The notes under the pieces: model-generated
Seen by the model: the letters and a program-made list of their open reading frames with translations, nothing else
Told to the model about the DNA's origin: nothing
Databases searched by the model: none
Shown: positions 1 through 64,000 of the stretch, piece by piece
Layout of the letters: every line of letters begins with the position of its first letter
Position numbering within the stretch: position 1 is the first letter of the stretch
Assembly: GCA_023246715.1 (NCBI GenBank)
Contig: JAHFHZ010000001.1
Span: 48,571 to 112,570 of the forward strand
Direction of reading: 5' to 3'
Length of the DNA stretch: 64,000 nucleotides
Source of the DNA: Candidatus Magasanikiibacteriota bacterium
Lineage (GTDB): Bacteria; Patescibacteriota; Patescibacteriia; Magasanikbacterales; GWA2-37-8
Made by a program: the position numbers and the translations under genes

Positions 1-1
1 G

Positions 2-589
2 TATGGCGAGCCGCAAGTGCATCCCCAGGTGGAAGAATATTACGGCAACGTTAATCCGGTTGGCCCCCGCGCTTGTTACGATGAAGGTAAGCGTTGCGCG
101 GAAACGTTATTTTTTGATTATCATCGGATGCACGGCATGGAAATTAAGGTGGTTCGATTATTTAACGTGTATGGCCCACGCATGGGGTTTCATGACGGGC
201 GGGTGGTGTCTAATTTTATTTTGCAGGCTTTGCAGGAAAAACCGTTGACGGTTGACGGGAACGGAACGCAAACACGTAGTTTTTGTTATATTGATGATTT
301 GATTGATGGTTTGGTAAAAATGATGAATTCTCCGAGTGAGTTAATGGGGCCCATTAACTTGGGTAATCCTGTGGAAACAACTATTAACGAGTTTGGCAAT
401 CGGATTATCGAACTTACCGGCTCACCCAGTGCCCTTAGTTACTCTGGAATTTTCCGGGTAAACGATCCCATGCAACGCTGCCCCAACATCACCAAAGCCA
501 AGGAGCTGCTGGGATGGAAACCCACGGTGCAACTGGAAGAAGGGCTTAAAAGAACCATTACAAATTTTCGTGAGCGACTGGCGGTATGA
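2..589 (+). CDS. UDP-glucuronate decarboxylase (UDP-xylose synthase)-like SDR, 5'-truncated by the window edge
   Basis: The frame is open from position 2 (YGEPQVHPQ). [17 protein letters not shown] (YxxxK), [25 protein letters not shown] and GPINLGNP are UXS/ArnA-decarboxylase family motifs. Confidence 0.9.
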
Positions 590-1722
590 GTAAACAAAGA
601 ATTTTGATATTTTCCACCGCCTATCTTCCTTTTATTGGCGGAGCCGAAGTGGCCGTTAAAGAAATCACCGATCGATTAGGATCGGTGTTTGACTTTGAAA
701 TGGTCACTGCACGATTGGACTCAAAATTGCCTGTTACTCAACGACTCACTCATAATTTTGTGGTGCACCGTATTGGGGTTGGGAACCGGTTGGATAAATT
801 ACGACTCTATTTTGAGGGTGTCAAACAGGCGCGAACGTTGGGGAAGTTTAACGTGGTGTGGGCGGTTATGGCCAGTTACGCTGGCTTCGCGGCGTTACGC
901 TATAAAAAGCAAAATCCGGCAGCGCGGTTTTTGCTCACCCTGCAAGAGGGGGACAGCAAGTGGCATATTTATAAGCGTGTCTGGTGGTGCTGGTGGTACT
1001 TTAAACAAATTTTTAAGCGGGCGGATCATATTCAAGCGATTAGCACCTATTTGGCCGCGTGGGCCAAACAGCTCGGCGCTACGTGCCCGATTACCGTGGT
1101 GCCAAACGGGGTGGATGTGAAGAGCTTTATTTTATCCGTCGAAGATAAACGCGTGCGTTACCGCGAATCACTCCGCGATGAATTGTGTTTACCAAAGAAT
1201 GCCCCGGTAATTTTTTCAGCTTCACGGCTGGTACCGAAAAATGGCATTGGAGATTTAATTGGTAGCCTACTTTTTTTACCCGCGACTGTTCATTTGGTAT
1301 TAGCTGGTGATGGAGCCCTGCGTGGTAGCCTAGGGGTTTTAGCGCGGCAAAGCAACGTTGCTGCTCGGGTTCATTTTTTGGGCCATCAGGACCCCGATAA
1401 CTTGCCTGCTTTGTTGTGGGGCAGTGATGTGTTTTGCCGACCAAGTTTATCCGAAGGTTTGGGAAATTCATTTTTAGAAGCCTTGGCCGCCGGGGTGCCA
1501 GTGGTGGCCACACCAGTTGGGGGTATTCCGGATTTTTTGCAAGATGGGCAAACCGGACTATTTTGCGCGGTGAACAACCCCAAAGATATCGCCGAAAAAA
1601 TAAAAATTATTTTGAGCGGCGACGCTCTGCGGGGACTCTTATTTGAAAATGGTAAAAAATTAATCAGTCAGAAATATTCCTGGGAGACGGTGGCTGCCCA
1701 GATGAAACAGATATTAGTATGA
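586..1722 (+). CDS. GT4 family glycosyltransferase
   Basis: [10 protein letters not shown]-terminus, [14 protein letters not shown] and the [10 protein letters not shown] (Ex7E) motif. Confidence 0.92.
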
Positions 1723-2816
1723 AGCTGCTTATTGCCGCGGACATTTTTCCACCAGAATCGGGCGGGCCGGCTACATATAGCGTGACGTTAGCCAATGAAT
1801 TCGTGAAACAGGGGATTGAAGTGAAGATTGTTTCGTTGAATCCAGATTCGGATATTAGTAAAGTGAATTGTCCGGTCTATGCTGTGAGATTTAAAAATAA
1901 ACTACTTCGCTATAAGCATTATTTGTGGCTTTTATTTAAGCATGCTCGGAATGTTGAGGTGCTGTACGCCATGGGTCCGGTCAACGCCGGTTTACCGGCG
2001 CTATTTGCCGCCCGTTTTTGGCGAAAGAAATTTGTAGTGAAAGTAGTGGGGGATTATGCCTGGGAACAGGGACAAGTGTTGGGGATTGTGAGCGATAGTA
2101 TTGACGATTTTCAGGCCAAGCAGTATCCGGGGAAAATTGGTTTATTGCAGCGAATTGAACGATATGTTGTTAAGAGCACTGACTTGACTATAGTTCCTTC
2201 CAAGTATTTAAAAAGTATCGTTACGGGTTGGGGATCCTTAGAAAATAAGACCCACGTTATTTATAACGAGGTACCATTTGAACCCATGGAGGCGATTGCT
2301 CACTCGGGAGAACGTTGGGTGGTTTCAGTTGGGCGTTTGGTGCCCTGGAAGGGAATGGAAACCCTTATTGAAGCTATGGTAGGAGTTTGCAAGGTGATAC
2401 CAGAAGCCAAATTGAAGATTATCGGTGACGGTCCAGAAATGAGTAACTTAAAATTAAAGATTAATAGTTTGCAATTAGAAAACGTTATAGAGTTAACCGG
2501 TAACTTGTCACATTCTAAAACACAAAAATATATTGCTTCAGCGGATGTTTTTGTTCTCAATAGTGCATACGAGGGTTTCTCGCACGTTTTGGTTGAGGCG
2601 CATAATCAAGGCGTGCCTGTTATAGCTAGTCGGGCGGGGGGTAATGAAGAAATTGTAGCGGGGGATGCTCTTTTTGAATATAATAATAAGACTGAAATTA
2701 CAGAAAAAATTTGCCGTTATAGCGGTCTTCAAAAGGCAGGAAAGAAAAAACACAGTTTTGGAACAGGCCTTGTACCCGATACTAGGAAAGTATTAGAGCA
2801 AATATGCCGCAACTGA
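1719..2816 (+). CDS. GT4 family glycosyltransferase
   Basis: FPPESGGPA, VGRLVPWKG and EGFSHVLVEA; ATGA-type overlap with the upstream gene. Confidence 0.92.
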   Translation: MKLLIAADIFPPESGGPATYSVTLANEFVKQGIEVKIVSLNPDSDISKVNCPVYAVRFKNKLLRYKHYLWLLFKHARNVEVLYAMGPVNAGLPALFAARFWRKKFVVKVVGDYAWEQGQVLGIVSDSIDDFQAKQYPGKIGLLQRIERYVVKSTDLTIVPSKYLKSIVTGWGSLENKTHVIYNEVPFEPMEAIAHSGERWVVSVGRLVPWKGMETLIEAMVGVCKVIPEAKLKIIGDGPEMSNLKLKINSLQLENVIELTGNLSHSKTQKYIASADVFVLNSAYEGFSHVLVEAHNQGVPVIASRAGGNEEIVAGDALFEYNNKTEITEKICRYSGLQKAGKKKHSFGTGLVPDTRKVLEQICRN

Positions 2817-3802
2817 TGATTAGCCTGGACAAAAAAATACTTGATCCGAATTCAACAGTTGCTCAACGGATGATTCAGCAGGGCTTACAGGATTCATTAT
2901 TTATTGTGGTACCTGCTGTTTCAACTCAGCAGGTTCGTTTATCAACAACCGTACAAGTTTTAGGAGTAGGGGGTAGTAAATTTTTTCAGTTTTTTGGTAT
3001 TATTAGTTCAGGACGTAAATTTCTTTTTGAACACCCCGAGATTACTGTCGTTACCTGCCAAGATCCATTTTTTACGGCCTTGGCAGCATTTTTTATTTGG
3101 AAACAGCCATTGGTTTTCGAAGTGCAAGTGCACGGGGATTTTTTTGGATCAAACTATTATCGTGCAGGCAGCTTGATGAATCGCGCGCGCTATTATTTGG
3201 GTAAATTTTTCATCCGATTGGCTAATCCTGTCCGTGTGGCGGGGGAACGGATTAAACAGAGTATTATTGCCACAGGAGTCGCTGAACACCGAATCGTGGC
3301 GCGCCCAGTTACCTTAGACCCCGAAGCCACGCCACACTTTAAACCACATTTTAATTTGCACGAGCGTTTTCCTGGTTATGAAAAAATTTTTGTTGCTTTA
3401 GGTCGGCTTGATCCGGTCAAGAATATTGCCTGGCTCATTCAACTCTTTCCTGAATTGCTTAAAACGCATCGTGGCACGCTTTTAGTGATTGTTGGTGATG
3501 GGGTGGAGCGTGCGGCTTTGGAATTGCTCGTCAAGCATTTTTGTCTGCGTGATAATATTGTTTTTACTGGGTGGGTTAACGACCCACTTAGTTACCTGGC
3601 GAGTAGTGATGGTCTTTTATTCCCGAGCCTTTCGGAGGGGTATGGCCTTGCCTTACTTGAGGCAAATGCGGTAGGATGTCCTATAGTTACGACAGATGTG
3701 GGTGTGGCTAATTTTGAACTTAACACCGGACCCGCCGTGCATATTGTCCCGATTAACGACCGGGCAGCATTCCTTAAGGCGGTATTTACTTTGTATAATT
3801 AA
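2804..3802 (+). CDS. GT4 family glycosyltransferase
   Basis: GRLDPVKN, EGYGLALLEA and VTTDVG. Confidence 0.9.
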   Translation: MPQLMISLDKKILDPNSTVAQRMIQQGLQDSLFIVVPAVSTQQVRLSTTVQVLGVGGSKFFQFFGIISSGRKFLFEHPEITVVTCQDPFFTALAAFFIWKQPLVFEVQVHGDFFGSNYYRAGSLMNRARYYLGKFFIRLANPVRVAGERIKQSIIATGVAEHRIVARPVTLDPEATPHFKPHFNLHERFPGYEKIFVALGRLDPVKNIAWLIQLFPELLKTHRGTLLVIVGDGVERAALELLVKHFCLRDNIVFTGWVNDPLSYLASSDGLLFPSLSEGYGLALLEANAVGCPIVTTDVGVANFELNTGPAVHIVPINDRAAFLKAVFTLYN

Positions 3803-3810
3803 CTGATGGT

Positions 3811-4824
3811 ATGTCCGCCAAAAAAGCCTTGATTACCGGGATTTCTGGTCAGGATGGATCGTACTTAACCAAGCTGTTGCTCGATAAGGGCTACCGTGTT
3901 TTTGGTTTGGTGCGTCGTAGCGTGGACCGAAGCTTGAAGAATTTGGAAGACATGGGCGTGGTAGATAAAATTGAGTATGCCGATGGCGACTTGACCGATG
4001 AATGCTCGGTGATGAAAGCCGTTAAAAGCATCCGCCCCGACGAAGTATATAATCTGGGGGCGCAATCTTTTGTGGGAACTTCCTGGGATAATCCAATCCT
4101 AACTACCGAAGTGAATGCTTTAGGGCCGTTGAAGCTGTTGAACGCTCTGCGGTATTTTCATCCCACGGCCCGCTATTACCAGGCTTCAACCAGCGAAATG
4201 TTTGGCAACAGCCATGATAAAGGCCTGCAGACCGAACAAACACCGTTTCATCCGCGCAGCCCGTACGCAATTTCTAAATTGTATGGACATTGGATTACGA
4301 TTAATTTCCGTGAGAGTTTTGGCATGTTCGCGGTCAGCGGTATTTTGTTTAATCATGAGTCACCCTTGCGCGGTCCGGAATTCGTGACGCGTAAAATTAC
4401 AATGGGTGTCGCCAAGATCAAACACGGGCTGGCGAATGAAATTTTACTCGGCAACTTGGACTCAAAACGAGATTGGGGATTCGCCGGTGATTACGTGGAA
4501 GCAATGTGGCTGATGTTGCAGCAAAAAGAACCAAAAGATTTTTTAATTTCCACCGGCGAAACTCATTCCGTACGGGAATTTTTGGAATTAGCTTTTAAAC
4601 GCGTGGGGATTACAGATTGGGAAAAGCACGTAAAGATTGATCCCAAGTTTATGCGGCCGGCCGACGTTTTTGCTTTGCATGGTCACAGCGCCTCGGCTGG
4701 CAAGGAGTTGGGTTGGAAGCCGAAGGTAAGTTTTGAAAAATTAGTTGAAATGATGGTTGATGCCGACCTGAAGCGCGTGGAAAACTCCGCGCGTGCCGAC
4801 CGGGTGGTGGAAGCGATCATTTAG
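3811..4824 (+). CDS. gmd: GDP-mannose 4,6-dehydratase
   Basis: ALITGISGQDGSYL, YNLGAQSFV, QASTSEMFG, PRSPYAISK, LFNHESPLRG, FVTRKIT and LGNLDSKRDWG. Confidence 0.97.
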   Translation: MSAKKALITGISGQDGSYLTKLLLDKGYRVFGLVRRSVDRSLKNLEDMGVVDKIEYADGDLTDECSVMKAVKSIRPDEVYNLGAQSFVGTSWDNPILTTEVNALGPLKLLNALRYFHPTARYYQASTSEMFGNSHDKGLQTEQTPFHPRSPYAISKLYGHWITINFRESFGMFAVSGILFNHESPLRGPEFVTRKITMGVAKIKHGLANEILLGNLDSKRDWGFAGDYVEAMWLMLQQKEPKDFLISTGETHSVREFLELAFKRVGITDWEKHVKIDPKFMRPADVFALHGHSASAGKELGWKPKVSFEKLVEMMVDADLKRVENSARADRVVEAII

Positions 4825-4829
4825 GGCGT

Positions 4830-6047
4830 ATGCCGGCGGCGGATAAGAAAATTTTATTGCTCTGCCCACGATTTCCGTATCCCGAATCCGGCGCTTGCGA
4901 ACAGGACCGGGCGGATGGCATTCGGCAGCTGGTTCGCCTAGGCTACACGGTAAACGTGGTCGGTAAGGTGTTTCCTTGGCAGGACACGCGCGTAATTAAC
5001 ACGACGTGGAGTGCTTTGGGTGTTGAAATTAACAATGTTCCGTACCGAGCCAAATCGAAACGTTTTTCACTTTCTCTTTTTTTAGAGAAATTTTTTTATA
5101 TACTGAGAAACTTTCGCTATGCCGACGGCGCGGCGTATGAGTATGCTGATCCGGCGTTCAAAAGGTTGGTTGCTCAGAAACTCCGTGATTTTAAACCGGA
5201 TATTGTTTGGGCGGATTATACGTATCTTTGGCCGCTTAATACATTAATTAAAGCAAGCGGTGCTAAACTGGTAGTGCGCTCGATAAATTTTGAACCCAAG
5301 CATTTTTTGGAGGAAGAAGGTCGTAGCTTATTAGCGTATATCAAGTTTTTACCCAAGTTGGCTGGTGAAATTAAAAGCGCCCGTGAAGCTGATGTGCTAT
5401 TGAGCATGAATCCCCAAGAGCAAAGCAAGTACATCAAATGTGGCGCGCCCCGCGTAGTAAATTTGCCGTTGCGCAGCCTAGGGCGGGATTGGCCAATGCA
5501 TATGCCGCGGGAACGCGAAGTGCTCAATGTTTTCTTTTTTGGATCAACCTACACGGTGTCGCATAACGCTCGGGCGTTGCGTTTTATTCTGCAAGAATTG
5601 GTTCCGGCAATGGAACGTCAGGCTCCCGGCAAGTTTTTTTTTCATATTTTTGGCGGTAAATTTCCCGATGAATTTAAACCATTATTAAAGCCAGGAGTCG
5701 TTGTTCATGGCTTTGTTGATGAACTTGAGACATTGCTGGCGGATCAGGATATCGCGCTCGCGCCGTCTTTTTTTGGAGCGGGAATGCAGCAGAAAGTTTT
5801 TGAGCCGCTCGTGCGCGGTTTCCCAACCATCACCAGCCCGCGTGGATTGGCGGGGTATCCTTTTGTGCCGGGTACGGAGGTGCTGTTGGCTCGAAATTTA
5901 TCCGAATATATTGCGGCGTTGTTGCAATTGCAAGATTTAAGATTACGACGTAACTTAGGGTATAACGCGCGCGCAAAAAGCACGGCTTTATTTTCGGGGG
6001 CGTTGAGCGATACTATCGTAAAACAGGAATTAGCGCGATTATGTTAA
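4830..6047 (+). CDS. GT4-like glycosyltransferase
   Basis: GT-B C-terminal pattern HGFVDEL...APSFFGAGMQQKVFE. Confidence 0.8.
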   Translation: MPAADKKILLLCPRFPYPESGACEQDRADGIRQLVRLGYTVNVVGKVFPWQDTRVINTTWSALGVEINNVPYRAKSKRFSLSLFLEKFFYILRNFRYADGAAYEYADPAFKRLVAQKLRDFKPDIVWADYTYLWPLNTLIKASGAKLVVRSINFEPKHFLEEEGRSLLAYIKFLPKLAGEIKSAREADVLLSMNPQEQSKYIKCGAPRVVNLPLRSLGRDWPMHMPREREVLNVFFFGSTYTVSHNARALRFILQELVPAMERQAPGKFFFHIFGGKFPDEFKPLLKPGVVVHGFVDELETLLADQDIALAPSFFGAGMQQKVFEPLVRGFPTITSPRGLAGYPFVPGTEVLLARNLSEYIAALLQLQDLRLRRNLGYNARAKSTALFSGALSDTIVKQELARLC

Positions 6048-7732
6048 AGTTTTTTTCACCTTTTCGTTTGAGTGTTGTTGGCTTGGTGATTTTTTTATTG
6101 ATTCCTCGCCTGATTCTGTTAACCAACGGCCTGGACAGCCAGCGAATTTGGGACACTAATACCCCGGCTGCTTTTCAGTTTTTAGCGGCTCTTAAAGACA
6201 ATCGCCTGGGTGAATTTTGGCGTTCGGGGCAGAAATATCCGCTGCTCGGTTCGTATTCGTTTGTTCCAGTCCTTGGTGCTTATTATACCGTAGAGAAAGT
6301 TCGCGGTATTTTTGCGGCGCCGATTGATTTTATGAAGGCGTATGCGCTCGGAGAAACAAACGTGTTTTTTTGGATTCGGTTGCAAATGCTGGTTTTGAAC
6401 TTGGTGACAATCTTGCTTCTTTATCGTTTGACTAAACGGTTTACCGGAGCGTCGCGCCGGGCCGGACTATACGTCGTGCTTTTAGCAGCGGTTAATTTTT
6501 ACGTAGCCTTTTTTTCGGTGATGCCGCGCATACATAGTTTTGCTTTTTTTGCCGTGACTCTGACGCTCTACGCTTCGCTCCAATTACTTGAAAAGAAAAC
6601 TACTCGTAATTACTTACTGGCATTTGGCGCGGCGATTATCGCTGGGAGTGTTTCGCAGAGCGGTGTACCAGCCGTGCTTTTACCGATTGGAGCTCATTTT
6701 TATGATTCTGAGCAAAGCAAGTGGTTACTGCGAATTAATCGGCGTCTTGTTGCCAGCGGAATTGCCTATGCAGTGCTTACGGCTGTTTTGGGTTACCCGC
6801 GCACAGTGCTTTGGTTGGTGGATGCCACATTGCAGTTATTTTCAATGGTTATTTTGGGGGGTAATCATATTATTCCGTCGGTAACGTTCACTTGGGTACC
6901 GGTTTACTATTTACTCTCAACCGAATTTATCGCCGTGTGGCTGGGACTAGTGGCGATATTTTTTGCTATACGGCACTCTATTGTTCGGTCAGCCGAGCGT
7001 TTGCGCTTTGCCCCGGCAGATTGGTTGGCTTTGGGTCACGTGGTTGTTTTTTTTGGCGCATTTGGTTTTTCAAATATTTTTAGCGGCCGATTCATGCTGG
7101 CGGCAATGCCCTCGATGTTGTTTTTGGCAGCGCGCCTCATGATGCAGCTGGAACGTTGGCGCTGCGCGTGGTACCCGCTGGTTGTTTGTTTAGCCTTTCA
7201 GGGTTATGGAATTATTCAACTAAGCTCGGCGGCAGCAGGAGGGGACACGCGCGCGGACGCGGCGAGCTGGATATTAAACAACACTAAACCCACTGATCGA
7301 TTGGCCACCACGCTTGACCCGGTATTTTTGGGGATTGTGCCAACTCCCGAAGCTGTGGGCGGGTACGCAGCGCCAATTTTGGGAGCCAATGAAAGTTTGG
7401 TAAAACAACATAATCTGATCGGGGATAAATCGCGTTTTTTGAGTTGGTTTAACGCTTCTTCTACTCCGGCAATAAAAGCCGACTTGCTTAGCTTTGACTA
7501 CTTGATAGTGTCGGTAACTGATCGGAATGTATTTGTAACCGAGGCAGAACTGCACAACGCTCGTTTTAAATTGGTGCAGAGCTTTTATAACACGCCAGAG
7601 CGGAATGCGTTTGAGCAGTCATTTATTCCCTGGGATTTTATTACGCCCCGACCAAGCATCCCGCACCCGCTCGCTTTGCAACGCTTCAAGGCGTTTGGCC
7701 CAACTGTAGAGATTTATCAACGGATGCCGTAA
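6041..7732 (+). CDS. Multi-pass membrane protein, probable GT-C (ArnT/PMT-like) glycosyltransferase
   Basis: About 10 hydrophobic helices, an N-terminal loop with WD and YP, GRF near the last helices, and a soluble C-terminal domain starting DTR..AASWI. Confidence 0.65.
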   Translation: MLKFFSPFRLSVVGLVIFLLIPRLILLTNGLDSQRIWDTNTPAAFQFLAALKDNRLGEFWRSGQKYPLLGSYSFVPVLGAYYTVEKVRGIFAAPIDFMKAYALGETNVFFWIRLQMLVLNLVTILLLYRLTKRFTGASRRAGLYVVLLAAVNFYVAFFSVMPRIHSFAFFAVTLTLYASLQLLEKKTTRNYLLAFGAAIIAGSVSQSGVPAVLLPIGAHFYDSEQSKWLLRINRRLVASGIAYAVLTAVLGYPRTVLWLVDATLQLFSMVILGGNHIIPSVTFTWVPVYYLLSTEFIAVWLGLVAIFFAIRHSIVRSAERLRFAPADWLALGHVVVFFGAFGFSNIFSGRFMLAAMPSMLFLAARLMMQLERWRCAWYPLVVCLAFQGYGIIQLSSAAAGGDTRADAASWILNNTKPTDRLATTLDPVFLGIVPTPEAVGGYAAPILGANESLVKQHNLIGDKSRFLSWFNASSTPAIKADLLSFDYLIVSVTDRNVFVTEAELHNARFKLVQSFYNTPERNAFEQSFIPWDFITPRPSIPHPLALQRFKAFGPTVEIYQRMP

Positions 7733-7738
7733 CGCTGT

Positions 7739-8809
7739 ATGAAACTTTTGATACTTACCCAAAAAGTTGACCGATCAGATAGTAATCTTGGTTTTTTCCA
7801 CGCTTGGCTTATTAAGCTTGCCGCGCAGTGCGAAAAATTGACGGTTATTTGCCTGCAAAAGGGTGAGTATAATTTACCGGCGAACGTAACTGTACTGTCG
7901 CTTGGCAAAGAGAATGGTGTTTCCCGGTTTACTTACGTGATCCGATTTTATCACTATATTTTTTCGCTGCGAGCAGAGTACGACGGAGTTTTTGTGCACA
8001 TGAATCAGTTGTATGTGATTCTCGGCGGTTTTTTTTGGAAAATGTGGCATAAGAAAGTGTTGTTATGGTACGTGCACCGCTCCGTCACCTGGCAGCTGCG
8101 ACTGGCCGAGAAGTTGGTAACGGCTATTTTTACCGCTTCGATAGAAAGTTTTCGTTTGCCAAGCGGCAAAGTCCAGGTGGTGGGGCATGGAATTGATACA
8201 GCAGTTTTTATCCCACCAACGGCCTATCCGCTTTTGCCGCCATTACGCCTGGTGACGGTTGGCCGGGTAACTAAGGCAAAGGATCTGGCCACCTTGATAC
8301 GATCGGTTGCCCGCGTGGCCGAGCAGGTGCCTGCCGCGGGCTGTACCCTCACTATTATCGGCGAACCGGTCCGGGCAGATGATCGGGCCTATGCTCAAGG
8401 TCTGCATGAACTGGTTAAATCCCTCGGCGCGGAGAAAATTATTTTGTTTTATGGACGAGTGGTGCATCAAGAGCTACCACAATTGCTCGCTAGCCATCAT
8501 TTGTTTATCCAGGCCAGCCAGACGGGGAGCGTGGATAAAGCAATTCTTGAACCCCTGGCCACAGGATTAACCGTAATAAGCTCTGGAGATGCGTTCCAGG
8601 GAGGGGTTGCGCAGGACGCTGGCATTGAAACCTATACCCCCCGAGATTATCAAGAATTAGCCCAAAAGATTGAAAAACTCTATAGCTCTGGTATACTGAA
8701 CACACCCAATAAACAGGGTAGGGAATGGGTCAAAAAACATCATAATCTTGAGGTTTTGACCAAAAAAATCGTTGATTTTTTCATTTCCAAACCAGCCCGG
8801 CGTGATTAA
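7739..8809 (+). CDS. GT4 family glycosyltransferase
   Basis: MKLLILTQKVD, VGHGID, VGRVTKAK and GSVDKAILE. Confidence 0.9.
   Translation: MKLLILTQKVDRSDSNLGFFHAWLIKLAAQCEKLTVICLQKGEYNLPANVTVLSLGKENGVSRFTYVIRFYHYIFSLRAEYDGVFVHMNQLYVILGGFFWKMWHKKVLLWYVHRSVTWQLRLAEKLVTAIFTASIESFRLPSGKVQVVGHGIDTAVFIPPTAYPLLPPLRLVTVGRVTKAKDLATLIRSVARVAEQVPAAGCTLTIIGEPVRADDRAYAQGLHELVKSLGAEKIILFYGRVVHQELPQLLASHHLFIQASQTGSVDKAILEPLATGLTVISSGDAFQGGVAQDAGIETYTPRDYQELAQKIEKLYSSGILNTPNKQGREWVKKHHNLEVLTKKIVDFFISKPARRD
8670..8697 (+). promoter_or_regulatory. Putative sigma70 promoter inside the 3' end of the GT4 gene, upstream of the GT2 at 8918
   Basis: TTGAAA (8670-8675), 16-nt spacer, TGn-TATACT (8692-8697). Confidence 0.4.
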
Positions 8810-8917
8810 ATCCGTCGACAGGTCTTTGATTTTTATTAGCGTTTACATAACATATTTATTCAGTGCTGGTCGGGCAGTGGCAAGACTCCTTCCGGCAGTT
8901 AGTCTAGTTTATATCGT

Positions 8918-9625
8918 ATGAAAAAAGTTACGATAGTTATTCCGGTGTATAACGAAGAAAAAACTATTGAAAAAATTCTCAAGAAGGTTTCTGAAGCAAA
9001 TACGCTTGGTTTGGAAAAAGAGATTATCACGGTTAATGACTGTTCCAAGGATAATAGTCGTCAATTGCTCGAAAATTTGAAACAGCAGTACGGATTAAAA
9101 GTTTTCCATCAGGAAGTGAACATGGGTAAAGGGGCGGCGCTGCAGCGCGGGTTCCAGGAAGCGACTGGTGATATTGTCATTGTTCAGGACGCGGATTTGG
9201 AATACTCGCCCGATGAATATATAAATTTGTTGCAGCCAATTTTGGACGGCGACGCTGACGTGGTATATGGTTCGCGTTTTATTAGCGATCGTCCGCACCG
9301 TGTGCTCTTTTTTTGGCATTACGTGGCGAATAAAGGTTTAACGCTCCTGTCTAACATGTTCACCAATTTGAATCTTACGGACATGGAAACTTGTTATAAA
9401 GTATTCAAGCGAGATTTAATGAAACATTTCACTATCCGCGAGAATCGTTTCGGTTTTGAACCGGAACTAACGGCAAAATTGGCCCGTATTCCAGAAATAC
9501 GCATTTATGAAGTCGGTATTTCGTATCGCGGCCGCAGCTATGCGGAGGGTAAAAAACTCAATTGGAAAGACGGTTTCCCAACCGTAAAGGCAATTATTAA
9601 GTATGGTCTTTTTAAAGGAAAATAA
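8918..9625 (+). CDS. GT2 polyprenol-phosphate sugar synthase (DPM1-like)
   Basis: [42 protein letters not shown] and FGFEPE. Confidence 0.93.
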
Positions 9626-10931
9626 ATTATTGACCGTAATTATCGCAGGCTCATTTGTGTTGAGCCTGTTTTATGCTTTTTATTTTCGGATTACCCCGGT
9701 AGTTGACGCGAAAGCCTACGATCGTATCGCCTGGAATTTAGTTCAAGGTAATGGATTTCGGGAGAATGCTGAAACTCCTTTTAGGTATGATTGGGCCATG
9801 CTCCGGGCCGGGCCGGGATATGAATTTCTGTTGGCCGGTGTTTATTTTGTTTTTGGGCATCGTTTTGAGCCGGTATGGGTGCTACAAGCGTTGTTGCACG
9901 CGCTAACGGCTTTGTTGGTGTACGCCATTGCCCGTGAGTTATTTGCGCAAAACGGCCGACAGGCTGGTTTGCTGGCTGCTGCCGCTATCGCGATAAGCCC
10001 GGATTTAATTGAAATTTCGGCCATGCTTATGACCGAAACACTCTATGTTTTTTGTACCGCACTAGCAGTGTATTTATTTTTGCGTCAATTTCGGCCCGGG
10101 ACAGGATTGCTCGGAGCGCTCAGCGTGGGGACGGCCGTAGGGGTTGGCATTCTCACTCGCCCAACATTGGTGTTGTTTATTCCAATCATGGTCTTTTTTT
10201 ACCTGAGTCGTAAAAAATATGTGGCCGCGGTGATGTTGGCAGTTTGCTCGGGGTTGATTTTATTGCCCTGGGTGCTGCGCAACTATTTGTTGTTTAATCA
10301 AATTATCACTACAACGCTTATCGGGTCGTATAATATCTGGCTGGGTAACACGCTTTTTTCCGACGGCGGGCAATACAACAGCACTGTTAATCCGTTGATT
10401 AGTTATGTTACCGAGCATGGTCTGGAAGGGCTAAAAAAGCACGCGAGCGGTGAATTTATGACTTTTTTATTGAGCCATCCGTTGGTGTTTATTAAATTAT
10501 GCGCCATTCGAGTGGTGCGTTATTTTAGTCTTTTGCGCCCAATGGGATTTTGGTTTTATCAGGTTGGCGTTGGAAAGATTGCCATGGTAGGAAGTTCGCT
10601 AGTGTGGATCGCGGCATTGTTTATCAGCGGCTTTGCCGGGCTGGCCAAGCTCGTTCGCGAGAAAAATCAGACCGGATATTTTTTTGTCGCGCTGGCTCTG
10701 AGCGCTCCACTCCTGCTTTTTTTGACAGCCGTACAATCCCGTTATCGTTTTCAAATCTATCCGTTTTTGGCGGTGTCCGGGGCAGGGTTAATTGTTGCCT
10801 GGTGGCAACAGCGGCGGATTGCCTGGAAAGAAAGTTATTTCGTATTTCCGGTTTTGTTTTTATTGGTGATTAGCACAGTTGATTTATTGTCGAGCGTGCC
10901 GGTAATTTTAGCTCATCTAAAGTTATTTTAA
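9603..10931 (+). CDS. GT-C (ArnT/PMT-2-like) membrane glycosyltransferase
   Basis: DAKAYD..A loop after TM1, PGY, MTETL, LTRP, PWVLRNY and RYR; many transmembrane helices. Confidence 0.8.
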
Positions 10932-10944
10932 TTCCTTATTCAGT

Positions 10945-12075
10945 ATGGAAACGCAGCAACAGAACGGATTTTGGTTTGGTAAACGGGTGTTGGTGACCGG
11001 GGGGGATGGATTTGTGGCTTCGCATTTAATTAATTATTTATCCACCCAGGGCGCTTTGCCGGTTATGACGGTTCGTCACCGCCGGCCCATGTTTACGCTT
11101 GAATTGATTAAAGATAAAAATTCCTCCGAAAAAGCAATGATGCCGGATATTGAGCAGTGCGACCTACTTGATTATGAGGCTCTGCGTCGAGTGTGCGATC
11201 GCCACCAGATTGACACCATTTTTCATTTGGCGGCATCGGCAATTGTCAGCGACGCGGCTAATTCGCCGGTGTCAACGATTGAGAACAACGTCATGGGGAC
11301 TTTGAATATATTGGAAATCGCCCGGATTAATAAAATTCCGCGCGTGTTGATTGCTTCGACTGATAAATCGTATGGTGATCACTTAGATGATTCTTTGGAA
11401 CCCTTACCGTATCGTGAAGGTTACGCGCTGCGCGGGATGGACGTGTATAGCGCTTCAAAGGTCTGTGCGGATATGTTGACACAAACGTATTCCTATCAGT
11501 TTAAAGTCCCAGCGATTGTGGTGAGATCCTCGAATATTTTTGGACCAGGTGACTTGAATTTTACTAGACTGATTCCACGTACGATTATGTGTTTGCTCGC
11601 CGGTAAAGCGCCGCTGATTAATCAAGGGAATGAAAAAGTTTTGCGTGAATACATCTATATCGATGACGTGGTTCGAGCGTATACTTTTTTGATGGAGAAG
11701 GTGAGTGAAATCTACGGCGCAGATAACTGCCACATGCCGCACCACGGATCAGCAACCTATGGGTGGACGGCGTTTAACGTTGGTAATTATACAGCTGCCG
11801 AAACTGCCGATCCGCAATCATGTGATTCAATTAAAAACGTGAGCGAAATTATTGAACTTTTGCGGAAAAAAATTACTGATATTCCGCCGGTAGTGAAAGC
11901 AAAGGCGGCTAATTTTATTGAAATCCCAGACCAATATCTGGATTGCTCAAAAATTATCAATCTCGGTTTTCGCCCCCACACCAGCTTTGCCGACGGATTA
12001 CAGCGTTCGATTGATTGGTACCGCGAAAATTATAGCTATTTAGAAAAACGCGCGACGCGTTACGTGCACGCTTGA
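10945..12075 (+). CDS. NDP-sugar 4,6-dehydratase (CDP-glucose 4,6-dehydratase RfbG-like SDR)
   Basis: FWFGKRVLVTGGDGF, FHLAA, STDKSYG (T-D-K), YSASK and NIFGPGD. Confidence 0.8.
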   Translation: METQQQNGFWFGKRVLVTGGDGFVASHLINYLSTQGALPVMTVRHRRPMFTLELIKDKNSSEKAMMPDIEQCDLLDYEALRRVCDRHQIDTIFHLAASAIVSDAANSPVSTIENNVMGTLNILEIARINKIPRVLIASTDKSYGDHLDDSLEPLPYREGYALRGMDVYSASKVCADMLTQTYSYQFKVPAIVVRSSNIFGPGDLNFTRLIPRTIMCLLAGKAPLINQGNEKVLREYIYIDDVVRAYTFLMEKVSEIYGADNCHMPHHGSATYGWTAFNVGNYTAAETADPQSCDSIKNVSEIIELLRKKITDIPPVVKAKAANFIEIPDQYLDCSKIINLGFRPHTSFADGLQRSIDWYRENYSYLEKRATRYVHA

Positions 12076-12108
12076 TTGCCTGGTCGCGAAGCAGCTTAAC
12101 CCACCGAT

Positions 12109-13977
12109 ATGTGCGGAATTAACGGCTTAACATTTGCAAATCCAGAGCTGATCGCGAAAATGAATCAGCTCACCGCTCACCGCGGTCCTGACCAGACCGC
12201 GGTTTTTACGTCTGAGGGTATTTCGTTAGGCCATAACCGCCTGGCCATTATTGATTTATCCCCGGCAGCCAACCAGCCGATTTGGGATTCCGAGCACCGA
12301 ACGGCCATTATTTTGAATGGTGAGATTTATAATTATCGGGAGTTACGGGCGCAGCTAGCAAAAAAGTATACGTTTGTTTCACAGAGTGATACGGAAGTCA
12401 TTTTATATGCCTACAAGGAGTATGGTCCGGAGTGCCTGACGAAATTGAACGGGATGTTTGCTTTGGCTATTTGGGATAATCAGACAAAAGAATTATTTTT
12501 GGCTCGCGACCCCATGGGCATTAAACCGCTGTGCTATTTTCAAGACCAGCGAGGCTTGTTTTTTTCTTCCGAGATTAAGGCGCTTCTGGCGGCTGGTGCC
12601 CCGCGAAAGGTGAATACTCAGGCTTTTAGCGCTTATTTTAATTTATTGTATATTCCCGAACCACAAACAATGTTTGAGGGGATATATAAGTTACCTGCCG
12701 GGCATTGGTTGCGGTTTAAGGGCGGACAGCGCACGATCCAGCGTTATTACGCGTTAAACAATTTTTTTGATTTTACTGATTACGTGCAGACGGTTAATCA
12801 GGTGAGGGGCCTATTTAAAGATAGCGTGCGGCGACAGTTGGTGTCTGATCGGCCGGTGGGCGTATTTTTGAGTGGTGGATTGGACTCCACAGCGGTGCTT
12901 GGCGCGGCTACCGAGTTTCATGGCCGAGGGATTAAAACTTTTTCGGTTAGTTTTAGCGACAATGTCGAGCCTGATAAATTTGCAGCCGATGCCCGGTTAG
13001 CTAAGCAGACGGCGGCGTATTATGGTAGTGATCATCAGGAATTAGTAATTGGAGCGGGTGATTTTAGCGAGCAGATCAATAATTTAGTATGGCATTTAGA
13101 TGAGCCAAATTTTAACCCAACTGCAGGAGCGATGTTTTTACTGTCCCGCCTGGCAAAACAACACGTGGCGGTGGTGTTGGGTGGGGACGGGGGAGATGAA
13201 TTATTTGGTGGGTACCCGCGGTATTATTATAGTCGATTGATTTCGGCATTTCAGCGGCTGCCAAGCGCGACCCAGCAGATTGGTCGTGGTCTGCTCTCTC
13301 TGGTCGGCAAAAAGGATTTTGCGGAGAAATTAGCTTTGCCCCCCGATGCGCGACGAGTATTGGCTTTTTTACTTCAAAAGCAACAAACGGTGCATAGTGT
13401 GATCCAGCCAAGTTACGCCGATGCTCGGGGCTTGGAGGTTGATTTTCAACAACGCTATTTTGGAGTATCATCCGCTGGCGTGAAGACAGATTTTGAAAAG
13501 CACTTTATGCATATTGATCGGCAAAGCTGGTTGGTAGACGAATCCCTCCTGCGCACTGATCGGATGACCATGGCGTTTGGATTAGAAGCGCGCGTGCCAA
13601 TTTTAGATTATCGTTTGGTGGAATTGGCCTTGCGCATCCCCACGGCGTGGAAGTTTAGTTTGTGGCAACGACCCAACAAATTCCAAGGTAAACACATTTG
13701 GCGCGACGCGGTGCGTGAATACTTGCCAGAACATGTTTTGAACCAACCAAAGCGAGGATGGTTTACCCCCATGGCCAAGTGGGTTCGCGCGGATTTGCGT
13801 TTACTGGTAGAGGACATATTGCTTTCGGATCGGTTACCAACGGAATTTTTTAATCGGGTTGGGGTAGCCCGGATGTGGCAAGATCATCTGAGTAAAAAAT
13901 ACTATAATTTGAACATGCTTTGGGCGATCGTGATGTGGCAGTTATGGTACGAACGGTTCATTAAAAGTTCAAGTTAA
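12109..13977 (+). CDS. asnB: Asparagine synthase (glutamine-hydrolysing) family amidotransferase, probably glycan-amidating
   Basis: N-terminal MCGI (Ntn Cys), HRGPD, NGEIYN, FLSGGLDS and GDGGDELFGGY. Confidence 0.93.
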   Translation: MCGINGLTFANPELIAKMNQLTAHRGPDQTAVFTSEGISLGHNRLAIIDLSPAANQPIWDSEHRTAIILNGEIYNYRELRAQLAKKYTFVSQSDTEVILYAYKEYGPECLTKLNGMFALAIWDNQTKELFLARDPMGIKPLCYFQDQRGLFFSSEIKALLAAGAPRKVNTQAFSAYFNLLYIPEPQTMFEGIYKLPAGHWLRFKGGQRTIQRYYALNNFFDFTDYVQTVNQVRGLFKDSVRRQLVSDRPVGVFLSGGLDSTAVLGAATEFHGRGIKTFSVSFSDNVEPDKFAADARLAKQTAAYYGSDHQELVIGAGDFSEQINNLVWHLDEPNFNPTAGAMFLLSRLAKQHVAVVLGGDGGDELFGGYPRYYYSRLISAFQRLPSATQQIGRGLLSLVGKKDFAEKLALPPDARRVLAFLLQKQQTVHSVIQPSYADARGLEVDFQQRYFGVSSAGVKTDFEKHFMHIDRQSWLVDESLLRTDRMTMAFGLEARVPILDYRLVELALRIPTAWKFSLWQRPNKFQGKHIWRDAVREYLPEHVLNQPKRGWFTPMAKWVRADLRLLVEDILLSDRLPTEFFNRVGVARMWQDHLSKKYYNLNMLWAIVMWQLWYERFIKSSS

Positions 13978-13993
13978 TTTTTTAAGTTTACTT

Positions 13994-14725
13994 TTGATTT
14001 TTCATGTGCAGTGTTTTACGATTTTAAGAGAGACCTGGAGAGGAAAGGATATCTATCGAGTGCTGATGAATCAGGCCTGCGCTGATTTTACGATGAAAGG
14101 ATTGACTGTTGATGTTGGCAGTAGCACGCGGCTGGCCAGTTATCATCGATTTTTACAGAAAGACCCCGGTACGACGCTGGAGTGTTTAGATTTGGGTTTT
14201 GAAAGCACCGGAATTGGCGGCAAACGTATAGACTTAGAGCAGGATAAGCTGCCGTACGCCGATGGGGTGGTGGATAGCGTACTGATGTTTAATCTGTTGG
14301 AACATATTTATAACTACGATCAAGCGCTCCGTGAAGCAGCGCGAGTTTTAAAGCCGGGAGGGCAGTTGATTGGCGCGGTGCCGTTTTTAGTTAACTATCA
14401 CCCTGATCCCCATGACTATTGGCGTTTTACGGGCGAGACATTACAAAATATTTTTACGCAAGCGGGCTTTAAGGATATTCAAGTTATTTCCTTTGGTTGT
14501 GGGCCATTCACGGCAGGTTGGTCGCATGTTGAGCAGGTAGTACCGCGGATTTTGAAAATTATCTTTTTACCACTTGTTTTGTTATTTGACGCGGCAGTAT
14601 CGGCGCTTGTACCAAAGATGAATAAAGATCGGTTTAGCCTGGGTTTTTTATTTCATTGCCGAGCGCCTGCCGCGGGAGAAGCGCAGGCAAAATCCATACA
14701 GGTAGCTGGCGCCCAGGCCGCCTAA
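13994..14725 (+). CDS. Class I SAM-dependent methyltransferase (start uncertain)
   Basis: VDVGS motif I, LPYAD, NLLEH, RVLKPGG and HPDPHDYWRFT. Confidence 0.85.
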   Translation: MIFHVQCFTILRETWRGKDIYRVLMNQACADFTMKGLTVDVGSSTRLASYHRFLQKDPGTTLECLDLGFESTGIGGKRIDLEQDKLPYADGVVDSVLMFNLLEHIYNYDQALREAARVLKPGGQLIGAVPFLVNYHPDPHDYWRFTGETLQNIFTQAGFKDIQVISFGCGPFTAGWSHVEQVVPRILKIIFLPLVLLFDAAVSALVPKMNKDRFSLGFLFHCRAPAAGEAQAKSIQVAGAQAA

Positions 14726-15988
14726 GAAGAAAATAATTCCAAGAAGTGGTACGCGCATCCGTGAGTAGCTGACACAGAGCGTTATAACGGCGTTAGCGAG
14801 TATGATTGATCCAAGCGCCAGGGCCACATAGTATTTTTTTTCTTTGTAGAGCGCGACCAAGCCGCCGACAACCAACAAAAGCATTGTTGCCCACACCATG
14901 TTGTCTAGGTAGGTTGCGAAACGCCCTAGGAAGCTTTGTTTTGTTCCTTTACGAATCATGTCGAGGATAGTGTCGTAGCGGCTGTCAAACCAAATTTTGG
15001 GCGCACAGAGTAATTGACTTACAACGATATTTTTTTGACCAATATGAGCAGTTACTTCGGCTGCCTTTTTTTTAATATTGGGATATTCGTTGGCGTTAAA
15101 ACCAACCATTGCGCTGCCCACGCGACCTTTAGCATCAAATATCTGCGGGCCCTCTTCGAGGGATTTTTTTTCGGCTGGAGTACCAAAAATACTGATGACG
15201 TTATATTGATAGCTTGAGCTTAATGTTGGCGTGCCGAGCAAAGCGTAATTGCGGATCAACCAAGAGCTTATTAATAACATGAAACATGTTGCAAAAAGCA
15301 GGCACCCTTTCAGTTTTTTTGCTAACGGAACCTGTTGGTTGGAAATAAGCAGCAGTCCCAGCCCCGGAGTCCATAGCAAGCCGACCGGGCGAGCGAGGGT
15401 GGCAATTCCCAGGGCTACCCCCGCCACCGCTGAGCGCAACCAAAACCATTTGGCTGATTCCGTATTTGGTCGGCGTAAAAGCAGGTATAGGGATAGAAAC
15501 ATGAAAAAACCATAGAAGCTTTCACTCATGGTTTGAAGTGACAACATCCATTGGAGCGGTTCGATTAAGAACAAACCCGTGAAACAATAACCGATTTTTG
15601 GTCGCCCGTATTGATCAAATAGTTTAAACAGCATCCAGCCCGAGAGGAGGAGTAAAATTTGTTGAACAGCGATAATCAGCAGGCCGCTTTTATCAAAGAA
15701 TTCTAGCGCGGCCAGAAATAAAGGGTAGCTTGGGGGCCGTAGTACCTGGGGGAGGTAAGGGGCATTTGGCGAGAGTGAAAACCCATGCCCAGCAAGAACA
15801 TTCTGGCCAATCAGACGGTATTGTAAGGCATCTTGAATCGGTGAAATATCCAAGTGCTTAGTGGCTACAAAATATATGCTGGCGGCGTGCAGAATGGCCA
15901 AAAAACCAAAAAAAATTAGCCGAGGGTGGCGGCGTAAAAAACTGAATTTTTTTGAGGTGCCGCGTTCGATTGCGGCAGACGTTTCCAT
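14648..15988 (-). CDS. GT-C (ArnT/PMT-2-like) membrane glycosyltransferase
   Basis: DALQY..IG loop, RPPSYP, MSES, LARP, WLIRNY and RMRVP. Confidence 0.78.
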   Translation of the reverse strand: METSAAIERGTSKKFSFLRRHPRLIFFGFLAILHAASIYFVATKHLDISPIQDALQYRLIGQNVLAGHGFSLSPNAPYLPQVLRPPSYPLFLAALEFFDKSGLLIIAVQQILLLLSGWMLFKLFDQYGRPKIGYCFTGLFLIEPLQWMLSLQTMSESFYGFFMFLSLYLLLRRPNTESAKWFWLRSAVAGVALGIATLARPVGLLWTPGLGLLLISNQQVPLAKKLKGCLLFATCFMLLISSWLIRNYALLGTPTLSSSYQYNVISIFGTPAEKKSLEEGPQIFDAKGRVGSAMVGFNANEYPNIKKKAAEVTAHIGQKNIVVSQLLCAPKIWFDSRYDTILDMIRKGTKQSFLGRFATYLDNMVWATMLLLVVGGLVALYKEKKYYVALALGSIILANAVITLCVSYSRMRVPLLGIIFFLGGLGASYLYGFCLRFSRGRRSAMK

Positions 15989-16005
15989 ATCTTAATTAAG
16001 GTATT

Positions 16006-16713
16006 TTAGAGTTCGCTTTTTTTGGTGAATAAAATACGCAGCGCAAAAGGCGCGTAGCGGAAGCGTTTCCAGGTATTCATCTTGGATACCCCTTCGGTTC
16101 GTTTACGCCAAATTGAAGGAATTTCGATTGCTTTGTACCCAAGCCTCAGCGGCTTAAGCGTGGTTTCCATAGCTATCTCATGCAATTCTCCCCACCAGTG
16201 TACTTCTTTGAGCAATCGGGCGTTGAATATTTTAAACCCGTAGGTCAGGTCGTGTAGTTTGGTGAAATACAAAATGCGAAACACAATTTGGAAACCCCGA
16301 TTCAAGACATAGGTAAGCGGATCGTATTTATACACAGCACCTCCTTTGATCCAACGGCTGGCCACGGCCAGATCGTAGCCCTGTTCGGCAGCTTTAATCA
16401 TTTTTGGTACAGTTGCCAGATCCATTTCACCATCGGCATCGAGCATGAGCACATGACTGCCAGTGACTAGTGTAAACGCTTGGCGATAAGCGCGGCCAAG
16501 TCCAGGGTTTTCTTTTTGCGTGTAGTGACGCAGGAAGGGGTAGATTTTTTCCAGTTCCTGACAAATTTCAAAAGTACGCTGGCTGGAGCGCGGCGACACA
16601 ATGATGATTATTTGGTGCAAAGCGCTGCTGTTCCCCGCTACCAGAGCGTGGACTGTTTTACGCAGCACCTCTTCTTCAGACCACACCGGAATTATTACCG
16701 AGAGTTTGATCAT
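16006..16713 (-). CDS. GT2 polyprenol-phosphate sugar synthase-like
   Basis: Likely start at 16713 (MIKLSVIIPV). GLGRAY, LDADGE, ASRW, DLTYGFK and RTEGVSK. Confidence 0.88.
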   Translation of the reverse strand: MIKLSVIIPVWSEEEVLRKTVHALVAGNSSALHQIIIIVSPRSSQRTFEICQELEKIYPFLRHYTQKENPGLGRAYRQAFTLVTGSHVLMLDADGEMDLATVPKMIKAAEQGYDLAVASRWIKGGAVYKYDPLTYVLNRGFQIVFRILYFTKLHDLTYGFKIFNARLLKEVHWWGELHEIAMETTLKPLRLGYKAIEIPSIWRKRTEGVSKMNTWKRFRYAPFALRILFTKKSEL

Positions 16714-17680
16714 ATAACACTTTTTTCTTACGATCAGCTTCAATTTTATGGGCGAGGTACCAGGTAACGGTTTTTTGCAGGCCGTCACGCAGTGTTTGTC
16801 GTGGTTCCCAGCCGAGTTTTGTTTTCATTTTCGTGACGTCAAGAATTTTTTTGAGCTGGCCATCTGGTTTGCTGGTGTTCCAGGTTATCTCTCCTTGGTA
16901 AACAACTACCTCGCGAATCATTTCGGCTAACTCCCGAACGCTACAACCATTAGTGGTGGTTAAGTTCATTGGTGCGCCATCATCGTATTTTTCGGTGGCG
17001 AGCACGATCCCGTTGGCCGCATCTTCAACATACAAAAAATTGCGAGTTGGCGCTCCGGTTCCCCACACTTCCACAAATGGCATTTTGTCCATTTTAGCTT
17101 CCACAAAACGCCTGATTAGCGCACCTACGACGTGCGAACTGCCAAAATCAAAATTATCGCCCGGGCCATACATGTTGGTGGGAATTAAAAAAATAGAGTG
17201 AAATCCGTATTGTTTTTTGTAAGCCCACGATTGAACAGATAAAATACGCTTCACGATGCCGTAATCAAGAGCGGTTTCATGGGGTGGTCCTGTCCAGAGA
17301 TCTTCTTCGACTAAAATATCTTTATTCAGATATCCGGGGTAGGCGCAATCTGATCCGATGATGACAAATTTTGCTACTTTGTTAACACGCGCCGCTTCAA
17401 TTAAATTCGTACTCATCATTAGATTTTCGTAGTAGATATTTCCTGGAAATTTTTCGTGGATAGCCATTCCGCCATAAAAGGCGGCACAATGGATAATAAT
17501 GTCAAATTTTTGTTCAGCCAGGTATTTTTCGGTGGCTGCTTGACGGGTAAAATCAACTTCGCTACGGTGCGGTGTTACTATGGCGCCGGAGCGTGGCAGC
17601 AGCCGCTCTCGAATTTGGCTCCCCAGGAATCCGTTGCCACCAGTAATTAATATTTTTTTGTTTTGGAAAAAATTGGTCAT
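16676..17680 (-). CDS. fcl: GDP-L-fucose synthase family epimerase/reductase (Fcl/ColC-like)
   Basis: ITGGNGFLG, GSDCAYP, YGIVK, PTNMYGPGDNF, SSHVVGALIRRF, VWGTGAPTRNFLYVED and KPDGQ. Confidence 0.88.
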   Translation of the reverse strand: MTNFFQNKKILITGGNGFLGSQIRERLLPRSGAIVTPHRSEVDFTRQAATEKYLAEQKFDIIIHCAAFYGGMAIHEKFPGNIYYENLMMSTNLIEAARVNKVAKFVIIGSDCAYPGYLNKDILVEEDLWTGPPHETALDYGIVKRILSVQSWAYKKQYGFHSIFLIPTNMYGPGDNFDFGSSHVVGALIRRFVEAKMDKMPFVEVWGTGAPTRNFLYVEDAANGIVLATEKYDDGAPMNLTTTNGCSVRELAEMIREVVVYQGEITWNTSKPDGQLKKILDVTKMKTKLGWEPRQTLRDGLQKTVTWYLAHKIEADRKKKVLYDQTLGNNSGVV

Positions 17681-17779
17681 AGCCTGGCTGCTTCTGAAAT
17701 CATCCTCGAATAGAACTCATTTGGTGTTTTTACAAAATCCTTTTTGTAATTAGCCAATATAATGTGACCCTATATTACC

Positions 17780-17861
17780 TGTCATTCCCGCGAAAGCGGG
17801 AATCCAGACACTCACGTTTTTGTCTTACCATGATTGGATTCCCGCTTTCGTGGGAATGACA
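17780..17861. repeat. REP/dRS3-like palindromic doublet (27-bp inverted repeat)
   Basis: TGTCATTCCCGCGAAAGCGGGAATCCA (17780-17806) and TGGATTCCCGCTTTCGTGGGAATGACA (17835-17861) are reverse complements with one mismatch. Each arm is itself an ATTCCC-N8-GGGAAT hairpin. Confidence 0.9.
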
Positions 17862-17956
17862 ATTGGGAAAACTCTAAATAAGTTAGAGTCTCTATACTCT
17901 ACCAGATTAGCCCGTGTCAGGCAACTGGCCTCGAGGCCCCGGAATAGCGCAAAAAA

Positions 17957-17985
17957 ATGACAAACAAGACAAAAATTGCTAAGCT
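17957..17985 (+). promoter_or_regulatory. Putative sigma70 promoter for the 18005 operon
   Basis: ATGACA (17957-17962), 17-nt spacer, TGn-TAAGCT (17980-17985), in a divergent intergenic region. Confidence 0.45.
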
Positions 17986-18004
17986 AAGAAGGTTAATTTA
18001 GACT

Positions 18005-19126
18005 ATGCCTTTTGACCCACCTACACTGATTTACCTGGCCACAATCCGTCTGCCGACAGAAAAGGCCCACGGTCTCCAAATCATGAAGACGTGCGAGGCT
18101 TTAGCGGGTCGCGGGGTGGAGCTGCGGTTGCTGGTACCAAAGAGAAAAAATATTTTATCCGGTAGCGCTTTTGATTTTTACCAGATAAAGCAAAATTTTA
18201 AACTTGATTTTGTACCTTGCGTTGACGCGATTAATTGGCTGATTGGCCGATTTGGTTTTTGGTTGACTAATTGGAGTTTTTATCGCCAGGCAAAAAAATT
18301 TTTTACTCCTAACGCGTTGTTTTATACGCGTGATTTGCTGTTAGCGATGGCTTTGACCAGGGATCATAAGCCTTTTATCTATGAGATTCACAGTTTGCCT
18401 GAAAAAGCGAGTAAACACCATATCCGAGTCTGGCAAAGCGCGAGCGGAATTGTGGTGATCAGTGACGGATTGAAAAACCAGTTGATCGCCTGGGGTGTAA
18501 GTGAGAGTAAAATAACCGTGGCACGCGATGCGGTCGAGGTTGAGAAGTTCCAAATCGCGGAATCTAAACACGACTGCCGTCAGAAATTGAATTTACCGCT
18601 TGATGGGCAGATCGTCGTGTATACTGGGCATTTATACGCGTGGAAGGGAGCCGGAATTTTGGCGCAAGCGGCCACGATTTTGCCCCAGGCAACCCAAGTG
18701 TATTTGGTTGGTGGTACGAATGAGGATGTAGCTCGGTTTAAAACTTTATATACGGCGCCTAATTTGCACATTGTTGGCTGGCAACCCCACGCCCAGATGC
18801 CTTTTTGGAATAAAGCAGCCGATGTTTTGGTTATTCCCACCAGCGGCAAAGAAAAGATTGGCGCCGTCTATACTTCACCCATGAAATTATTTGAATATTT
18901 GGTCTCGGGGAATCCGATTGTCGCTTCGGCTATTCCGGCGTTGCAAGAAATATTAAGTGAAGATCGAGCGATTTTTTTTGTCCCCGATAACGCTCCGGAC
19001 CTGGCTCGCGCTGTGCAACAGGCCCTTACAACACCGCCCCAGGCAAAAGCCGGGGATCTTAGTGAGTACTCGTGGGGACAACGAGCGATCATTATTGCTA
19101 ATTTTATTAACACACTCAACCTTTAA
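18005..19126 (+). CDS. GT4 family glycosyltransferase
   Basis: RLPTEKAHGLQI, YTGHLYAWKG and SPMKLFEY. Confidence 0.92.
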   Translation: MPFDPPTLIYLATIRLPTEKAHGLQIMKTCEALAGRGVELRLLVPKRKNILSGSAFDFYQIKQNFKLDFVPCVDAINWLIGRFGFWLTNWSFYRQAKKFFTPNALFYTRDLLLAMALTRDHKPFIYEIHSLPEKASKHHIRVWQSASGIVVISDGLKNQLIAWGVSESKITVARDAVEVEKFQIAESKHDCRQKLNLPLDGQIVVYTGHLYAWKGAGILAQAATILPQATQVYLVGGTNEDVARFKTLYTAPNLHIVGWQPHAQMPFWNKAADVLVIPTSGKEKIGAVYTSPMKLFEYLVSGNPIVASAIPALQEILSEDRAIFFVPDNAPDLARAVQQALTTPPQAKAGDLSEYSWGQRAIIIANFINTLNL

Positions 19127-19140
19127 CGATAGCATTTTCT

Positions 19141-21030
19141 ATGTGTGGTATCGCAGGCTTTGTAGGAGCGGGGGATAGGAGTGTGCTAGAAAAAATGACC
19201 ACCACTATTAAGCATCGAGGGCCTGATGACGTGGGCTTCTTATTGCGCGAGAATGTCGGTTTTGGGCACCGGCGCTTGAGCATTATTGATTTAAGCCCGA
19301 CCGGCCACCAGCCCATGGGCAGCGCTGATGGTCGAATACAAATGGTGTTCAACGGTGAAATCTATAATTTTTTGGAGTTAAAAAAAGATTTAATTGCCAA
19401 AGGGTATGCCTTTCGGGGCGGGAGCGATAGCGAAGTGATTATCGCTTTGTACCAGGAATACGGCACAGAATCATTCTGTAGGCTTAATGGCATGTTCGCG
19501 ATTGCTCTCTATGATTTTAAGGATCGTGAGTTAGTGTTGGTGCGAGATCGGTTGGGTAAAAAACCTTTGTATTATAGCCAGATTGGCGGTGTGTTTTTGT
19601 TTGGCTCGGAATTGAAGGTTTTGTTAGAGCACCCGGCATTTGTTAAAAAATTGAATTTAGCTGCCGTTAACACTTATTTTGCGTGCGATTATATTCCCAC
19701 ACCAGCTACTATTTTTGAAGGCGTTTTTAAATTAGAGCCCGGCACCTATTTAAGTCTGAAGAGTGGCCATATCCAGAAGTATAAATTTTGGGATATCAGC
19801 TTTGATGCTGACCCTGAAGCAGTCCGTTTATCTAAGGAAGGCAAGGTAAATGAAATTTTTTCGGCGCTGGATGCACGCCTGGAATCAGCGGTACATAAGC
19901 GTTTGATGGCGGATGTTCCCTTAGGCGTTTTTTTAAGTGGGGGTATTGATAGTTCGACCGTGGCTTATTACGCACAAAAAAATAGCGTCCAGAAAATAAA
20001 AACTTTTTGTATTGGTTTTAAGGACCAAAGTTATGATGAAAGCTCTTATGCGCGCCAAGTAGCCAAGTTTTTGGGAACCGAGCATCACGAAGCGATTCTT
20101 GAGCCTAAGGAATGTCTGGAGCTTATACCCCGGCTAGCTGATTTGAGCGACGAGCCAGTGGCAGATTATTCTTTTATTCCGACGTATTTATTATCGCGTT
20201 TCACTCGACAGCACGTTACTGTTGCGCTTGGCGGGGACGGAGGGGACGAGCTATTTTTTGGGTATGGAACCATTGTGGCCGAACGAATCGCCCAGGCTGT
20301 ACGTTTTTTCCCTGTGGCAACAGATATTGGTTTGATGCTATTGGGAATGCTGCCGGTTTCGCACGCTCGATTTAATACGCGTTTTAAACTGGAGCGATTT
20401 TTGGCTGGGCTTAATTCGCCAAAATTATATCGCCATCAGGCGTGGCTTGGCACGTTTGATGCCTCAGAGCGAAACAAATTATTTACCCGACAAGCGCAGC
20501 AACAATTGGCCAGCACAAATGGCTATACTCACCTGGATAATTATGGAATTACGACTAAAAATTTTCACCGGTTTAATGAATTGATTTACTTGTATTTACG
20601 GACGTATCTGATGGATCAGGTGTTGGTAAAAGTTGACCGCGCCAGCATGGCCAACTCTTTAGAAGTTCGAGCGCCATTTTTAGATTATGAATTCGTTGAC
20701 TTCGTTAATTCACTTTCGTATACTTATAAAATTAAAGGTTTACAGACTAAATGGCTGCTCCGCAAGTTAATGCATGGTAAATTACCCCCCGAAATAATTC
20801 GGCGTCCCAAAGCTGGTTTTGGCATTCCGTTGTCGGATTGGTTAAGTGCTGAATTAAAGCCGCTGATGCTGGAATTATTAGCCCCGGAGAATCTCCGCCC
20901 AACCGGTCTGTTTAATCCCGATTATACCCAGGGGATTATTGCCCAGCACCTGGAGCGGCGCAAAGATTGCCGTAAGGAATTGTGGAATTTAATAACCTTT
21001 CAATTGTGGGCCAAAAAATGGCTGATTTAG
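19141..21030 (+). CDS. asnB: Second asparagine synthase (glutamine-hydrolysing) family amidotransferase
   Basis: MCGIAG, HRGPD, FNGEIYN, FLSGGIDSS, GDGGDELFFGY and KVDRASMANSLEVRAPFLD. Confidence 0.93.
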   Translation: MCGIAGFVGAGDRSVLEKMTTTIKHRGPDDVGFLLRENVGFGHRRLSIIDLSPTGHQPMGSADGRIQMVFNGEIYNFLELKKDLIAKGYAFRGGSDSEVIIALYQEYGTESFCRLNGMFAIALYDFKDRELVLVRDRLGKKPLYYSQIGGVFLFGSELKVLLEHPAFVKKLNLAAVNTYFACDYIPTPATIFEGVFKLEPGTYLSLKSGHIQKYKFWDISFDADPEAVRLSKEGKVNEIFSALDARLESAVHKRLMADVPLGVFLSGGIDSSTVAYYAQKNSVQKIKTFCIGFKDQSYDESSYARQVAKFLGTEHHEAILEPKECLELIPRLADLSDEPVADYSFIPTYLLSRFTRQHVTVALGGDGGDELFFGYGTIVAERIAQAVRFFPVATDIGLMLLGMLPVSHARFNTRFKLERFLAGLNSPKLYRHQAWLGTFDASERNKLFTRQAQQQLASTNGYTHLDNYGITTKNFHRFNELIYLYLRTYLMDQVLVKVDRASMANSLEVRAPFLDYEFVDFVNSLSYTYKIKGLQTKWLLRKLMHGKLPPEIIRRPKAGFGIPLSDWLSAELKPLMLELLAPENLRPTGLFNPDYTQGIIAQHLERRKDCRKELWNLITFQLWAKKWLI

Positions 21031-21038
21031 TAGTTTGT

Positions 21039-21743
21039 ATGCCGGAAATCTCGATTATTATCCCAATTTATAACGAACAAGCAATTTTGCATAAAGAAGT
21101 TTTAAGCATCGTCAGCGAGCTTAAAAATTTTTTGCCGCAGATAAACTACGAAATTATTTTGGTTGAAAATGGCAGCGTAGACGCGACCCGTTCAATCGCC
21201 GAGGGGCTAACACGATCTTACCCAACAATTCGTTTGGTACATTTACCGGCAGCCAGCTATGGCCGCGCGCTTAAGCATGGAATTAATGAAAGCCGGGGAG
21301 TGTATACGGTGCTGTTTAATATTGATTTTTGGGATGTGCCCTTTATCGTAAAGGCGCTCGAGATAATGCGCTACGGAAAAATGGATATGGTGGTTGGTTC
21401 CAAGACAATGAAGGGGGCGGAAGATACTAGGCCGTTTTTGCGCCGTCTGATTACGCAATTGTTCAATAAATTACTACGGTTAATCTTTGGCTTTACCGGT
21501 ACGGACACGCATGGAATTAAACTTCTGCGTCAGGATAAAATTTTGCCGGTGGTGGCCGCCTGTCAGACGGAGCGCGAAATTTTTGATACCGAGTTCGTGT
21601 TGCGTTCGCAACGAATGGGTTTGCTTACGGCAGAAATCCCCGTCGTTTGCCAGGAAAAGAGAGCCACGGTGTATCACATTAGCAAACGGATACCTCGAAC
21701 AATTAAAGATTTAATCGTGTTATTTTTTTCATTGCGCCGTTGA
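21039..21743 (+). CDS. GT2 polyprenol-phosphate sugar synthase-like
   Basis: Likely start MPEISIIIPIYNE. VENGSVD, YGRAL, NID in place of DxD, VGSK and DTHGIK. Confidence 0.85.
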   Translation: MPEISIIIPIYNEQAILHKEVLSIVSELKNFLPQINYEIILVENGSVDATRSIAEGLTRSYPTIRLVHLPAASYGRALKHGINESRGVYTVLFNIDFWDVPFIVKALEIMRYGKMDMVVGSKTMKGAEDTRPFLRRLITQLFNKLLRLIFGFTGTDTHGIKLLRQDKILPVVAACQTEREIFDTEFVLRSQRMGLLTAEIPVVCQEKRATVYHISKRIPRTIKDLIVLFFSLRR

Positions 21744-21746
21744 TGT

Positions 21747-23189
21747 ATGCCTTTGCTGATTGCTTGGAGTAAACAATGGTGGCCGGCAGTGCTCGCTGGG
21801 ATTTTTTTTCTTGGCGCGGTTGCGTATGGTTTTCCCGACAGTCCTGCGCCATGGTTTGATCAAGGGATTAATTTGGGCATAGCCAAAACCTACGCCTTGG
21901 ATGGCGTGTATAGCTTGGGGCTTGGGGCTGGAAAGGTGGTTGAAAACAGGCCGCTGATGATCAGCACCAATTACCCCCTGCTCGCTTGGATTACTCTGGG
22001 GTTTAAGCTTTTTGGTGTTGGTTTAGCGCAAGCTCAACTAGTAATGCTTGCTTTTTTAGTAGTTTTTTTGTTTGTCAGTTTTTTATTGGCTCGTCGGCTA
22101 TTTGGCGGGCAATCGGCTTTTTTGGCCATAGGATTGACGGTTACTTTTCTACCTTTTTACGGGAACGGGTTAAGCGGGGGTTTAGGCGAAGTGCCAGGGT
22201 TGGCTTACCTATTTTTAGCTTTGTTATTTTTTGATCGCCGAGAATCCCCCGTGACTGCTCTGGCCGGGATTTTTTTTGGTCTGGCGATTACGACGAAAAT
22301 TTTTTATTTATTGCTGCTGCTGCCAGTGCTGCTGGTGGAAATTATTTTTGCTTGGCGTGAACGTGTGGTCCCCTGGAAGCGGTGGTTTTGGTTGTCGGTG
22401 GGGATAGTGCTGCCCTTGATTATTTGGGTTCGAACTTTGTTGCCCGGGGGCTTTAGTTCAACTGGCTTGCAAGAGGCTCTGGCGTATTACCGCAACCCGT
22501 ATCGCCTGGTAGAATCAACCTTCCTTAAAAATATTTTTTCCTTTGCTACCGAGAGCACTTTGGCGCACTTTGCCTTTTTAGGCGCGATTGTATACGGAGG
22601 TTTTTTTACGCAAAAAAGATGGCGAACCGTTCAGCGGGCTGAGTTGATTTTATTATTATTTGTTCCGTTGAATTTAATTTATTTCCTTAAAGGACCAGGC
22701 TGGTTCAGGTATTTATTCCCGGCGCATTTGGTTTTATTGGTTATGTCCCCGGGCATGCTCTCTGCGCTCATTGAGCGCTGGCGGCCTAAGCAAATTGCCG
22801 GTTGGTTGGTGATAGGAGTGCTGGGAATACTTATTGCCGCGCAGACAATTCATTTTTTTAGGCATCGTTCCGATAAACTTTATTATAATCCCGCCCCGCG
22901 CGCGCAGGCGGCCGAATTATCCGCGGAGATCCCGGCTACAGCTGATTTGTACCTCGTTGATCATCCCGAATTATGGTTTTTATTGCCGGGTACGGGCGCA
23001 CGACAGTTTATTCATATGAATCCCTACACGGCTTTTGGAGATGATTTCTTTACTTTAGGCAATTATCCGCGTTATGTTGTGGTTGATCGGCCCGAGCAGG
23101 CTTTTAAAGAGGCGGACTATGCCATTTTTTCTAGGCGCTATGCACCATATAAGAATTTTGGCTTATATACAGTTTTTTTATTGCGTTAG
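21747..23189 (+). CDS. GT-C (ArnT/PMT-like) membrane glycosyltransferase
   Basis: PWFDQG loop after TM1, GLGEVP, GLAITTK and RYLFP; multiple transmembrane helices. Confidence 0.78.
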   Translation: MPLLIAWSKQWWPAVLAGIFFLGAVAYGFPDSPAPWFDQGINLGIAKTYALDGVYSLGLGAGKVVENRPLMISTNYPLLAWITLGFKLFGVGLAQAQLVMLAFLVVFLFVSFLLARRLFGGQSAFLAIGLTVTFLPFYGNGLSGGLGEVPGLAYLFLALLFFDRRESPVTALAGIFFGLAITTKIFYLLLLLPVLLVEIIFAWRERVVPWKRWFWLSVGIVLPLIIWVRTLLPGGFSSTGLQEALAYYRNPYRLVESTFLKNIFSFATESTLAHFAFLGAIVYGGFFTQKRWRTVQRAELILLLFVPLNLIYFLKGPGWFRYLFPAHLVLLVMSPGMLSALIERWRPKQIAGWLVIGVLGILIAAQTIHFFRHRSDKLYYNPAPRAQAAELSAEIPATADLYLVDHPELWFLLPGTGARQFIHMNPYTAFGDDFFTLGNYPRYVVVDRPEQAFKEADYAIFSRRYAPYKNFGLYTVFLLR

Positions 23190-23195
23190 TTTTTT

Positions 23196-24968
23196 ATGAA
23201 TACCTATACTTGGAAAATTTTTTTGTTTCGGAGCATTTCGTTTTTTCGCACCCACGCCTTTGGATTGCTATTAGCGGGAGCGGTTACGTTGGCGGTGAGC
23301 CTGCCTCCGGTTATTTGGCATTTTTCGACTGATTTCCGAGGCGTGGAGATGCTTAAAACTAACACCGAAGCGCACTATGTCGCTCAAGTACAGGAGGTAT
23401 ATGATGGCCACCCACGTTTGGGCAACACTTTTTTTCAAGGTCTAAAAAATTCTGATTACTTGTTTCCGCCACTATCTCCAAATTTGGTTGCTTTATTTGG
23501 CAAGCTTATTGGGGTAGGGGCAGTCGGCGCGGTTATTGTAGGGCGTTTTTTGTTTGTATTTTTGTTGGCTTTGGCAATTTACGGTTTCGCGTATCGTCTG
23601 TTTGGCAGCACTCGTTGGGCGGCGGTGGCAGCCCCGTTCATTATTTTGGGCTATGCGTTGTTTGATCCACACACGCTCTTGCGTTTATTTTCTTTTGGCC
23701 AAGGGGCTGGCGAGGCTACCTTCATTGATTATGGTCGGCCCATTAACCCCCAAATTAGTTCATTATTCTTTTTTGGGTATCTATATTTTTTCTGGCAGTT
23801 TTTGATTGTTCCATCTCGCCGTACCTTGTTGGGAGTGGTTTCGGCCGTATTGCTGGGCGCTAGTTTTTACGTGTACTTATTTACCTGGACTTATTTATTT
23901 ACCCTCAATGGTTTTTTATTTTTATTATTTTTACTGCGTAAAGATTTTGAGAGTGTTAAACGAGTTGTGGCGGTTACTATTGCGGCCGCGGTACTTGGCA
24001 TACCGTACGCATTTAATTTGTTGGCGGCTAGCCAGAATACCTGGTATGCCGAAACGGCAGTACGTTTTGGGTTTGTGGCTTCCCACGCGCCCAATATTAG
24101 CCGGTTGGTGCTTGGTTTAATAGTCGTTTATTTATTTGCGAAGTCTTTGCTCACCACGAAACAGCGTGTTTTTTTTGGGTCATTTTTTGTAACAGCGTTG
24201 GTGGTGGCCAATGAACAAATTATAACCGGTAAATATATTTTTAATCATCACTATCACTGGTATTACACCACACCGCTCGTGGCCCTAGGCGTACTCGCGT
24301 TTTTTGCTCAATGGTTTAAGGCCCATCCCGACAAAAAGCGGGTTGAAGTTTTGGCGGTAGCGCTGTTGGTTGCATTATTTTTTGTACAGGGAATCAAGGT
24401 GCAGGTTTTGTCGTATCAAGCATCCAAGGAATCAATGGTTGATGAGCAGCGTTACGCCCCAGTGATTGATTGGTTTAACCATGAAAGCCCCCTAGACAGC
24501 GTGATTTTTGCCCCCGCCCCGTTGCTACGTTTGCTTCCCGCGGTTACGCATAATAATGTGTACTATTACGGCACTGGTATCTACACTCTTGTTTCAAATG
24601 AACGGCTCATGGATACTTATTTGGCGCAGATCTATTTACAGCGTGTGCCACAAGTGGATATCCGTCTGTATCTAGACGAGCATCAGGCAGAAATTGCGGG
24701 GTGGGTGTTTGGGTACACTTTCAGTTTTCAGCCCGGAGTATGCAGCACCTGCGTGCCAGAGGATTTTTTGGATAAGGCCGCCGAACGTTACCGACAGCTT
24801 ACTGACGCCAATTTTGCATCGTTTTTACTTAAATACCCTTTGGATTATATCGTGACCGATGAAAAAACCGACCCGGGTTGGAGAGTGGATCGGTTTGGTT
24901 TCGTTCCGGTTGCTAAATTCGGCACGCTGACTATTCATTCGGCCGCGGCTCTTCTTGCCGGGCCATAA
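23196..24968 (+). CDS. Multi-pass membrane protein, possible GT-C-type transferase
   Basis: About 11 hydrophobic helices, an N-terminal loop TEAHYVAQVQE and a soluble C-terminal domain ending YPLDYIV; lies among GT genes. Confidence 0.6.
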   Translation: MNTYTWKIFLFRSISFFRTHAFGLLLAGAVTLAVSLPPVIWHFSTDFRGVEMLKTNTEAHYVAQVQEVYDGHPRLGNTFFQGLKNSDYLFPPLSPNLVALFGKLIGVGAVGAVIVGRFLFVFLLALAIYGFAYRLFGSTRWAAVAAPFIILGYALFDPHTLLRLFSFGQGAGEATFIDYGRPINPQISSLFFFGYLYFFWQFLIVPSRRTLLGVVSAVLLGASFYVYLFTWTYLFTLNGFLFLLFLLRKDFESVKRVVAVTIAAAVLGIPYAFNLLAASQNTWYAETAVRFGFVASHAPNISRLVLGLIVVYLFAKSLLTTKQRVFFGSFFVTALVVANEQIITGKYIFNHHYHWYYTTPLVALGVLAFFAQWFKAHPDKKRVEVLAVALLVALFFVQGIKVQVLSYQASKESMVDEQRYAPVIDWFNHESPLDSVIFAPAPLLRLLPAVTHNNVYYYGTGIYTLVSNERLMDTYLAQIYLQRVPQVDIRLYLDEHQAEIAGWVFGYTFSFQPGVCSTCVPEDFLDKAAERYRQLTDANFASFLLKYPLDYIVTDEKTDPGWRVDRFGFVPVAKFGTLTIHSAAALLAGP

Positions 24969-26514
24969 TAAACATATTGTCTCGTAAATTCAGCGGAATA
25001 GAGAGTCGGTTCAGCCGGCTTTTTTGTAGGTAATTAGATATTTTTCGCCAGATTGCCTGGTGGCGAATAGTATACATAATTTGGAAGATGTAAGCCGGTT
25101 GGAATTTTTTGCCAATATTTCCGATTTCAATCACGGTGAAGTCGTGTTTATTTAAGATCATCGACAGATTTTTGGGATTGAAAAGCCGGATGTGTTCGGG
25201 TGGAATAATTAAAGGCCAAAAACGCCCTAAAATTTTGGCGACGGCGCTCCCGGCATTTGGCATATTCATTACCACAATTCCACCCGGTTTAAGTAATTTG
25301 GTTATTTTGAGTAAGGTTAAATTGGGGTCGGGCAGGTGTTCAAATACGTCCCAGAGAGTTATAACATCGAACGAATGCGGAGCGAAGACGGCATTGTCTA
25401 GGGTACCGGTTTGCACCGCTAGCCCACGGCCCCGAGCGGCCGCAGCCGCGTAGTCGGAAATTTCTACTCCGGCCACCTGCCACCCCCGCTGTTTTGCTAT
25501 GGTTAAAAAAGATCCGGTGGCAGCGCCGATGTCTAGAATACTGCCCTTGTTAGGATGTTTTGCTTCAATTTTATCTAAATATATTTGCAACGTGACATTT
25601 TCCGCTTGTTTGGTTTGCTCATAATCAACATAACCAAAGCCTTGCGTGGCGCCAGTAAAATAATCCGCGGAGTAGAGGGCGTTAAATTGATCAGGAAGTG
25701 GCGCGATAAAAATCAGCTGGCAAGCAACGCAGCGCCTTACTTTGCAGTTATTTTTGGTAAACCAGAAACGTGTATTCAGCGAGGCGCAAGCGGGACAAGG
25801 CAACGCGCCGCCTGGTTGCCAACGAATCAAATTCCAGGGCAGCAGCACTCCTTCCTGGATAATACGTAGGGAAATTTTTGATTCACCGCTGAGGCGACTT
25901 TTAAATAGGATGGGTAGTTCTACGATTCGTTTGCCGAGCTTCCAGATTTTGTATTTTAGATGCATTAAAAAGGCGTAACCAGAAGGATCGATTTCCGAAA
26001 AATTAATTTCGCGTAGCATCTTTGTGTTTAAGCACATGAATCCGCTGGTGCAATCGGTGATTGGCAGACCGGTAACCAAACGGCAATACCAGTTACCGCC
26101 ACGGCTTAAAATTTTTCGCCATAGTTCCCAACCTTCAATGCCGCCTTCGCCTGTGTAGCGGGAGCCGATTACCAGGTCGTGATTAGCGCCCAGACGAATT
26201 AATTCTGGCAGGTACGACGGGTCATGCGATCCGTCTGCATCCACGGTACAGATGTGGGTAAATCGGCCCTCGGTTAAAATTTTGCTGAAAGCATCAGAAT
26301 ATGCCCGGCCCAAGCCTTCTTTTTTAGGTCGAGAATAAAGTATTAAACGAGGAAATTGCGCGGTAAGTTCAGTTACCGCCGCTGCTGTACCATCGGGTGA
26401 GTTATCGTCGATAACCATTACCGAAACGTGGGGAACGGTAGCAAAAATTTTAGGGATCACTGCCCGGATGTTTTCTTTTTCATTATACGTGGGCAGCAGA
26501 ATTATCGTTTCCAT
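24931..26514 (-). CDS. Fusion of a polyprenol-phosphate mannose synthase-like GT2 and a class I SAM methyltransferase with a Zn-ribbon
   Basis: N-terminal LPTYNE, DDNSPDGT, KEGLGRAY, VDADGSH, GSRY and DCTSGF; then CPAC..CVAC, ILDIGAATG, GVEIS, WDVFEH and LKPGG. Confidence 0.85.
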   Translation of the reverse strand: METIILLPTYNEKENIRAVIPKIFATVPHVSVMVIDDNSPDGTAAAVTELTAQFPRLILYSRPKKEGLGRAYSDAFSKILTEGRFTHICTVDADGSHDPSYLPELIRLGANHDLVIGSRYTGEGGIEGWELWRKILSRGGNWYCRLVTGLPITDCTSGFMCLNTKMLREINFSEIDPSGYAFLMHLKYKIWKLGKRIVELPILFKSRLSGESKISLRIIQEGVLLPWNLIRWQPGGALPCPACASLNTRFWFTKNNCKVRRCVACQLIFIAPLPDQFNALYSADYFTGATQGFGYVDYEQTKQAENVTLQIYLDKIEAKHPNKGSILDIGAATGSFLTIAKQRGWQVAGVEISDYAAAAARGRGLAVQTGTLDNAVFAPHSFDVITLWDVFEHLPDPNLTLLKITKLLKPGGIVVMNMPNAGSAVAKILGRFWPLIIPPEHIRLFNPKNLSMILNKHDFTVIEIGNIGKKFQPAYIFQIMYTIRHQAIWRKISNYLQKSRLNRLSIPLNLRDNMFIMARQEEPRPNE

Positions 26515-26539
26515 GAGGATGCTTTATAAAAAATTTTGT

Positions 26540-28015
26540 TTAGCGAATATTTTTTGCGATGATCAGCAGTGTCGCAAATGGTCCGGTATTGAATAATCGA
26601 AAAGCCAACCAGATGCCCGTCAGGTAGGCAATACCCTGGCCTATCAGTAACATACAAAAGTGAAGAGTCGAGAGAGATAAAAGGGTTTTCCCCCAGAACA
26701 GATATGGCAGGCAGATTATCAAGCTCAGCAAGAGTGGGGTAATAATTTTTGCCAGCATATCACGGTACTTTATGAGCGTCAATTGAGTTAAAGAGCGTAA
26801 GTTTAGGCAAAAAACAGGCAACATCCCGACTAATAACGCGCCAGCCGCGCCATTGATGCCCCAGCGGACTGTGGCCGGGATAATCAGGCTGGCAGTGGTG
26901 CAAATTTTAACAATCGTGAACCCGGTTTGAGCGCGAGGTTTGCCTAACGCGTTGGAAAGAGCCAGTACCAAGTCGTTGATATTGCCAAGAAAAAAATAGA
27001 AAAGAAATATGGATAGCGCGCTAGCCATTGGCAGCCAGGGCGTACCCAGTACGATCGTGACTAGCTTGTTTCCAACAAAGAGGGTTAAGAGGCAAATTGG
27101 AATTAGAAAAAAACCGATAATATCTAAATTTTTTAAAAAACCGTCGGTAATTTTTTGTTTATCGGTTTGAATTTTGGCAAAGGCGGAAAAACTAATTTGG
27201 TTGAGCATCGGGCCTAAAAAACCAGGGGCTACCGCGGCCATGCTTTTGGCTTTACTGTAAAGCCCCAGGCTGCTTAGGGTGGTGAGGCGGGCCACACTCG
27301 TGCTCTCTAGCAAGCCGTAGAGCTGATCTAGCCAGCTTTGGCCGACGATCCATTTGCTGTAATGGAATAACTCCCGGAGAATATTGAGGTTAAAAGATAG
27401 CCGTGGACGATAGGGGTGTAAAAAGTAGGTGATAATTGTTTGAGTGAGATAATAGGCGAGTTGGGCAAAAAATAAAACCCAGTATGATGGCCAGAGTAAC
27501 GCTCCCGCGATACTGACGATAATATAGGCAATTTCACGAACCAAATTACGGATAAAGATTTTTTTGAAATCTAACTCTTTGAATAAATAATTTTCTCCGA
27601 TGTTGCCTAAATTTAGGATAAGCATGAAAATCCCGCCCAAGCTGATGGCTAAGATAGCCTGCTCCCCATGCAGGAAACCGGCTAGCCAAGGCCCAACGGC
27701 AAGCACCACCACGAAAATAGCCAGGCCTTTGAGCACGTGGATTGTCCAGAGCGGGTTGAGAAATTTTTTAATGTCCCCCTCTTTTTGAATGAGCGCGCTG
27801 GCAAAACCGGTATCGGCGGTGGCATCTAAAAAGCGGGGCAGCAGAATAACCAGTCCCATTATGCCAAAATCCTCCGGCTTCAAGAGTCTAGCCAAAATAA
27901 AAAACGAAACCAAACCAAGGCATTTTTGGATCACATATCCGAGTGAAAGCCATTTACCGCTCTGAATTGATTTTTTTAGCACGCCTTCGGGGGGCGCAAT
28001 AGCGCTTGATTGCAT
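26540..28015 (-). CDS. wzx: Wzx/PST-family polysaccharide flippase
   Basis: ILARLLKPEDFG, GFASALIQK, KELDFKK, LGLYSKA, LGTPWLP and WGINGAA; 12-14 transmembrane helices. Likely start at 28015. Confidence 0.88.
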   Translation of the reverse strand: MQSSAIAPPEGVLKKSIQSGKWLSLGYVIQKCLGLVSFFILARLLKPEDFGIMGLVILLPRFLDATADTGFASALIQKEGDIKKFLNPLWTIHVLKGLAIFVVVLAVGPWLAGFLHGEQAILAISLGGIFMLILNLGNIGENYLFKELDFKKIFIRNLVREIAYIIVSIAGALLWPSYWVLFFAQLAYYLTQTIITYFLHPYRPRLSFNLNILRELFHYSKWIVGQSWLDQLYGLLESTSVARLTTLSSLGLYSKAKSMAAVAPGFLGPMLNQISFSAFAKIQTDKQKITDGFLKNLDIIGFFLIPICLLTLFVGNKLVTIVLGTPWLPMASALSIFLFYFFLGNINDLVLALSNALGKPRAQTGFTIVKICTTASLIIPATVRWGINGAAGALLVGMLPVFCLNLRSLTQLTLIKYRDMLAKIITPLLLSLIICLPYLFWGKTLLSLSTLHFCMLLIGQGIAYLTGIWLAFRLFNTGPFATLLIIAKNIR

Positions 28016-28043
28016 TTTTTCTTTTCCTATATTAGTATGTTTA

Positions 28044-28072
28044 AGTATAGTCGGTACCCCCCGTAACGTCAA
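28044..28072 (-). promoter_or_regulatory. sigma70 promoter for wzx and the GT2-methyltransferase fusion
   Basis: On the minus strand: TTGACG (28072-28067), 17-nt spacer, TATACT (28049-28044). Confidence 0.7.
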
Positions 28073-28090
28073 TTTTAGTTTTACTACGGT

Positions 28091-29335
28091 ATGGATAATT
28101 CTTCAGCTAATACTACACTGGAAAAATACCCGCAACAAATCGGTGTAGGCACTTGCATTATTAGTGAAAGGGCTCGCCGGTATGTTAATGATGTGCTAGA
28201 CAGCGCGCGGTTGACCTATGGGCCATTTTCGCAGGCTTTTGAAAAGAAATTTGCCGAAGCACATAATTGTAAATTCGCCGTGTTGATGAATAGCGGTACG
28301 AGCGCGTTACGCGTGAGTATCGCGGCTTTAAAAGAAAAGCATGGTTGGCAAGATGGCGACGAAATTTTGATTCCCGCGATTACCTTTATTTGTGATGTCA
28401 ACGTTATTACTTCGAATGGTTTGACGCCGGTGTTTGTTGATGTTGATCCGCTCCGATTCAGCATGGACCCAGCATTGGTGGCAAGCAAGCTAACCAGCCG
28501 CAGTCGCGCGATTATGCCAACGCATCTGTGTGGGCTTCCGGCCAACATGGAGGCGCTGATGAAGTTGGCCTGTGAGCGAGATTTACGGGTGATTGAAGAT
28601 GCTTGCGAAGCGGCTTTTGCCCGTTATAATGATAAACCAGTAGGTAGTTTTGGCGATATTGGCTGTTACTCTACCTACCAGGCCCATATTGTGGCTACTG
28701 GGGTGGGGGGCCTGGCGCTGACTAATGACCCCGAAACGGCGGTTTTGCTACGCAGCCTTGCTAATCATGGCCGGGACGGTATTTATATCCAGATTGACGA
28801 CGATAAAGGCAAAACCAAGCAAGAGCTGGAGCAGATTGTGAGCAAGCGGTTTACTTTTATCCGGCCAGGATTTAGCTTTCGAGTCACCGAGCTTGAAGCT
28901 GCTATTGGGCTGGCCCAATTGGAAGACGGTATGGAACCGGATTTATTGCGCCGCCAGCAAAACGCCGCGGCGCTTACCAAACGGCTAGAACGCCATGCCA
29001 GTATTTTACAATTGCCAACTGTGCCCGCTGACTCATCACATGTCTTTATGATGTACCCGTTGGTGGTTAGGCCGGGCTCAGGCGTGAGCCGCGATGAGTT
29101 GGTTAATTTTTTAGAAGAGTATAATATTGAAACTCGCAAGCTTTTGCCTATTTTAGACCAGCCCTTCATCATTAAGCGCTATGGTGATTTGGCGGCACGC
29201 TACCCCGTGGCGGATTCTTTGAACAAAGGAGCTTTTTATATCGGTTCCCACTCAGGAATAGGGGAGGAAGAAATCGAATACATCGGTAAGGTGTTTGACA
29301 TTTTTTTTGCCAGCCGAAAATTGGCAACAACATGA
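28091..29335 (+). CDS. DegT/DnrJ-family PLP enzyme with His in place of the catalytic Lys (ColD/RfbH-type 3-dehydratase-like)
   Basis: NSGTSAL, GDEILIPAITF, PVFVDVD, IEDACEA, GSFGDIGCYSTYQAHIVATGVGG and NHGRD. Confidence 0.85.
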   Translation: MDNSSANTTLEKYPQQIGVGTCIISERARRYVNDVLDSARLTYGPFSQAFEKKFAEAHNCKFAVLMNSGTSALRVSIAALKEKHGWQDGDEILIPAITFICDVNVITSNGLTPVFVDVDPLRFSMDPALVASKLTSRSRAIMPTHLCGLPANMEALMKLACERDLRVIEDACEAAFARYNDKPVGSFGDIGCYSTYQAHIVATGVGGLALTNDPETAVLLRSLANHGRDGIYIQIDDDKGKTKQELEQIVSKRFTFIRPGFSFRVTELEAAIGLAQLEDGMEPDLLRRQQNAAALTKRLERHASILQLPTVPADSSHVFMMYPLVVRPGSGVSRDELVNFLEEYNIETRKLLPILDQPFIIKRYGDLAARYPVADSLNKGAFYIGSHSGIGEEEIEYIGKVFDIFFASRKLATT

Positions 29336-29344
29336 GCGGTATTT

Positions 29345-30280
29345 ATGGAAGAAAAATCGCGATTGCAACATAAAAAAATTTTGATTACTGGGGGAACCGG
29401 TTTTATTGGTAGTCATTTGGCTCGCCTGCTTAGCCCTACTAACGAGGTATGGGTAGCGGGACGCAGTGGCGAACAACCAAATTCGGCAGTACAATTTTTT
29501 AAGGGTGATATTCGTGAACAGGTTTTTTTTGAATTTGTCCGCAATGAAAATTTTGACGTTATTTTTCATTTGGCTGGTAACGCCAACCAGGCAAAGAGTT
29601 TAGAGGATCCCCGTTATGATTTAGAACACAATCTGCTGGCGACGTTTAATTTACTTGAAGTTTTGCGGCAGCTGCAAAAACCACCGCGTTTAATCAACGC
29701 TTCGTCGGTGACGGTGTATGGAGATAACGACGACGCTGTTCTCAATGAAGACACCTCGGTGCTTTTGCCGATTGTTAACTACGGGGCTTCAAAATTGGCG
29801 GCTGAACGATATTTGTACGCGTACGCACGACAATACGGGTTGCCAGCGATTACTCTGCGGCTTTTTTCTACCTATGGACCCGGGTTGCGTCGTCAAATGG
29901 TTTATGACTTTATCCGCAAGCTTTCGGTTAACCAGGATAGGTTGGAAATTATTGGAACTGGCAATGAGGCGCGAGACCTTACGTTTATTGTTGATCAGGT
30001 AAGTAACATTGTCCGGGTCGCCGAACAGGCGGATTTTAAAGGTGAAGCCTATAATTTGGCTTCGGGTTCTTTATATTCTACCCGTCAGGTAGCCGAATCT
30101 GTGGCTCGAGCGCTCGGCCTAACGCCGGAATTTATCTATACTGAAAAAGCACGAGTTTTTGACGCTCCGAGTTGGCTGGCAGATGTAAATAAAATTAAAA
30201 AATTTGGAGCCTCGACCCCGACTAAACTTGACCATGGCGTTGAACAGACCGTGCGTTGGTTTAAAAATGTAGGTTCCTGA
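29345..30280 (+). CDS. NAD-dependent epimerase/dehydratase (extended SDR)
   Basis: ITGGTGFIGSHL, FHLAG, YGASK, RLFSTYGPG and RDLTF. Confidence 0.9.
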   Translation: MEEKSRLQHKKILITGGTGFIGSHLARLLSPTNEVWVAGRSGEQPNSAVQFFKGDIREQVFFEFVRNENFDVIFHLAGNANQAKSLEDPRYDLEHNLLATFNLLEVLRQLQKPPRLINASSVTVYGDNDDAVLNEDTSVLLPIVNYGASKLAAERYLYAYARQYGLPAITLRLFSTYGPGLRRQMVYDFIRKLSVNQDRLEIIGTGNEARDLTFIVDQVSNIVRVAEQADFKGEAYNLASGSLYSTRQVAESVARALGLTPEFIYTEKARVFDAPSWLADVNKIKKFGASTPTKLDHGVEQTVRWFKNVGS

Positions 30281-30296
30281 GAGCATAACAGTTGCT

Positions 30297-31217
30297 ATGT
30301 CACAGCCTAAAACAATTCTTTTTGGCGGCAGTGGTTTCCTGGGCCCAACTATTTTGGAGAAGTACCCTGATATTGTTTCGATTGGCCGACACGCTCCGCC
30401 AGATTATGTCGGAAACCAGCATATCAATTTGCCAGACTTCGATGATTTAAGCGTCCTAGACAATTTTGATTTTGATAAGGTTATTTTTTTGGTCGGCAGC
30501 TCTAACCACCATCTGATAAATAATCATGCCACCATGGGCCTTGATTATAATGTGTACCCGCTTAAGAAGGCGTTGCATTATTTTGCCAAACGCCAGTTAA
30601 AAAAATTTATTTGTTTTACCACTATTTTGTTATACGATGCCGAAAGAATGACCTTTCCGGTGGGCGAGGAGCAGCCGATCAACCCGTATATCAATGAGTA
30701 TGTTTTTAGCAAATATCTTTCGGAGGAATTGGTACGTTTTTATGCCGAGAAAGTGCCAACTATTACGATCCGTTTTAGTAATATTTACGGCCCGACCAAG
30801 CTGATTCGCCCTGACGTGGTGCCGACCCTGATTCAAAAGGTGCTTTCTCCTAACCCGGTGACTGTTTGGAATACTAAGCCGATTAGGGATTTTTTGTATC
30901 TTGAAGACGCGGCCGAAGCGATTGTGCGGCTACTCGACACAGATTACACCGGGCCCGTCAATTTGGGAACAGGAGTAACGGTTAGTATCGGCCGGATTGC
31001 CGAAATTTTAGAAGAATTATCGGGTAAAAAAATTACCAATCTGGATCAAGCGGTCAACGGGCCAATGTTTTTTTGCTGTGATATCAGCAAGGTGACTAAA
31101 CTGACCGACTGGAAACCGGCGCACACGATCGAAGAGGGATTAAAAAAAACGTATGAACGAATGAAGGGCTGGGCGGATGAGTGTCGGTGGTGGGAACAAC
31201 CCAGTTCTAAATTTTAA
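30297..31217 (+). CDS. NAD-dependent epimerase/reductase (extended SDR)
   Basis: FGGSGFLG, YVFSK, RFSNIYGP, RDFLY and VNLGTG. Confidence 0.85.
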   Translation: MSQPKTILFGGSGFLGPTILEKYPDIVSIGRHAPPDYVGNQHINLPDFDDLSVLDNFDFDKVIFLVGSSNHHLINNHATMGLDYNVYPLKKALHYFAKRQLKKFICFTTILLYDAERMTFPVGEEQPINPYINEYVFSKYLSEELVRFYAEKVPTITIRFSNIYGPTKLIRPDVVPTLIQKVLSPNPVTVWNTKPIRDFLYLEDAAEAIVRLLDTDYTGPVNLGTGVTVSIGRIAEILEELSGKKITNLDQAVNGPMFFCCDISKVTKLTDWKPAHTIEEGLKKTYERMKGWADECRWWEQPSSKF

Positions 31218-31225
31218 ATTTGAAA

Positions 31226-32326
31226 ATGTCTATGAAGCGAATTTTGTTTCTGACCGAGACAATGAATCCGACTTCTGGTTGGGGCAGGATTGCTGACGAA
31301 ATCAGCCGGCGGCTGCCTGACCATGGTTTTGAGCCGGTGGTGCTAACGGAAGACAGCTCGGGATACTTAGGCAAACCATTGTTGCGTAATTCACTGGCCT
31401 CGCTTAAATCAACGCTACTTAATAGTTGGGGCGTTCGCCCCTACGCCAAGGATGCTGTCTTGGTACACGCGCTTGATGCGTATCCGTATGGAATTATTGG
31501 CGCTTTGGCGACGCTGGGCACGCGGGTGCCGCTCGTTATGACTACGGTTGGCACCTACGCCATTATGCCGCTCGAGAATAAAAAAATCCGACCGTTTATG
31601 CTGTGGGCTTTTCGGCGAGCAAAAATGCTTTTTCCGATTGTTAATTTTACCATTGCAGAAATAGCCAAACGTGCTTCGGGGCTGCCTCCCCAAAAACGAG
31701 TGTTGCTCGGGGTAGACCCGAGCCGCTTCCAGCTCGCTCCAATCACGCCAGGCGCAGCAGCGCCAATTTTGTTGAGCGTGGGCGCTTTAAAAAAGCACAA
31801 AGGGTATCATTACGTGATACCGGCTTTGGCAATCGTGAAAAAAACCTGCCCTTTGATACGATATTGTATCGTCGGTGATACTTCGGATACGGCGTATATT
31901 GATTTTTTGAAAGGGGAAATTAAAAAATACGGCGTTGAACAGAACGTGCAAATTTTAGGTAAAATTCCGGAAGGCGAAGTATTGGATCTGTACGGGCGCT
32001 GTTTGGCGTTTGTGTTAATTCCAGAAAATCATCCGACTAATTTTGCGGGTTTCCACCTTACGTATCTGGAAGCAAATGCCATGGGCAAACCGGTCATTGG
32101 AGCGAAAGGATACGGATCGGAAGAAGCCGTCCAGGAAGGAAGAACTGGTTTTTTAATCACGCCGGAAAAGCCCGAAGAAATCGCGGCAGTTATCGGCCGC
32201 CTGATTGTTGAACCGGTTTTGCGAGCTGAGCTGCGTGAGTATTCGCGAGCTTGGGCCGAAGAACTGACGTGGGATAAAACGGTCGCCCAATATGCCGCGT
32301 ATTACCGCGCGATACTTGGAGAATAA
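31226..32326 (+). CDS. GT4 family glycosyltransferase
   Basis: SGWGR, LGVD, VGALKKHKG and GFHLTYLEANAMGKPVIG. Start at 31226 or 31232. Confidence 0.9.
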   Translation: MSMKRILFLTETMNPTSGWGRIADEISRRLPDHGFEPVVLTEDSSGYLGKPLLRNSLASLKSTLLNSWGVRPYAKDAVLVHALDAYPYGIIGALATLGTRVPLVMTTVGTYAIMPLENKKIRPFMLWAFRRAKMLFPIVNFTIAEIAKRASGLPPQKRVLLGVDPSRFQLAPITPGAAAPILLSVGALKKHKGYHYVIPALAIVKKTCPLIRYCIVGDTSDTAYIDFLKGEIKKYGVEQNVQILGKIPEGEVLDLYGRCLAFVLIPENHPTNFAGFHLTYLEANAMGKPVIGAKGYGSEEAVQEGRTGFLITPEKPEEIAAVIGRLIVEPVLRAELREYSRAWAEELTWDKTVAQYAAYYRAILGE

Positions 32327-32387
32327 TTTTTTAGAAGCAATATTTTATTTAAAACAGCCTGTCGAGGCGAAAGTATACTACCAGCCT

Positions 32388-33173
32388 ATGCCCGAAGCGC
32401 CCGTACAACCCAAGCAGAATGACTGGAATTTTCAATGGGAGAATTTTTACGATGATTCTTTGTTTTTGTTTAAGGAATGGATTTTTCCGCATACTTTGGA
32501 AACCTTCCGGGGAAAGAGCGTGGTTGATTGCGGGTGCGGCGGAGGGCAACATATTAATTTTGTCGCCCCCTTTGCCCGTCGAATTATTGGCATTGACTTG
32601 AACACCACCGCAATCGCCCGTGAACACACCGAACAGCACAGCATTGTTTCGTTTGTGGAAGGGGATTTGGCCAGCGTGAGCCTGCCCGAACAGCATGACG
32701 TGGTTTATTGCATTGGCGTTTTACAACATACCACCAACCCGGACGCCACGTTCGCGAATATAAAAAAAATGGTCGCGTCGGGGGGGCGTTTAATGATCTG
32801 GTGTTATTCCAAAGAGGGTAACTGGCCTAATTGGCTTATTTTGGAACCCTTGAAACGTTGCTTTATCCTTAAATTACCTAAACGAGCATTACTGTATTTG
32901 GCTACGGCGCTGACCGCGCTTTTGTACCCTGTTATTTATACGCTGTATTTATTGCCGCTCAGGTTTTTGCCTTATTACGAATATTTTGGTAACTGGCGTA
33001 AATTATCGTTTGGACGGAATCGATTAAATGTCTTTGACAAACTGAACGCGCCCATCACTAATTTTATTACGCGAGTTCAAGTAGAACGTTGGTTTAATCA
33101 GGCTGAATTTTCGGATATCTTTATTGATCAGTATAAAGGAGTGAGTTGGCGTGCTTCGGGTGTTAAATTGTAA
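32388..33173 (+). CDS. Class I SAM-dependent methyltransferase
   Basis: VVDCGCGGG, GIDL, IGVLQHT and GGRL. The ATG at 32388 follows TATACT at 32374-32379. Confidence 0.88.
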   Translation: MPEAPVQPKQNDWNFQWENFYDDSLFLFKEWIFPHTLETFRGKSVVDCGCGGGQHINFVAPFARRIIGIDLNTTAIAREHTEQHSIVSFVEGDLASVSLPEQHDVVYCIGVLQHTTNPDATFANIKKMVASGGRLMIWCYSKEGNWPNWLILEPLKRCFILKLPKRALLYLATALTALLYPVIYTLYLLPLRFLPYYEYFGNWRKLSFGRNRLNVFDKLNAPITNFITRVQVERWFNQAEFSDIFIDQYKGVSWRASGVKL

Positions 33174-33177
33174 AAAT

Positions 33178-34629
33178 ATGCTTGCGGCATTTCGGAATTT
33201 CTATCAAGCCCAGCGCGTGCCAATTATTTTGTTCGTGACGGCATTTGTTTTTCACGCGGCCATGTCGGCTTATTTATACTATCGTTTTGGCGATTCGGTT
33301 TTATGGTTTCAAAATGAAGACGCGCAAGGGTACGTGGAATTGGCGCGTAACGTGCTTACCGGGCGAGGTTTTACCCATGACGGCGCTGCGCTCGCGATTC
33401 GTACCCCGGCGTGGCCGTTGATGCTATCTTTAGGTTTGCTTTTGCCCGGCTCCGCAACAGCAGCAATTTTATTTTTGCAGGTTGTATTGCTGGGGGCTTC
33501 GGGTATTATAATTTATAAAATAGGTGAGTTATTTTTTTCAAAATTTGCCGGGTTAATCGCCTCGACACTCTATATTGTTGAACCTTACTTAGCGATGAAT
33601 ACGGCTTTGGCAACCACTGAAGTTTTTTTTAATTTTGGTTTATTGATAACGGTGTATTGTTTTGGACGTTGGTATCTTCGGCGCGACTCCCAGGCTTGGC
33701 TGGCTGCTTCGGGGCTTTGGCTGGGACTTTGTATTCTTATTCGGCCAGTGGCCTTGTATCTGCCGTTTTTATTTTTGATTTTTATCATCATTCGCCTCCT
33801 GTATTTTAAAAAGAGCACTCTGTCATTACTGGTTAGTTTGTTTATCCTAAGCGCCACTACCACATTGGTGGTGGCGCCATGGTCGATTCGCCAGTATATC
33901 CGTTTTGGTACTCCGCGCATTACCAATATTGACGCGATGTTATTATACTTTCGGGTGGCGCCGCTGGTTATCGGCGCTGAACAAGGCATTAGCTATAACG
34001 CGGCGATTCAGCAGTTGCACGGCGAATTGGAGCGTTCGGTTGAGCTTTATAATCCTGATGATTTAAATGCTAATTTTGTTCATTATGAATTCATGAGCGC
34101 AAGAGTGGCGGAATTGGTTCGTCAACGCCCAGATGTGGTAGCAAAAAGTTATTTGGCTTCAATGGTACCGGCCCTGTTTGGTACGGGTTACGAATATATG
34201 TTGGAAGAAGTGCTTGGTTTAGAGCGCGCCACGCAACGCCCCAGCTACTCCGCGCTGTTAGCTCGGGGAGATTTCGCTGCTTATTTTAGGGCTCTTCGCC
34301 AAATCGATATTTTTCAAGCTGTTTTATTAACTGGCGCGCTGTTGTGGATGGCTGCTTACGTATTTATTGTTTATTACGTAACCCGCAGGTTTGTTTGGAG
34401 AGAACGTTTTTTGAGTTTAGTGCTGCTCGGAGGCCTGCTTGGTTATTTTGTTTTTTTTGCGTTGGGCCCTGCCAGCCACGCCCGTTATCGCTTACCTACA
34501 TTTCCGTGGTGGTTTCTACTTATTGGCGCCAGCCTTGATTTTATTAAGCAAAAGCGTATACTAGGCTCACGCAAAGAGGCTGCTTCTTTTGGCCTTAATA
34601 AGCCTTTTATCCCCGGCCAGACCCCTTAA
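33178..34629 (+). CDS. GT-C (ArnT/PMT-2-like) membrane glycosyltransferase
   Basis: EDAQGY..LA loop, RTPAWP, TTE, LIRP, PWSIR and ARYRLP. Confidence 0.78.
   Translation: MLAAFRNFYQAQRVPIILFVTAFVFHAAMSAYLYYRFGDSVLWFQNEDAQGYVELARNVLTGRGFTHDGAALAIRTPAWPLMLSLGLLLPGSATAAILFLQVVLLGASGIIIYKIGELFFSKFAGLIASTLYIVEPYLAMNTALATTEVFFNFGLLITVYCFGRWYLRRDSQAWLAASGLWLGLCILIRPVALYLPFLFLIFIIIRLLYFKKSTLSLLVSLFILSATTTLVVAPWSIRQYIRFGTPRITNIDAMLLYFRVAPLVIGAEQGISYNAAIQQLHGELERSVELYNPDDLNANFVHYEFMSARVAELVRQRPDVVAKSYLASMVPALFGTGYEYMLEEVLGLERATQRPSYSALLARGDFAAYFRALRQIDIFQAVLLTGALLWMAAYVFIVYYVTRRFVWRERFLSLVLLGGLLGYFVFFALGPASHARYRLPTFPWWFLLIGASLDFIKQKRILGSRKEAASFGLNKPFIPGQTP
34535..34562 (+). promoter_or_regulatory. Putative internal sigma70 promoter upstream of the GT2-acpS-FkbH cassette
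   Basis: TTGATT (34535-34540), 16-nt spacer, TATACT (34557-34562). Confidence 0.4.
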
Positions 34630-34634
34630 TTTAT

Positions 34635-35486
34635 ATGCAAAAAATTTCAGTTATTCTGCCTGCTTACAATGAAGAATTGGGGATTGCTAAAGTTCTTTCT
34701 CGGCTTAAGGAAGTTTTGGCTAACGCCCCAGATTCGGAAATACTGGTTGTTAATGATGGGTCAACAGACGCCACGGCCAGCATTGCCATGGCCCATGGAG
34801 CGCGGGTAATTTCTAATCCAACCAACATGGGTTATGGATTTTCGTTGAAGCGTGGTTTTGTGGCCGCGGTTAACGAATGCGTGGTGATTACCGATGCGGA
34901 TGGCACGTATCCAATTGAGCGTTTGCCGGATTTAGTCGCTGAATTTGATAAGGGCTTGGATTTGGTGGTGGGCGCGCGCCAGGGTGCCAATTATTGGTCT
35001 AGTTGGACCAAGGGTTTTGCTCGTTTGTGCTTTAAATGGATGAGTCAATTTGTCGTGGGCAAGCGGATTCCCGATATTAATTCGGGTTTTAGAGTCATCC
35101 GCCGCAGCAAAATTGTGCCGGTTTTGAACGATCTTTCTAACGCTTTTTCATTTACCACCTCAATGACCTTGATTTTTTTCTTGAAGCATTATTTCATCCG
35201 TTATTTGCCAATTAGTTACGAACAAAGACAAGGTCGGTCTAAAGTGCACTACTTCCGCGATACATTAATCACCTTGCAGATTCTGGCCGATATTATCGCT
35301 CGCTATAACCCAATAAAATTATTTTTATTGCTGGCGTTGTTTCCTTTCGCGCTGATGTTGGTTTGTTTGGTTTTCGCGTTGGTTTGGGGGGTGTGGCTCT
35401 GGTTGCCACTGGCCTTTTTGGCCGGCTTTGGCGCGTTGTTGATTGTCGCGCTTGGTTTTATTGCCACAATTTTTAGACGCAATTAG
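34635..35486 (+). CDS. GT2 polyprenol-phosphate glycosyltransferase with two C-terminal TM helices
   Basis: LPAYNEE, VNDGSTD, NMGYG, TDADGTY, VGAR and DINSGFR. Confidence 0.9.
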   Translation: MQKISVILPAYNEELGIAKVLSRLKEVLANAPDSEILVVNDGSTDATASIAMAHGARVISNPTNMGYGFSLKRGFVAAVNECVVITDADGTYPIERLPDLVAEFDKGLDLVVGARQGANYWSSWTKGFARLCFKWMSQFVVGKRIPDINSGFRVIRRSKIVPVLNDLSNAFSFTTSMTLIFFLKHYFIRYLPISYEQRQGRSKVHYFRDTLITLQILADIIARYNPIKLFLLLALFPFALMLVCLVFALVWGVWLWLPLAFLAGFGALLIVALGFIATIFRRN

Positions 35487-35488
35487 GT

Positions 35489-35866
35489 ATGGCTGGTTCG
35501 AAGGCGCGAGCGCAGCTTGGGGTGGGAGTTGATATCGAAGAAGTTACCCGATTTACAAAACGCTCTTCCCGGGCGTTTAAATTATTTTTAAAACGTTTGT
35601 TTACTGATCAAGAATTGACCTACTGTTTCGAGCGAACTCGGACAGCGGAGCATTTAGCGGCCCGTTTCGCCGCCAAAGAAGCAATTATTAAAGCGCTGGC
35701 AATACTTGGTTTTGCCCCTCCTGATTATCAGCAGATTGAAATTAGGATGAATGGAAAGTTGCCGACGGTTTGCCTGTATGATAGTTCTTTAAAGCCGTAT
35801 CGTGTTTTAATCAGTTTGTCACATACTCGTACCTTGGCTATGGCTTTTGCAGTAATTACTGCCTAA
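35489..35866 (+). CDS. acpS: Holo-[acyl-carrier-protein] synthase (phosphopantetheinyl transferase)
   Basis: GVGVDIEEV, FTDQE, HLAARFAAKEA and ISLSHT. Confidence 0.92.
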   Translation: MAGSKARAQLGVGVDIEEVTRFTKRSSRAFKLFLKRLFTDQELTYCFERTRTAEHLAARFAAKEAIIKALAILGFAPPDYQQIEIRMNGKLPTVCLYDSSLKPYRVLISLSHTRTLAMAFAVITA

Positions 35867-35870
35867 TCAT

Positions 35871-37682
35871 ATGGAAGAAATTATTCGACATGTTGAAATT
35901 AACAACCCTCAAAGCATTACTGATTATCGGCGATTGGCCCGAGAGCTGGTGGCTAACTTTGAATCATCTTGGCAGGGTGCTGTGGAATTGCGTTTAGCAG
36001 TGCTCGCGAGTTTTACCTTAAAAGGTTTGGCCGATATTTTGTTTGTGGAATGCGCTCGGCAAGGTATTAAAACTGAGGTATACCTGGGGGAATACAATCA
36101 GTACGCGCAAGAAATTTTGAATCCAACGAGCGGTTTGCATAGCTTTAAACCCTCGGCCGTGGTGCTATTTATAGATACTCAAGCGCTTTTGGGTGAAGCG
36201 TATTTCCGCCCCTACGGGAGTTTGCAGGCCGCCGACCGGCGTCTGCTTATTGATGAAAAACTTGCCGAAACGCAGCAGTACGTTCAAATACTTCGTGAAC
36301 GAACGGGCGCGGTGGTGATCGTGCATAACGCCGAGGTTCCGGGCTACTCGCCGCTGGGTATTTTGGAAGCCAAACAAGAGTTTGGAATTGTTGAAGCCGT
36401 TGAATCTTTTAACCGCCGTCTGAATGAGTTTTACAAATCAGTCAGTGATGTTTTCGTATTTGATTATAATGCCTGGTGCTCGCGGTGGGGAAAAAGCAAG
36501 CTCGTTGATTATCCTTTGTATTATTTAGGAGATTTTCGTCTCGGATTAGAGCATTTGGCAGAATTGGCCCGGGCTTATTTACATTTTATCAAACCGCTCG
36601 CGGCAAAAATTAAAAAGTGTATCGTGCTAGATCTGGACAATACGCTCTGGGGAGGGGTAGTTGGAGAAGATGGGGTGGAAGCTCTCCGGCTTGGCCCAAC
36701 CCCGGAAGGGCGGCCATTTTGGGAATTTCAAAAATATCTTTTAGCCCTTTTGGAGCGAGGAGTGATTCTGGCCATTAACAGTAAAAATAATCTCGAGGAT
36801 GCCCTGCGCGTTTTGCGCGAGCATCCGCATATGATCTTGCGCGAACAACATTTTGCCGCTCTGGCAATCAATTGGAACGACAAAGCCACTAATTTAAAAC
36901 AACTCGCCGAAGAACTCAATATCGGCTTAGATAGTCTGGTATTCATCGATGATGACGCGGCCAATCGAGCGCTTGTTCGGGAATCTTTGCCCCAGGTAGA
37001 AGTCGTGGAGCTCCCGAAAGATCCTAGCCGATACGCGTCGACCCTCAAGGATTTGAATTCTTTTCAGACCCTTAGTTTTACTACTGAAGACGCCGTTAAA
37101 GGAAAAATTTACGCTGCCGAGCGAGAACGCCGTGAATTTCAGAATGTTGCCAGCGACTTAAGCGGATTTTTACGCGGCCTCGGCATGGCTGTAACGGCGC
37201 GAGCGGCCGACGCCTTTTCTTTACCGCGTCTGGCGCAATTGACGCAAAAGACCAATCAGTTTAATCTAACCACGCGCCGCTATCGCGAAGAGCAGTTGGC
37301 TGAATTGGCCAATCGGCCAGATCGTTTGGTGCTTGGTGTTGAAGTAAAAGATCGTTTTGGTGATAACGGGTTGGTGGGAGTGGCGATAGTCGAGAAAACT
37401 CCTCAAGTTTGGAATATTGATACGTTTTTGTTGAGTTGTCGCGTAATTGGGCGGGGAGTGGAGCAAGCGTTGGTGGGTCTGCTAATCAACCGTGCCCGTG
37501 AAGCCGGTGTTGAGTTTTTAACGGGTGAGTTCATTGCCACTAGCAAAAATGCTCCGGCCAAAGATTTTTATGCCTTGAACGGTTTTAAATTGCAGTGGCA
37601 GCGAGATGGCGTGGAGAGCTGGCAATATGCGATCGAGCAGCCTTTTATAATTCCGGATTATCTTACTCTGGTAGAAAATTAA
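35871..37682 (+). CDS. FkbH-like HAD-IIIC glyceryl-ACP-forming phosphatase/transferase
   Basis: KCIVLDLDNTLWGGVVGEDG (HAD DxD), SKNN, INWNDK, FIDD, QLTQKTNQFNLTTRRY, DRFGDNG and FLLSCRV. Confidence 0.93.
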   Translation: MEEIIRHVEINNPQSITDYRRLARELVANFESSWQGAVELRLAVLASFTLKGLADILFVECARQGIKTEVYLGEYNQYAQEILNPTSGLHSFKPSAVVLFIDTQALLGEAYFRPYGSLQAADRRLLIDEKLAETQQYVQILRERTGAVVIVHNAEVPGYSPLGILEAKQEFGIVEAVESFNRRLNEFYKSVSDVFVFDYNAWCSRWGKSKLVDYPLYYLGDFRLGLEHLAELARAYLHFIKPLAAKIKKCIVLDLDNTLWGGVVGEDGVEALRLGPTPEGRPFWEFQKYLLALLERGVILAINSKNNLEDALRVLREHPHMILREQHFAALAINWNDKATNLKQLAEELNIGLDSLVFIDDDAANRALVRESLPQVEVVELPKDPSRYASTLKDLNSFQTLSFTTEDAVKGKIYAAERERREFQNVASDLSGFLRGLGMAVTARAADAFSLPRLAQLTQKTNQFNLTTRRYREEQLAELANRPDRLVLGVEVKDRFGDNGLVGVAIVEKTPQVWNIDTFLLSCRVIGRGVEQALVGLLINRAREAGVEFLTGEFIATSKNAPAKDFYALNGFKLQWQRDGVESWQYAIEQPFIIPDYLTLVEN

Positions 37683-37689
37683 TTGCAGT

Positions 37690-37923
37690 ATGGAAAAATT
37701 ATATTCGCTAGTAGCTAAGGTGTTAGACATTGAAGCGCTTACAATTACCCCTGAAACTTCACCGGATACTGTGGAAAATTGGGATTCATTTAACGGTTTA
37801 ATGCTGGTTTCCGAGTTAGAGAATGTTTTTGGCGTTAAATTTACCATGGATGAAATTGTGGCAGTTAAAAAGGTGGGTGATATTACCGAGGCGTTGAAGC
37901 GCCACGGCGTTGAGTTGGAATAA
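37690..37923 (+). CDS. Acyl carrier protein
   Basis: 77 aa and acidic, with the WDSF phosphopantetheine Ser motif and ELENVFGVKF. Confidence 0.9.
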   Translation: MEKLYSLVAKVLDIEALTITPETSPDTVENWDSFNGLMLVSELENVFGVKFTMDEIVAVKKVGDITEALKRHGVELE

Positions 37924-37925
37924 GT

Positions 37926-38327
37926 ATGCGTTTTCAGGATATCGTTATCGGGAGTGTGTGTCAATTTGAACGCCAAATCAATGTGGATGACGGGCTTTCT
38001 TTTGCCAAGCTCACCGGTGATACCAACCCCTTACATACCAGCGCTGAATTTGCTGAACAGTCGCCTTTTGGGCGAACAATCGTGCACGGCTTGTTGATTG
38101 GTGGTTTGTTTTCTACTTTAGTTGGTGTGCACTGCCCGGGTGATAATTGTTTATATGTCAGCCAGACTTTACAGTTTAAAGCGCCCGTTTTTTATGGAGA
38201 CGTGGTAGTAATTCGCGGCATCGTGACCGATAAGCATGACAGTATTAGCATGGTCCGAATGAAGACAGAAGCCTTGGTGAATGGGGAAGTCAAAGTAACT
38301 GGCGAGGCGGTGGTAAAAGTGCTTTAA
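37926..38327 (+). CDS. MaoC/PhaJ-family hot-dog dehydratase
   Basis: FAKLTGDTNPLH, IVHGLL and FKAPVFYGD. Confidence 0.92.
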   Translation: MRFQDIVIGSVCQFERQINVDDGLSFAKLTGDTNPLHTSAEFAEQSPFGRTIVHGLLIGGLFSTLVGVHCPGDNCLYVSQTLQFKAPVFYGDVVVIRGIVTDKHDSISMVRMKTEALVNGEVKVTGEAVVKVL

Positions 38328-38339
38328 TTTTTTGAATAT

Positions 38340-39074
38340 ATGTCTGAACAAAAAACAGTGGTGGTAATCGGAGGTAGCGGCGGGATTGGTCGGGCGATCG
38401 TAGACGTTTTGATGAAAGACGAGTTTATCGTTCACGCGACTTTTTTTAGCCAAGACGAGCTTCTACATAAAGCGAGCGGGGCAGATAGATTGTTCTGGCA
38501 TAAATTAGACGCGACGGAGGCGGTGGCAGTTGCGGACTTGTGGAAGGTTATTTTGAAAACTTCGCCGACTATTAATGGGGTTGTTTTTGTCGCAACGCTG
38601 CCTACCGCATATCATCCCTTAATGAAACTGGATTGGAAAGATTTTACCGCGCATTTTAATGTTCAGGTCGGAACCTTTTTTCATACTCTGGCGGCTTTGC
38701 GCGAAAATTTGTCGGCAATCGGACCATGTCAGTTTATTCCGATTTTGACTGAGTACTGCCAAGGTCGACCCCCGGCTGGTTTAAGCGATTATGTTGCCGC
38801 TAAGATGGCTCTACAGGGTTTTGCTCGCACTATGGTGGCAGAGTTGGCCAAGTACGGTTGCCGGGTAAATATGATTTCGCCGGGGATTACGCTTACTGAA
38901 TTAACCAGTTCGCTGCCACCTAAATTTTTAGAAATTGCCGCTGAACAGAATCCGCTCAAGCGACTAGCGCAGAGCACAGACGTGGCGGCCGTGGTGAAAT
39001 TTTTATTATCTGAACAAGCGGCATACTTGAATGGCGTCAATATTCCGGTGAATGGTGGGTCGACAGTACAATAA
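38340..39074 (+). CDS. SDR oxidoreductase (FabG-like ketoreductase)
   Basis: GGSGGIG, YVAAK, VNMISPG, NPLKR and YLNGVNIPVNGG. Confidence 0.88.
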   Translation: MSEQKTVVVIGGSGGIGRAIVDVLMKDEFIVHATFFSQDELLHKASGADRLFWHKLDATEAVAVADLWKVILKTSPTINGVVFVATLPTAYHPLMKLDWKDFTAHFNVQVGTFFHTLAALRENLSAIGPCQFIPILTEYCQGRPPAGLSDYVAAKMALQGFARTMVAELAKYGCRVNMISPGITLTELTSSLPPKFLEIAAEQNPLKRLAQSTDVAAVVKFLLSEQAAYLNGVNIPVNGGSTVQ

Positions 39075-39100
39075 CTCATTTTGTCACGGGCTTATTTGTT

Positions 39101-40579
39101 ATGCTTTTTAATTCACTTCAATTTTTGATTTTTTTCCCGGTTGTGACCGTGCTGTATTTTGCATTACAGCATCGATTTCGCTGGATTTTATTATTATTGT
39201 CGAGCTGCTATTTTTACATGGCGTTTGTTCCCAAGTATATCTTGATCCTGTTTGCGGTTATTTTGATTGATTACTTCATGGGGTTGGCGATCGCGCGGGA
39301 ATCTAATCTGCAGAGAAAAAAGGCCTTTCTATTGATCAGCATTGTGGCCAACATAGGCATTTTGTTTGTTTTTAAATATTTTAATTTTTTTAACGCCAAC
39401 TTTACTGCCCTGGCCGAAATGATTGGCTGGAATTATCCCATCAAACATTTAGCGCTTATTTTGCCCATTGGCTTGTCTTTCCATACTTTTCAGAGCCTGA
39501 GCTATATCATTGAAGTGTACCGCGGCAATTACCCGGCCGAGCGCCGTTTAGGCATTTATGGCCTGTACGTCTTATTTTTTCCGCAACTAGTGGCCGGCCC
39601 GATTGAGCGTCCACAGCATATTTTGCCCCAGCTGCATATTGAACAACGGTTTGATTTTACGCGTGTTGCTTCTGGGTTGCGCCTCATGCTGTGGGGTTTG
39701 TTCAAGAAAATTGTCATCGCCGATAATTTAGCGGTGGTTGTATCCCAGGTGTATGATTATCCGTCACAGTTTGCGGGAGCCCATTTTATCGTAGCTACCG
39801 TCGCTTTTTCCATTCAGCTTTTTTGTGATTTTTCGGGGTACTCGGATATTGCCATCGGCAGCGCGCGTGTTCTGGGTATTCGTTTAATGCAGAATTTTAA
39901 CCGACCATATAGCGCGCCATCAATTACGGAATTTTGGAAGCGCTGGCATATTTCACTTACCAGCTGGTTTCGTGATTATGTCTATTTGCCGCTCGCGCGT
40001 TTCAAAGTAACTCCAATTTGGCTATATGCCGCGACGATTATTGTTTTTACCCTGAGTGGTTTATGGCATGGCGCTAACTGGACTTTTGTTGTTTGGGGGC
40101 TCTACCACGGAATCTATATGACTGTTTCTTTGGCTACGCGGAGGATTAGGGCGCGGATAGTTAAACTACTTCATCTTAATGCTTGGCCCCGATTACACCG
40201 AGCAATTCGAGTAGCCACAACTTTTTCGTTGGTCAGTATCTCGTTCATTTTTTTTCGAGCAACATCATTGTCCGATGCGTGGTATATGGTATCTCATTTG
40301 AGCGAAGGGTTAATGGCAACCTTTGGCTCATTGTTCAACCCGCTTAATCTTTCGGGTTTTATTGAATCCCTTGGCATTAGTCCTTTTACTTTTTTACAAG
40401 TACTGATTGCCGTGGCGCTGCTTACGACCGTTTATACTTTGAAAGCCAAGACAACAGCGTTTTTACGTTTTGATGCTGCTCCACCCTGGGTGCGTTGGAG
40501 TGTTTATAACGCGTTGATTATGTGGATTATATTTTTTGGTTACTTTGGCGAGCAACCGTTTATTTATTTTCAGTTCTAG
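39101..40579 (+). CDS. MBOAT O-acyltransferase (AlgI/DltB/PatA family)
   Basis: MLFNS, LPIGLSFHTFQ, FFPQLVAGPIER, DFSGYSDIA, FWKRWHISL, SGLWHGANW and a C-terminal FIYFQF. Confidence 0.95.
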   Translation: MLFNSLQFLIFFPVVTVLYFALQHRFRWILLLLSSCYFYMAFVPKYILILFAVILIDYFMGLAIARESNLQRKKAFLLISIVANIGILFVFKYFNFFNANFTALAEMIGWNYPIKHLALILPIGLSFHTFQSLSYIIEVYRGNYPAERRLGIYGLYVLFFPQLVAGPIERPQHILPQLHIEQRFDFTRVASGLRLMLWGLFKKIVIADNLAVVVSQVYDYPSQFAGAHFIVATVAFSIQLFCDFSGYSDIAIGSARVLGIRLMQNFNRPYSAPSITEFWKRWHISLTSWFRDYVYLPLARFKVTPIWLYAATIIVFTLSGLWHGANWTFVVWGLYHGIYMTVSLATRRIRARIVKLLHLNAWPRLHRAIRVATTFSLVSISFIFFRATSLSDAWYMVSHLSEGLMATFGSLFNPLNLSGFIESLGISPFTFLQVLIAVALLTTVYTLKAKTTAFLRFDAAPPWVRWSVYNALIMWIIFFGYFGEQPFIYFQF

Positions 40580-40581
40580 CT

Positions 40582-41784
40582 ATGCCCAGCTGGAAAACAA
40601 TCCGTAGCGCGGTTGGCCAACTATGGCTGGTTTTTTTGGCCGGACTTTTATGTTTAGGGGTGGTAGAGGGGGCGCTCCGGCTTAAGAGTCGATGGGGGGA
40701 ACAGCGTGGTTACCGGGTAACCCAGCCAAATGGTTTGGTCACGCTTGAGCCAGCTTTGGATACCCTTATTCGCGGCAGTACCGGCGAGTTGATTCATTTT
40801 AAAACTAATCACGAAGGGTTCGCGAGCGAAAATCACGCGGTGGTGGCTGCCACGGGCACTAAACGAATTGCTTTTTTAGGTAATTCTTTTACTCAGGGAA
40901 CAGATGTTGATTACGAGAAAAAAATGACGACGCTTATTCAGCGTTTATATCCCAAAACCAGTGACGGCCAAAAAGTTGAAATAATGAATTTTGCCATTGG
41001 CGGCTATAGCATCGTTGAACAAATGGTGCTTTACAATGAATATGTACGCAAATATCGCCCAGCGGCCGTGATTCTAGTATCTTATGTGGGCTATGATTTT
41101 TCAACTAACCTTCGTTTTTTACCTGAACAAAAAATCATCCTGGAAGGCGATATTCAGGCCCTCACGGCTGCAACGGTGAAACAAGCCACGGATGCTTTTA
41201 CCAAACAACAGCAAACACTCAAGAATCGACTGGTCGCGACATTCGAGGTGGTGCGGTTTTTGATCCGACTGACTCAGGAAAACCAAACGCTTAACACGGC
41301 CGCGGTTAACCTCGGGTTGCTTAAGCAACCATTTAGCGAGCAGGCTGCGAACTATTTGACTGACATTTGGGCTTATTTTAATCCTAATTCCGCGCCACAC
41401 CGCGAAGTAATGGAATTTACGGCCGCGACGATTAAGCGTTTGCAAAGCCAGATAACCAGAGACGGGGCTTCTTTTGGTCTGGTGCTTATTCCAAGTTATT
41501 GGCAGGTTAACGAAAAATATATTGCACAGCTTAAGGCAAAGCACATCCCTTTGCAGCTCGACTTGCCGAACACTACCCTTAAAAAACAACTCAATAACGC
41601 ATTGCCAATTTTAGATTTATCCACGCCGATTTATCGAGCATTGAACACGGAGCGTACCCCCATTTTTATTAAAGATATAGGCCATTTCACCGAGCAGGGC
41701 AATAGCTTGGCAGCGGAACAAATCGTTGAATTTTTGAAAGCCAATGAGTTTCAATTGCGGCTGAAACGCCCGGGCAAAAATTGA
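40582..41784 (+). CDS. SGNH/AlgJ-like extracytoplasmic acyltransferase with an N-terminal membrane anchor
   Basis: TM helix plus EGALR, RIAFLGNSFT (GDS-like), NFAIGGY and DIGHFT (DxxH); follows the MBOAT gene. Confidence 0.78.
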   Translation: MPSWKTIRSAVGQLWLVFLAGLLCLGVVEGALRLKSRWGEQRGYRVTQPNGLVTLEPALDTLIRGSTGELIHFKTNHEGFASENHAVVAATGTKRIAFLGNSFTQGTDVDYEKKMTTLIQRLYPKTSDGQKVEIMNFAIGGYSIVEQMVLYNEYVRKYRPAAVILVSYVGYDFSTNLRFLPEQKIILEGDIQALTAATVKQATDAFTKQQQTLKNRLVATFEVVRFLIRLTQENQTLNTAAVNLGLLKQPFSEQAANYLTDIWAYFNPNSAPHREVMEFTAATIKRLQSQITRDGASFGLVLIPSYWQVNEKYIAQLKAKHIPLQLDLPNTTLKKQLNNALPILDLSTPIYRALNTERTPIFIKDIGHFTEQGNSLAAEQIVEFLKANEFQLRLKRPGKN

Positions 41785-41809
41785 CTTTCTGCCTTGTGAC
41801 AGGTATATA
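41781..41809 (+). promoter_or_regulatory. Putative sigma70 promoter
   Basis: TTGACT (41781-41786), 17-nt spacer, TATATA (41804-41809). Confidence 0.4.
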
Positions 41810-41833
41810 TCAGTACACAGCTAAACTATTTTT

Positions 41834-43360
41834 ATGAAAGCCTGCATTTTTCTGCAAGGACAATATAGCAAACTCGGCCATGCTCTAGCGCGGGTTTTAA
41901 AAGAACAGCATGGCGTGACGGAATTTTGCGCCTATGTCTATTCATTGGGGGCTGCGGAATTCGTTCGCCAGGGCCAGTCGGACATTGCTTATAATCCGAT
42001 TTTAGTTGACCATGAGCTCCACGAACGTTTTCGGGCTGAGCAGATTGATTTACAATTCCTTGAACGTTTCGAGCATGAGTATGGCACGCCGCATTTATGG
42101 AAGTATTTATATGCGGATCGAAAATTGCTTATGTCAATTGGGCCTAAGGAAGAAACAACCGCCGTAATTGATCCGTTGTATGAACACGATGATTTACTGC
42201 GTATTTTTCAGAGTCGCGCGCGAGCGATTGAAGAAATGTTGCTTAAAGAACGACCAGATTTTGTTTTTTTCTTTGCTATTGGTGCAATTGGCAACATGCT
42301 GGTATATCATGTGGCTAAAAAATTAGGTATTCGTATTTTTACGATTGATTTTCCGCGGATCGGGAATTGGATTTCACTTTCTTCGGATTACAATACGCTC
42401 ACGGGGATTGAAGAGGGATTCAAATCTATCCGCGCTGGCCGTGATAACGAGCCAGTCCGGCAGAACGTGCGAAAATTCCTGACGGAGTTTCGCGCCACCG
42501 GTAATTTGAATTTAGAATATATTAAAATTGCCCAGCAGCTTAACCCGATGAAAGCGCCGTCATTTTTACATCCTAAACGGTTGCTCCGCACCTTTAAATA
42601 CTTGATCACCCTCACCAGAAATTGGTTAAAGAATCGCCAGCTGTTTGTGTATGGTGAAACCCATCTGAACCCTTTGCGTTTTGTTTGGTATAACAGCATT
42701 CGTAAATTCCGCCGTGCCCGAGGATTGGATGACTTGTATACGCAGCCGGTAGCTGGCGAAGAATATGCTTTTTTCCCGTTGCATTATGAGCCGGAGCTAT
42801 CAATTTTAGTGCTTTCGCCATTTTATTTTGATCAGCTTAACCTGATTCGGATAATTGCCCGGTCGTTGCCGGTACACATGAAGCTGTATGTGAAGGAACA
42901 CCCCTCGATGATTTTCCGTCGTTCGCGTAAGTATTACAAAGACTTGCTCAAAATTCCAAATGTTCGCCTGGTGCCGCACACTATTAAAAGTTTTGAGTTA
43001 ATTAAAAATTCTAAGTTGGTAACGGTAATTTCGAGTAGTGCTGGATGGGAGGCGTGTTTGCTTAAGAAGCCGCTCATTAGTTTTGGCGAAGTCTTCTATA
43101 ACGCTTTGCCCTTTGTGCGGCGTTCACGTACGCCGGATGATTTGCCAGAGTTAATTAAGGATCGTTTGGAGCATTTTGATTACGATGAGAAGACGTTGGA
43201 AGATTTTTTGGTCGCCACGTTTGAGGAGTCTTTTCCGTTTGATTACGCTGGATTATGGTATCAGAATGACATTGCAGCTTTGATGAAAGACGCGGGGGTA
43301 CAGGCCATTGCTCAGCGCGTCATGAAGCGCGTGAAAAGTTTAAACAGCCAGGCGGCTTAA
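41834..43360 (+). CDS. Capsule-biosynthesis (KpsS/LipB-like) protein, candidate CMP-nonulosonate transferase
   Basis: FFPLHYEPE, YVKEHP and VISSSAGWEA.LLKKP are typical of the Capsule_synth-type fold; adjacent to the NulO pathway. Confidence 0.72.
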   Translation: MKACIFLQGQYSKLGHALARVLKEQHGVTEFCAYVYSLGAAEFVRQGQSDIAYNPILVDHELHERFRAEQIDLQFLERFEHEYGTPHLWKYLYADRKLLMSIGPKEETTAVIDPLYEHDDLLRIFQSRARAIEEMLLKERPDFVFFFAIGAIGNMLVYHVAKKLGIRIFTIDFPRIGNWISLSSDYNTLTGIEEGFKSIRAGRDNEPVRQNVRKFLTEFRATGNLNLEYIKIAQQLNPMKAPSFLHPKRLLRTFKYLITLTRNWLKNRQLFVYGETHLNPLRFVWYNSIRKFRRARGLDDLYTQPVAGEEYAFFPLHYEPELSILVLSPFYFDQLNLIRIIARSLPVHMKLYVKEHPSMIFRRSRKYYKDLLKIPNVRLVPHTIKSFELIKNSKLVTVISSSAGWEACLLKKPLISFGEVFYNALPFVRRSRTPDDLPELIKDRLEHFDYDEKTLEDFLVATFEESFPFDYAGLWYQNDIAALMKDAGVQAIAQRVMKRVKSLNSQAA

Positions 43361-44286
43361 CGGCCCGCCAACGAGAATATAATCACTGTGCCACCGGTGC
43401 AAAGCGCGCCGAGCCAGTCCCGGCGGTAAAAATTTTTTCGTTCACCAAACACCAACAATCCGAGCACCACGCCACTCAATACGGTGAGCACGTCGTGCAC
43501 GGAGAGTACGATAACCCCAGGGCCAAGTGAAAGCGCCCAGTAGGTGAGGCCAAGTGTAGTAACGGTAGTGCAGCCGAGGATCGGCAAGATCAGATAAGTA
43601 GTTTTTCTCAGTGGGGAAGCGCCGATAACTTGCGGCGCTTTTTTATTTTGTTTGCTAAACCAGGCGCTGATTAGTCGTATAAGAACAGTCGCGGCAAAAG
43701 CCGCTGGGTACCAGGAGGCAAGAAAAATATCCGTGGGGATTGCTTTGAGAGAAAAAAATTTTAAAAGGAAGTTTACCACTCCCCAAATCACCACGGCGCT
43801 ACCAGCGTAGTATGCCCAGGCACCGTCCGCTTGCGCCTGCCCGGCAGGAGTTGTTTGGGGGCCGGAAGTGGCAAAACAGGTTAATGCCGCAAACGCCATT
43901 ATTATGCCGGCAATGCGGAGCATCCCATTGGCGGTAGTGGGATTAAGCAGGGACCATTCGCCCAGAAAAATTGCGATGAGGACTATGCCTAGGACGGCTA
44001 TTAGGGGGCGTGTTAACACGGAGCGCGTTAAATTGATCCGAATCGCTTTTAAAAAAAACCAAGCTCCTAGCGCATTTATCCCCGCCACGGAGGCTATTAG
44101 CAGTGAATTTTCCGAAAAAACCATTTCTTTCCGCACAGCCAGGTGATAGCCAACGGCGAGTATCGCGGCGGTGCCGAAGGCGCCGAGCGTGATTGAAACC
44201 GCAGGAAGACGGTTGGCAAGGTATTTTTGTATATACTGATGGGCGGCTTCTACCGTTATCAGTAGCCCAAGAGCTATCCAGAGCAT
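43357..44286 (-). CDS. EamA/DMT-superfamily membrane transporter
   Basis: About 10 TM helices in two repeats ending IFLGE and LVFGE. Confidence 0.75.
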   Translation of the reverse strand: MLWIALGLLITVEAAHQYIQKYLANRLPAVSITLGAFGTAAILAVGYHLAVRKEMVFSENSLLIASVAGINALGAWFFLKAIRINLTRSVLTRPLIAVLGIVLIAIFLGEWSLLNPTTANGMLRIAGIIMAFAALTCFATSGPQTTPAGQAQADGAWAYYAGSAVVIWGVVNFLLKFFSLKAIPTDIFLASWYPAAFAATVLIRLISAWFSKQNKKAPQVIGASPLRKTTYLILPILGCTTVTTLGLTYWALSLGPGVIVLSVHDVLTVLSGVVLGLLVFGERKNFYRRDWLGALCTGGTVIIFSLAGR

Positions 44287-44292
44287 AGGTTA

Positions 44293-44321
44293 TTGTAAAA
44301 ATAACGCCTTTTTGCTATAGT
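44293..44321 (+). promoter_or_regulatory. sigma70 promoter for pseB
   Basis: TTGTAA (44293-44298), 17-nt spacer, TGn-TATAGT (44316-44321). Confidence 0.6.
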
Positions 44322-44382
44322 ATTTACTTACCTAGCAAAAATAGCTACATATTGAAGATATTAGCTTAGTTTAGCAGAATTT

Positions 44383-45369
44383 ATGGCTTTTGAATATCTG
44401 AAGGGAAAATCTATCCTGGTTACTGGTGGTACCGGCTCATTTGGGCAAGCTTTCGTGCGTACTTTGCTGACCCAGACCGAAGCGGCCCGTATCGTCATTT
44501 TTAGTCGCGATGAATTGAAGCAATCCCAGATGGAATCGGCTTTGAGCCAGTATGAGCCAAGACTGCGCTTTTTTATCGGTGACGTGCGCGATTTAGAGCG
44601 GCTCGAGCGTGCTTTTCGTGGTGTTGATTATGTGGTCCACGCCGCGGCTCTCAAGCAGGTGCCTATTTTGGAATACAATCCGTTTGAAGCGGTGAAGACT
44701 AATATTCTTGGCACCCAGAACGTGATCAACGCCGCGATTAATCAAAATGTTAAAAAAGTTGTTTTAGTTTCTACCGACAAAGCGGCGAACCCTGCTAATT
44801 TGTATGGGGCAACTAAATTATGCGCCGAGCGCCTGATGATGAGCGCGAATAGCTTTGCCCCCACTGGCCCCCGATTTGGCATTGTGCGTTATGGAAACGT
44901 GATTGGTAGCCGTGGCAGCATCGTGCAGGTCATTCGTCATCAAAGCCAAAAAGGTGTTGTCACGCTAACGCACGAGGAAATGACCCGTTTTTGGATCACG
45001 CTGGAGCAGGGAATTGAATTGGTTCTGCGAGCCCTGGAAGAAATGCATGGTGGTGAGATTTTTGTTCCCAAAGTCCCGAGCATGAAAGTAAAGGATTTTA
45101 TCCGTGTTTTGGCACCGGACGCGGAAATTAAACTGGTGGGCATTCGGCCGGGCGAAAAATTGCACGAAGTGCTGGTTACCCCCGAAGAAGCCCGTCACAC
45201 CAAAGAAATGGAGACACATTACGTTATTTTACCCGAACACGCCCACTGGCCGCATCATGAACATTATCAAGGAAAGCAAAATGTCGGAGATGATTTCTTT
45301 TTTTCCAGCCACACTAATCCGCAATGGCTTGAAAAAGAATCGCTTGAAGCTATGTTAAAAAATTTGTAA
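44383..45369 (+). CDS. pseB: UDP-N-acetylglucosamine 4,6-dehydratase (inverting)
   Basis: TGGTGSFG, FSRDELKQ, HAAALKQVP..EYNPFE, STDKAANP.NLYGATK, RYGNVIGSRGS, MTRFWITL and GIRPGEKLHE. Confidence 0.95.
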   Translation: MAFEYLKGKSILVTGGTGSFGQAFVRTLLTQTEAARIVIFSRDELKQSQMESALSQYEPRLRFFIGDVRDLERLERAFRGVDYVVHAAALKQVPILEYNPFEAVKTNILGTQNVINAAINQNVKKVVLVSTDKAANPANLYGATKLCAERLMMSANSFAPTGPRFGIVRYGNVIGSRGSIVQVIRHQSQKGVVTLTHEEMTRFWITLEQGIELVLRALEEMHGGEIFVPKVPSMKVKDFIRVLAPDAEIKLVGIRPGEKLHEVLVTPEEARHTKEMETHYVILPEHAHWPHHEHYQGKQNVGDDFFFSSHTNPQWLEKESLEAMLKNL

Positions 45370-46313
45370 TGGATACTTCCGCCCACAAACGAATCTTGAT
45401 TACGGGCGCAAGCGGCCTGCTTGGGGCCAATCTCTTGTACTTATTTCCCAAGCAATGGTCGTTGACCGGCCTTGTCCATAATCACCTTCTCCGGAGCAGC
45501 GCGCCGGAGATTGTTTTTTTACCGGTCGATATTACGCAGCCGGATTTTTTGCGTTGGCTACGGCAACAGGGCGCGTTCGACGTGATTATGCACTGCGCCG
45601 CGCTTACGAGTGTTGAAGCGTGCGAGCAAGACCAGGCTCAAGCCGACCGTTTGCATGTTGAAGCGACCCGTCAGTTGGCTCAATTCTCGGCTGAGCAGAA
45701 TGCTCATTTTATTTATATCTCCACAGATCATATTTTTGGGGGTGGTGAGGGGAATTACGCCGAAGATGCCTTGCCGGAACCCCGTAATTATTACGCCCAG
45801 AGCAAGCTCAAAGGCGAACAGGCGGTGCTGGCCGGAGGCGGGCATTCAACGATTATTCGAACTAATTTTTTTGGTTTTAATTTTCAACCTAAACATGATA
45901 TTGCGGGCTGGATGATGGAGGCGCTGAACAAGCGCCAACCCCGTACTCTTTTTACAGACGTTTTTTTTTCGCCTATATTGGTCAATTTTTTGGCGGAAGC
46001 AATTTCCGCGGTTATTGAAAAAGGTATTTATGGAATCATTAATATCGCCGGTAGTGATGGTTGTTCTAAATACGACTTTGGAATCAAATTGACCAAAGCG
46101 TTTAATTTGGACAATTCTGTCTTTGCGCCTGGCCTGGTTGATGAAGCCGAACAGCTTGTTGCTCGGCCAAAGAATATGACGCTTAATACCAGTCGAGCAA
46201 GCCAGGTTTTGGAGTACACGCTTCCGACAGTTGACGTTTCGATTGCGCGATATAAAGCTCTAGCCGATCAGGGCTACCAAGCGAGCTTGCGAGAGGCCTT
46301 TAGCGCAGGCTGA
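45369..46313 (+). CDS. RmlD-like NDP-4-keto-6-deoxysugar reductase
   Basis: ITGASGLLG, HCAALTSVEACE, YISTD, YAQSK, IIRT and RPKN. Confidence 0.85.
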   Translation: MDTSAHKRILITGASGLLGANLLYLFPKQWSLTGLVHNHLLRSSAPEIVFLPVDITQPDFLRWLRQQGAFDVIMHCAALTSVEACEQDQAQADRLHVEATRQLAQFSAEQNAHFIYISTDHIFGGGEGNYAEDALPEPRNYYAQSKLKGEQAVLAGGGHSTIIRTNFFGFNFQPKHDIAGWMMEALNKRQPRTLFTDVFFSPILVNFLAEAISAVIEKGIYGIINIAGSDGCSKYDFGIKLTKAFNLDNSVFAPGLVDEAEQLVARPKNMTLNTSRASQVLEYTLPTVDVSIARYKALADQGYQASLREAFSAG

Positions 46314-46318
46314 TTTTA

Positions 46319-46348
46319 TTGACAAAATCCTAAAAAATAGGCTAAAAT
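46319..46348 (+). promoter_or_regulatory. sigma70 promoter for the formyltransferase operon
   Basis: TTGACA (46319-46324), 18-nt spacer, TAAAAT (46343-46348). Confidence 0.6.
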
Positions 46349-46376
46349 AAGATCGGTTTCTAAGGCTGTTTTCTTT

Positions 46377-47075
46377 ATGGTTAAGCAAAATATCGTCGTC
46401 GCGACCATCCGCCCCTGGAACATTGAACGGTTCGCCCGTTGGGTTCCGCCGGAAGGCTATGAAGCCCAGTTGATTTCGGATAAGGGTTCTTTGACACTAT
46501 CGGCACTCACTCAATTGGCGCCACGGTATGTTTTTTTTCCACACTGGTCATGGATTATTCCAACAGAAATTTTGAATAATTTTGAATGCGTGCTGTTTCA
46601 CATGACCAATCTGCCGTTTGGCCGTGGAGGTAGCCCAATGCAGAATCTGATTGAACAAGGGATTTATCAAACCAAAATTTCAGCCATCCGGGTTGCTGAT
46701 GGGTTGGATGAAGGGCCGGTGTACTTGAAGCGCTCTTTGGATTTATCAACCGGTTCGGCTCAGCAACTGTTTGAAAAAATGGCTGATGAAATTTTTGTCA
46801 TGATGACCGAAATTACCACTACTCAACCGCAACCGGTTGAGCAAAGCGGCGAGCCCACTTTTTTTAAACGGCGTACCCCGGAACAAAGCCAAATTACCCC
46901 CGGTCTATCGGGTCGAAAATTGTACGATTTTATCCGTATGCTGGATGCCGAAGGTTACCCGCGAGCTTTCGCACATGTTGGCGACGTTCGTGTTGAATTT
47001 AGTGGCGCCGAGTTGTTGGATAATGAACAGGTGGCAGCCCGAGCGATTTTTAAATCCATTGATCCTATTGTTTAA
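46377..47075 (+). CDS. Sugar N-formyltransferase (Fmt-like)
   Basis: FFPHWSWII, FHMTNLPFGRGGSPMQNLI, LDEGPVY and IRMLDAEGYPRAF. Confidence 0.88.
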   Translation: MVKQNIVVATIRPWNIERFARWVPPEGYEAQLISDKGSLTLSALTQLAPRYVFFPHWSWIIPTEILNNFECVLFHMTNLPFGRGGSPMQNLIEQGIYQTKISAIRVADGLDEGPVYLKRSLDLSTGSAQQLFEKMADEIFVMMTEITTTQPQPVEQSGEPTFFKRRTPEQSQITPGLSGRKLYDFIRMLDAEGYPRAFAHVGDVRVEFSGAELLDNEQVAARAIFKSIDPIV

Positions 47076-47079
47076 TGTT

Positions 47080-47790
47080 ATGACTATTCATCAGCCAAAA
47101 AATATTCTGGTTGTGGCCGCTCACCCCGACGATGAAATTTTGGGTTGCGGGGCGATGATCGCCAAACATATCGCGCAAGGTGACCAAGTAACGGTGCTGA
47201 TTTTAGGCGAGGGAATTTTGGCGCGCAAGGAAATGATCGGGGCAAACTTAGCCGAGGGGCAATGCCAGCTCAATAAGCTTTGGGATGATGCCCGCGAAGT
47301 GCATCGTTTTTTGGGGGTTAAGGAACTCGTACTGCATAATTTTCCAGATCTTAAATTCAGCACGGTACCACACTTAGACATGGTGCACGTGATTGAAGCG
47401 GTGCGGGACCGTTGCCGCCCGTCAATTATTTACACGCACCACCATGGCGACGCTAATATGGATCATCAGACCGTTTCCAACACCATGCAGGCTGTTTGCC
47501 GCGCTTTGCCAGACTCTACTATCGAGGCGGTTTATGCCTTTGAAATTGCTTCCTCGACCGAATGGAATTTTCGTCACGATCGGCAATTCCGCCCGAATGT
47601 TTATTTCGACATTTCGGGGGGCTTTTTAGAAAAAAAATTACAAGCGTTGGAATTGTACCGTTCGGAAATCCGCGATTTCCCACACCCGCGCTCCCGCGGG
47701 TACTTGGAGGCGCTTGCCACAGTACGCGGCGGCCAGGCTGGCTTTATGGAGGCAGAAGCTTTTGAACTTGTTTACCAGAAGCAGAAGTAA
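47080..47790 (+). CDS. PIG-L/LmbE family N-deacetylase
   Basis: VVAAHPDDEILGCG, YTHHHGDANMDH, SSTEW, PHPRS and AEAF. Likely start at ATG 47080, not the 46837 given in the track. Confidence 0.9.
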   Translation: MTIHQPKNILVVAAHPDDEILGCGAMIAKHIAQGDQVTVLILGEGILARKEMIGANLAEGQCQLNKLWDDAREVHRFLGVKELVLHNFPDLKFSTVPHLDMVHVIEAVRDRCRPSIIYTHHHGDANMDHQTVSNTMQAVCRALPDSTIEAVYAFEIASSTEWNFRHDRQFRPNVYFDISGGFLEKKLQALELYRSEIRDFPHPRSRGYLEALATVRGGQAGFMEAEAFELVYQKQK

Positions 47791-47802
47791 TTTTTCTTGC
47801 AT

Positions 47803-49497
47803 ATGTATATTTTAGGCCTGCATCATGATACCGACACGGGAGCCGTCTTGCTCAAAGACGGTCAGGCTGTTTTTGCTATTAACGAGGAGCGTTTAAGCCG
47901 CGTCAAGTTAGATGAATCTTTTCCCGAACGTAGCATTCAGGCCACCTTGGCGTACGCGGGCATTACGCTTAGCGATATTGACGTGGTGAGCTTTGGCTGG
48001 CATAGCGGATTTCCGTATGAAGAACATTTAACCGGGTATGTTTCGCGTTGCGTGGATATTGCCGAAGGAAGCGCAGAAGCAAAAAAAATTATGCTGGAGC
48101 GGGTGGCGGTGGAAATCAGCCAGGACGTGCCGAAAAAAAGATTCTTTGATGAACAGATGAAGCGTTTGGGATTGACGGCTAAAATGGAATATTTTGACCA
48201 TCATCGCAGCCACGCGTCGTGCGCGTTTTATCCCTCGCCGTTTGACGAAGCGCTCGTGGTAACGCTTGATGCCCGTGGCAATTTTAGGAGCGGAGCCGTT
48301 TTTCACGGTAAAGGTTCGGAAATGAAAGAGATCTCGTGTAATTATTCGTTTGATAGCCTGGGGTTTTTGTACGGACAAATTACGGATTATTTGGGATTCA
48401 AGCCGCACCGGCACGAGGGTAAAATTACTGGTTTGGCCGCTTATGGCGACCCAGAAAAATGTTTGCCGATCATGCGAGAAATGATTAAAGTCAAAGATGG
48501 CAAAATATACGGTGTGATTGGTAAGTACTATAAGCCTTTTTATACGCAACATCTGGTAGCTTTGAAACAGGCCCTGGCCCCGCATTCACGCGAAGATATC
48601 GCGGCGGCCGTGCAACGCCACCTTGAAGATGTTACTTGCGAATATATTGAGTATTACGTTAAAACTACCGGGCTCACCAAAATTGCGGCAGCGGGCGGTG
48701 TGTTTGCCAACGTGAAATTAAACCAGCGAATCCGGGCGATTCCCGGAGTGGAGGATTTGTATGTCTTTCCACAAATGGGAGATGGCGGTTTGGCCATGGG
48801 CGCGGCGCTGTTGAGTTGGCATGCTCGGAGCGCCGAGCGCAAAGCCTTGGCCAACGTTTATTTGGGACCGGAATGGACCAACGGACAGATTGAGGAAGCC
48901 GTGGCCAAGCATACTGGCAAGTTGCAAATTACTCAGTTTGCTTCCAATCAGGAGTGCGCGGGCCGCGTGGTAGAATTGCTCAAAAAAGATTCCATCATCG
49001 GCTTGTTCCAGGGCCGGATGGAGTATGGGCCCAGGGCCTTGGGCAATCGGACTATTTTGTATCACGCCAACGACCGATCGGTGAATGATTGGCTTAATAA
49101 GCGTTTGAACCGGACGGAGTTTATGCCGTTCGCGCCGGTGACTATTAAGGAATTAGCCCCCCGTTGTTTTATGGGCTGGAAACCGGAACACGTTACCACG
49201 ACATTTATGACTGAGTGCTATGATTGCACCGATGAAATGAAGCAGAACGCCCCAGCGGTGGTGCACGTGGACGGCACGGCCCGTCCGCAGATTATTGCTC
49301 GGGAAGATAATCCTTTTTATTACGACGTTATTAAGGGTTGGAACGCGGCTACTGGCGGGCTGTGTTTGATTAACACCAGCTTTAACGAGCACGAGCACCC
49401 AATCGTTTGTTCGATTGATGACGCGTTAAACAGCTTGCTTGGCAACAACGTGGACTGCGTGGTGGCTAATGGCCGGTATCTTATTCAGCCCATTTAA
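47803..49497 (+). CDS. NodU/CmcH-family O-carbamoyltransferase
   Basis: NEERLSRVK, HHRSHA, EGKITGLAAYG, AGGVFANVKLN, GDGG, GRMEYGPRALGNR, RTEFMPFAP, HVDGTARPQ and NTSFN. Confidence 0.93.
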   Translation: MYILGLHHDTDTGAVLLKDGQAVFAINEERLSRVKLDESFPERSIQATLAYAGITLSDIDVVSFGWHSGFPYEEHLTGYVSRCVDIAEGSAEAKKIMLERVAVEISQDVPKKRFFDEQMKRLGLTAKMEYFDHHRSHASCAFYPSPFDEALVVTLDARGNFRSGAVFHGKGSEMKEISCNYSFDSLGFLYGQITDYLGFKPHRHEGKITGLAAYGDPEKCLPIMREMIKVKDGKIYGVIGKYYKPFYTQHLVALKQALAPHSREDIAAAVQRHLEDVTCEYIEYYVKTTGLTKIAAAGGVFANVKLNQRIRAIPGVEDLYVFPQMGDGGLAMGAALLSWHARSAERKALANVYLGPEWTNGQIEEAVAKHTGKLQITQFASNQECAGRVVELLKKDSIIGLFQGRMEYGPRALGNRTILYHANDRSVNDWLNKRLNRTEFMPFAPVTIKELAPRCFMGWKPEHVTTTFMTECYDCTDEMKQNAPAVVHVDGTARPQIIAREDNPFYYDVIKGWNAATGGLCLINTSFNEHEHPIVCSIDDALNSLLGNNVDCVVANGRYLIQPI

Positions 49498-49506
49498 GAT
49501 TACCAT

Positions 49507-50040
49507 ATGCGGCTTAGTGATTTGCGCCCGATGATTCAAACTTCCCGGTTAGGTCTACGCAAATTGACCCTTGAAGACGCCAATGAGCGGTATGTTGGCT
49601 GGTTGAATGACCCTGAGGTAAACGTCTACTTGGAAACGCGAACCGCCACGGTACAGGGTATCCGCGATTATATTGATAAAAAATCAAGTAGCGATACAGC
49701 TTTGCTGCTTGGTATTTATTGGCAACAGAATGATGACTTTATTGGTACGGTGAAACTGGAACCGATTGATTTTGCCACTGGAGTGGCGACAATGGGTATT
49801 TTGATTGGCGATAAAGTTTATTGGGGCAAGGGGGTAGCTACCGAAGTGGTGAATGCTATTACTGAGTATGCTTTTAATAGCTTGGGCCTTTCTGAAGTGA
49901 ATTTAGGGGTACTCGGCGCGAACTTGCCAGCTATCCGGGTCTATGAAAAGTGTGGTTTTGCTACGTATCAAGTTGACAAAAATGCCCGACAACACGGCGA
50001 CGCCACGTACGATCAGGTGTGGATGCGGCGTAACAAATAA
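49507..50040 (+). CDS. GNAT N-acetyltransferase (RimJ/PseH-like)
   Basis: YVGWLNDPEV, GILIGDKVYWGKGVATE and NLPAIRVYEKCGF. Confidence 0.88.
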   Translation: MRLSDLRPMIQTSRLGLRKLTLEDANERYVGWLNDPEVNVYLETRTATVQGIRDYIDKKSSSDTALLLGIYWQQNDDFIGTVKLEPIDFATGVATMGILIGDKVYWGKGVATEVVNAITEYAFNSLGLSEVNLGVLGANLPAIRVYEKCGFATYQVDKNARQHGDATYDQVWMRRNK

Positions 50041-50059
50041 TTTATAAATTAGTTTGCTT

Positions 50060-51037
50060 ATGAACTTGGTGGCAAATATATTGCTGGTTGGTTTCGGCTC
50101 TATCGGGCGGCGGCATTATGCCAACCTGCTTGCTTTGGGGCATACTGCAATCAGCGTGGTTGATCCGGATGATTCGCGATTTATCGATCAACCCGGCGTA
50201 CGCCGTTTTAACCAAGAATTAAGCGAACAAAATTTAGCTCAATTTAACATCGTGTTTATTTGTAATCCGACGAGCGCCCATATCCCGGTAGCGCTCCTGG
50301 CCGCCCGGGCGGGCTGTCATTTATTTATTGAGAAGCCATTGTCGCACACGCTGGAGGGTGCCCGGGAGCTTGCCCTGCTCGCCATAAAGCAAAAATTGAT
50401 TACTATGGTTGGCTGCAATCTGCGTTTTGACCCGGCGATTTCTAAAATGAAAGAGCTGTGCGCGGCTGGCGCGGCGGGTAAAATTTTAGCAGTGTATTTG
50501 GAATATGGCCGGTATTTGCCGTATCAACGTCCAACGGTTGATTATAGGACTGTCTATGCTGGTAAAAAAGCGATGGGCGGCGGAGTTTTATTGGATGATA
50601 TCCACGATTTTGATTTATTAACGTGGTTTTCCGACCAGGCGTCGCTTGAAAAGATACAAATCTTTAAAGCCCATGTAAGTAATTTGGAAATTGACGTGGA
50701 AGATATTGCGAACGTGGTGGTGCAGTTTGAAAATGGCATTATCGGGAGCATCCGTTGTGACTATCTGCAACAATATAAACACCGCAATTTAAAGATTATC
50801 GGCGAGAAAGCGAATTTGGTTTGGGAATTCCGCGAGAATAAAATTTGGGGGGAGTACTATGATCAAGGTACGGAGCGTCGTGATTTACTCGCTGCGTTCG
50901 AGCAGGCTGATCCAAATAAAATGTATCAGGACGAACTTAATTATTTTTTAAGCTGTGTTCAAGATAAAAAAGAAACCTTTCATGGCGTGAGCGATGCAGC
51001 GGCCGAAATTGAATCTTTACTTACCGCGAAGCTATGA
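50060..51037 (+). CDS. Gfo/Idh/MocA family oxidoreductase
   Basis: VGFGSIGRRH, CNPTSAH, FIEKP, GCNLRF and GGGVLLDDIHDFD. Confidence 0.92.
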   Translation: MNLVANILLVGFGSIGRRHYANLLALGHTAISVVDPDDSRFIDQPGVRRFNQELSEQNLAQFNIVFICNPTSAHIPVALLAARAGCHLFIEKPLSHTLEGARELALLAIKQKLITMVGCNLRFDPAISKMKELCAAGAAGKILAVYLEYGRYLPYQRPTVDYRTVYAGKKAMGGGVLLDDIHDFDLLTWFSDQASLEKIQIFKAHVSNLEIDVEDIANVVVQFENGIIGSIRCDYLQQYKHRNLKIIGEKANLVWEFRENKIWGEYYDQGTERRDLLAAFEQADPNKMYQDELNYFLSCVQDKKETFHGVSDAAAEIESLLTAKL

Positions 51038-51795
51038 CGCTCAATATTTTTATTCAGGCGCGGATGGGTTCCACGCGCTTGCCTGGCAAAATGCTGGCTT
51101 TAATTGCGGATAAAACTGTTCTGCAGGTTTTAGTAGAGCGGTTGCGGCGTGTAAATGGCCGCCCACAGATTATCCTGGCAACGAGCAGCTCGCCCGAGAA
51201 CGATGTTTTAGAGTCAGAAGCGAGGCGTTTGGGAATTGCTGCTTTTCGCGGCGCGGAAGAAAATATTTTAGACCGTTTATACAAGGCCAGCCAAGAATTT
51301 CCTGCGGATTTATTGGCTAGGGTAACTGGTGATTGTCCGTTGATTGATTCCGCGCTTATTGATGAAGGGCGACAAGTTTTGGAGCGAGGCGGCTACGATA
51401 TGGTGAGTAACGTGCGCGTACGCTCTTATCCCGACGGGCTTGATTTTGAATTGTTTAAACCGGCGGCTTTGGAGCGAGCGTGGCAGGCCGAACAGGCTGA
51501 CGAACGCGGAGGAGACGTTTTTATTAATCCCACTCAGTATATTCACCACCAGCCGAATTTTAAGGAGCATGATTTAGTGCATGAACCGAACCTTGGCGAA
51601 TTACGCTTGACGCTCGACCATCCTGAAGACCTGGAAGTCATCCGGCAGGTTTACGCCGGGCTGGCGCACAACGAGGAATTTGGTTTACAGGAGATCGTTG
51701 CTTTCCTGCAGGCAAACCCCCACATTGTAGAACTTAATAAAAAATACGTTCAATTGGATTACGGCTTGAGTCCAGCTGTAGGGGTGACCACTTAA
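51034..51795 (+). CDS. SpsF/PseF-like cytidylyltransferase (CMP-nonulosonate synthetase family)
   Basis: IQARMGSTRLPGK, RVTGDCPLID, YPDGLD and RLTLDHPED. Confidence 0.9.
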   Translation: MTLNIFIQARMGSTRLPGKMLALIADKTVLQVLVERLRRVNGRPQIILATSSSPENDVLESEARRLGIAAFRGAEENILDRLYKASQEFPADLLARVTGDCPLIDSALIDEGRQVLERGGYDMVSNVRVRSYPDGLDFELFKPAALERAWQAEQADERGGDVFINPTQYIHHQPNFKEHDLVHEPNLGELRLTLDHPEDLEVIRQVYAGLAHNEEFGLQEIVAFLQANPHIVELNKKYVQLDYGLSPAVGVTT

Positions 51796-51811
51796 TTGCC
51801 ACCCAGCTTTC

Positions 51812-51839
51812 TTGCCTTATTCCCCGGCCGCAGTATAAT
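51812..51839 (+). promoter_or_regulatory. sigma70 promoter for amidotransferase triplet 1
   Basis: TTGCCT (51812-51817), 16-nt spacer, TATAAT (51834-51839). Confidence 0.55.
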
Positions 51840-51864
51840 AGTTTAGTTATCCTAAAATACCCCT

Positions 51865-53028
51865 ATGAATACCAGAATTGTCAGTGATTCCAAGGATCTA
51901 ATTCGCTGTTCGCGCTGCGTGATGCCCGAAACCCAGGAGCCGATTATGTTCGACGCCGAGGGGGTTTGTAATACCTGCCGGAATTTAGAAATAAAACAGC
52001 AAAAAATTGACTGGGACGCCCGACTGAAACAGTTTGAGGAAATCATTAATCAATACCGGGGCAAGTACCAGTACGATTGCATTGTCCCATTTAGCGGCGG
52101 CAAGGATTCCACCTATACCGTGTGGGCGCTGGTTAAAAAGTTCGGTTTGAAGCCGTTGGTGGTGCGGTACAACCACCATATGATTCGGCCGCAAACTTTG
52201 CGCAATCAGGAAATGACGATTAAACAGCTTAAGTTGGATTTTTTGGAATATCGCACTGATTGGGATTTGGTAAAAAAATTAATGCGCGTCAGCCTGGACC
52301 GCAAGGGTGATATTTACTGGTACCAACACACTGGCATTTTTTGTTTCCCGATGCACATGGCGATTAAGTTCAACGTACCATTGATTATTTGGGGCGAGCC
52401 CACGGCCGAGTACGCCGCGTATTACCGCTATGATGAAGAAGAAATCGGCGACGAGGAGCGCTTCAATTATTTTATCAATCTCGGAATTACCGCCCAAGAC
52501 ATGATCGGTTTTTTGAATGATCCGACCGTAAAATTAGCTGATCTTTGGGCCCATCAGTTCCCGGCCCGCAAAGATTTACAGGCGATTGAATGTCGCTCAA
52601 TTTGTTTGGGAACCTACACTCCGTGGGATGTAAAGGCGCAGGCCAAGATTATTCAAGACGAACTTGGTTGGAAAGGTGATATGGTAGAAGGGGTGCCACC
52701 GGAGTATAACTACGAAAAAATTGAAGACATGCTACAGGGCGTACAAGATTATCTTAAATATATCAAACGTGGCTATGGTCGCATGAGCCACCTGGCTTCG
52801 ATTGATATTAGGAATGGTCGATTGACCCGCGAAAAGGCAATGCAAATGGTGGAGCAATGGGAAGGCCGCCGCCCCGGGAGCCTTGATGCGTTATTAAAAT
52901 GGCTCAATTTGTCCGAAGTGGAATTTTATGAAATTGCCAATCGGCATCGAGTGAGCCCCTGGAAACACGATTCTTCCCAGACCAAACGCGGCGAATCGCT
53001 CCCAGATCAAAAGGATTGGGTGATTTAA
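51865..53028 (+). CDS. N-acetyl sugar amidotransferase (PseA/WbuX/WbpG family), copy 1
   Basis: CSRCVMP...CNTC, YDCIVPFSGGKDS (PP-loop), IIWGE, YLKYIKRGYGR and IRNGRLTRE. Confidence 0.92.
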   Translation: MNTRIVSDSKDLIRCSRCVMPETQEPIMFDAEGVCNTCRNLEIKQQKIDWDARLKQFEEIINQYRGKYQYDCIVPFSGGKDSTYTVWALVKKFGLKPLVVRYNHHMIRPQTLRNQEMTIKQLKLDFLEYRTDWDLVKKLMRVSLDRKGDIYWYQHTGIFCFPMHMAIKFNVPLIIWGEPTAEYAAYYRYDEEEIGDEERFNYFINLGITAQDMIGFLNDPTVKLADLWAHQFPARKDLQAIECRSICLGTYTPWDVKAQAKIIQDELGWKGDMVEGVPPEYNYEKIEDMLQGVQDYLKYIKRGYGRMSHLASIDIRNGRLTREKAMQMVEQWEGRRPGSLDALLKWLNLSEVEFYEIANRHRVSPWKHDSSQTKRGESLPDQKDWVI

Positions 53029-53035
53029 AACTCGT

Positions 53036-53659
53036 ATGATCGTAGTGGTTGACTACGGCATGGGAAATTTGGGTTCGATTGCGAAAGCCCTGGAGTATGT
53101 CGGGGGTGAAGTACTCGTAACCAACGACCCTGCCCGTGTGGCACAAGCCGATAAATTAGTGCTCCCCGGAATGGGCGCTTTTCAGGATGGCATGAAACAT
53201 CTGGAGGAGCGTGGTTTGGTGCCCCTGTTGACCGATTTGGTGTTGAACCAAAAAAAACCATTTTTGGGGATTTGTTTAGGCATGCAGCTTTTGGCTAAAC
53301 GCGGTTTTGAATGGGGCGAATACCCCGGTTTGGGTTGGATTGACGCCGAGGTGGTTCGATTTGAAGTTGATAAAATCAAGGGATTAAGCGTGCCCCACGT
53401 GGGATGGAATGATTTAACTTTGACGCGGAGCACGCCGTTATTTGCTGGCTTGGAGAATGGGGCGGATGTTTATTTCGTGCATAGCTATCATTTGGCGTGC
53501 CGTGAACCGAAGTTGGTGACTGCTACATTTGAATACGGCGATACTTTTACCGCCGCTTTAATGCAGGAGAATATTTTTGCCACGCAATTTCACCCAGAAA
53601 AAAGTCAACGTGATGGACTGACGATGCTCAAGAATTTTTTATCTTGGCAACCCCAGTGA
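53036..53659 (+). CDS. hisH: HisH-like glutamine amidotransferase subunit (WbuY-type), copy 1
   Basis: DYGMGNL, LPGMGAF, GICLGMQ, PHVGWN, YFVHSY and QFHPEKS. Confidence 0.92.
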   Translation: MIVVVDYGMGNLGSIAKALEYVGGEVLVTNDPARVAQADKLVLPGMGAFQDGMKHLEERGLVPLLTDLVLNQKKPFLGICLGMQLLAKRGFEWGEYPGLGWIDAEVVRFEVDKIKGLSVPHVGWNDLTLTRSTPLFAGLENGADVYFVHSYHLACREPKLVTATFEYGDTFTAALMQENIFATQFHPEKSQRDGLTMLKNFLSWQPQ

Positions 53660-53660
53660 T

Positions 53661-54416
53661 ATGTTGAAACAGCGCATTATCCCGATGCTACTACTCTATA
53701 AAGGGAGAATGGTTAAGACCGTTCAATTTGCCGAGTATCGTGATGTTGGCAACCCCGTCACCACCGCGCGTGTTTTCCAGGCGCAACGAGCCGACGAATT
53801 GCTCTTCCTGGATATTTCTGCTAGCATCGAAGATCGGGGGATACTTTTTGATATCGTTAAAGAGGTCTCCGGTGAATGTTTCATGCCTTTGGGCGTTGGC
53901 GGCGGCCTGCGTACTTTGGAGGATATTCGCGCGATTTTGGAAAAAGGCGCGGATAAGGTAATTATTAATACCGCGGCAGTGGAACATCCCGGCTTTATAG
54001 AAGACGCGGCGCGACGATTCGGCAGTTCCACGATTGTAGTTTCGATTGATACGAAAAAAAGGAACGACGGGACTTACGAAGTGTATACGCGCCGGGCGAC
54101 CAACGCTACCGGGCTTGATCCGGTTGCCTGGGCCGTTGAAGCCGCGCGGCGCGGCGCGGGGGAAATTATTATTACCCGGGCTGATTTGGACGGGACGATG
54201 CAGGGATTGGATATTGGACTCATTACGAAAGTTGTCCAATCCGTGAACGTGCCCGTGGTGGCTTCGGGTGGGGTGGGATCGCTCGATGATTTTCGCAACG
54301 CTTTTCAGGCTGGAGTATCAGGAGTAGGCGCGGGGAGCATTTTTCACTTTACCGATCAGAGCATTGTTAAAACCAGAAAATATTTATGTAATGCCGGGAT
54401 TAATGTACGGCCTTAA
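53661..54416 (+). CDS. hisF: HisF-like cyclase/ammonia-channel subunit (WbuZ-type), copy 1
   Basis: RIIPMLL, ADEL, VGGG, GADKV, GAGEI, DGT and ASGG; the canonical HisF PCLD motif is not present. Confidence 0.88.
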   Translation: MLKQRIIPMLLLYKGRMVKTVQFAEYRDVGNPVTTARVFQAQRADELLFLDISASIEDRGILFDIVKEVSGECFMPLGVGGGLRTLEDIRAILEKGADKVIINTAAVEHPGFIEDAARRFGSSTIVVSIDTKKRNDGTYEVYTRRATNATGLDPVAWAVEAARRGAGEIIITRADLDGTMQGLDIGLITKVVQSVNVPVVASGGVGSLDDFRNAFQAGVSGVGAGSIFHFTDQSIVKTRKYLCNAGINVRP

Positions 54417-54428
54417 TAATAGGGATGT

Positions 54429-55481
54429 ATGATTAAAGACATTCGCCTGGGTAATCGCGTGCTGGGGTTGGAACAACCGGTTTTTATTTCGGCCGAAGTA
54501 GGCACTACCTGCAACGGTGATTTTGAAACTGCTAAAAAATTAATCAAAGCCGCCAAAGATGCTGGCATGGACGCAGTAAAATTCCAAATTCTTGACCCGC
54601 TTGATAAATACAGCGACCATTCGCTCACTTATACCTATAAGCGGTTCAACGGCGAAGAAGTAACTGAAAATTTTATTGAGATGCTTAAAAAGTACGTGCA
54701 ACCCAAAGAAAATTGGCGGGCGCTAAAGGAATACGCCGATGAGTTGGGAATTATTATGTTTGCCACCCCCGACCATATGGCGGCGGTGGATCTGATGGAA
54801 GAATTGGGGATGCCCGCCTATAAAGTGGCCACTTGGGACGTAACCTGGTATCCATTTTTACGCAAAATTGCTTGTACCAAAAAACCAGTTGTTTTGGACT
54901 TTGGCGCTTCGGATAAAGAAGAAATTGCCCGGATTTTGAAAATTTTTGAAGAAGAAGGCAATGACCAATTGATTTTACTGCATTGCTACCATACCAATGA
55001 TTTTGCCCAAATGAACATCCGCACCGTGGAATATTTGCGTGAAGCGTTTGGCCACCTGAGCGGCTATTCGGCAGATGACGCGAATCATGATTTAGATTTT
55101 ATGTCACTCCCATATCGCCCGGTGTATATTGAAAAGCGTTTGACACTGAACCGTGAGGACCCTAACCATCATCATGGTAAGGCCGCGCAGCCAGAAGAAA
55201 TGGTGGCTTACGTACAGCGTATTCATGAATTGAGTAAAGCGCGTGGAGTGTTTGATGTGCGCCCGACTGAAGGAGATTTGCGCGATAAATTTAAGTATTT
55301 CCGCCGAATTGTGGTTTATCGCGACCTTAAAGCAGGTGAAACGTTGACGGAAGAAAACACGATGTGCAAGCGTCCATTGCAAGGCGGGGTCGACCCACAG
55401 TATTTGCCTTTATTTTTGGGGCGTACGGTTAAACGGGCGATGAAGGAAAACGAACCAGTCCAATGGGTTGACTTGGAATAA
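54429..55481 (+). CDS. Divergent NeuB/PseI-family nonulosonic acid synthase homolog with a SAF domain
   Basis: AEVG, AGMDAVKFQ, ATP, YKVA, LLHC, IEK and a C-terminal RR..DLKAGE..KRP..G SAF domain; several catalytic motifs are altered. Confidence 0.85.
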   Translation: MIKDIRLGNRVLGLEQPVFISAEVGTTCNGDFETAKKLIKAAKDAGMDAVKFQILDPLDKYSDHSLTYTYKRFNGEEVTENFIEMLKKYVQPKENWRALKEYADELGIIMFATPDHMAAVDLMEELGMPAYKVATWDVTWYPFLRKIACTKKPVVLDFGASDKEEIARILKIFEEEGNDQLILLHCYHTNDFAQMNIRTVEYLREAFGHLSGYSADDANHDLDFMSLPYRPVYIEKRLTLNREDPNHHHGKAAQPEEMVAYVQRIHELSKARGVFDVRPTEGDLRDKFKYFRRIVVYRDLKAGETLTEENTMCKRPLQGGVDPQYLPLFLGRTVKRAMKENEPVQWVDLE

Positions 55482-55490
55482 TTTTCATTT

Positions 55491-56732
55491 ATGAATTACT
55501 GCCAACGCTGCTGTTATCCGGCCAATGCAAAACCTACGATTGCTTTTGACGATCAAGGAGTTTGCAGCGGGTGCCGATTGCACGACGCGCGCAAGCAAAT
55601 TGATTGGAAAGAGCGCGAAACGTGGTTCCGGGAAATTATGGAAAAATATAAAGCCGAAGGCAAAAAGCGCGGCAATATTTATGACTGCGTGATCGCGGTC
55701 TCGGGTGGCAAAGACAGTTTCTATCAAGCGTGGTTGGCTAAACAATACGGCATGAATCCGCTTTTGGTGACGTTTAACCATACGTTTAATACCAAAGTAG
55801 GGATTTATAATTTGCAAACGATGGTCAAAAGCCTGAATCTGGACTTGTTGCGCTTTACCCCGAACGAAGAATCAGTGCGCAAAATTTCGCGCCATATGGT
55901 GAAGACGGTGGGTGACTGCGATTGGCATTCGCATGCTGGCATTATGACTTTCCCCATTCGCGTGGCCGTGCAATACAACACCCCGTTGATTATCTGGGGT
56001 GAACACGGGTTTGCGGACCAGACGGGTATGTTCAACCAAAATGACATGGTGGAATTCACCAAGAAAACTCGCCGCGAACACAGCATGCGCGGTTTTGAGC
56101 CTGAGGATTTGGTGGGGCATGAAGGGCTGGCTGAAAAAGATTTAGGACCGTACCATTATCCATCGGACGAAGAAATTGAGCGCGTTGGTTTGCGCGGTAT
56201 TTACATCAGTAATTACTTTTTCTGGAATGGCAAAGCCCAGGCGGAATTTTTGATTAAGAATTTTAATTTCCGTACGGCCGCGCAGAAGGACCGAACGTAT
56301 AATATTTACGACAAAATTGATGGGTTCCATCAATGCGGCACGCATGATTATTTGAAATACCTGAAGTTTGGATATGGTCGGGCGACTGATGACGCTAGTA
56401 TGGATATCCGCCATGGTCGGATGACCCGCGAAGAGGGGATTGAAATGGTACAAAAATACGATCATGTTCGGCCAACCGATTTGGATGTATACCTGAAGTG
56501 GGTGGGACTAAGCGAGGCAGAATTAATGGGCGTGGTGGATACCATGCGCGACCAGAAAATTTGGCAGAAAGACGCTGCTCACAAATGGCAGATAACTGAT
56601 TCAATTGGTAATCATATCAATGATCCTGGAGCGCAAACGGCGAAATTACCGCTTGATGGAGATCGCGGTGGTTATACCGCGAATCTACCCCCGTATTATT
56701 GGGAGCGTGATGATCAATATATTATTTTGTAG
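55491..56732 (+). CDS. N-acetyl sugar amidotransferase (PseA/WbuX family), copy 2
   Basis: CQRCCYP...CSGC, YDCVIAVSGGKDS, IIWGE, HDYLKYLKFGYGRATD and IRHGRMTREE. Confidence 0.92.
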   Translation: MNYCQRCCYPANAKPTIAFDDQGVCSGCRLHDARKQIDWKERETWFREIMEKYKAEGKKRGNIYDCVIAVSGGKDSFYQAWLAKQYGMNPLLVTFNHTFNTKVGIYNLQTMVKSLNLDLLRFTPNEESVRKISRHMVKTVGDCDWHSHAGIMTFPIRVAVQYNTPLIIWGEHGFADQTGMFNQNDMVEFTKKTRREHSMRGFEPEDLVGHEGLAEKDLGPYHYPSDEEIERVGLRGIYISNYFFWNGKAQAEFLIKNFNFRTAAQKDRTYNIYDKIDGFHQCGTHDYLKYLKFGYGRATDDASMDIRHGRMTREEGIEMVQKYDHVRPTDLDVYLKWVGLSEAELMGVVDTMRDQKIWQKDAAHKWQITDSIGNHINDPGAQTAKLPLDGDRGGYTANLPPYYWERDDQYIIL

Positions 56733-56753
56733 TGGGTTAGTAAGCTGTCGGTT

Positions 56754-57389
56754 ATGATCGGCATTGTAAATTATCAGGCCAATAATTTGCGCTCAGTTGC
56801 CAACGCTCTTAAGGCGATTGGCGCTGAATTTTTTATTGCCGATGAACCAGCTCGCTTGGCCAAGGCAACGGCTATTGTGCTGCCTGGCGTGGGCGCTTTT
56901 AGCGACAGTATGACCAATTTGAGGCGTCTGGGCTTTATCGAGCCCCTGCAACAGGCGGTGCGCGTTGAAAAAAAACCGGTGTTAGGCCTCTGTCTGGGGA
57001 TGCAGTTGATGGCAGAAAAAAGTTTTGAATTTGGCGAGCATGAAGGTTTGGGTTGGTTACAAGGAACAGTAGAAAAAATTGAGCCAAACGATCAGTCGTT
57101 CAGGGTGCCGCACATGGGTTGGAATAATTTGGAACATATTTCGCCCGCCAGCATGCTGTTGCAGAGTATCGTGCAGCCAGCGGTAGTTTATTTTGTGCAT
57201 AGTTATTATTTTAAACCGGTCGCTGGAGCGGAAGCGGTAGTAACTTCAACTGTTTCACACGGACTCACCCTTACAGCTACGGTGGAAAAAGATTATATTT
57301 TTGGTTGTCAGTTCCATCCCGAAAAAAGCCAGCAAGCCGGTTTGCTGATTTTGCAAAATTTTGTTGAATATACCAAACAACATGCTTAA
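56754..57389 (+). CDS. hisH: HisH-like glutamine amidotransferase subunit, copy 2
   Basis: NNLRSV, LPGVGAF, GLCLGMQ, PHMGWN, YFVHSY and QFHPEKS. Confidence 0.92.
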   Translation: MIGIVNYQANNLRSVANALKAIGAEFFIADEPARLAKATAIVLPGVGAFSDSMTNLRRLGFIEPLQQAVRVEKKPVLGLCLGMQLMAEKSFEFGEHEGLGWLQGTVEKIEPNDQSFRVPHMGWNNLEHISPASMLLQSIVQPAVVYFVHSYYFKPVAGAEAVVTSTVSHGLTLTATVEKDYIFGCQFHPEKSQQAGLLILQNFVEYTKQHA

Positions 57390-58188
57390 GAAGCGTTTGA
57401 TTAGCTGCCTGCTGTGGCGGGAAGGCACGCTGGTTCAATCCCGACAATTCCAGCATACTAATTCGGTTGGAGATGCCCTGACAGCGGTTGATTTTTTTAA
57501 TACCTGGGCGATTGACGAGATCGTGCTGCTGGACGTTAGTCGCACTCCGAAACATCGAGCGTTGTTTCACGAACATTTACGCGAATTGTCGGAACGTTGC
57601 TTTGTTCCCTTGGCGGTGGGTGGCTGGGTAACTACCCTTGCGGAAATTCGACAGTTACTTTCCGAAGGGGCGGACAAAGTGGTGGTTAATACGGCCGCAG
57701 TCCGAGATCCAAATTTTATTACGATGGCTTCTGAATCTTTTGGCGCTCAATGTATTGTTGTTTCAATTGATGCCAAGAAAAATACAACTGGCGAGTATGA
57801 GGTATTTGTTAATCGAGGGAAGGATGCTGCCGGAATGCGGCCTGATCAATTAGCAAAAGTTTCCGAAGAACGGGGAGCTGGGGAAGTTTTTATTACTTCG
57901 ATTGATCATGATGGCAGGCAAGCCGGCTATGATATGGAGCTAGTTCGTTTGGTGCGACAGGCGACCAGCGTGCCGGTGGTTGCTTCGGGCGGGGTGGGTG
58001 AATGGTCGCACCTAGCCGAGGCAATTATCGAAGGCGGGGCTGATGCGGTTTCGGCGGCAAATATTTTTCATTATTCGGATCAAAGTACCAAAAAAGCCAA
58101 AGATTATTTGAAGTTAGTAGGGATTGACGTTCGCGAACCGGAATTTTATAAGATTTTATTACCACGCAAGCCGGTTTATAGGGTATAA
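57382..58188 (+). CDS. hisF: HisF-like subunit, copy 2
   Basis: MLKKRLISCLL (start at 57382), DEI, VGG, GADKV, FGAQC, GAGE, SIDHDG..GYD and ASGG. Confidence 0.88.
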   Translation: MLKKRLISCLLWREGTLVQSRQFQHTNSVGDALTAVDFFNTWAIDEIVLLDVSRTPKHRALFHEHLRELSERCFVPLAVGGWVTTLAEIRQLLSEGADKVVVNTAAVRDPNFITMASESFGAQCIVVSIDAKKNTTGEYEVFVNRGKDAAGMRPDQLAKVSEERGAGEVFITSIDHDGRQAGYDMELVRLVRQATSVPVVASGGVGEWSHLAEAIIEGGADAVSAANIFHYSDQSTKKAKDYLKLVGIDVREPEFYKILLPRKPVYRV

Positions 58189-58197
58189 TCAGTTCTT

Positions 58198-60504
58198 ATG
58201 TTATTCGAACAGCTTAATCAGGGTTCGTGCCGGGCATATTTGATTGGCGACGAAAAGTCACGCCAAGCTATTTTGATTGATCCTCGACTGGAATTTGTGC
58301 CGAACTATCTTGTTTATTTGGAAAAAAATGGGCTAAAACTTACTCATGTCATTGATACACACACCCACGCCGACCATATTTCGGGGGCGACGCTCCTGGC
58401 TAAAGAAAATGGCGCCAGCTATTTAATGCATCGCGCTTCACCGGTGAGTACGCTCGCGGAGCGAATTGAAGATGGTTTTACCCTTGAGCTGGGCCAGATT
58501 AAAGTGTCGGCGCTCTATACCCCGGGGCACAGTAAAGATTCCGTGTCCATTTTGGTGCCGGGAAAAATTTTAACGGGTGATGCTTTATTTTTAGATGACG
58601 GCGGCGCGGGCCGCGATGACTTATACGGTGGTGATTCAGGCGAACATTGGGAAAGCTTGCAGCGTTTGGGCGCGCTCGATGAACGATTGTTGGTTTTGCC
58701 AGGCCACGAGTATCGCGGGTACGCGCCTTCGACCCTGGCCCAACAAAAACGAACTAATCCAATGTTGCGTTACGAAAATAAACAATCATATGTTGATTTT
58801 ACTCATAACACTTTGTATGGCGCGGCTGACTGGATGAAACCGATTGTGGCGGCCAACATCGCGGGTGTAACCGAAGCCTTGGCAGAGCCGCTGGGAGCAG
58901 ACACGGCTTGTGAAGTCATGGCTTGCGAACCAATGAGCCCGTGCGAGCCTGTTAAGGGAGCTGTCAGTTTTGCGGGCGCGGTATTGAGTGTGCCCCAGCT
59001 GCTCGAGAAATTAAACAGCACCGAGCCGCCAATAGTATTAGACGTGCGGGAAGAACACGAATTGTTAGGGGAGCTGGGTAGACTGGATAATATTATTCAC
59101 ATTCCCGTTGGTGAATTGACGGCGCGTTTGAGTGAACTTGTTGAATACAAACACCGCGAATTGATCGTGGTTTGCCGCACCAGCAACCGATCACTTAAAG
59201 CAGGGGGTATACTCTCTCGCGCTGGATTTATCAAGGTGGGGGTTTTAGCCGGTGGCATGCATGCGTATCGAGGGGTGGAAAATTCATCCTCGTGGATGGT
59301 TGATCAACCAATTTATTTGGATCACGCCGCAACGACATACCTTGATCCGCGGGTGAAAGCCGTAATGGAACCTTTTTGGGAAACTGATTTTGGTAATCCT
59401 TCAAGCACTTACAGTCTTGGTCGCCGCTCCAACGATTCTGTTGAAACCGCGCGGGCCAGAATTGCTGAATTGCTTAAGGTCGAAGCACAGGAAATTATTT
59501 TTACCGCTGGGGGAACAGAAAGCATTAATTTGGCTATTTTTGGAGTAGTCGAAAGACTTATTGCGCAGGATTCTAAACCTCATATTATTACCTCTGCCAT
59601 TGAACATAGCGCGGTACTTAAAAGTGTTGAAGCGCTGCAACGCCGGGGGTGCGCGGTGACGATTTTGTCGGTTGACCGGGAAGGATTTATTGATTTGCGG
59701 CAACTCGAGCAGGCAATTACCCCGGCGACGACTTTGGTATCAATTATGTATGCTAATAACGAGATTGGCACTGTTCAACCAATCGCGCAGATTGGAAAAT
59801 TATTACGTAAAATAAACGAAACACGTGAACCGAAAAAATTACCCCGTATTTTATTTCATAGTGATGCTTGTCAGGGAGCCGGCGCTTTGAGTATTGATGT
59901 GCAAAAACTTGGCGTTGATTTATTGACAATTAATGGAAGCAAGCTCTACGGGCCTAAGCAGACCGGCTTATTGTATTGCCGAACGGGAGTAGCTCTGACG
60001 CCGATTATATATGGTGGTGGCCAGGAGCATAGTTTAAGAAGTGGAACGGAAAACGTCCCGGGCATTGTTGGTTTGGCAAAAGCTCTGGAGCTTGCCCAAC
60101 AAGAAAGCGAGGCGGAAAACTATCGTTTGCGTGAACTGCGCCAGTTCGGGTTTGATTGGCTAAAGAAGGAAGTCCCCGAGATGTTGGTGAACGGCGCAGA
60201 GGAAGACTCTGCGTCTGAGCTCCGGCGGTTACCAAATAATATTAATGTTTCTTTTCTAGGGGTTAATGGTGAAAATTTGCTGGTGTATTTAGACCGGCAT
60301 GGTATCTGCGTTTCAACTGGCAGCGCTTGTTCGGCAAAGCATACTGGAGCGTCGCATGTGTTAACCGCTATTGCCTGCCCGCCTGATTATATTAATGGCA
60401 GTTTGCGTATCACGCTTGGTAAAAGGACCAACAAAAACCAATTACAAAAAGCACTTATGGTTGTCGCAGACGGCGTTCGGCGGCAACGAGAAAAGCGAGT
60501 TTAA
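58198..60504 (+). CDS. Triple fusion of an MBL-fold persulfide dioxygenase (ETHE1-like), a rhodanese and a class I cysteine desulfurase (IscS/NifS)
   Basis: MBL part: IDTHTHADH, TPGHS, TGDALF, GRDD, PGHEY. Rhodanese: LDVREEHE, CRTSNRS, LAGG. Desulfurase: YLDHAATT, FGNPSS, GGTE, EHSAV, ANNEIG, HSDACQ, SKLYGPK, GGGQE, RSGTENV, STGSACS. Single reading frame. Confidence 0.93.
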   Translation: MLFEQLNQGSCRAYLIGDEKSRQAILIDPRLEFVPNYLVYLEKNGLKLTHVIDTHTHADHISGATLLAKENGASYLMHRASPVSTLAERIEDGFTLELGQIKVSALYTPGHSKDSVSILVPGKILTGDALFLDDGGAGRDDLYGGDSGEHWESLQRLGALDERLLVLPGHEYRGYAPSTLAQQKRTNPMLRYENKQSYVDFTHNTLYGAADWMKPIVAANIAGVTEALAEPLGADTACEVMACEPMSPCEPVKGAVSFAGAVLSVPQLLEKLNSTEPPIVLDVREEHELLGELGRLDNIIHIPVGELTARLSELVEYKHRELIVVCRTSNRSLKAGGILSRAGFIKVGVLAGGMHAYRGVENSSSWMVDQPIYLDHAATTYLDPRVKAVMEPFWETDFGNPSSTYSLGRRSNDSVETARARIAELLKVEAQEIIFTAGGTESINLAIFGVVERLIAQDSKPHIITSAIEHSAVLKSVEALQRRGCAVTILSVDREGFIDLRQLEQAITPATTLVSIMYANNEIGTVQPIAQIGKLLRKINETREPKKLPRILFHSDACQGAGALSIDVQKLGVDLLTINGSKLYGPKQTGLLYCRTGVALTPIIYGGGQEHSLRSGTENVPGIVGLAKALELAQQESEAENYRLRELRQFGFDWLKKEVPEMLVNGAEEDSASELRRLPNNINVSFLGVNGENLLVYLDRHGICVSTGSACSAKHTGASHVLTAIACPPDYINGSLRITLGKRTNKNQLQKALMVVADGVRRQREKRV

Positions 60505-60516
60505 TTTTTTCTAAAT

Positions 60517-60550
60517 AAAAAAGAGCTGGTTATTTTCAGCTTCTTTTTTT
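60517..60550. terminator. Probable bidirectional intrinsic terminator
   Basis: A-run, GAGCTG, 8-nt loop, CAGCTT, then a T-run, between the convergent genes ending at 60504 and 60549. The stem is short. Confidence 0.55.
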
Positions 60551-60746
60551 ATTTTCCACGCGTATTAGCAGCCGAAGCCAGCGCGAGCAGCATGGACGCC
60601 ACGGCCAGAACCGGGTGCCATGGTCCCACGCCGTTGAGCCATTCAAGGATGTCGCCGCCGCTGATCAGCATCCAGCCGAACCAACCAGCTAGGACGAGTC
60701 CGCCAGCTAGTCGGAGGACCTGTAGTAGTGCTGTGCTTTTTTTCAT
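60549..60746 (-). CDS. Small membrane protein (65 aa, two TM helices), unknown function
   Basis: AAGGAG ribosome-binding site about 10 nt before the ATG, an upstream TTGACA and a downstream terminator. It has two hydrophobic segments and basic termini, and it fills an intergenic gap. Confidence 0.7.
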   Translation of the reverse strand: MKKSTALLQVLRLAGGLVLAGWFGWMLISGGDILEWLNGVGPWHPVLAVASMLLALASAANTRGK

Positions 60747-60882
60747 TGTCGAAGGTCTCCTTTTTTGAGGATTTCATATCATATTTTATCGCTCTTGTCA
60801 ATATTTTTGGCTTAGGTTAAACTAATTCTTGGCGTTATATTGATGGTAGGGTTATATTAATTTCATTAAGTGGATAATTAGC

Positions 60883-61968
60883 ATGAAGTCTTTCTGTATT
60901 CCTACTCCTCAGGGCGGTTTGCGCCACATTGGGCCAGGCCAGCCCTGTTTTATTATCGCCGAAATGTCCGGAAATCATCACCATGATTATGATAAAGCCG
61001 TAGAAATTATTAAAGCGGCCAAGGCGGCTGGCGCCGACGCGATTAAAATTCAGACCTACACCCCGGATACTATGACGATTGATTGCGATAAGCCGTGGTT
61101 TATGGTGAAAGGCAAAGATCAGCCCGAATTGTGGCAGGGGCAGAAGCTCTATGATTTATACCAGACTGCTTATACGCCGTGGGAATGGGACGCTAAACTG
61201 CAGAAAGTCGCGGAAGCCGAAGGATTGATTTTTTTCTCCACCCCGTTCGATCCGTCCGCGGTTGATTTTTTGGAACCGCTTAATCCACCTTGTTATAAAA
61301 TTTCTTCGTACGAAGCAACCGACTTTACCCTGCTCCGACGCGTGGCGCAGACCGGCAAGCCGGTTATACTGTCGGTTGGATTCGCGGAGCGTGACGAGGT
61401 TGATTTTGCAATTGAAACCCTCCGTAAATATGGCGCGAAGGATATTGGCATTCTGCACTGCGTCACCGCCTATTCGGACAAGCCCGAAATTGATGAAACG
61501 AATATGCTGACAATGCTTGATATCCGCGACCGCTACGACGTGGTGTGCGGTTTTTCGGATAATAACGCCGGAATTGAAATTCCGACTGTAGCCGCCATGG
61601 CGGGAGCTTCGATTGTTGAAAAGCATTTTATGATTGAGCGCCAGGAAGGCGGGCCGGACGCGCGGTTTTCGATTGAACCCAGTGAGTTTGAAAAAATGGT
61701 CCAAAGCATTCGACGCGCGGAGCGAATTATGGGAAAGGTTAATTACGGCTGCCAGAGTGATAAGGAACGGGAAAATACTTTTTTTCGCCGATCGTTGTTT
61801 GTGGTGGAGGATATTAAAAAAGGAGAAAAGTTTACCTCGCGTAACGTACGCTCAATCCGGCCTTCCAAGGGGATGGAGACTAAGTACTATGATGAGGTGA
61901 TTGGCCAAAGCGCGGCAGAGGATATTGAACGCGGCACGCCATTTGTTTGGGAGTTGATTCAAAAATAG
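60883..61968 (+). CDS. pseI: Pseudaminic acid synthase-like (NeuB family)
   Basis: FIIAEMSGNH, GADAIKIQTYTPDTMTID, LYDLY..AYTPWEW, FSTPFD, YKISSYE, VEKHF, GGPDARFS, FRRSL and IRP. Confidence 0.88.
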   Translation: MKSFCIPTPQGGLRHIGPGQPCFIIAEMSGNHHHDYDKAVEIIKAAKAAGADAIKIQTYTPDTMTIDCDKPWFMVKGKDQPELWQGQKLYDLYQTAYTPWEWDAKLQKVAEAEGLIFFSTPFDPSAVDFLEPLNPPCYKISSYEATDFTLLRRVAQTGKPVILSVGFAERDEVDFAIETLRKYGAKDIGILHCVTAYSDKPEIDETNMLTMLDIRDRYDVVCGFSDNNAGIEIPTVAAMAGASIVEKHFMIERQEGGPDARFSIEPSEFEKMVQSIRRAERIMGKVNYGCQSDKERENTFFRRSLFVVEDIKKGEKFTSRNVRSIRPSKGMETKYYDEVIGQSAAEDIERGTPFVWELIQK

Positions 61969-61969
61969 T

Positions 61970-62725
61970 ATGCTTCGGTACGGCCTTAAGCTATGGACTC
62001 AGAATCATGAATTGTTCGGCGAGGCGGCTGGCTTGGTGGCGGGTAAACGCTTTGACGCAATTGAATTGTACAATAATCCAAAAGTGCCTCTGGATTTTGT
62101 GGAGCTGGCTACATTACAGGGAATTGTGGCGAGCATTCATAACCCCCACAGCCATGGTTGGCATGAATTTTTCCTTCAGAATGATGAGCAAGCCGAGCAG
62201 TGGAAGCAAACACAGCAACTGGCTGATTTTTTTGGAGCGCAGCAGATTATAGTTCACCCCTCCCGGGGCCACGCGCTGCCTGATTTATTTGTTAATTTGG
62301 AAAAAATTCATGATCAGCGGATTATTGTTGAAAATATGGCTGGCTGCGATATTGATAACCAACCAATGCGCGCGGGCCAAACTCTTGAGGATTTGGAGGT
62401 AATTCGAAAACACTACGCAATTTGTTTTGATTTAGAAAAAGCCGTGAAAGCCGCAGTATTCCAGGGGCTTGATTATCGAAATTATATAACTAAGGCGATT
62501 GCCAGCTTGCAGCCGGATTATTTTCAATTATCTGGTGGAGATAAAGACAGTCCGATAGATGAACATCAGAATTTGTGGAAAGCAAATTTTGATATTGCCT
62601 GGATTAAGCAGCAATTAGTGCGCGAAGCTCTTAACCGTGATATTCTGCTGGTGCTCGAGACGCCAAAGGCGGGTAGCACGCTCGAGAATGACTGCAAGAA
62701 TCTGGAGTTTTTTAAGTCGGTATAA
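61970..62725 (+). CDS. TIM-barrel protein, xylose isomerase/AP-endonuclease-2-like fold
   Basis: IEL, IHNPH, IVHP, IVENM, CFD, DEH and LET pattern. Confidence 0.65.
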   Translation: MLRYGLKLWTQNHELFGEAAGLVAGKRFDAIELYNNPKVPLDFVELATLQGIVASIHNPHSHGWHEFFLQNDEQAEQWKQTQQLADFFGAQQIIVHPSRGHALPDLFVNLEKIHDQRIIVENMAGCDIDNQPMRAGQTLEDLEVIRKHYAICFDLEKAVKAAVFQGLDYRNYITKAIASLQPDYFQLSGGDKDSPIDEHQNLWKANFDIAWIKQQLVREALNRDILLVLETPKAGSTLENDCKNLEFFKSV

Positions 62726-62746
62726 ATTTTTTATAGGTTGCTTTTT

Positions 62747-63172
62747 ATGCAAGGAATCAGCGTTCAAAAAATTTTGGCGGTCGGCGGATCTGACGCGCGT
62801 GGGGAAACACGCGAATTATTTAAAGGTAAGCCTGGTTTGCAAGTAACTTTGTATCATCGGCACGTCGGAGCAATATTTGCTGAACATTTTCATAAGGGGC
62901 TTGACCCATCCAAGGATCCGGAATATTTTTTTCTGATTAGCGGCCAGGTGGAAGTAGAAGCTGTTAATGGTATTACTCAGGAACGCACTGTTTTTAGCGT
63001 AAACGCCAATGAATTGGTAACGATCGAAAAAAATATTTTTCATCGATTTAGAGCCTTGACCGAGGCGGTATTTCTGGAATATCGTACCACGGTGTTTGAT
63101 TCGAGCAATGCCGATTGTTTTTCGGAAGCTGAATACCAGCCATATATTGATAGTTTAAAAATAATTAGCTAG
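62747..63172 (+). CDS. Cupin-fold protein (sugar epimerase/isomerase-like)
   Basis: DARGE, EHFHK...EYFFLISG and IFHRFRAL cupin motifs. Confidence 0.7.
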   Translation: MQGISVQKILAVGGSDARGETRELFKGKPGLQVTLYHRHVGAIFAEHFHKGLDPSKDPEYFFLISGQVEVEAVNGITQERTVFSVNANELVTIEKNIFHRFRALTEAVFLEYRTTVFDSSNADCFSEAEYQPYIDSLKIIS

Positions 63173-63186
63173 GGAGTTTGTTTACT

Positions 63187-64000
63187 ATGCCAAAGAATTC
63201 TCGTTTTTCAGCTCTGCTCAATAAGCGCCACAGCCTTATTCCCGGCGCGGCGCATACCTACTCTAAAGGTGATGATCAATTCCCACGGACTGCTCCGCCA
63301 GCGATTGTGCGCGGTAAGGGTGCGTACGTTTGGGGAACAGACGGAAAGAAATATTTGGATTGGTGCATGGGATTGCGCTCGGTGCTTTTGGGTCATGCGT
63401 ATGAACCGGTTAACCGCGCGGTGGCCAAGCAAATGAGCCTGGGGACTAATTTTGGCCGCCCCGCGATGATTGAATTTGAGTTTGCCAATGAATTGGTAAA
63501 AATGTTGCCGAACACCGACATGGTGAAGTTTGCCAAGAATGGTTCCACGGTTACCACGGCCGCTACCAAGCTCGCGCGAGCGTTTACTGGGCGCAAATAT
63601 ATTGTGGTTTGCTCGAGCCAGCCTTTTTTTAGCTATGATGATTGGTTCGTGGGCACCACGCAATCGCCAGCGGGGATCCCCGAAGAAGTCCGCAAATTGA
63701 CCCTGACGTTCGCGTATAACGATATTGCCAGCCTGGAGCGTGTTTTTGCCGAACATCAAAACGAAATCGCCTGCGTGATTTTGGAAGTTATGGCCGGCGA
63801 CGAACCCAAGGATAATTTTTTGCAGAAGGTAGAGGCGCTCACGCATCGCGAAGGCGCGCTGTTGATTATTGACGAGATGATTACCGGGTTTCGCTATGGA
63901 TTCCCGGCTTTGCATGACCGTTATGGGCTTAAGCCGGATCTAACTACCTATGGAAAGGGGATCGCCAACGGGTATTCGTTGGCAATTTTGGCCGGGCGCA
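63187..64000 (+). CDS. Class III PLP aminotransferase (glutamate-1-semialdehyde aminomutase-like), 3'-truncated and absent from the ORF track
   Basis: Translated by hand from ATG 63187: IPGAAHTYSKGDDQFP, RGKGAYVW, YLDWCMGLRSVLLGHAY, KFAKNGS, IACVILE, IDEMITGFR and TYGKGIANG. The frame is open to the window end. Confidence 0.9.
   Translation, partial: MPKNSRFSALLNKRHSLIPGAAHTYSKGDDQFPRTAPPAIVRGKGAYVWGTDGKKYLDWCMGLRSVLLGHAYEPVNRAVAKQMSLGTNFGRPAMIEFEFANELVKMLPNTDMVKFAKNGSTVTTAATKLARAFTGRKYIVVCSSQPFFSYDDWFVGTTQSPAGIPEEVRKLTLTFAYNDIASLERVFAEHQNEIACVILEVMAGDEPKDNFLQKVEALTHREGALLIIDEMITGFRYGFPALHDRYGLKPDLTTYGKGIANGYSLAILAGR

Follow-up and report, generated by a model that had tools for sequence, protein, structure and literature searches.

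We found that a compact gene cassette of a Candidatus Magasanikiibacteriota bacterium probably encodes a self-contained relay, in which a carrier protein would feed an MBOAT-SGNH pair and a three-carbon ester derived from glycerate, most probably lactyl, would be placed on a surface glycan. The cassette lies at positions 35489–41784 on the + strand of the window (the whole stretch of 64,000 nucleotides that was analysed) and consists of seven co-oriented, tightly packed ORFs with gaps of 2–26 nt, in the order AcpS, FkbH, acyl carrier protein (ACP), MaoC hotdog, short-chain dehydrogenase/reductase (SDR), MBOAT and membrane-anchored SGNH protein. A survey of co-occurrence found the seven families contiguous in genome G211 and on L150, a metagenome contig, in the same order as in the window, and also in G158, a genome of the same family, in a different order. 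Since the families stay together in all three, chance does not account for their arrangement.

The genome is small (1.06 Mb, completeness 92.8%) and encodes one ACP, one AcpS, one FkbH and one MBOAT, all of them the cassette's own copies. The AcpS-type 4′-phosphopantetheinyl transferase (35489–35866, 125 aa; PF01648, 54 bits; TIGR00556, 69 bits) was the single ACPS match and the only PPTase found. It is followed by the FkbH-type loader (35871–37682, 603 aa), which scored 313 bits against TIGR01686, well over the curated family cutoff of 146.65 bits. Its FkbH_N and HAD-IIIC phosphatase domains are joined by a transfer domain at the C terminus, which contains Cys523. Members of this family are marked by a HAD DxDxT phosphatase motif and a covalent-catalysis Cys, roles that come from the OzmB/FkbH literature. 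Both are present here as D254-L-D256-N-T and S522-C523-R524, and both were invariant in an alignment of 15 relatives. By analogy with the glyceryl-ACP loading chemistry treated in PMC7489565, the protein is predicted to form glyceryl-S-ACP from 1,3-bisphosphoglycerate, a substrate that should be available since GAPDH and PGK are encoded in the genome. The stand-alone ACP (37690–37923, 77 aa; PP-binding, 29 bits) begins 7 nt 3′ of the FkbH gene and carries Ser33 within a WDS motif, of which W31, D32 and S33 are conserved in 32 relatives. It was the single match in the genome for both PF00550 and the ACP family profile and the only carrier protein found.

A check of the genome for fabH, fabF and acpP gave no ketosynthase and no FabH (0 matches each in the 92.8% complete assembly), with the cassette ACP as the only carrier; in the same genome search PKS and NRPS genes were found nowhere, FAS genes were likewise not detected, and phmmer with two ligase queries returned no AMP-binding homolog. 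Thus, with a single ACP, AcpS, FkbH and MBOAT all in the cassette, the genome offers the carrier no other use, and the sole AcpS and sole ACP of a genome without FAS genes fit a CPR-type genome. A point against the relay is that CoaE, bearing on the CoA source for AcpS, was not found in the genome. Several parts of the original prediction were borne out by these searches. It had described seven packed, co-oriented genes with intact motifs, and all the motifs it named, including the FkbH DLDNT and SCR Cys, were recovered in translations or alignments; it had also expected neither a ketosynthase nor a PKS, and a dedicated AcpS in a host lacking a PPTase for fatty acid synthesis, which agrees with the genome-wide counts.

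Two potential tailoring enzymes follow the carrier. The MaoC-type single-hotdog dehydratase (37926–38327, 133 aa; PF01575, 69 bits) has the motif G-D32-T-N-P-L-H37 in its translation and is predicted to dehydrate glyceryl-ACP to pyruvoyl-ACP. The SDR (38340–39074, 244 aa; adh_short_C2, 109 bits), with G11-G-S-G-G-I-G17 and Y151-x-x-x-K155, is predicted by analogy to reduce this product to lactyl-ACP; in the polyketide systems covered by the review PMC4765723, a DH-KR pair converts glyceryl- to lactyl-S-ACP. On the same analogy, the exported acyl group is probably the three-carbon lactyl.

The next gene encodes an MBOAT of the PatA/AlgI type (39101–40579, 492 aa; PF03062, 90 bits). Its putative catalytic His323, in W322-H323-G324, aligned with His336 of DltB and was invariant in 32 relatives. 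The protein ends in F487-I-Y489-F-Q-F492 immediately before the stop codon, that is, in a fused FXYXXF acyl-shuttle motif, which was the only C-terminal one with transmembrane context genome-wide; no separate microprotein ending in FXYXXF was found elsewhere in the genome. Identity as a DltB-type MBOAT was rejected, as the score against the DltB model TIGR04091 was 167 bits, under the cutoff of 375, and the shuttle motif is fused. The last gene encodes an SGNH-fold, AlgX-like partner (40582–41784, 400 aa) with weak ALGX and GDSL Pfam matches. A GTG start at 40522 was considered, and the ATG at 40582, 2 nt after the MBOAT stop, is most likely the start instead. The motifs G-N-S102 and D365-x-x-H368 are intact; all of the 46 relatives aligned have H368, and at least 90% of them have S102. 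An AlphaFold2 model (pLDDT 92.2) has an SGNH fold with an N-terminal transmembrane helix at residues 4–39, and its Foldseek matches include GDSL esterases, DltD (6pfx) and PatB (7tlv). The family profile also matched partners downstream of six other MBOATs and a homolog in G158. The protein is predicted to be an extracytoplasmic acyltransferase. Downstream of this gene, which ends the cassette, GNAT and nonulosonic-acid genes are located at a distance of 2.6–8 kb.

We infer all chemical steps of the relay, including acyl identity, acceptor and transfer. AcpS would prime the genome's only ACP at Ser33, and FkbH would dephosphorylate 1,3-bisphosphoglycerate drawn from glycolysis and load the glyceryl group on the carrier. 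The MaoC protein would then remove the 3-hydroxyl and the SDR would reduce the resulting pyruvoyl-ACP, so that lactyl-ACP could dock at the cytoplasmic face of the MBOAT. His323 may pass the acyl group to Tyr489 of the FIYFQF motif at the outer face, from where Ser102 of the SGNH protein would take it and esterify a hydroxyl of a glycan made by the surrounding glycosyltransferase genes.

Comparison with other MBOATs bears on the central step of this scheme. A tree of 101 MBOATs placed the window protein, L150, L109 (from G211) and L108 (from G206) in one clade with SH-like support of 0.92, and all four are encoded directly behind AcpS/ACP genes. This adjacency has survived about 50% divergence in sequence as well as an exchange of the loader, as in G206 an AMP-binding loader replaces FkbH, which is the Dlt layout. 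Three more MBOAT lineages abut FkbH cassettes, namely the short MBOAT of G158 and archaeal L013 and L075. The G158 locus appears from its sequence to be a split, truly Dlt-like version, with a short MBOAT of 395 aa that has no shuttle motif and two microproteins ending in FIYxxF. Its order is SGNH homolog (E 6e-45), second SGNH-like gene, short MBOAT, AcpS, FkbH, microprotein, ACP, MaoC, SDR, microprotein; the microprotein between FkbH and ACP ends in PFIYTLF, and the one after the SDR ends in VFIYNNF and matched Pfam DltX with an E-value of 7e-4, below the cutoff for acceptance. Among close MBOAT relatives, an ACP cassette directly upstream was seen at only 1 of 79 metagenome loci and at only 2 of 20 CPR loci; the short MBOAT of G158 falls outside these 20, and with G158 added the count for the other CPR genomes that have an MBOAT match is 3 of 23.

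A sequence difference accompanies this genomic association. The cassette MBOAT reads LPLARFKV where most relatives read PLGGNR, and a GG[NS][RQ] motif between RDYxY and GLWHG was present in 91 of 102 MBOATs. GG(N/S)R is kept in 91 of the 95 relatives without a carrier gene directly beside them, while the 11 proteins lacking the GG comprise all seven carrier-linked ones, L175 (with an AMP-binding+PP-binding protein encoded at a distance of 1.3 kb) and three without a carrier in short flanks; this rule is post hoc, having been formulated after inspection of the data. A scan of the 3.5 kb around the GG-type MBOATs, which left aside 15 partial edge ORFs near them, showed no carrier, and one GG-type MBOAT adjoins an acetyl-CoA synthetase gene. 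The aligned segment of DltB, helix HC, also lacks GG(N/S)R, with an equivalence that is approximate because the alignment is gapped in this segment. DltB contacts DltC through Met302, Val305, Ile306, Met309 and Lys312 of helix HC and through Arg317 on TMH8, as reported in PMC11035591. As a point against the relay, the cassette MBOAT differs from its GG-type relatives at few positions, with only four clade-specific columns, and keeps the PatA-type architecture. Together, the ACP-adjacent clade, the split version with a DltX-like microprotein in G158, the motif difference at the putative docking site and the lack, in this genome, of the soluble acyltransferases that follow such cassettes in other genomes argue for the link from carrier to MBOAT and SGNH protein, and the Dlt-like reading of the cassette is supported by this comparative evidence. 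The original prediction of a Dlt-like relay was thus supported, with a refinement for the MBOAT, which is of the PatA/AlgI type with a fused shuttle rather than of the DltB type.

An alternative, which we consider unlikely, is that two independent modules are neighbors within a large glycan island: the MBOAT-SGNH pair would be an acetyl-CoA-dependent O-acetyltransferase similar to PatA/PatB or AlgI/AlgJ, and FkbH-ACP-MaoC-SDR would feed a soluble transferase, for example one that N-acylates the nonulosonic acid, or some other amino sugar, that this island produces. PatA-type MBOATs with a fused FXYXXF use acetyl-CoA according to PMC12148441, and most close relatives of the cassette MBOAT have no carrier nearby. 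Also, the FkbH-ACP module is widespread (at least 591 species) and usually adjoins soluble, presumably cytoplasmic, N-acyltransferases, which makes an MBOAT outlet rare. Among 80 related FkbH loci, 75 contained an ACP and only two an MBOAT, in both cases immediately beside the cassette; usual neighbors were LbH (beside FkbH in 27 of the 80 loci), DegT (15 loci), AAC(3)-like and GNAT-like genes. The slot after ACP-MaoC(-SDR) is held by an acyltransferase whose family varies: AAC(3)-like in L003 and L004, GNAT-like "c15" in L060, G350 and G125, and MBOAT in the window, G211 and L150, so that position speaks for the MBOAT as the outlet of this cassette. In favor of the alternative, the window itself contains a GNAT gene (49507–50040), a DegT aminotransferase gene (28091–29335) and pseudaminic-type genes from 44383 on. 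However, the single supported clade of four ACP-adjacent MBOATs, which outlasted divergence and loader exchange, the missing GG(N/S)R in 7 of 7 carrier-linked MBOATs, and the shuttle microproteins interleaved with FkbH, ACP and SDR genes in G158 all argue against independent modules. Besides, a genome search for the soluble transferases that serve other genomes (AAC(3)-like, c5 and c11 proteins) gave no homolog, and none of the acetyl-CoA-forming enzymes sought (ACS-like ligase, Pta and PFOR N-domain) was detected in the 92.8% complete assembly, pyruvate dehydrogenase being outside this search.

Other alternatives keep the relay and change its product or its target. Glyceroyl or pyruvoyl may be exported rather than lactyl, if the substrate of MaoC and SDR is a different one or if just one of the two enzymes acts on the ACP-bound acid. 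Many FkbH-ACP loci, including most of those in Acidobacteriota, have neither MaoC nor SDR, and in many archaeal loci MaoC occurs with no SDR beside it, so that each of the three products seems to be used somewhere in nature; sugars with an N-glyceroyl group such as Pse5Am7Gra of Tannerella forsythia are described in PMC5378307. We nevertheless give this possibility a low probability, as both enzymes are intact in the cassette and placed between ACP and MBOAT with gaps of 2–26 nt. The MaoC gene directly adjoins FkbH/ACP in many relatives, and MaoC and SDR together accompany FkbH-ACP at 12 or more loci (L004, L019, L021, L056, L057, L060, L074, G158, G211, G350, G125 and L150). With regard to the target, it is distinctly unlikely, in our estimate, that the acceptor is not a polysaccharide but another envelope molecule, such as a glycolipid or lipid-linked intermediate, a teichoic-acid-like polymer, peptidoglycan or the glycan of a glycoprotein. 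The MBOAT-SGNH systems discussed in PMC12148441 acylate peptidoglycan, alginate, cellulose and teichoic acids, and the SGNH partner of the window differs from those of the closest MBOAT relatives, suggesting that acceptors change. In addition, five GT-C (PMT_2-like) enzymes of the island could attach sugars to proteins or lipids on the outer side of the membrane. On the other side, the only positive hint of a glycan is that the cassette sits among genes for sugar-modifying enzymes and glycosyltransferases that form a run in one direction (28091–43360).

The proposed lactyl relay combines features of three known systems. To our knowledge, surface acylation from a carrier protein through an MBOAT has so far been described only for D-alanine in Gram-positive bacteria. 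With this Dlt system the cassette shares a dedicated, AcpS-primed carrier encoded with an MBOAT and an SGNH-fold partner, and neither DltB nor the cassette MBOAT has GG(N/S)R at the approximately aligned helix HC position; the split form, in which FXYXXF microproteins accompany a short MBOAT, occurs in G158 of the same family and not in the cassette. Dlt uses the adenylating loader DltA and transfers an amino acid, whereas here the only loader candidate is FkbH acting on a glycolytic intermediate, a hydroxy acid would be transferred and two tailoring enzymes are predicted to act on the carrier-bound acid. In addition, the shuttle motif is fused to the MBOAT as in PatA, and the host lies outside the Firmicutes. 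PatA/PatB, AlgI/AlgJ(X) and WssH-type systems resemble the cassette in the MBOAT, which is about 490 aa long, has a catalytic His and ends in a fused FXYXXF, and in the following gene for a membrane-anchored SGNH protein with Ser/His. In the account of PMC12148441, the acyl group in PatA moves to the Tyr of FXYXXF and then to the SGNH Ser, a path also predicted for the cassette, and PatA/PatB-type O-acetyltransferases take acetyl-CoA as donor with no carrier protein; in contrast, the operon here includes AcpS, loader and ACP, and the MBOAT has GG(N/S)R replaced. The loaders of polyketide pathways (FK520 FkbH, tetronate Mad7/Mad8, FR901464 and lankacidin) are alike in an FkbH with HAD and Cys motifs and a dedicated ACP, and the lactyl-starter modules of FR901464 and lankacidin also in a dehydratase and ketoreductase placed for a conversion, predicted for the cassette, of glyceryl-ACP to lactyl-ACP. 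The cassette differs in that there is no ketosynthase, PKS or NRPS and that dehydratase and reductase are a free-standing MaoC hotdog and SDR; its product would not serve as a starter unit but would be exported and end up in ester linkage on an envelope polymer.

It is possible, at somewhat less than an even chance, that these loci represent a second class of carrier-fed transmembrane acylation besides Dlt, present in both bacteria and archaea. On several independent occasions, PatA-type or split MBOATs would have switched from acyl-CoA to acyl-ACP through replacement of GG(N/S)R at the cytoplasmic tunnel entrance, and they would work with interchangeable loaders (FkbH or adenylating enzymes). 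If this is true, cells with little or no acyl-CoA metabolism could decorate their envelope with esters of lactate or glycerate straight from glycolysis.

Seven ORFs on the + strand (35489-41784), with intergenic gaps of 2-26 nt, were identified by Pfam and NCBIfam as an AcpS-type PPTase, an FkbH protein, an ACP (77 aa), a MaoC single hotdog protein, a classical SDR, an MBOAT and an SGNH/AlgX-like protein. FkbH scored 313 bits against TIGR01686 (cutoff 147) and also contained an FkbH_N domain. All motifs named in the original prediction were found: DLDNT and SCR in FkbH, WDS in ACP, GDTNPLH in MaoC, YxxxK in the SDR, WHG in the MBOAT, and GNS and DxxH in the SGNH protein. For the SGNH gene, the most likely start is ATG 40582, 2 bases past the MBOAT stop, and the protein read from this ATG opens with a transmembrane helix. 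The cassette is part of a co-directional gene run (28091-43360), which is itself enclosed by a glycan island occupying almost the whole window to ~58 kb. This island encodes GT1, GT2 and GT-C glycosyltransferases, sugar epimerases, DegT, methyltransferases and a Wzx-like flippase, as well as a pseudaminic-type pathway from 44383 on. The presence of five GT-C (PMT_2-like) genes in one island (6041-7732, 9603-10931, 14648-15988 on the - strand, 21747-23189 and 33151-34629), several of them adjoining small GT2 genes, suggests that a large part of the glycan is built extracytoplasmically from polyprenyl-phosphate sugars. The region has a single long terminator-like hairpin (43610-43647, + strand, 15 pairs and a T run), located ~250 nt beyond the end of the gene run, within a convergent ORF (43357-44286). 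A promoter/terminator scan gave counts at chance level.

Gene content and comparative links are the results of this analysis, and from them we infer all the chemical steps of the following pathway. AcpS would prime the ACP, and FkbH would load it with glycerate from 1,3-bisphosphoglycerate, a reaction established for FkbH-ACP pairs according to excerpts of PMC7489565. MaoC and the SDR could then convert glyceryl-ACP to pyruvoyl-ACP and lactyl-ACP; it has been reported (PMC4765723) that DH-KR proteins carry out glyceryl to lactyl conversion in FR901464 and lankacidin biosynthesis. Finally, the MBOAT would transfer the acyl group to its Tyr489, and the SGNH protein would place it on a glycan hydroxyl. 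A methoxymalonyl-type oxidation route was also considered and rejected, because the FkbK/FkbI-type dehydrogenases and methyltransferase that it requires (PMC7489565, in the same excerpts) are absent from the cassette.

The genome (1.06 Mb in 44 contigs, 92.8% complete) encodes GAPDH and PGK, and therefore 1,3-bisphosphoglycerate is made. Family searches of this 92.8%-complete assembly for ketosynthases and FabH gave no match, and the single PP-binding, ACPS, FkbH and MBOAT matches in the genome (one each) were the cassette genes themselves. Because the sole ACPS match lies in the cassette and neither ketosynthase nor FabH was matched, the predicted dedicated AcpS in a host without fatty-acid synthesis is upheld; likewise, the proposed check for fatty-acid-synthesis genes returned no ketosynthase, no FabH and no ACP other than that of the cassette. 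AcpS requires CoA. Searches of the same 92.8%-complete assembly for CoaE, Pta, the PFOR N-domain and an AMP-binding ligase found none of them.

The predicted model of the SGNH partner (400 aa, pLDDT 92.2) has a transmembrane helix (4-39) and an SGNH fold with a helical insertion, and its Foldseek matches included GDSL esterases, DltD (6pfx, rank 8) and PatB (7tlv, rank 27). The family is large, with 5120 representatives at E <= 1e-3; in 46 relatives, Ser102 was nearly invariant (>=90%) and His368 invariant. A phmmer search with the window protein matched none of 82 ORFs directly downstream of related MBOATs, because pairwise comparison does not reach across the divergence of these partners. 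A link emerged only with the profile of the 46 relatives, which detects the proteins encoded directly after six other MBOATs.

The MBOAT's C-terminal end, FIYFQF, is an FXYXXF acyl-shuttle motif. According to portions of the 2025 PatAB paper (PMC12148441), PatA auto-acetylates the Tyr of this motif from acetyl-CoA and its SGNH partner PatB then takes the acyl group; the motif is absent from DltB and provided by the microprotein DltX; and only Dlt uses a carrier protein, the remaining MBOAT/SGNH pairs using acyl-CoA without one. Since FXYXXF is fused to the window MBOAT, this protein is PatA/AlgI-type rather than DltB-type by architecture. It also scored far under the DltB equivalog cutoff.

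Among 401 genomes sampled from the phylum, 24 encode a relative of this MBOAT, and most of the relatives examined, both in CPR loci and in 79 metagenome loci (of at least 597 relatives), had no carrier nearby. Three loci outside the window did. One, L109 in genome G211, has the order AcpS, short FkbH, ACP, MaoC, SDR, MBOAT and partner; another, L150, on a contig that begins within the ACP gene, continues with MaoC, SDR, MBOAT and partner. In the third, L108 (G206:C1:473500-493400, 5173-13347), an AMP-binding enzyme, an alpha/beta hydrolase, an inositol-1-phosphate-synthase-like protein, AcpS, ACP, MBOAT, partner, GT2 and inositol monophosphatase are encoded in one run. The combination of adenylating loader, carrier and MBOAT is the Dlt arrangement, and this run appears to be a Dlt-like system beside inositol genes. 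In a FastTree phylogeny of 101 MBOATs, the window protein and those of L150, L109 and L108 formed one clade (SH-like support 0.92, or 0.95 without G206), whose sister groups were not ACP-adjacent. All members of this clade are carrier-adjacent; adjacency has thus been retained across ~50% sequence divergence, and also where an adenylating enzyme takes the place of FkbH as loader. Only four unremarkable alignment columns were specific to this ACP-linked clade, and a class-level search of the 401 genomes for further members of the clade found none above 47% identity. Two archaeal FkbH-adjacent MBOATs, from Nitrosopelagicus (L013) and a Micrarchaeota genome (L075), formed separate deep branches, each with an SGNH-like gene directly upstream.

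A split version of the system was found in G158, a genome of the same family and a different genus. Here one strand encodes, in order, a carbamoyltransferase, an SGNH homolog (E 6e-45 to that of the window), a second SGNH-like protein, a 395-aa MBOAT, AcpS, FkbH, a 53-aa microprotein, ACP, MaoC, SDR and a 41-aa microprotein. The MBOAT ends ahead of the shuttle motif. The 53-aa membrane microprotein, encoded between the FkbH and ACP genes (L229, G158:C2:16000-34000, 9654-9815 on the - strand), ends in PFIYTLF and matched Pfam DUF5989 with 78 bits; the 41-aa one ends in VFIYNNF and matched Pfam DltX at E 7e-4, below cutoff. DUF5989 proteins may be DltX-like shuttle microproteins. When five CPR genomes with an MBOAT were searched with the Pfam PP-binding model, G158 seemed to lack an ACP; this was a false negative, as the family profile A3 detects one at E 3e-23. 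Because PF00550 missed this ACP, absence of the family is not inferable from PF00550 alone, and the search was repeated with A3. The Dlt-like relay that had been proposed is supported by comparison: the carrier-adjacent MBOAT clade and this split relative speak for it. The window MBOAT itself, with its fused motif, is PatA/AlgI-type and not DltB-type.

The MBOATs also differed at a segment between the RDYxY and GLWHG blocks, a difference spotted by eye and post hoc. The motif (P/S)(L/I/M)GG(N/S)(R/Q) was present in 91 of 102 aligned MBOATs. The 11 non-GG proteins comprised all seven carrier-linked ones (the window, with LPLARFKV at this position, L108, L109, L150, the G158 short form, L013 and L075) and those of L175, L188, L158 and L204. 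A 691-aa AMP-binding and PP-binding protein is encoded 1.3 kb from the MBOAT of L175; no carrier was visible in the short flanks of the other three. A lenient profile search found no ACP near GG-type MBOATs, and a PP-binding scan of small free-standing ORFs no farther than 3.5 kb from them, covering 83 of 98, gave no match, the other 15 being partial edge ORFs. At L135, an adenylase-GNAT-ACP-LbH group (LbH, hexapeptide-repeat acyltransferase) lies 4.7-7 kb upstream of the MBOAT. By sequence, a carrier accompanied 8 of 11 non-GG and 0 of 91 GG-type MBOATs (Fisher p ~1e-9); counting five independent lineages and taking L135 as a carrier case gave p ~5e-6, both values being descriptive only because relatives are non-independent and the rule is post hoc. 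In L115 (G209:C6:20300-40200, 9263-13968), a GGNR-type MBOAT is encoded between an SGNH homolog of the window protein and an acetyl-CoA synthetase, which would give this CPR genome a self-supplying O-acetylation unit. In a HMMER alignment, Streptococcus thermophilus DltB has MRLVIVLMRNKVFKNR (302-317) at the GG position and no GG motif. In DltB-DltC structures, as described in sections of PMC11035591, Met302, Val305, Ile306 and Met309 (the "horizontal helix HC"), Lys312 at its tip and Arg317 (TMH8) contact DltC at the cytoplasmic tunnel entrance of DltB. The GG segment would therefore lie at about the site expected for a donor switch, its correspondence with helix HC being only approximate because of gaps in the DltB alignment there.

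FkbH (603 aa) has thousands of relatives at ~50% identity, 7982 of them reaching E <= 1e-10. Scanning a single genome for each species gave at least 591, in bacteria and many archaea. Archaeal hosts of the module included Nitrososphaeria, Asgard, DPANN and Methanosarcinales. Within +/-10 kb of FkbH in 80 of these at least 591 loci (L003-L082), ACP was found in 75, AcpS in 21, MaoC in 32 and SDR in 25, the SDR profile also matching unrelated reductases. A hexapeptide-repeat acyltransferase of ~190 aa directly upstream of FkbH (27/80), an uncharacterized 376-aa protein directly past ACP (16/80) and DegT aminotransferases (15/80) were the most frequent further neighbours, and MBOAT (2/80) and SGNH relatives (1/80) were rare. 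An AAC(3)-like N-acetyltransferase follows MaoC or SDR in the archaeal loci with the closest FkbH among the matches listed (L003 and L004), and a GNAT-like protein (neighbour cluster c15) follows SDR in a Saccharibacteria locus (L060) and two CPR genomes (G350 and G125). The FkbH-ACP module frequently has its own AcpS, and its usual neighbours are amino-sugar genes and acyltransferases of LbH, AAC(3)-like or GNAT-like type. Because acyltransferase neighbours (LbH, AAC(3)-like, GNAT-like or MBOAT) differ between loci, the module is a portable donor of acyl groups whose outlet can be exchanged. In most cases soluble enzymes that N-acylate amino sugars look to be the outlet, and only rarely is it an MBOAT. 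Searching the phylum with the ACP profile gave 10 further ACP loci with no MBOAT within ~8 kb, which added neither new positives nor contradictions. In four CPR genomes (G260, G302, G228 and G081; loci L252, L258, L259 and L260), divergent ACPs of the same family were found between conserved ORFs of ~230 aa and ~135-165 aa, with FkbH, AcpS and MBOAT absent within ~8 kb; these probably represent another carrier-protein system.

The prevalence of soluble outlets and of carrier-free MBOATs would fit an arrangement in which the two halves of the cassette are independent neighbours, with the MBOAT fed by acetyl-CoA and the ACP used by a soluble transferase. We consider this unlikely. Shuttle microproteins interleaved with loader and carrier genes, as in G158, are otherwise hard to explain, which argues that the carrier system and the MBOAT cooperate. 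As to a soluble transferase, AAC(3)-like proteins and those of neighbour clusters c5 and c11 had no homolog in the window genome, the only match to the c15 profile was the ACP itself, and LbH had a single weak match, on another contig (C30, E 2e-4). We thus favor a carrier-fed MBOAT. Such a cassette would resemble Dlt in that a carrier feeds its MBOAT-SGNH pair, and would differ in its FkbH loader, on-carrier tailoring and PatA-type MBOAT.

Literature searches, with subscription-only work outside their reach, found nothing on this system for FkbH with polysaccharides, and only unrelated aeruginosin-type peptides for FkbH with MBOAT. An FkbH-domain gene, cj1302, is mentioned in the Campylobacter flagellar glycosylation locus. 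For MBOAT, SGNH and carrier proteins, the matches listed included PatAB, Dlt, AT3 proteins, cellulose and a superfamily survey.

MBOAT-SGNH pairs are the chief route by which bacteria acylate envelope polymers, a modification that affects biofilm properties, recognition by the immune system and how well cells withstand lysozyme and cationic peptides. We argue for a second carrier-fed branch of these pairs besides Dlt, with another loader and another class of acyl group, which departs from the view, stated in the portions of PMC12148441 cited here, that Dlt alone uses a carrier. GG(N/S)R versus non-GG would be a simple sequence marker predicting, for any bacterial MBOAT, which type of donor it uses. 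The FkbH chemistry of antibiotic assembly lines would be connected to the way in which hundreds of uncultured species, bacterial and archaeal, decorate their surface glycans, and a genome-reduced symbiont in which none of the searched acetyl-CoA-forming enzymes was found could still esterify its own surface.

Follow-up and report, generated by a model that had tools for sequence, protein, structure and literature searches.

A single polypeptide of 768 aa, encoded within a nonulosonic-acid gene island of a Candidatus Magasanikiibacteriota bacterium, joins a persulfide dioxygenase (PDO), a rhodanese, and a cysteine desulfurase in this order. The fusion is genuine and no assembly artefact, and the order of its domains is very rare. 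Based on its conserved residues and on precedents for the individual steps, the protein is predicted to strip L-cysteine of its sulfur, which it would hold as an enzyme-bound persulfide and likely oxidise with O2 to sulfite/thiosulfate, a reading to which we assign a probability of about 0.5. Positions are given relative to the window, that is, the whole 64-kb stretch of DNA analysed, and the features discussed are collected in Table 1.

Table 1. Coordinates of the fusion, its parts, and selected neighbours in the window.
Feature	Position	Strand	Evidence
Triple fusion P0001 (PDO + rhodanese + cysteine desulfurase)	58198..60504	+	768-aa ORF, three Pfam domains, 3 homologs of same architecture
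Persulfide-dioxygenase-type MBL domain, aa 1-225	58198..58872	+	Pfam Lactamase_B, PDB matches
Linker, aa 226-266, with C238, C243, C249	58873..58995	+	alignment of four fusions
Rhodanese, aa 267-357, loop C326-RTSN-R331	58996..59268	+	Pfam Rhodanese; BpPRF alignment
Type I (IscS/NifS-like) cysteine desulfurase domain, aa 372-750	59311..60447	+	Pfam Aminotran_5, NCBIfam
PseB	44383..45369	+	NCBIfam 452 bits, cut-off 407.75
WbuX1-HisH1-WbuZ1, first acetamidino triad	51865..54416	+	NCBIfam WbuX 343.3, HisH 237.3, WbuZ 286.4 bits
WbuX2-HisH2-WbuZ2, second acetamidino triad, directly upstream of fusion	55491..58188	+	NCBIfam
WbuX2	55491-56732	+	NCBIfam WbuX 357.6 bits
HisH2	56754-57389	+	NCBIfam HisH 216.7 bits
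WbuZ2	57361-58188	+	NCBIfam WbuZ 271.5 bits
PseI (pseudaminic acid synthase)	60883..61968	+	NCBIfam 429.9 bits, cut-off 340.25
Terminator-like hairpin and T-run, 19 nt past fusion stop	60523..60542	+	consensus scan, pattern match only

Translation of 58198-60504 on the plus strand proceeds through all 768 aa without a stop, in agreement with the uninterrupted frame described in the initial annotation, and the three-domain anatomy given there is likewise borne out, with every named motif (HxHxDH, CRTSNR, SKLYGPK, and STGSACS) in place. Pfam assigns Lactamase_B to aa 8-170 (E 2.6e-14), a single rhodanese domain to aa 267-357 (E 6.6e-11), and Aminotran_5 to aa 372-750 (E 2.4e-68). Three homologs (P0002, P0003, and P0004) share the same architecture at 52-53 % identity to the protein studied here (P0001), and the named catalytic residues are invariant in the alignment of all four. 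Coverage of the domain junctions, for which read mapping had been recommended, is provided by Logan contigs from two further samples that belong to the same study and are hence not fully independent: two of them run across the MBL-rhodanese junction (58756-59063 and 58773-59022) and one across the rhodanese-desulfurase junction (59047-59335), each with 0 differences. The contigs of three runs were compared, and parts of the fusion ORF are without contig cover. It is the combination of these spanned junctions with three homologs of the same build that speaks against an artefact of assembly. The in-frame ATG at 59296, previously taken for the likely ancestral start of the desulfurase, does encode a methionine (M367), but this residue is not conserved in the three homologs and therefore gives no evidence of such a start.

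Judged by its alignments, the N-terminal half (365 aa) is of the PRF type, that is, a PDO, a linker, and one rhodanese, and not of the CstB type with which it had initially been compared. Its best solved match is BpPRF (PDB 5VE3; aa 5-359 aligned to 26-367, E 1e-39), and for the MBL domain the PDB matches descend from BpPRF (5VE3, 1e-39) via 4YSB (1.2e-37) and ETHE1 (4.9e-26) to glyoxalase II (1.4e-12). The residues H55, H57, D59, H60, H111, D128, and H170 are invariant in 4/4 fusions and in 87/87 aligned PRF rows, and the rhodanese cysteine C326 (codon 59173-59175) is likewise found in 87/87 PRF rows. The linker does contain the three cysteines that had earned it the description Cys-rich, but conservation is restricted to C243-E244 (C243 codon 58924-58926), which is present in all four fusions and in 48 of the 87 PRF rows; the PRF rows with C243 form a subfamily that also carries W212-M213. 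In the PRF tree, the four fusion halves and one 369-aa protein make up a clade (SH-aLRT 99).

The C-terminal domain matches Aminotran_5 over nearly the full profile (positions 1-369 of 371, 231 bits) and contains the PLP lysine K582 in NGSKLYGPK (59941-59943) as well as the catalytic persulfide cysteine C711 in STGSACS (60328-60330), both invariant in 4/4 fusions. It scores below the NCBIfam equivalog cut-offs for NifS (415.3 vs 530.75), IscS (323.8 vs 643.2), and DndA (343.8 vs 480), and in the desulfurase tree the four fusion halves fall inside an 11-row clade (support 97). A check for further desulfurases, as proposed at the outset, revealed SufS-SufU-SufC and a stand-alone IscS adjoining ThiI elsewhere in the genome, away from the fusion; this IscS is 48 % identical to the fusion desulfurase. 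As had also been pointed out, no scaffold or acceptor gene (IscU/NifU, ThiI, or MnmA) lies nearby, here in a search of the 64-kb window and a further 30 kb downstream. The fusion is an accessory, island-borne third desulfurase and not a housekeeping enzyme. Two of the conditions named at the outset as refuting the initial reading, an assembly artefact and a sole desulfurase of the genome, thus do not apply.

In the databases searched, the order PDO-rhodanese-desulfurase occurs in four proteins (P0001-P0004). Separate trees of the PRF and desulfurase domains recover the same pairing, (P0001, P0002) and (P0003, P0004), and therefore fit one fusion event that was inherited as a unit. The initial statement that the architecture was not recognised is thus apt with regard to domain order, but the three Pfam families as such do co-occur: Aminotran_5, Rhodanese, and Lactamase_B are found on one chain, as in the 768-aa fusion, in several ESM Atlas clusters of at least 50 members (122, 64, and 68 members, chains of 748-799 aa, Lactamase_B on 79-82 % of members). 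From these shared families it follows that the three activities recur together outside any glycan setting. No Atlas-type three-domain protein was present among the best 150 HMMER matches or the best 120 of a length-restricted PRF search, and the Atlas proteins are therefore probably not close relatives; we read the 768-aa protein as an independent, putatively permuted fusion relative to them. Neither 400 Pseudomonadota genomes (searched with a rhodanese + desulfurase query and also for the Blh family) nor 72,556 plasmids (searched by tblastn) yielded an Atlas-type three-domain protein. Several candidates from these searches were discarded: frames of 724-922 aa from the Pseudomonadota search lack HxHxDH, a 752-aa frame in locus L042 comprises the MBL domain only, and a match on a Microvirga megaplasmid proved to be an MBL - MFS - NifS - PNP gene row without rhodanese and without fusion. 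Sampling of relatives (400 genomes from the phylum, 400 from the class, and 40 from the order) brought up no second full PRF or fusion, and a literature search returned no paper describing a three-domain form. If the three activities have indeed been fused at least twice, and in different orders, this would be a strong argument for their working as a unit.

The whole 64-kb window is devoted to glycan biosynthesis. Among its genes, an unassigned SDR (10945-12075) was considered as a sulfoquinovose synthase and rejected; its matches are dTDP/CDP-glucose dehydratases, that is, ordinary 4,6-dehydratases, and those in the PDB with E <=1e-10 do not include SQD1. PseB is the first of 16 consecutive genes on one strand that are never more than 69 nt apart; the last of them is the fusion, separated from WbuZ2 by 9 nt, and co-transcription as the final gene of this pseudaminic-acid operon is predicted for it. 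A gap of 378 nt before PseI contains promoter-like hexamers at 60795-60858 (consensus scan). The terminator-like hairpin behind the fusion also reads on the minus strand (60541-60524). The two PP-loop amidotransferases that had been noted upstream are both present, but as members of complete WbuX-HisH-WbuZ triads and not as lone enzymes; the genome holds exactly two WbuX genes and no third, orphan copy. Within the order, 3 of 41 genomes (this one counted) contain WbuX, and within the family 0 of 6. IS elements flank the end of the island, and the GC content is flat through the region (0.44-0.50), so that composition shows no sign of recent transfer. Elsewhere, glycan-cluster neighbours were observed at 1 of the 80 stand-alone PRF loci listed (65 of them flanked by 5 kb or more) and at none of the 80 stand-alone desulfurase loci listed. 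In the groundwater Elusimicrobia MAG L036, a stand-alone PRF, phylogenetically separate from the fusion, heads a legionaminic-acid cluster and shares 4 nt with the gene that opens its LegC/NeuC/NeuD/WbuX/WbuZ set; nonulosonate neighbours were found at 0 of 6 PRF loci of the class to which L036 belongs.

According to the reading that we prefer, the PLP domain (K582) would convert L-Cys into L-Ala and load a persulfide onto C711, from where it would be handed to C326 of the rhodanese. The Fe(II) site (H55/H111/D128 type) would then oxidise the sulfane sulfur to sulfite, and the reaction of sulfite with a second rhodanese persulfide may afford thiosulfate, as in CstB; the conserved linker cysteine C243 is a candidate internal carrier. 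For this succession of persulfide formation, relay, and oxidation, there are experimental precedents in a desulfurase-rhodanese couple (PMC8931425) and in rhodanese/PDO couples (PMC12934615 and 5VE3), and the fusion of a PDO to the chain argues for an oxidised end product over delivered sulfane sulfur. The relay proposed in the initial annotation thus survives in so far as a persulfide made from cysteine, passed on, and oxidised fits the parts, but not with respect to delivery to the PP-loop amidotransferases. If the preferred reading is true, one polypeptide would lead from cysteine to sulfite/thiosulfate, with no need for free sulfide or for a low-molecular-weight thiol as carrier. The location at the end of the operon, 9 nt behind WbuZ2, is left unexplained by it.

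The host, represented by a 92.8 %-complete genome of ~1 Mb from a groundwater metagenome, is an unusual setting for a predicted O2-dependent, cysteine-consuming enzyme, with neither cysteine nor glutathione synthesis found. GshA and GshB were not detected in a family search of the 92.8 %-complete genome, so that the dioxygenase would have to act on a persulfide of cysteine or of a protein; glutathione persulfide, the substrate of a BpPRF-type enzyme, would otherwise have to be taken up. Similarly, no cysteine synthase was found in the genome, which means that cysteine is probably scavenged and that burning its sulfur looks costly. An encoded Fe/Mn superoxide dismutase suggests exposure to oxygen. 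Searches of the same 92.8 %-complete genome for a TauE sulfite exporter, a sulfite reductase (NIR_SIR), Sulfotransfer_3, and ComA were negative, and besides the fusion it has no recognised route to sulfite.

The genomic neighbourhood raises the question of whether the sulfur may end up in the glycan. The fusion might provide sulfite/thiosulfate from cysteine for a nonulosonic acid that contains sulfur (e. g., as a sulfonate) or for a different sugar of the island, which we consider rather unlikely. A possible route would be that of the UDP-sulfoquinovose synthase SQD1, in which sulfite adds to a 4-keto-5,6-ene intermediate; here, this intermediate would stem from a 4,6-dehydratase. Such a role would agree with the fusion being an extra desulfurase in a window filled with glycan genes, with its place at the end of the 16-gene run that starts at PseB (9-nt gap in front, terminator-like hairpin behind, and promoter-like sites ahead of PseI), with the L036 PRF overlapping a WbuX/WbuZ-containing cluster, and with the lack of another recognised sulfite route in the genome. 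However, none of the sugar enzymes was recognisable as a user of sulfite, PseB looks ordinary with a score over its equivalog cut-off, such neighbours are confined to the single PRF locus and zero desulfurase loci among those listed, and the class of L036 offers no further case. A literature search moreover gave no link between nonulosonic acids and sulfur together with a cysteine desulfurase, and no sulfonated or sulfur-bearing nonulosonic acid. The more specific proposal that the fusion serves to generate sulfite specifically for glycan chemistry, with a sugar-nucleotide intermediate capturing the sulfite and yielding a nonulosonic acid that is sulfonated or bears sulfur in another form, is quite improbable; were it true, the host would be a cysteine scavenger without a sulfate/sulfite pathway that turns cysteine sulfur into sulfite at the end of its pseudaminic-acid operon, and the Elusimicrobia PRF of L036 would represent a second instance of the same link. 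Still less probable is the earlier idea that the desulfurase and the rhodanese pass a persulfide to a PP-loop amidotransferase, where sulfur would replace ammonia on the adenylated acetamido carbonyl to furnish a thioacetamido sugar while the dioxygenase clears the excess. In its favour are the direct adjacency to WbuX2-HisH2-WbuZ2 and chemical precedent: PP-loop (AANH) enzymes such as ThiI, MnmA, and TtuA form thioamides by bringing persulfides obtained from desulfurases to carbonyls adenylated with ATP (PMC12494993), and TtuA and the sulfur insertase LarE are also cited in the LpNASAT paper (PMC10607449). Yet both WbuX proteins are canonical NASATs (SGGKDS and CxxC...[GN]xCxxC), and each is accompanied by its own HisH/HisF ammonia supply, so that neither emerges as an acceptor depending on a sulfur donor. 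WbuX2 is furthermore ordinary, being 56-72 % identical to 119 listed homologs (best 120 of 7225) as against four fusions, and a dioxygenase on the same chain would compete for the persulfide. Among these best 120 of 7225 WbuX2 matches, none is on a contig with the length of those encoding the other fusions (62215 bp for P0002, 29535 bp for P0003, and 4333 bp for P0004), which counts weakly against the idea. We thus find no support for a thioacetamido sugar made in this way and regard it as highly improbable. The variant that the fusion supplies Fe-S to the CxxC motifs is weakened by the tetracysteine motif of LpNASAT (PDB 8WEX), which binds zinc and not an Fe-S cluster (PMC10607449).

A role detached from the glycan altogether, in which the fusion would act as a general persulfide donor to tRNA thiolation, Fe-S, cofactors, or proteins, with the dioxygenase serving as a safety valve and gene transfer accounting for its presence in the island, is unlikely as well. 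Its desulfurase domain does group with stand-alone desulfurases, several of them from sources named as Patescibacteria or Sungbacteria, and a natural desulfurase-rhodanese fusion was described to move cysteine sulfur efficiently through its rhodanese and to persulfidate a model protein (PMC8931425). The island is also not conserved, with no full PRF in the 400 genomes each of class and phylum and with WbuX rare in the order and absent from the six genomes of the family, and there are IS elements at its end. On the other hand, SufS-SufU-SufC and IscS-ThiI already cover these tasks, the flat GC content gives no compositional hint of recent transfer, and the PDO ligands are invariant in 4/4 fusions, which makes oxidation seem selected for and not incidental. 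Finally, the MBL domain could be a glyoxalase-II-like thioester or persulfide hydrolase instead of a dioxygenase, which would entail a different chemistry. The NCBIfam GloB profile (93 bits) scores slightly above Blh (90 bits), both under cut-off, and the fusion motif PGHEYRG is presumably intermediate between the glyoxalase-II and PDO forms. However, solved PDOs are far better matches (1e-39 to 5e-26) than glyoxalase II (1.4e-12), and colinearity with BpPRF extends over the entire PRF architecture, rhodanese included, which renders this option barely credible.

Compared with known systems, the upstream triads match those of the WbuX-WbuY-WbuZ / PseA type (LpNASAT, PDB 8WEX) in PP-loop and tetracysteine motif; these systems need no sulfur donor, and the fusion is an addition that is absent beside the other WbuX loci examined. 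The best solved match to its N-terminal 365 aa, BpPRF from Burkholderia (Paraburkholderia) phytofirmans (PDB 5VE3/5VE4/5VE5), is colinear end to end, with HxHxDH, the downstream ligands, and the rhodanese catalytic cysteine (vs C326) all aligned. BpPRF lacks a desulfurase and receives its sulfur from thiosulfate via glutathione (PMC9163753), whereas the 768-aa fusion carries its own IscS-type sulfur source in a host for which no glutathione synthesis genes were found. Unlike BpPRF, it belongs to the PRF subfamily with the additional conserved W212-M213 and linker C243-E244. CstB has two rhodaneses and, in contrast to the fusion, no desulfurase, and its entries 3R2U (7.6e-16) and 3TP9 (4.3e-21) match the N-terminal half far more weakly than BpPRF. 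The Staphylococcus aureus enzyme couples a PDO to a rhodanese and makes thiosulfate, so that persulfide sulfur leaves in oxidised form, with an internal loop cysteine in place of glutathione (PMC12934615) that may serve as a model for C243. The fusion from Pseudorhodoferax sp. Leaf274 (Selles et al. 2022, PMC8931425) likewise combines desulfurase and rhodanese on one chain, prefers L-Cys as donor, and was shown experimentally to transfer sulfur via the rhodanese cysteine; it consists of two domains, desulfurase first and without a dioxygenase, whereas the 768-aa fusion has its rhodanese ahead of the desulfurase and carries a PDO in addition.

The fusion of persulfide dioxygenase (PDO), rhodanese and cysteine desulfurase, P0001, is confirmed as a genuine reading frame rather than an assembly artefact. 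Three other proteins (P0002, P0003 and P0004; 760–784 aa) with all three Pfam domains and 52–53 % identity to it over the full length were among the hits listed by a word-indexed search of 5.8 billion proteins. In addition, both domain junctions are bridged with no differences by Logan contigs of two further samples, taken in the study that is also the probable source of the DNA; given this shared origin and their low depth, these contigs lend support but are no independent proof. Every motif named in the initial annotation is present, and the metal ligands, the rhodanese cysteine C326, the PLP lysine K582 and the persulfide cysteine C711 are invariant in all four known family members. The in-frame ATG at 59296, previously taken as the likely ancestral desulfurase start, does exist but is not conserved, and while all three linker cysteines are present, conservation is limited to C243. 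In NCBIfam, the C-terminal part is nearest to NifS (415 bits), followed by DndA and IscS, with all three scores below the respective equivalog cut-offs.

Features of the fusion and order of the genes leading up to it
Feature	Position	Strand	Remark
Fusion ORF	58198-60504	+	single open frame, 768 codons
Lactamase_B domain of fusion	aa 8-170		Pfam
Rhodanese domain of fusion	aa 267-357		Pfam
Aminotran_5 domain of fusion	aa 372-750		Pfam
Genes 1-5			PseB, RmlD-like reductase, formyltransferase-like, PIG-L deacetylase, carbamoyltransferase
Genes 6-8			GNAT, GFO-type oxidoreductase, cytidylyltransferase
Genes 9-12			WbuX1-HisH1-WbuZ1, then divergent NeuB-like synthase
Genes 13-16			WbuX2-HisH2-WbuZ2, 9-nt gap, fusion
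Terminator-like hairpin	60523-60542		3' of fusion; pattern match
ORF, 65 codons	60549-60746	-	hydrophobic peptide, convergent to fusion; GGAGA motif about 8 nt upstream

Among the best 150 hits of an exhaustive HMMER search (1.84 billion cluster representatives), only the query was matched over its full length; seven others were PDO–rhodanese fusions (PRFs), and all remaining hits covered just the desulfurase part, in a few cases within longer proteins. When proteins of 422–1344 aa were ranked by their match to the PRF part, only the same four of the 120 listed carried Aminotran_5, and no other full PRF was detected in the sampled genomes (400 of the phylum, 400 of the class). Five ESM Atlas clusters of at least 50 members each also carry this trio of Pfam families; the three shown comprise 122, 64 and 68 members of 748–799 aa, mostly from Pseudomonadota where known. 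Since none of these is among the best matches listed in the word-indexed, HMMER and PRF-part searches, they are distant relatives at most, which leads us to read the PDO–rhodanese–desulfurase protein as a permuted variant in which these activities were probably fused independently, of a kind that is recurring and uncharacterised. In the openly accessible literature, as far as titles, abstract openings and excerpts show, no three-domain fusion of PDO or MBL with rhodanese and cysteine desulfurase was found. Other combinations were seen in passing: some Pseudomonadota encode proteins of about 1140 aa (L203:3497-6925 (-) and P0191) in which a molybdopterin oxidoreductase (Molybdopterin plus Molydop_binding) is fused to a C-terminal cysteine desulfurase, and a megaplasmid of Microvirga sp. 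VF16 (L204:8959-12942) carries separate genes for an MBL protein (246 aa), an MFS transporter, a NifS-type desulfurase and a PNP/UDP-type phosphorylase, that is, an MBL–desulfurase neighbourhood without rhodanese.

As for the origin of the two halves, the PRF-domain tree (87 rows: 76 of 80 listed loci, four with matches below 300 aa being left out, plus seven database proteins and the four fusions) unites the fusions with the 369-aa protein P0121 (SH-aLRT 99), and the next larger starred clade includes a Saccharibacteria PRF. In the desulfurase-domain tree (FastTree, 150 rows), the fusions and seven stand-alone desulfurases form an 11-row clade with support 97; several other stand-alone desulfurases in the hit list are source-named Patescibacteria or Sungbacteria. 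P0001 pairs with P0002 and P0003 with P0004 in both trees, a pattern that would be expected from, but does not prove, one fusion event followed by joint inheritance of both halves.

The whole 64-kb window is dedicated to glycan biosynthesis, with many glycosyltransferases, a flippase, two AsnB-like amidotransferases, an FkbH/AcpS/MBOAT acylation set and a nonulosonic-acid block. Sixteen same-strand genes extend from PseB (44383) through the fusion with intergenic gaps of at most 69 nt, and this spacing together with two pattern matches, the terminator-like hairpin and promoter-like hexamers upstream of PseI, predicts that the operon ends with the fusion. The hairpin is shared with the convergent minus-strand ORF and is a possible two-way terminator. 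GC content is flat over the region; WbuX, a PP-loop N-acetyl sugar amidotransferase (NASAT), occurs in three of 41 genomes of the order (host included) and in none of six of the family, and the glycan island is not conserved. IS elements lie at its far end, which is marked by an rve-type integrase and a DDE transposase fragment (L183:4418-6066, about 4–6 kb past the window's end), and the interval from PseI to these two encodes a TIM-barrel protein, a cupin, a GSA-aminomutase-like aminotransferase, a CN-hydrolase and a HIT protein.

Within the island, a second NeuB-family synthase (54429-55481 (+); 196 bits for NeuB and 178 for PseI, below both equivalog cut-offs) lies between the two acetamidino triads, with a bona fide PseI at 60883; two different nonulosonic acids may be made. 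The genes at 35489-43360 (+) (AcpS, FkbH-domain protein, MaoC-like dehydratase, SDR, MBOAT and AlgX/SGNH-like protein) resemble a set for acylating a surface polymer by way of a glyceryl carrier protein. The formyltransferase-like ORF (46377-47075 (+)) and the PIG-L deacetylase ORF (46837-47790 (+)) share 239 nt in the gene list, and the TTG assigned as the start of the latter is probably called too early.

The host genome (1.06 Mb, 44 contigs, 92.8 % complete) encodes two desulfurases elsewhere, namely SufS with SufU and SufC and, about 0.8 kb from ThiI, an IscS/NifS-type enzyme of 417 aa. The fusion is thus not the only desulfurase of the genome; its desulfurase part, with just 48 % identity to the ThiI-adjacent enzyme, is a third, accessory copy. 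Family searches of this incomplete genome found an Fe/Mn superoxide dismutase and none of GshA, GshB, CysK, TauE, sulfite reductase, Sulfotransfer_3 or ComA.

The initial annotation had proposed that the persulfide of the fusion might be handed to the PP-loop amidotransferases to yield a thiolated sugar. This has a chemical precedent in PP-loop enzymes that modify adenylated carbonyls with persulfides from desulfurases (PMC12494993). However, WbuX1 and WbuX2 are canonical, both carrying the PP-loop SGGKDS and the NASAT tetracysteine motif, the latter being a zinc site in the solved structure of LpNASAT (PMC10607449). Each is accompanied by a HisH and a HisF-like protein of its own and the genome holds no third WbuX, so that every one of these PP-loop enzymes can draw on a source of ammonia. 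Moreover, WbuX2 is 56–72 % identical to the 119 homologs listed (best 120 of 7225) from many phyla, whereas only four fusions are known.

A striking observation in favour of a glycan link is L036, a locus of a groundwater Elusimicrobia MAG (L036:6148-16906), where a stand-alone PRF from another tree branch overlaps by 4 nt with the CBS-nucleotidyltransferase gene that opens a legionaminic-acid-type cluster (LegC at 428 bits, above cut-off, NeuC, NeuD-type acetyltransferase, WbuX, HisH and WbuZ). Yet this adjacency is not kept in the six further genomes with a PRF gene in a sample of 200 from the same class. Of the 80 stand-alone PRF loci listed, 65 of which have 5 kb or more of flanking sequence, L036 alone has nonulosonic-acid neighbours and none has a desulfurase within reach. 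Likewise, for the stand-alone desulfurases closest to the fusion among the matches listed, none of 80 loci has PRF, WbuX, HisH/F, NeuB or PseB as neighbours. A literature search combining nonulosonic acid, sulfur and cysteine desulfurase found nothing, subscription journals being outside its coverage. Sugar thiolation thus finds no support in these comparisons, and we regard the glycan link as possible but unsupported.

The biochemical core of the earlier reading is nevertheless plausible, and oxidation of cysteine sulfur appears to be the most economical interpretation by analogy with characterised enzymes. Cysteine would be converted into alanine with formation of a persulfide on C711, which would pass to C326; the iron site would then oxidise persulfide to sulfite, and sulfite and a second persulfide could give thiosulfate, if they meet. 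As glutathione synthesis was not found in the genome, the PDO would act on protein-bound or cysteine persulfide. Counting against the oxidation reading are its cost to an apparent cysteine auxotroph, the fate of the product and the operon position, which it leaves unaccounted for.

Both couplings have experimental counterparts: transfer from a desulfurase to a fused rhodanese was shown for a Pseudorhodoferax protein (PMC8931425), and rhodanese–PDO coupling is backed for CstB (PMC12934615) and for BpPRF, the PRF of Burkholderia (Paraburkholderia) phytofirmans (PMC9163753). BpPRF (PDB 5VE3) aligns end to end with residues 1–365 of the fusion (E 1e-39); stand-alone PDOs also match this part (4YSB, 1.2e-37; human ETHE1, 4.9e-26), glyoxalase II being a much poorer match (1.4e-12). 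The fusion belongs to a PRF subfamily (48 of 87 rows, including Nitrospirota, Saccharibacteria and the four fusions) with a conserved W212-M213 and linker C243-E244, which are missing from the BpPRF-like half; C11 occurs in 86 of the 87 rows. C11 and the linker cysteine may be extra sulfur-handling residues, and C243, with the loop cysteine of CstB as its analogue, is a candidate internal sulfur carrier.
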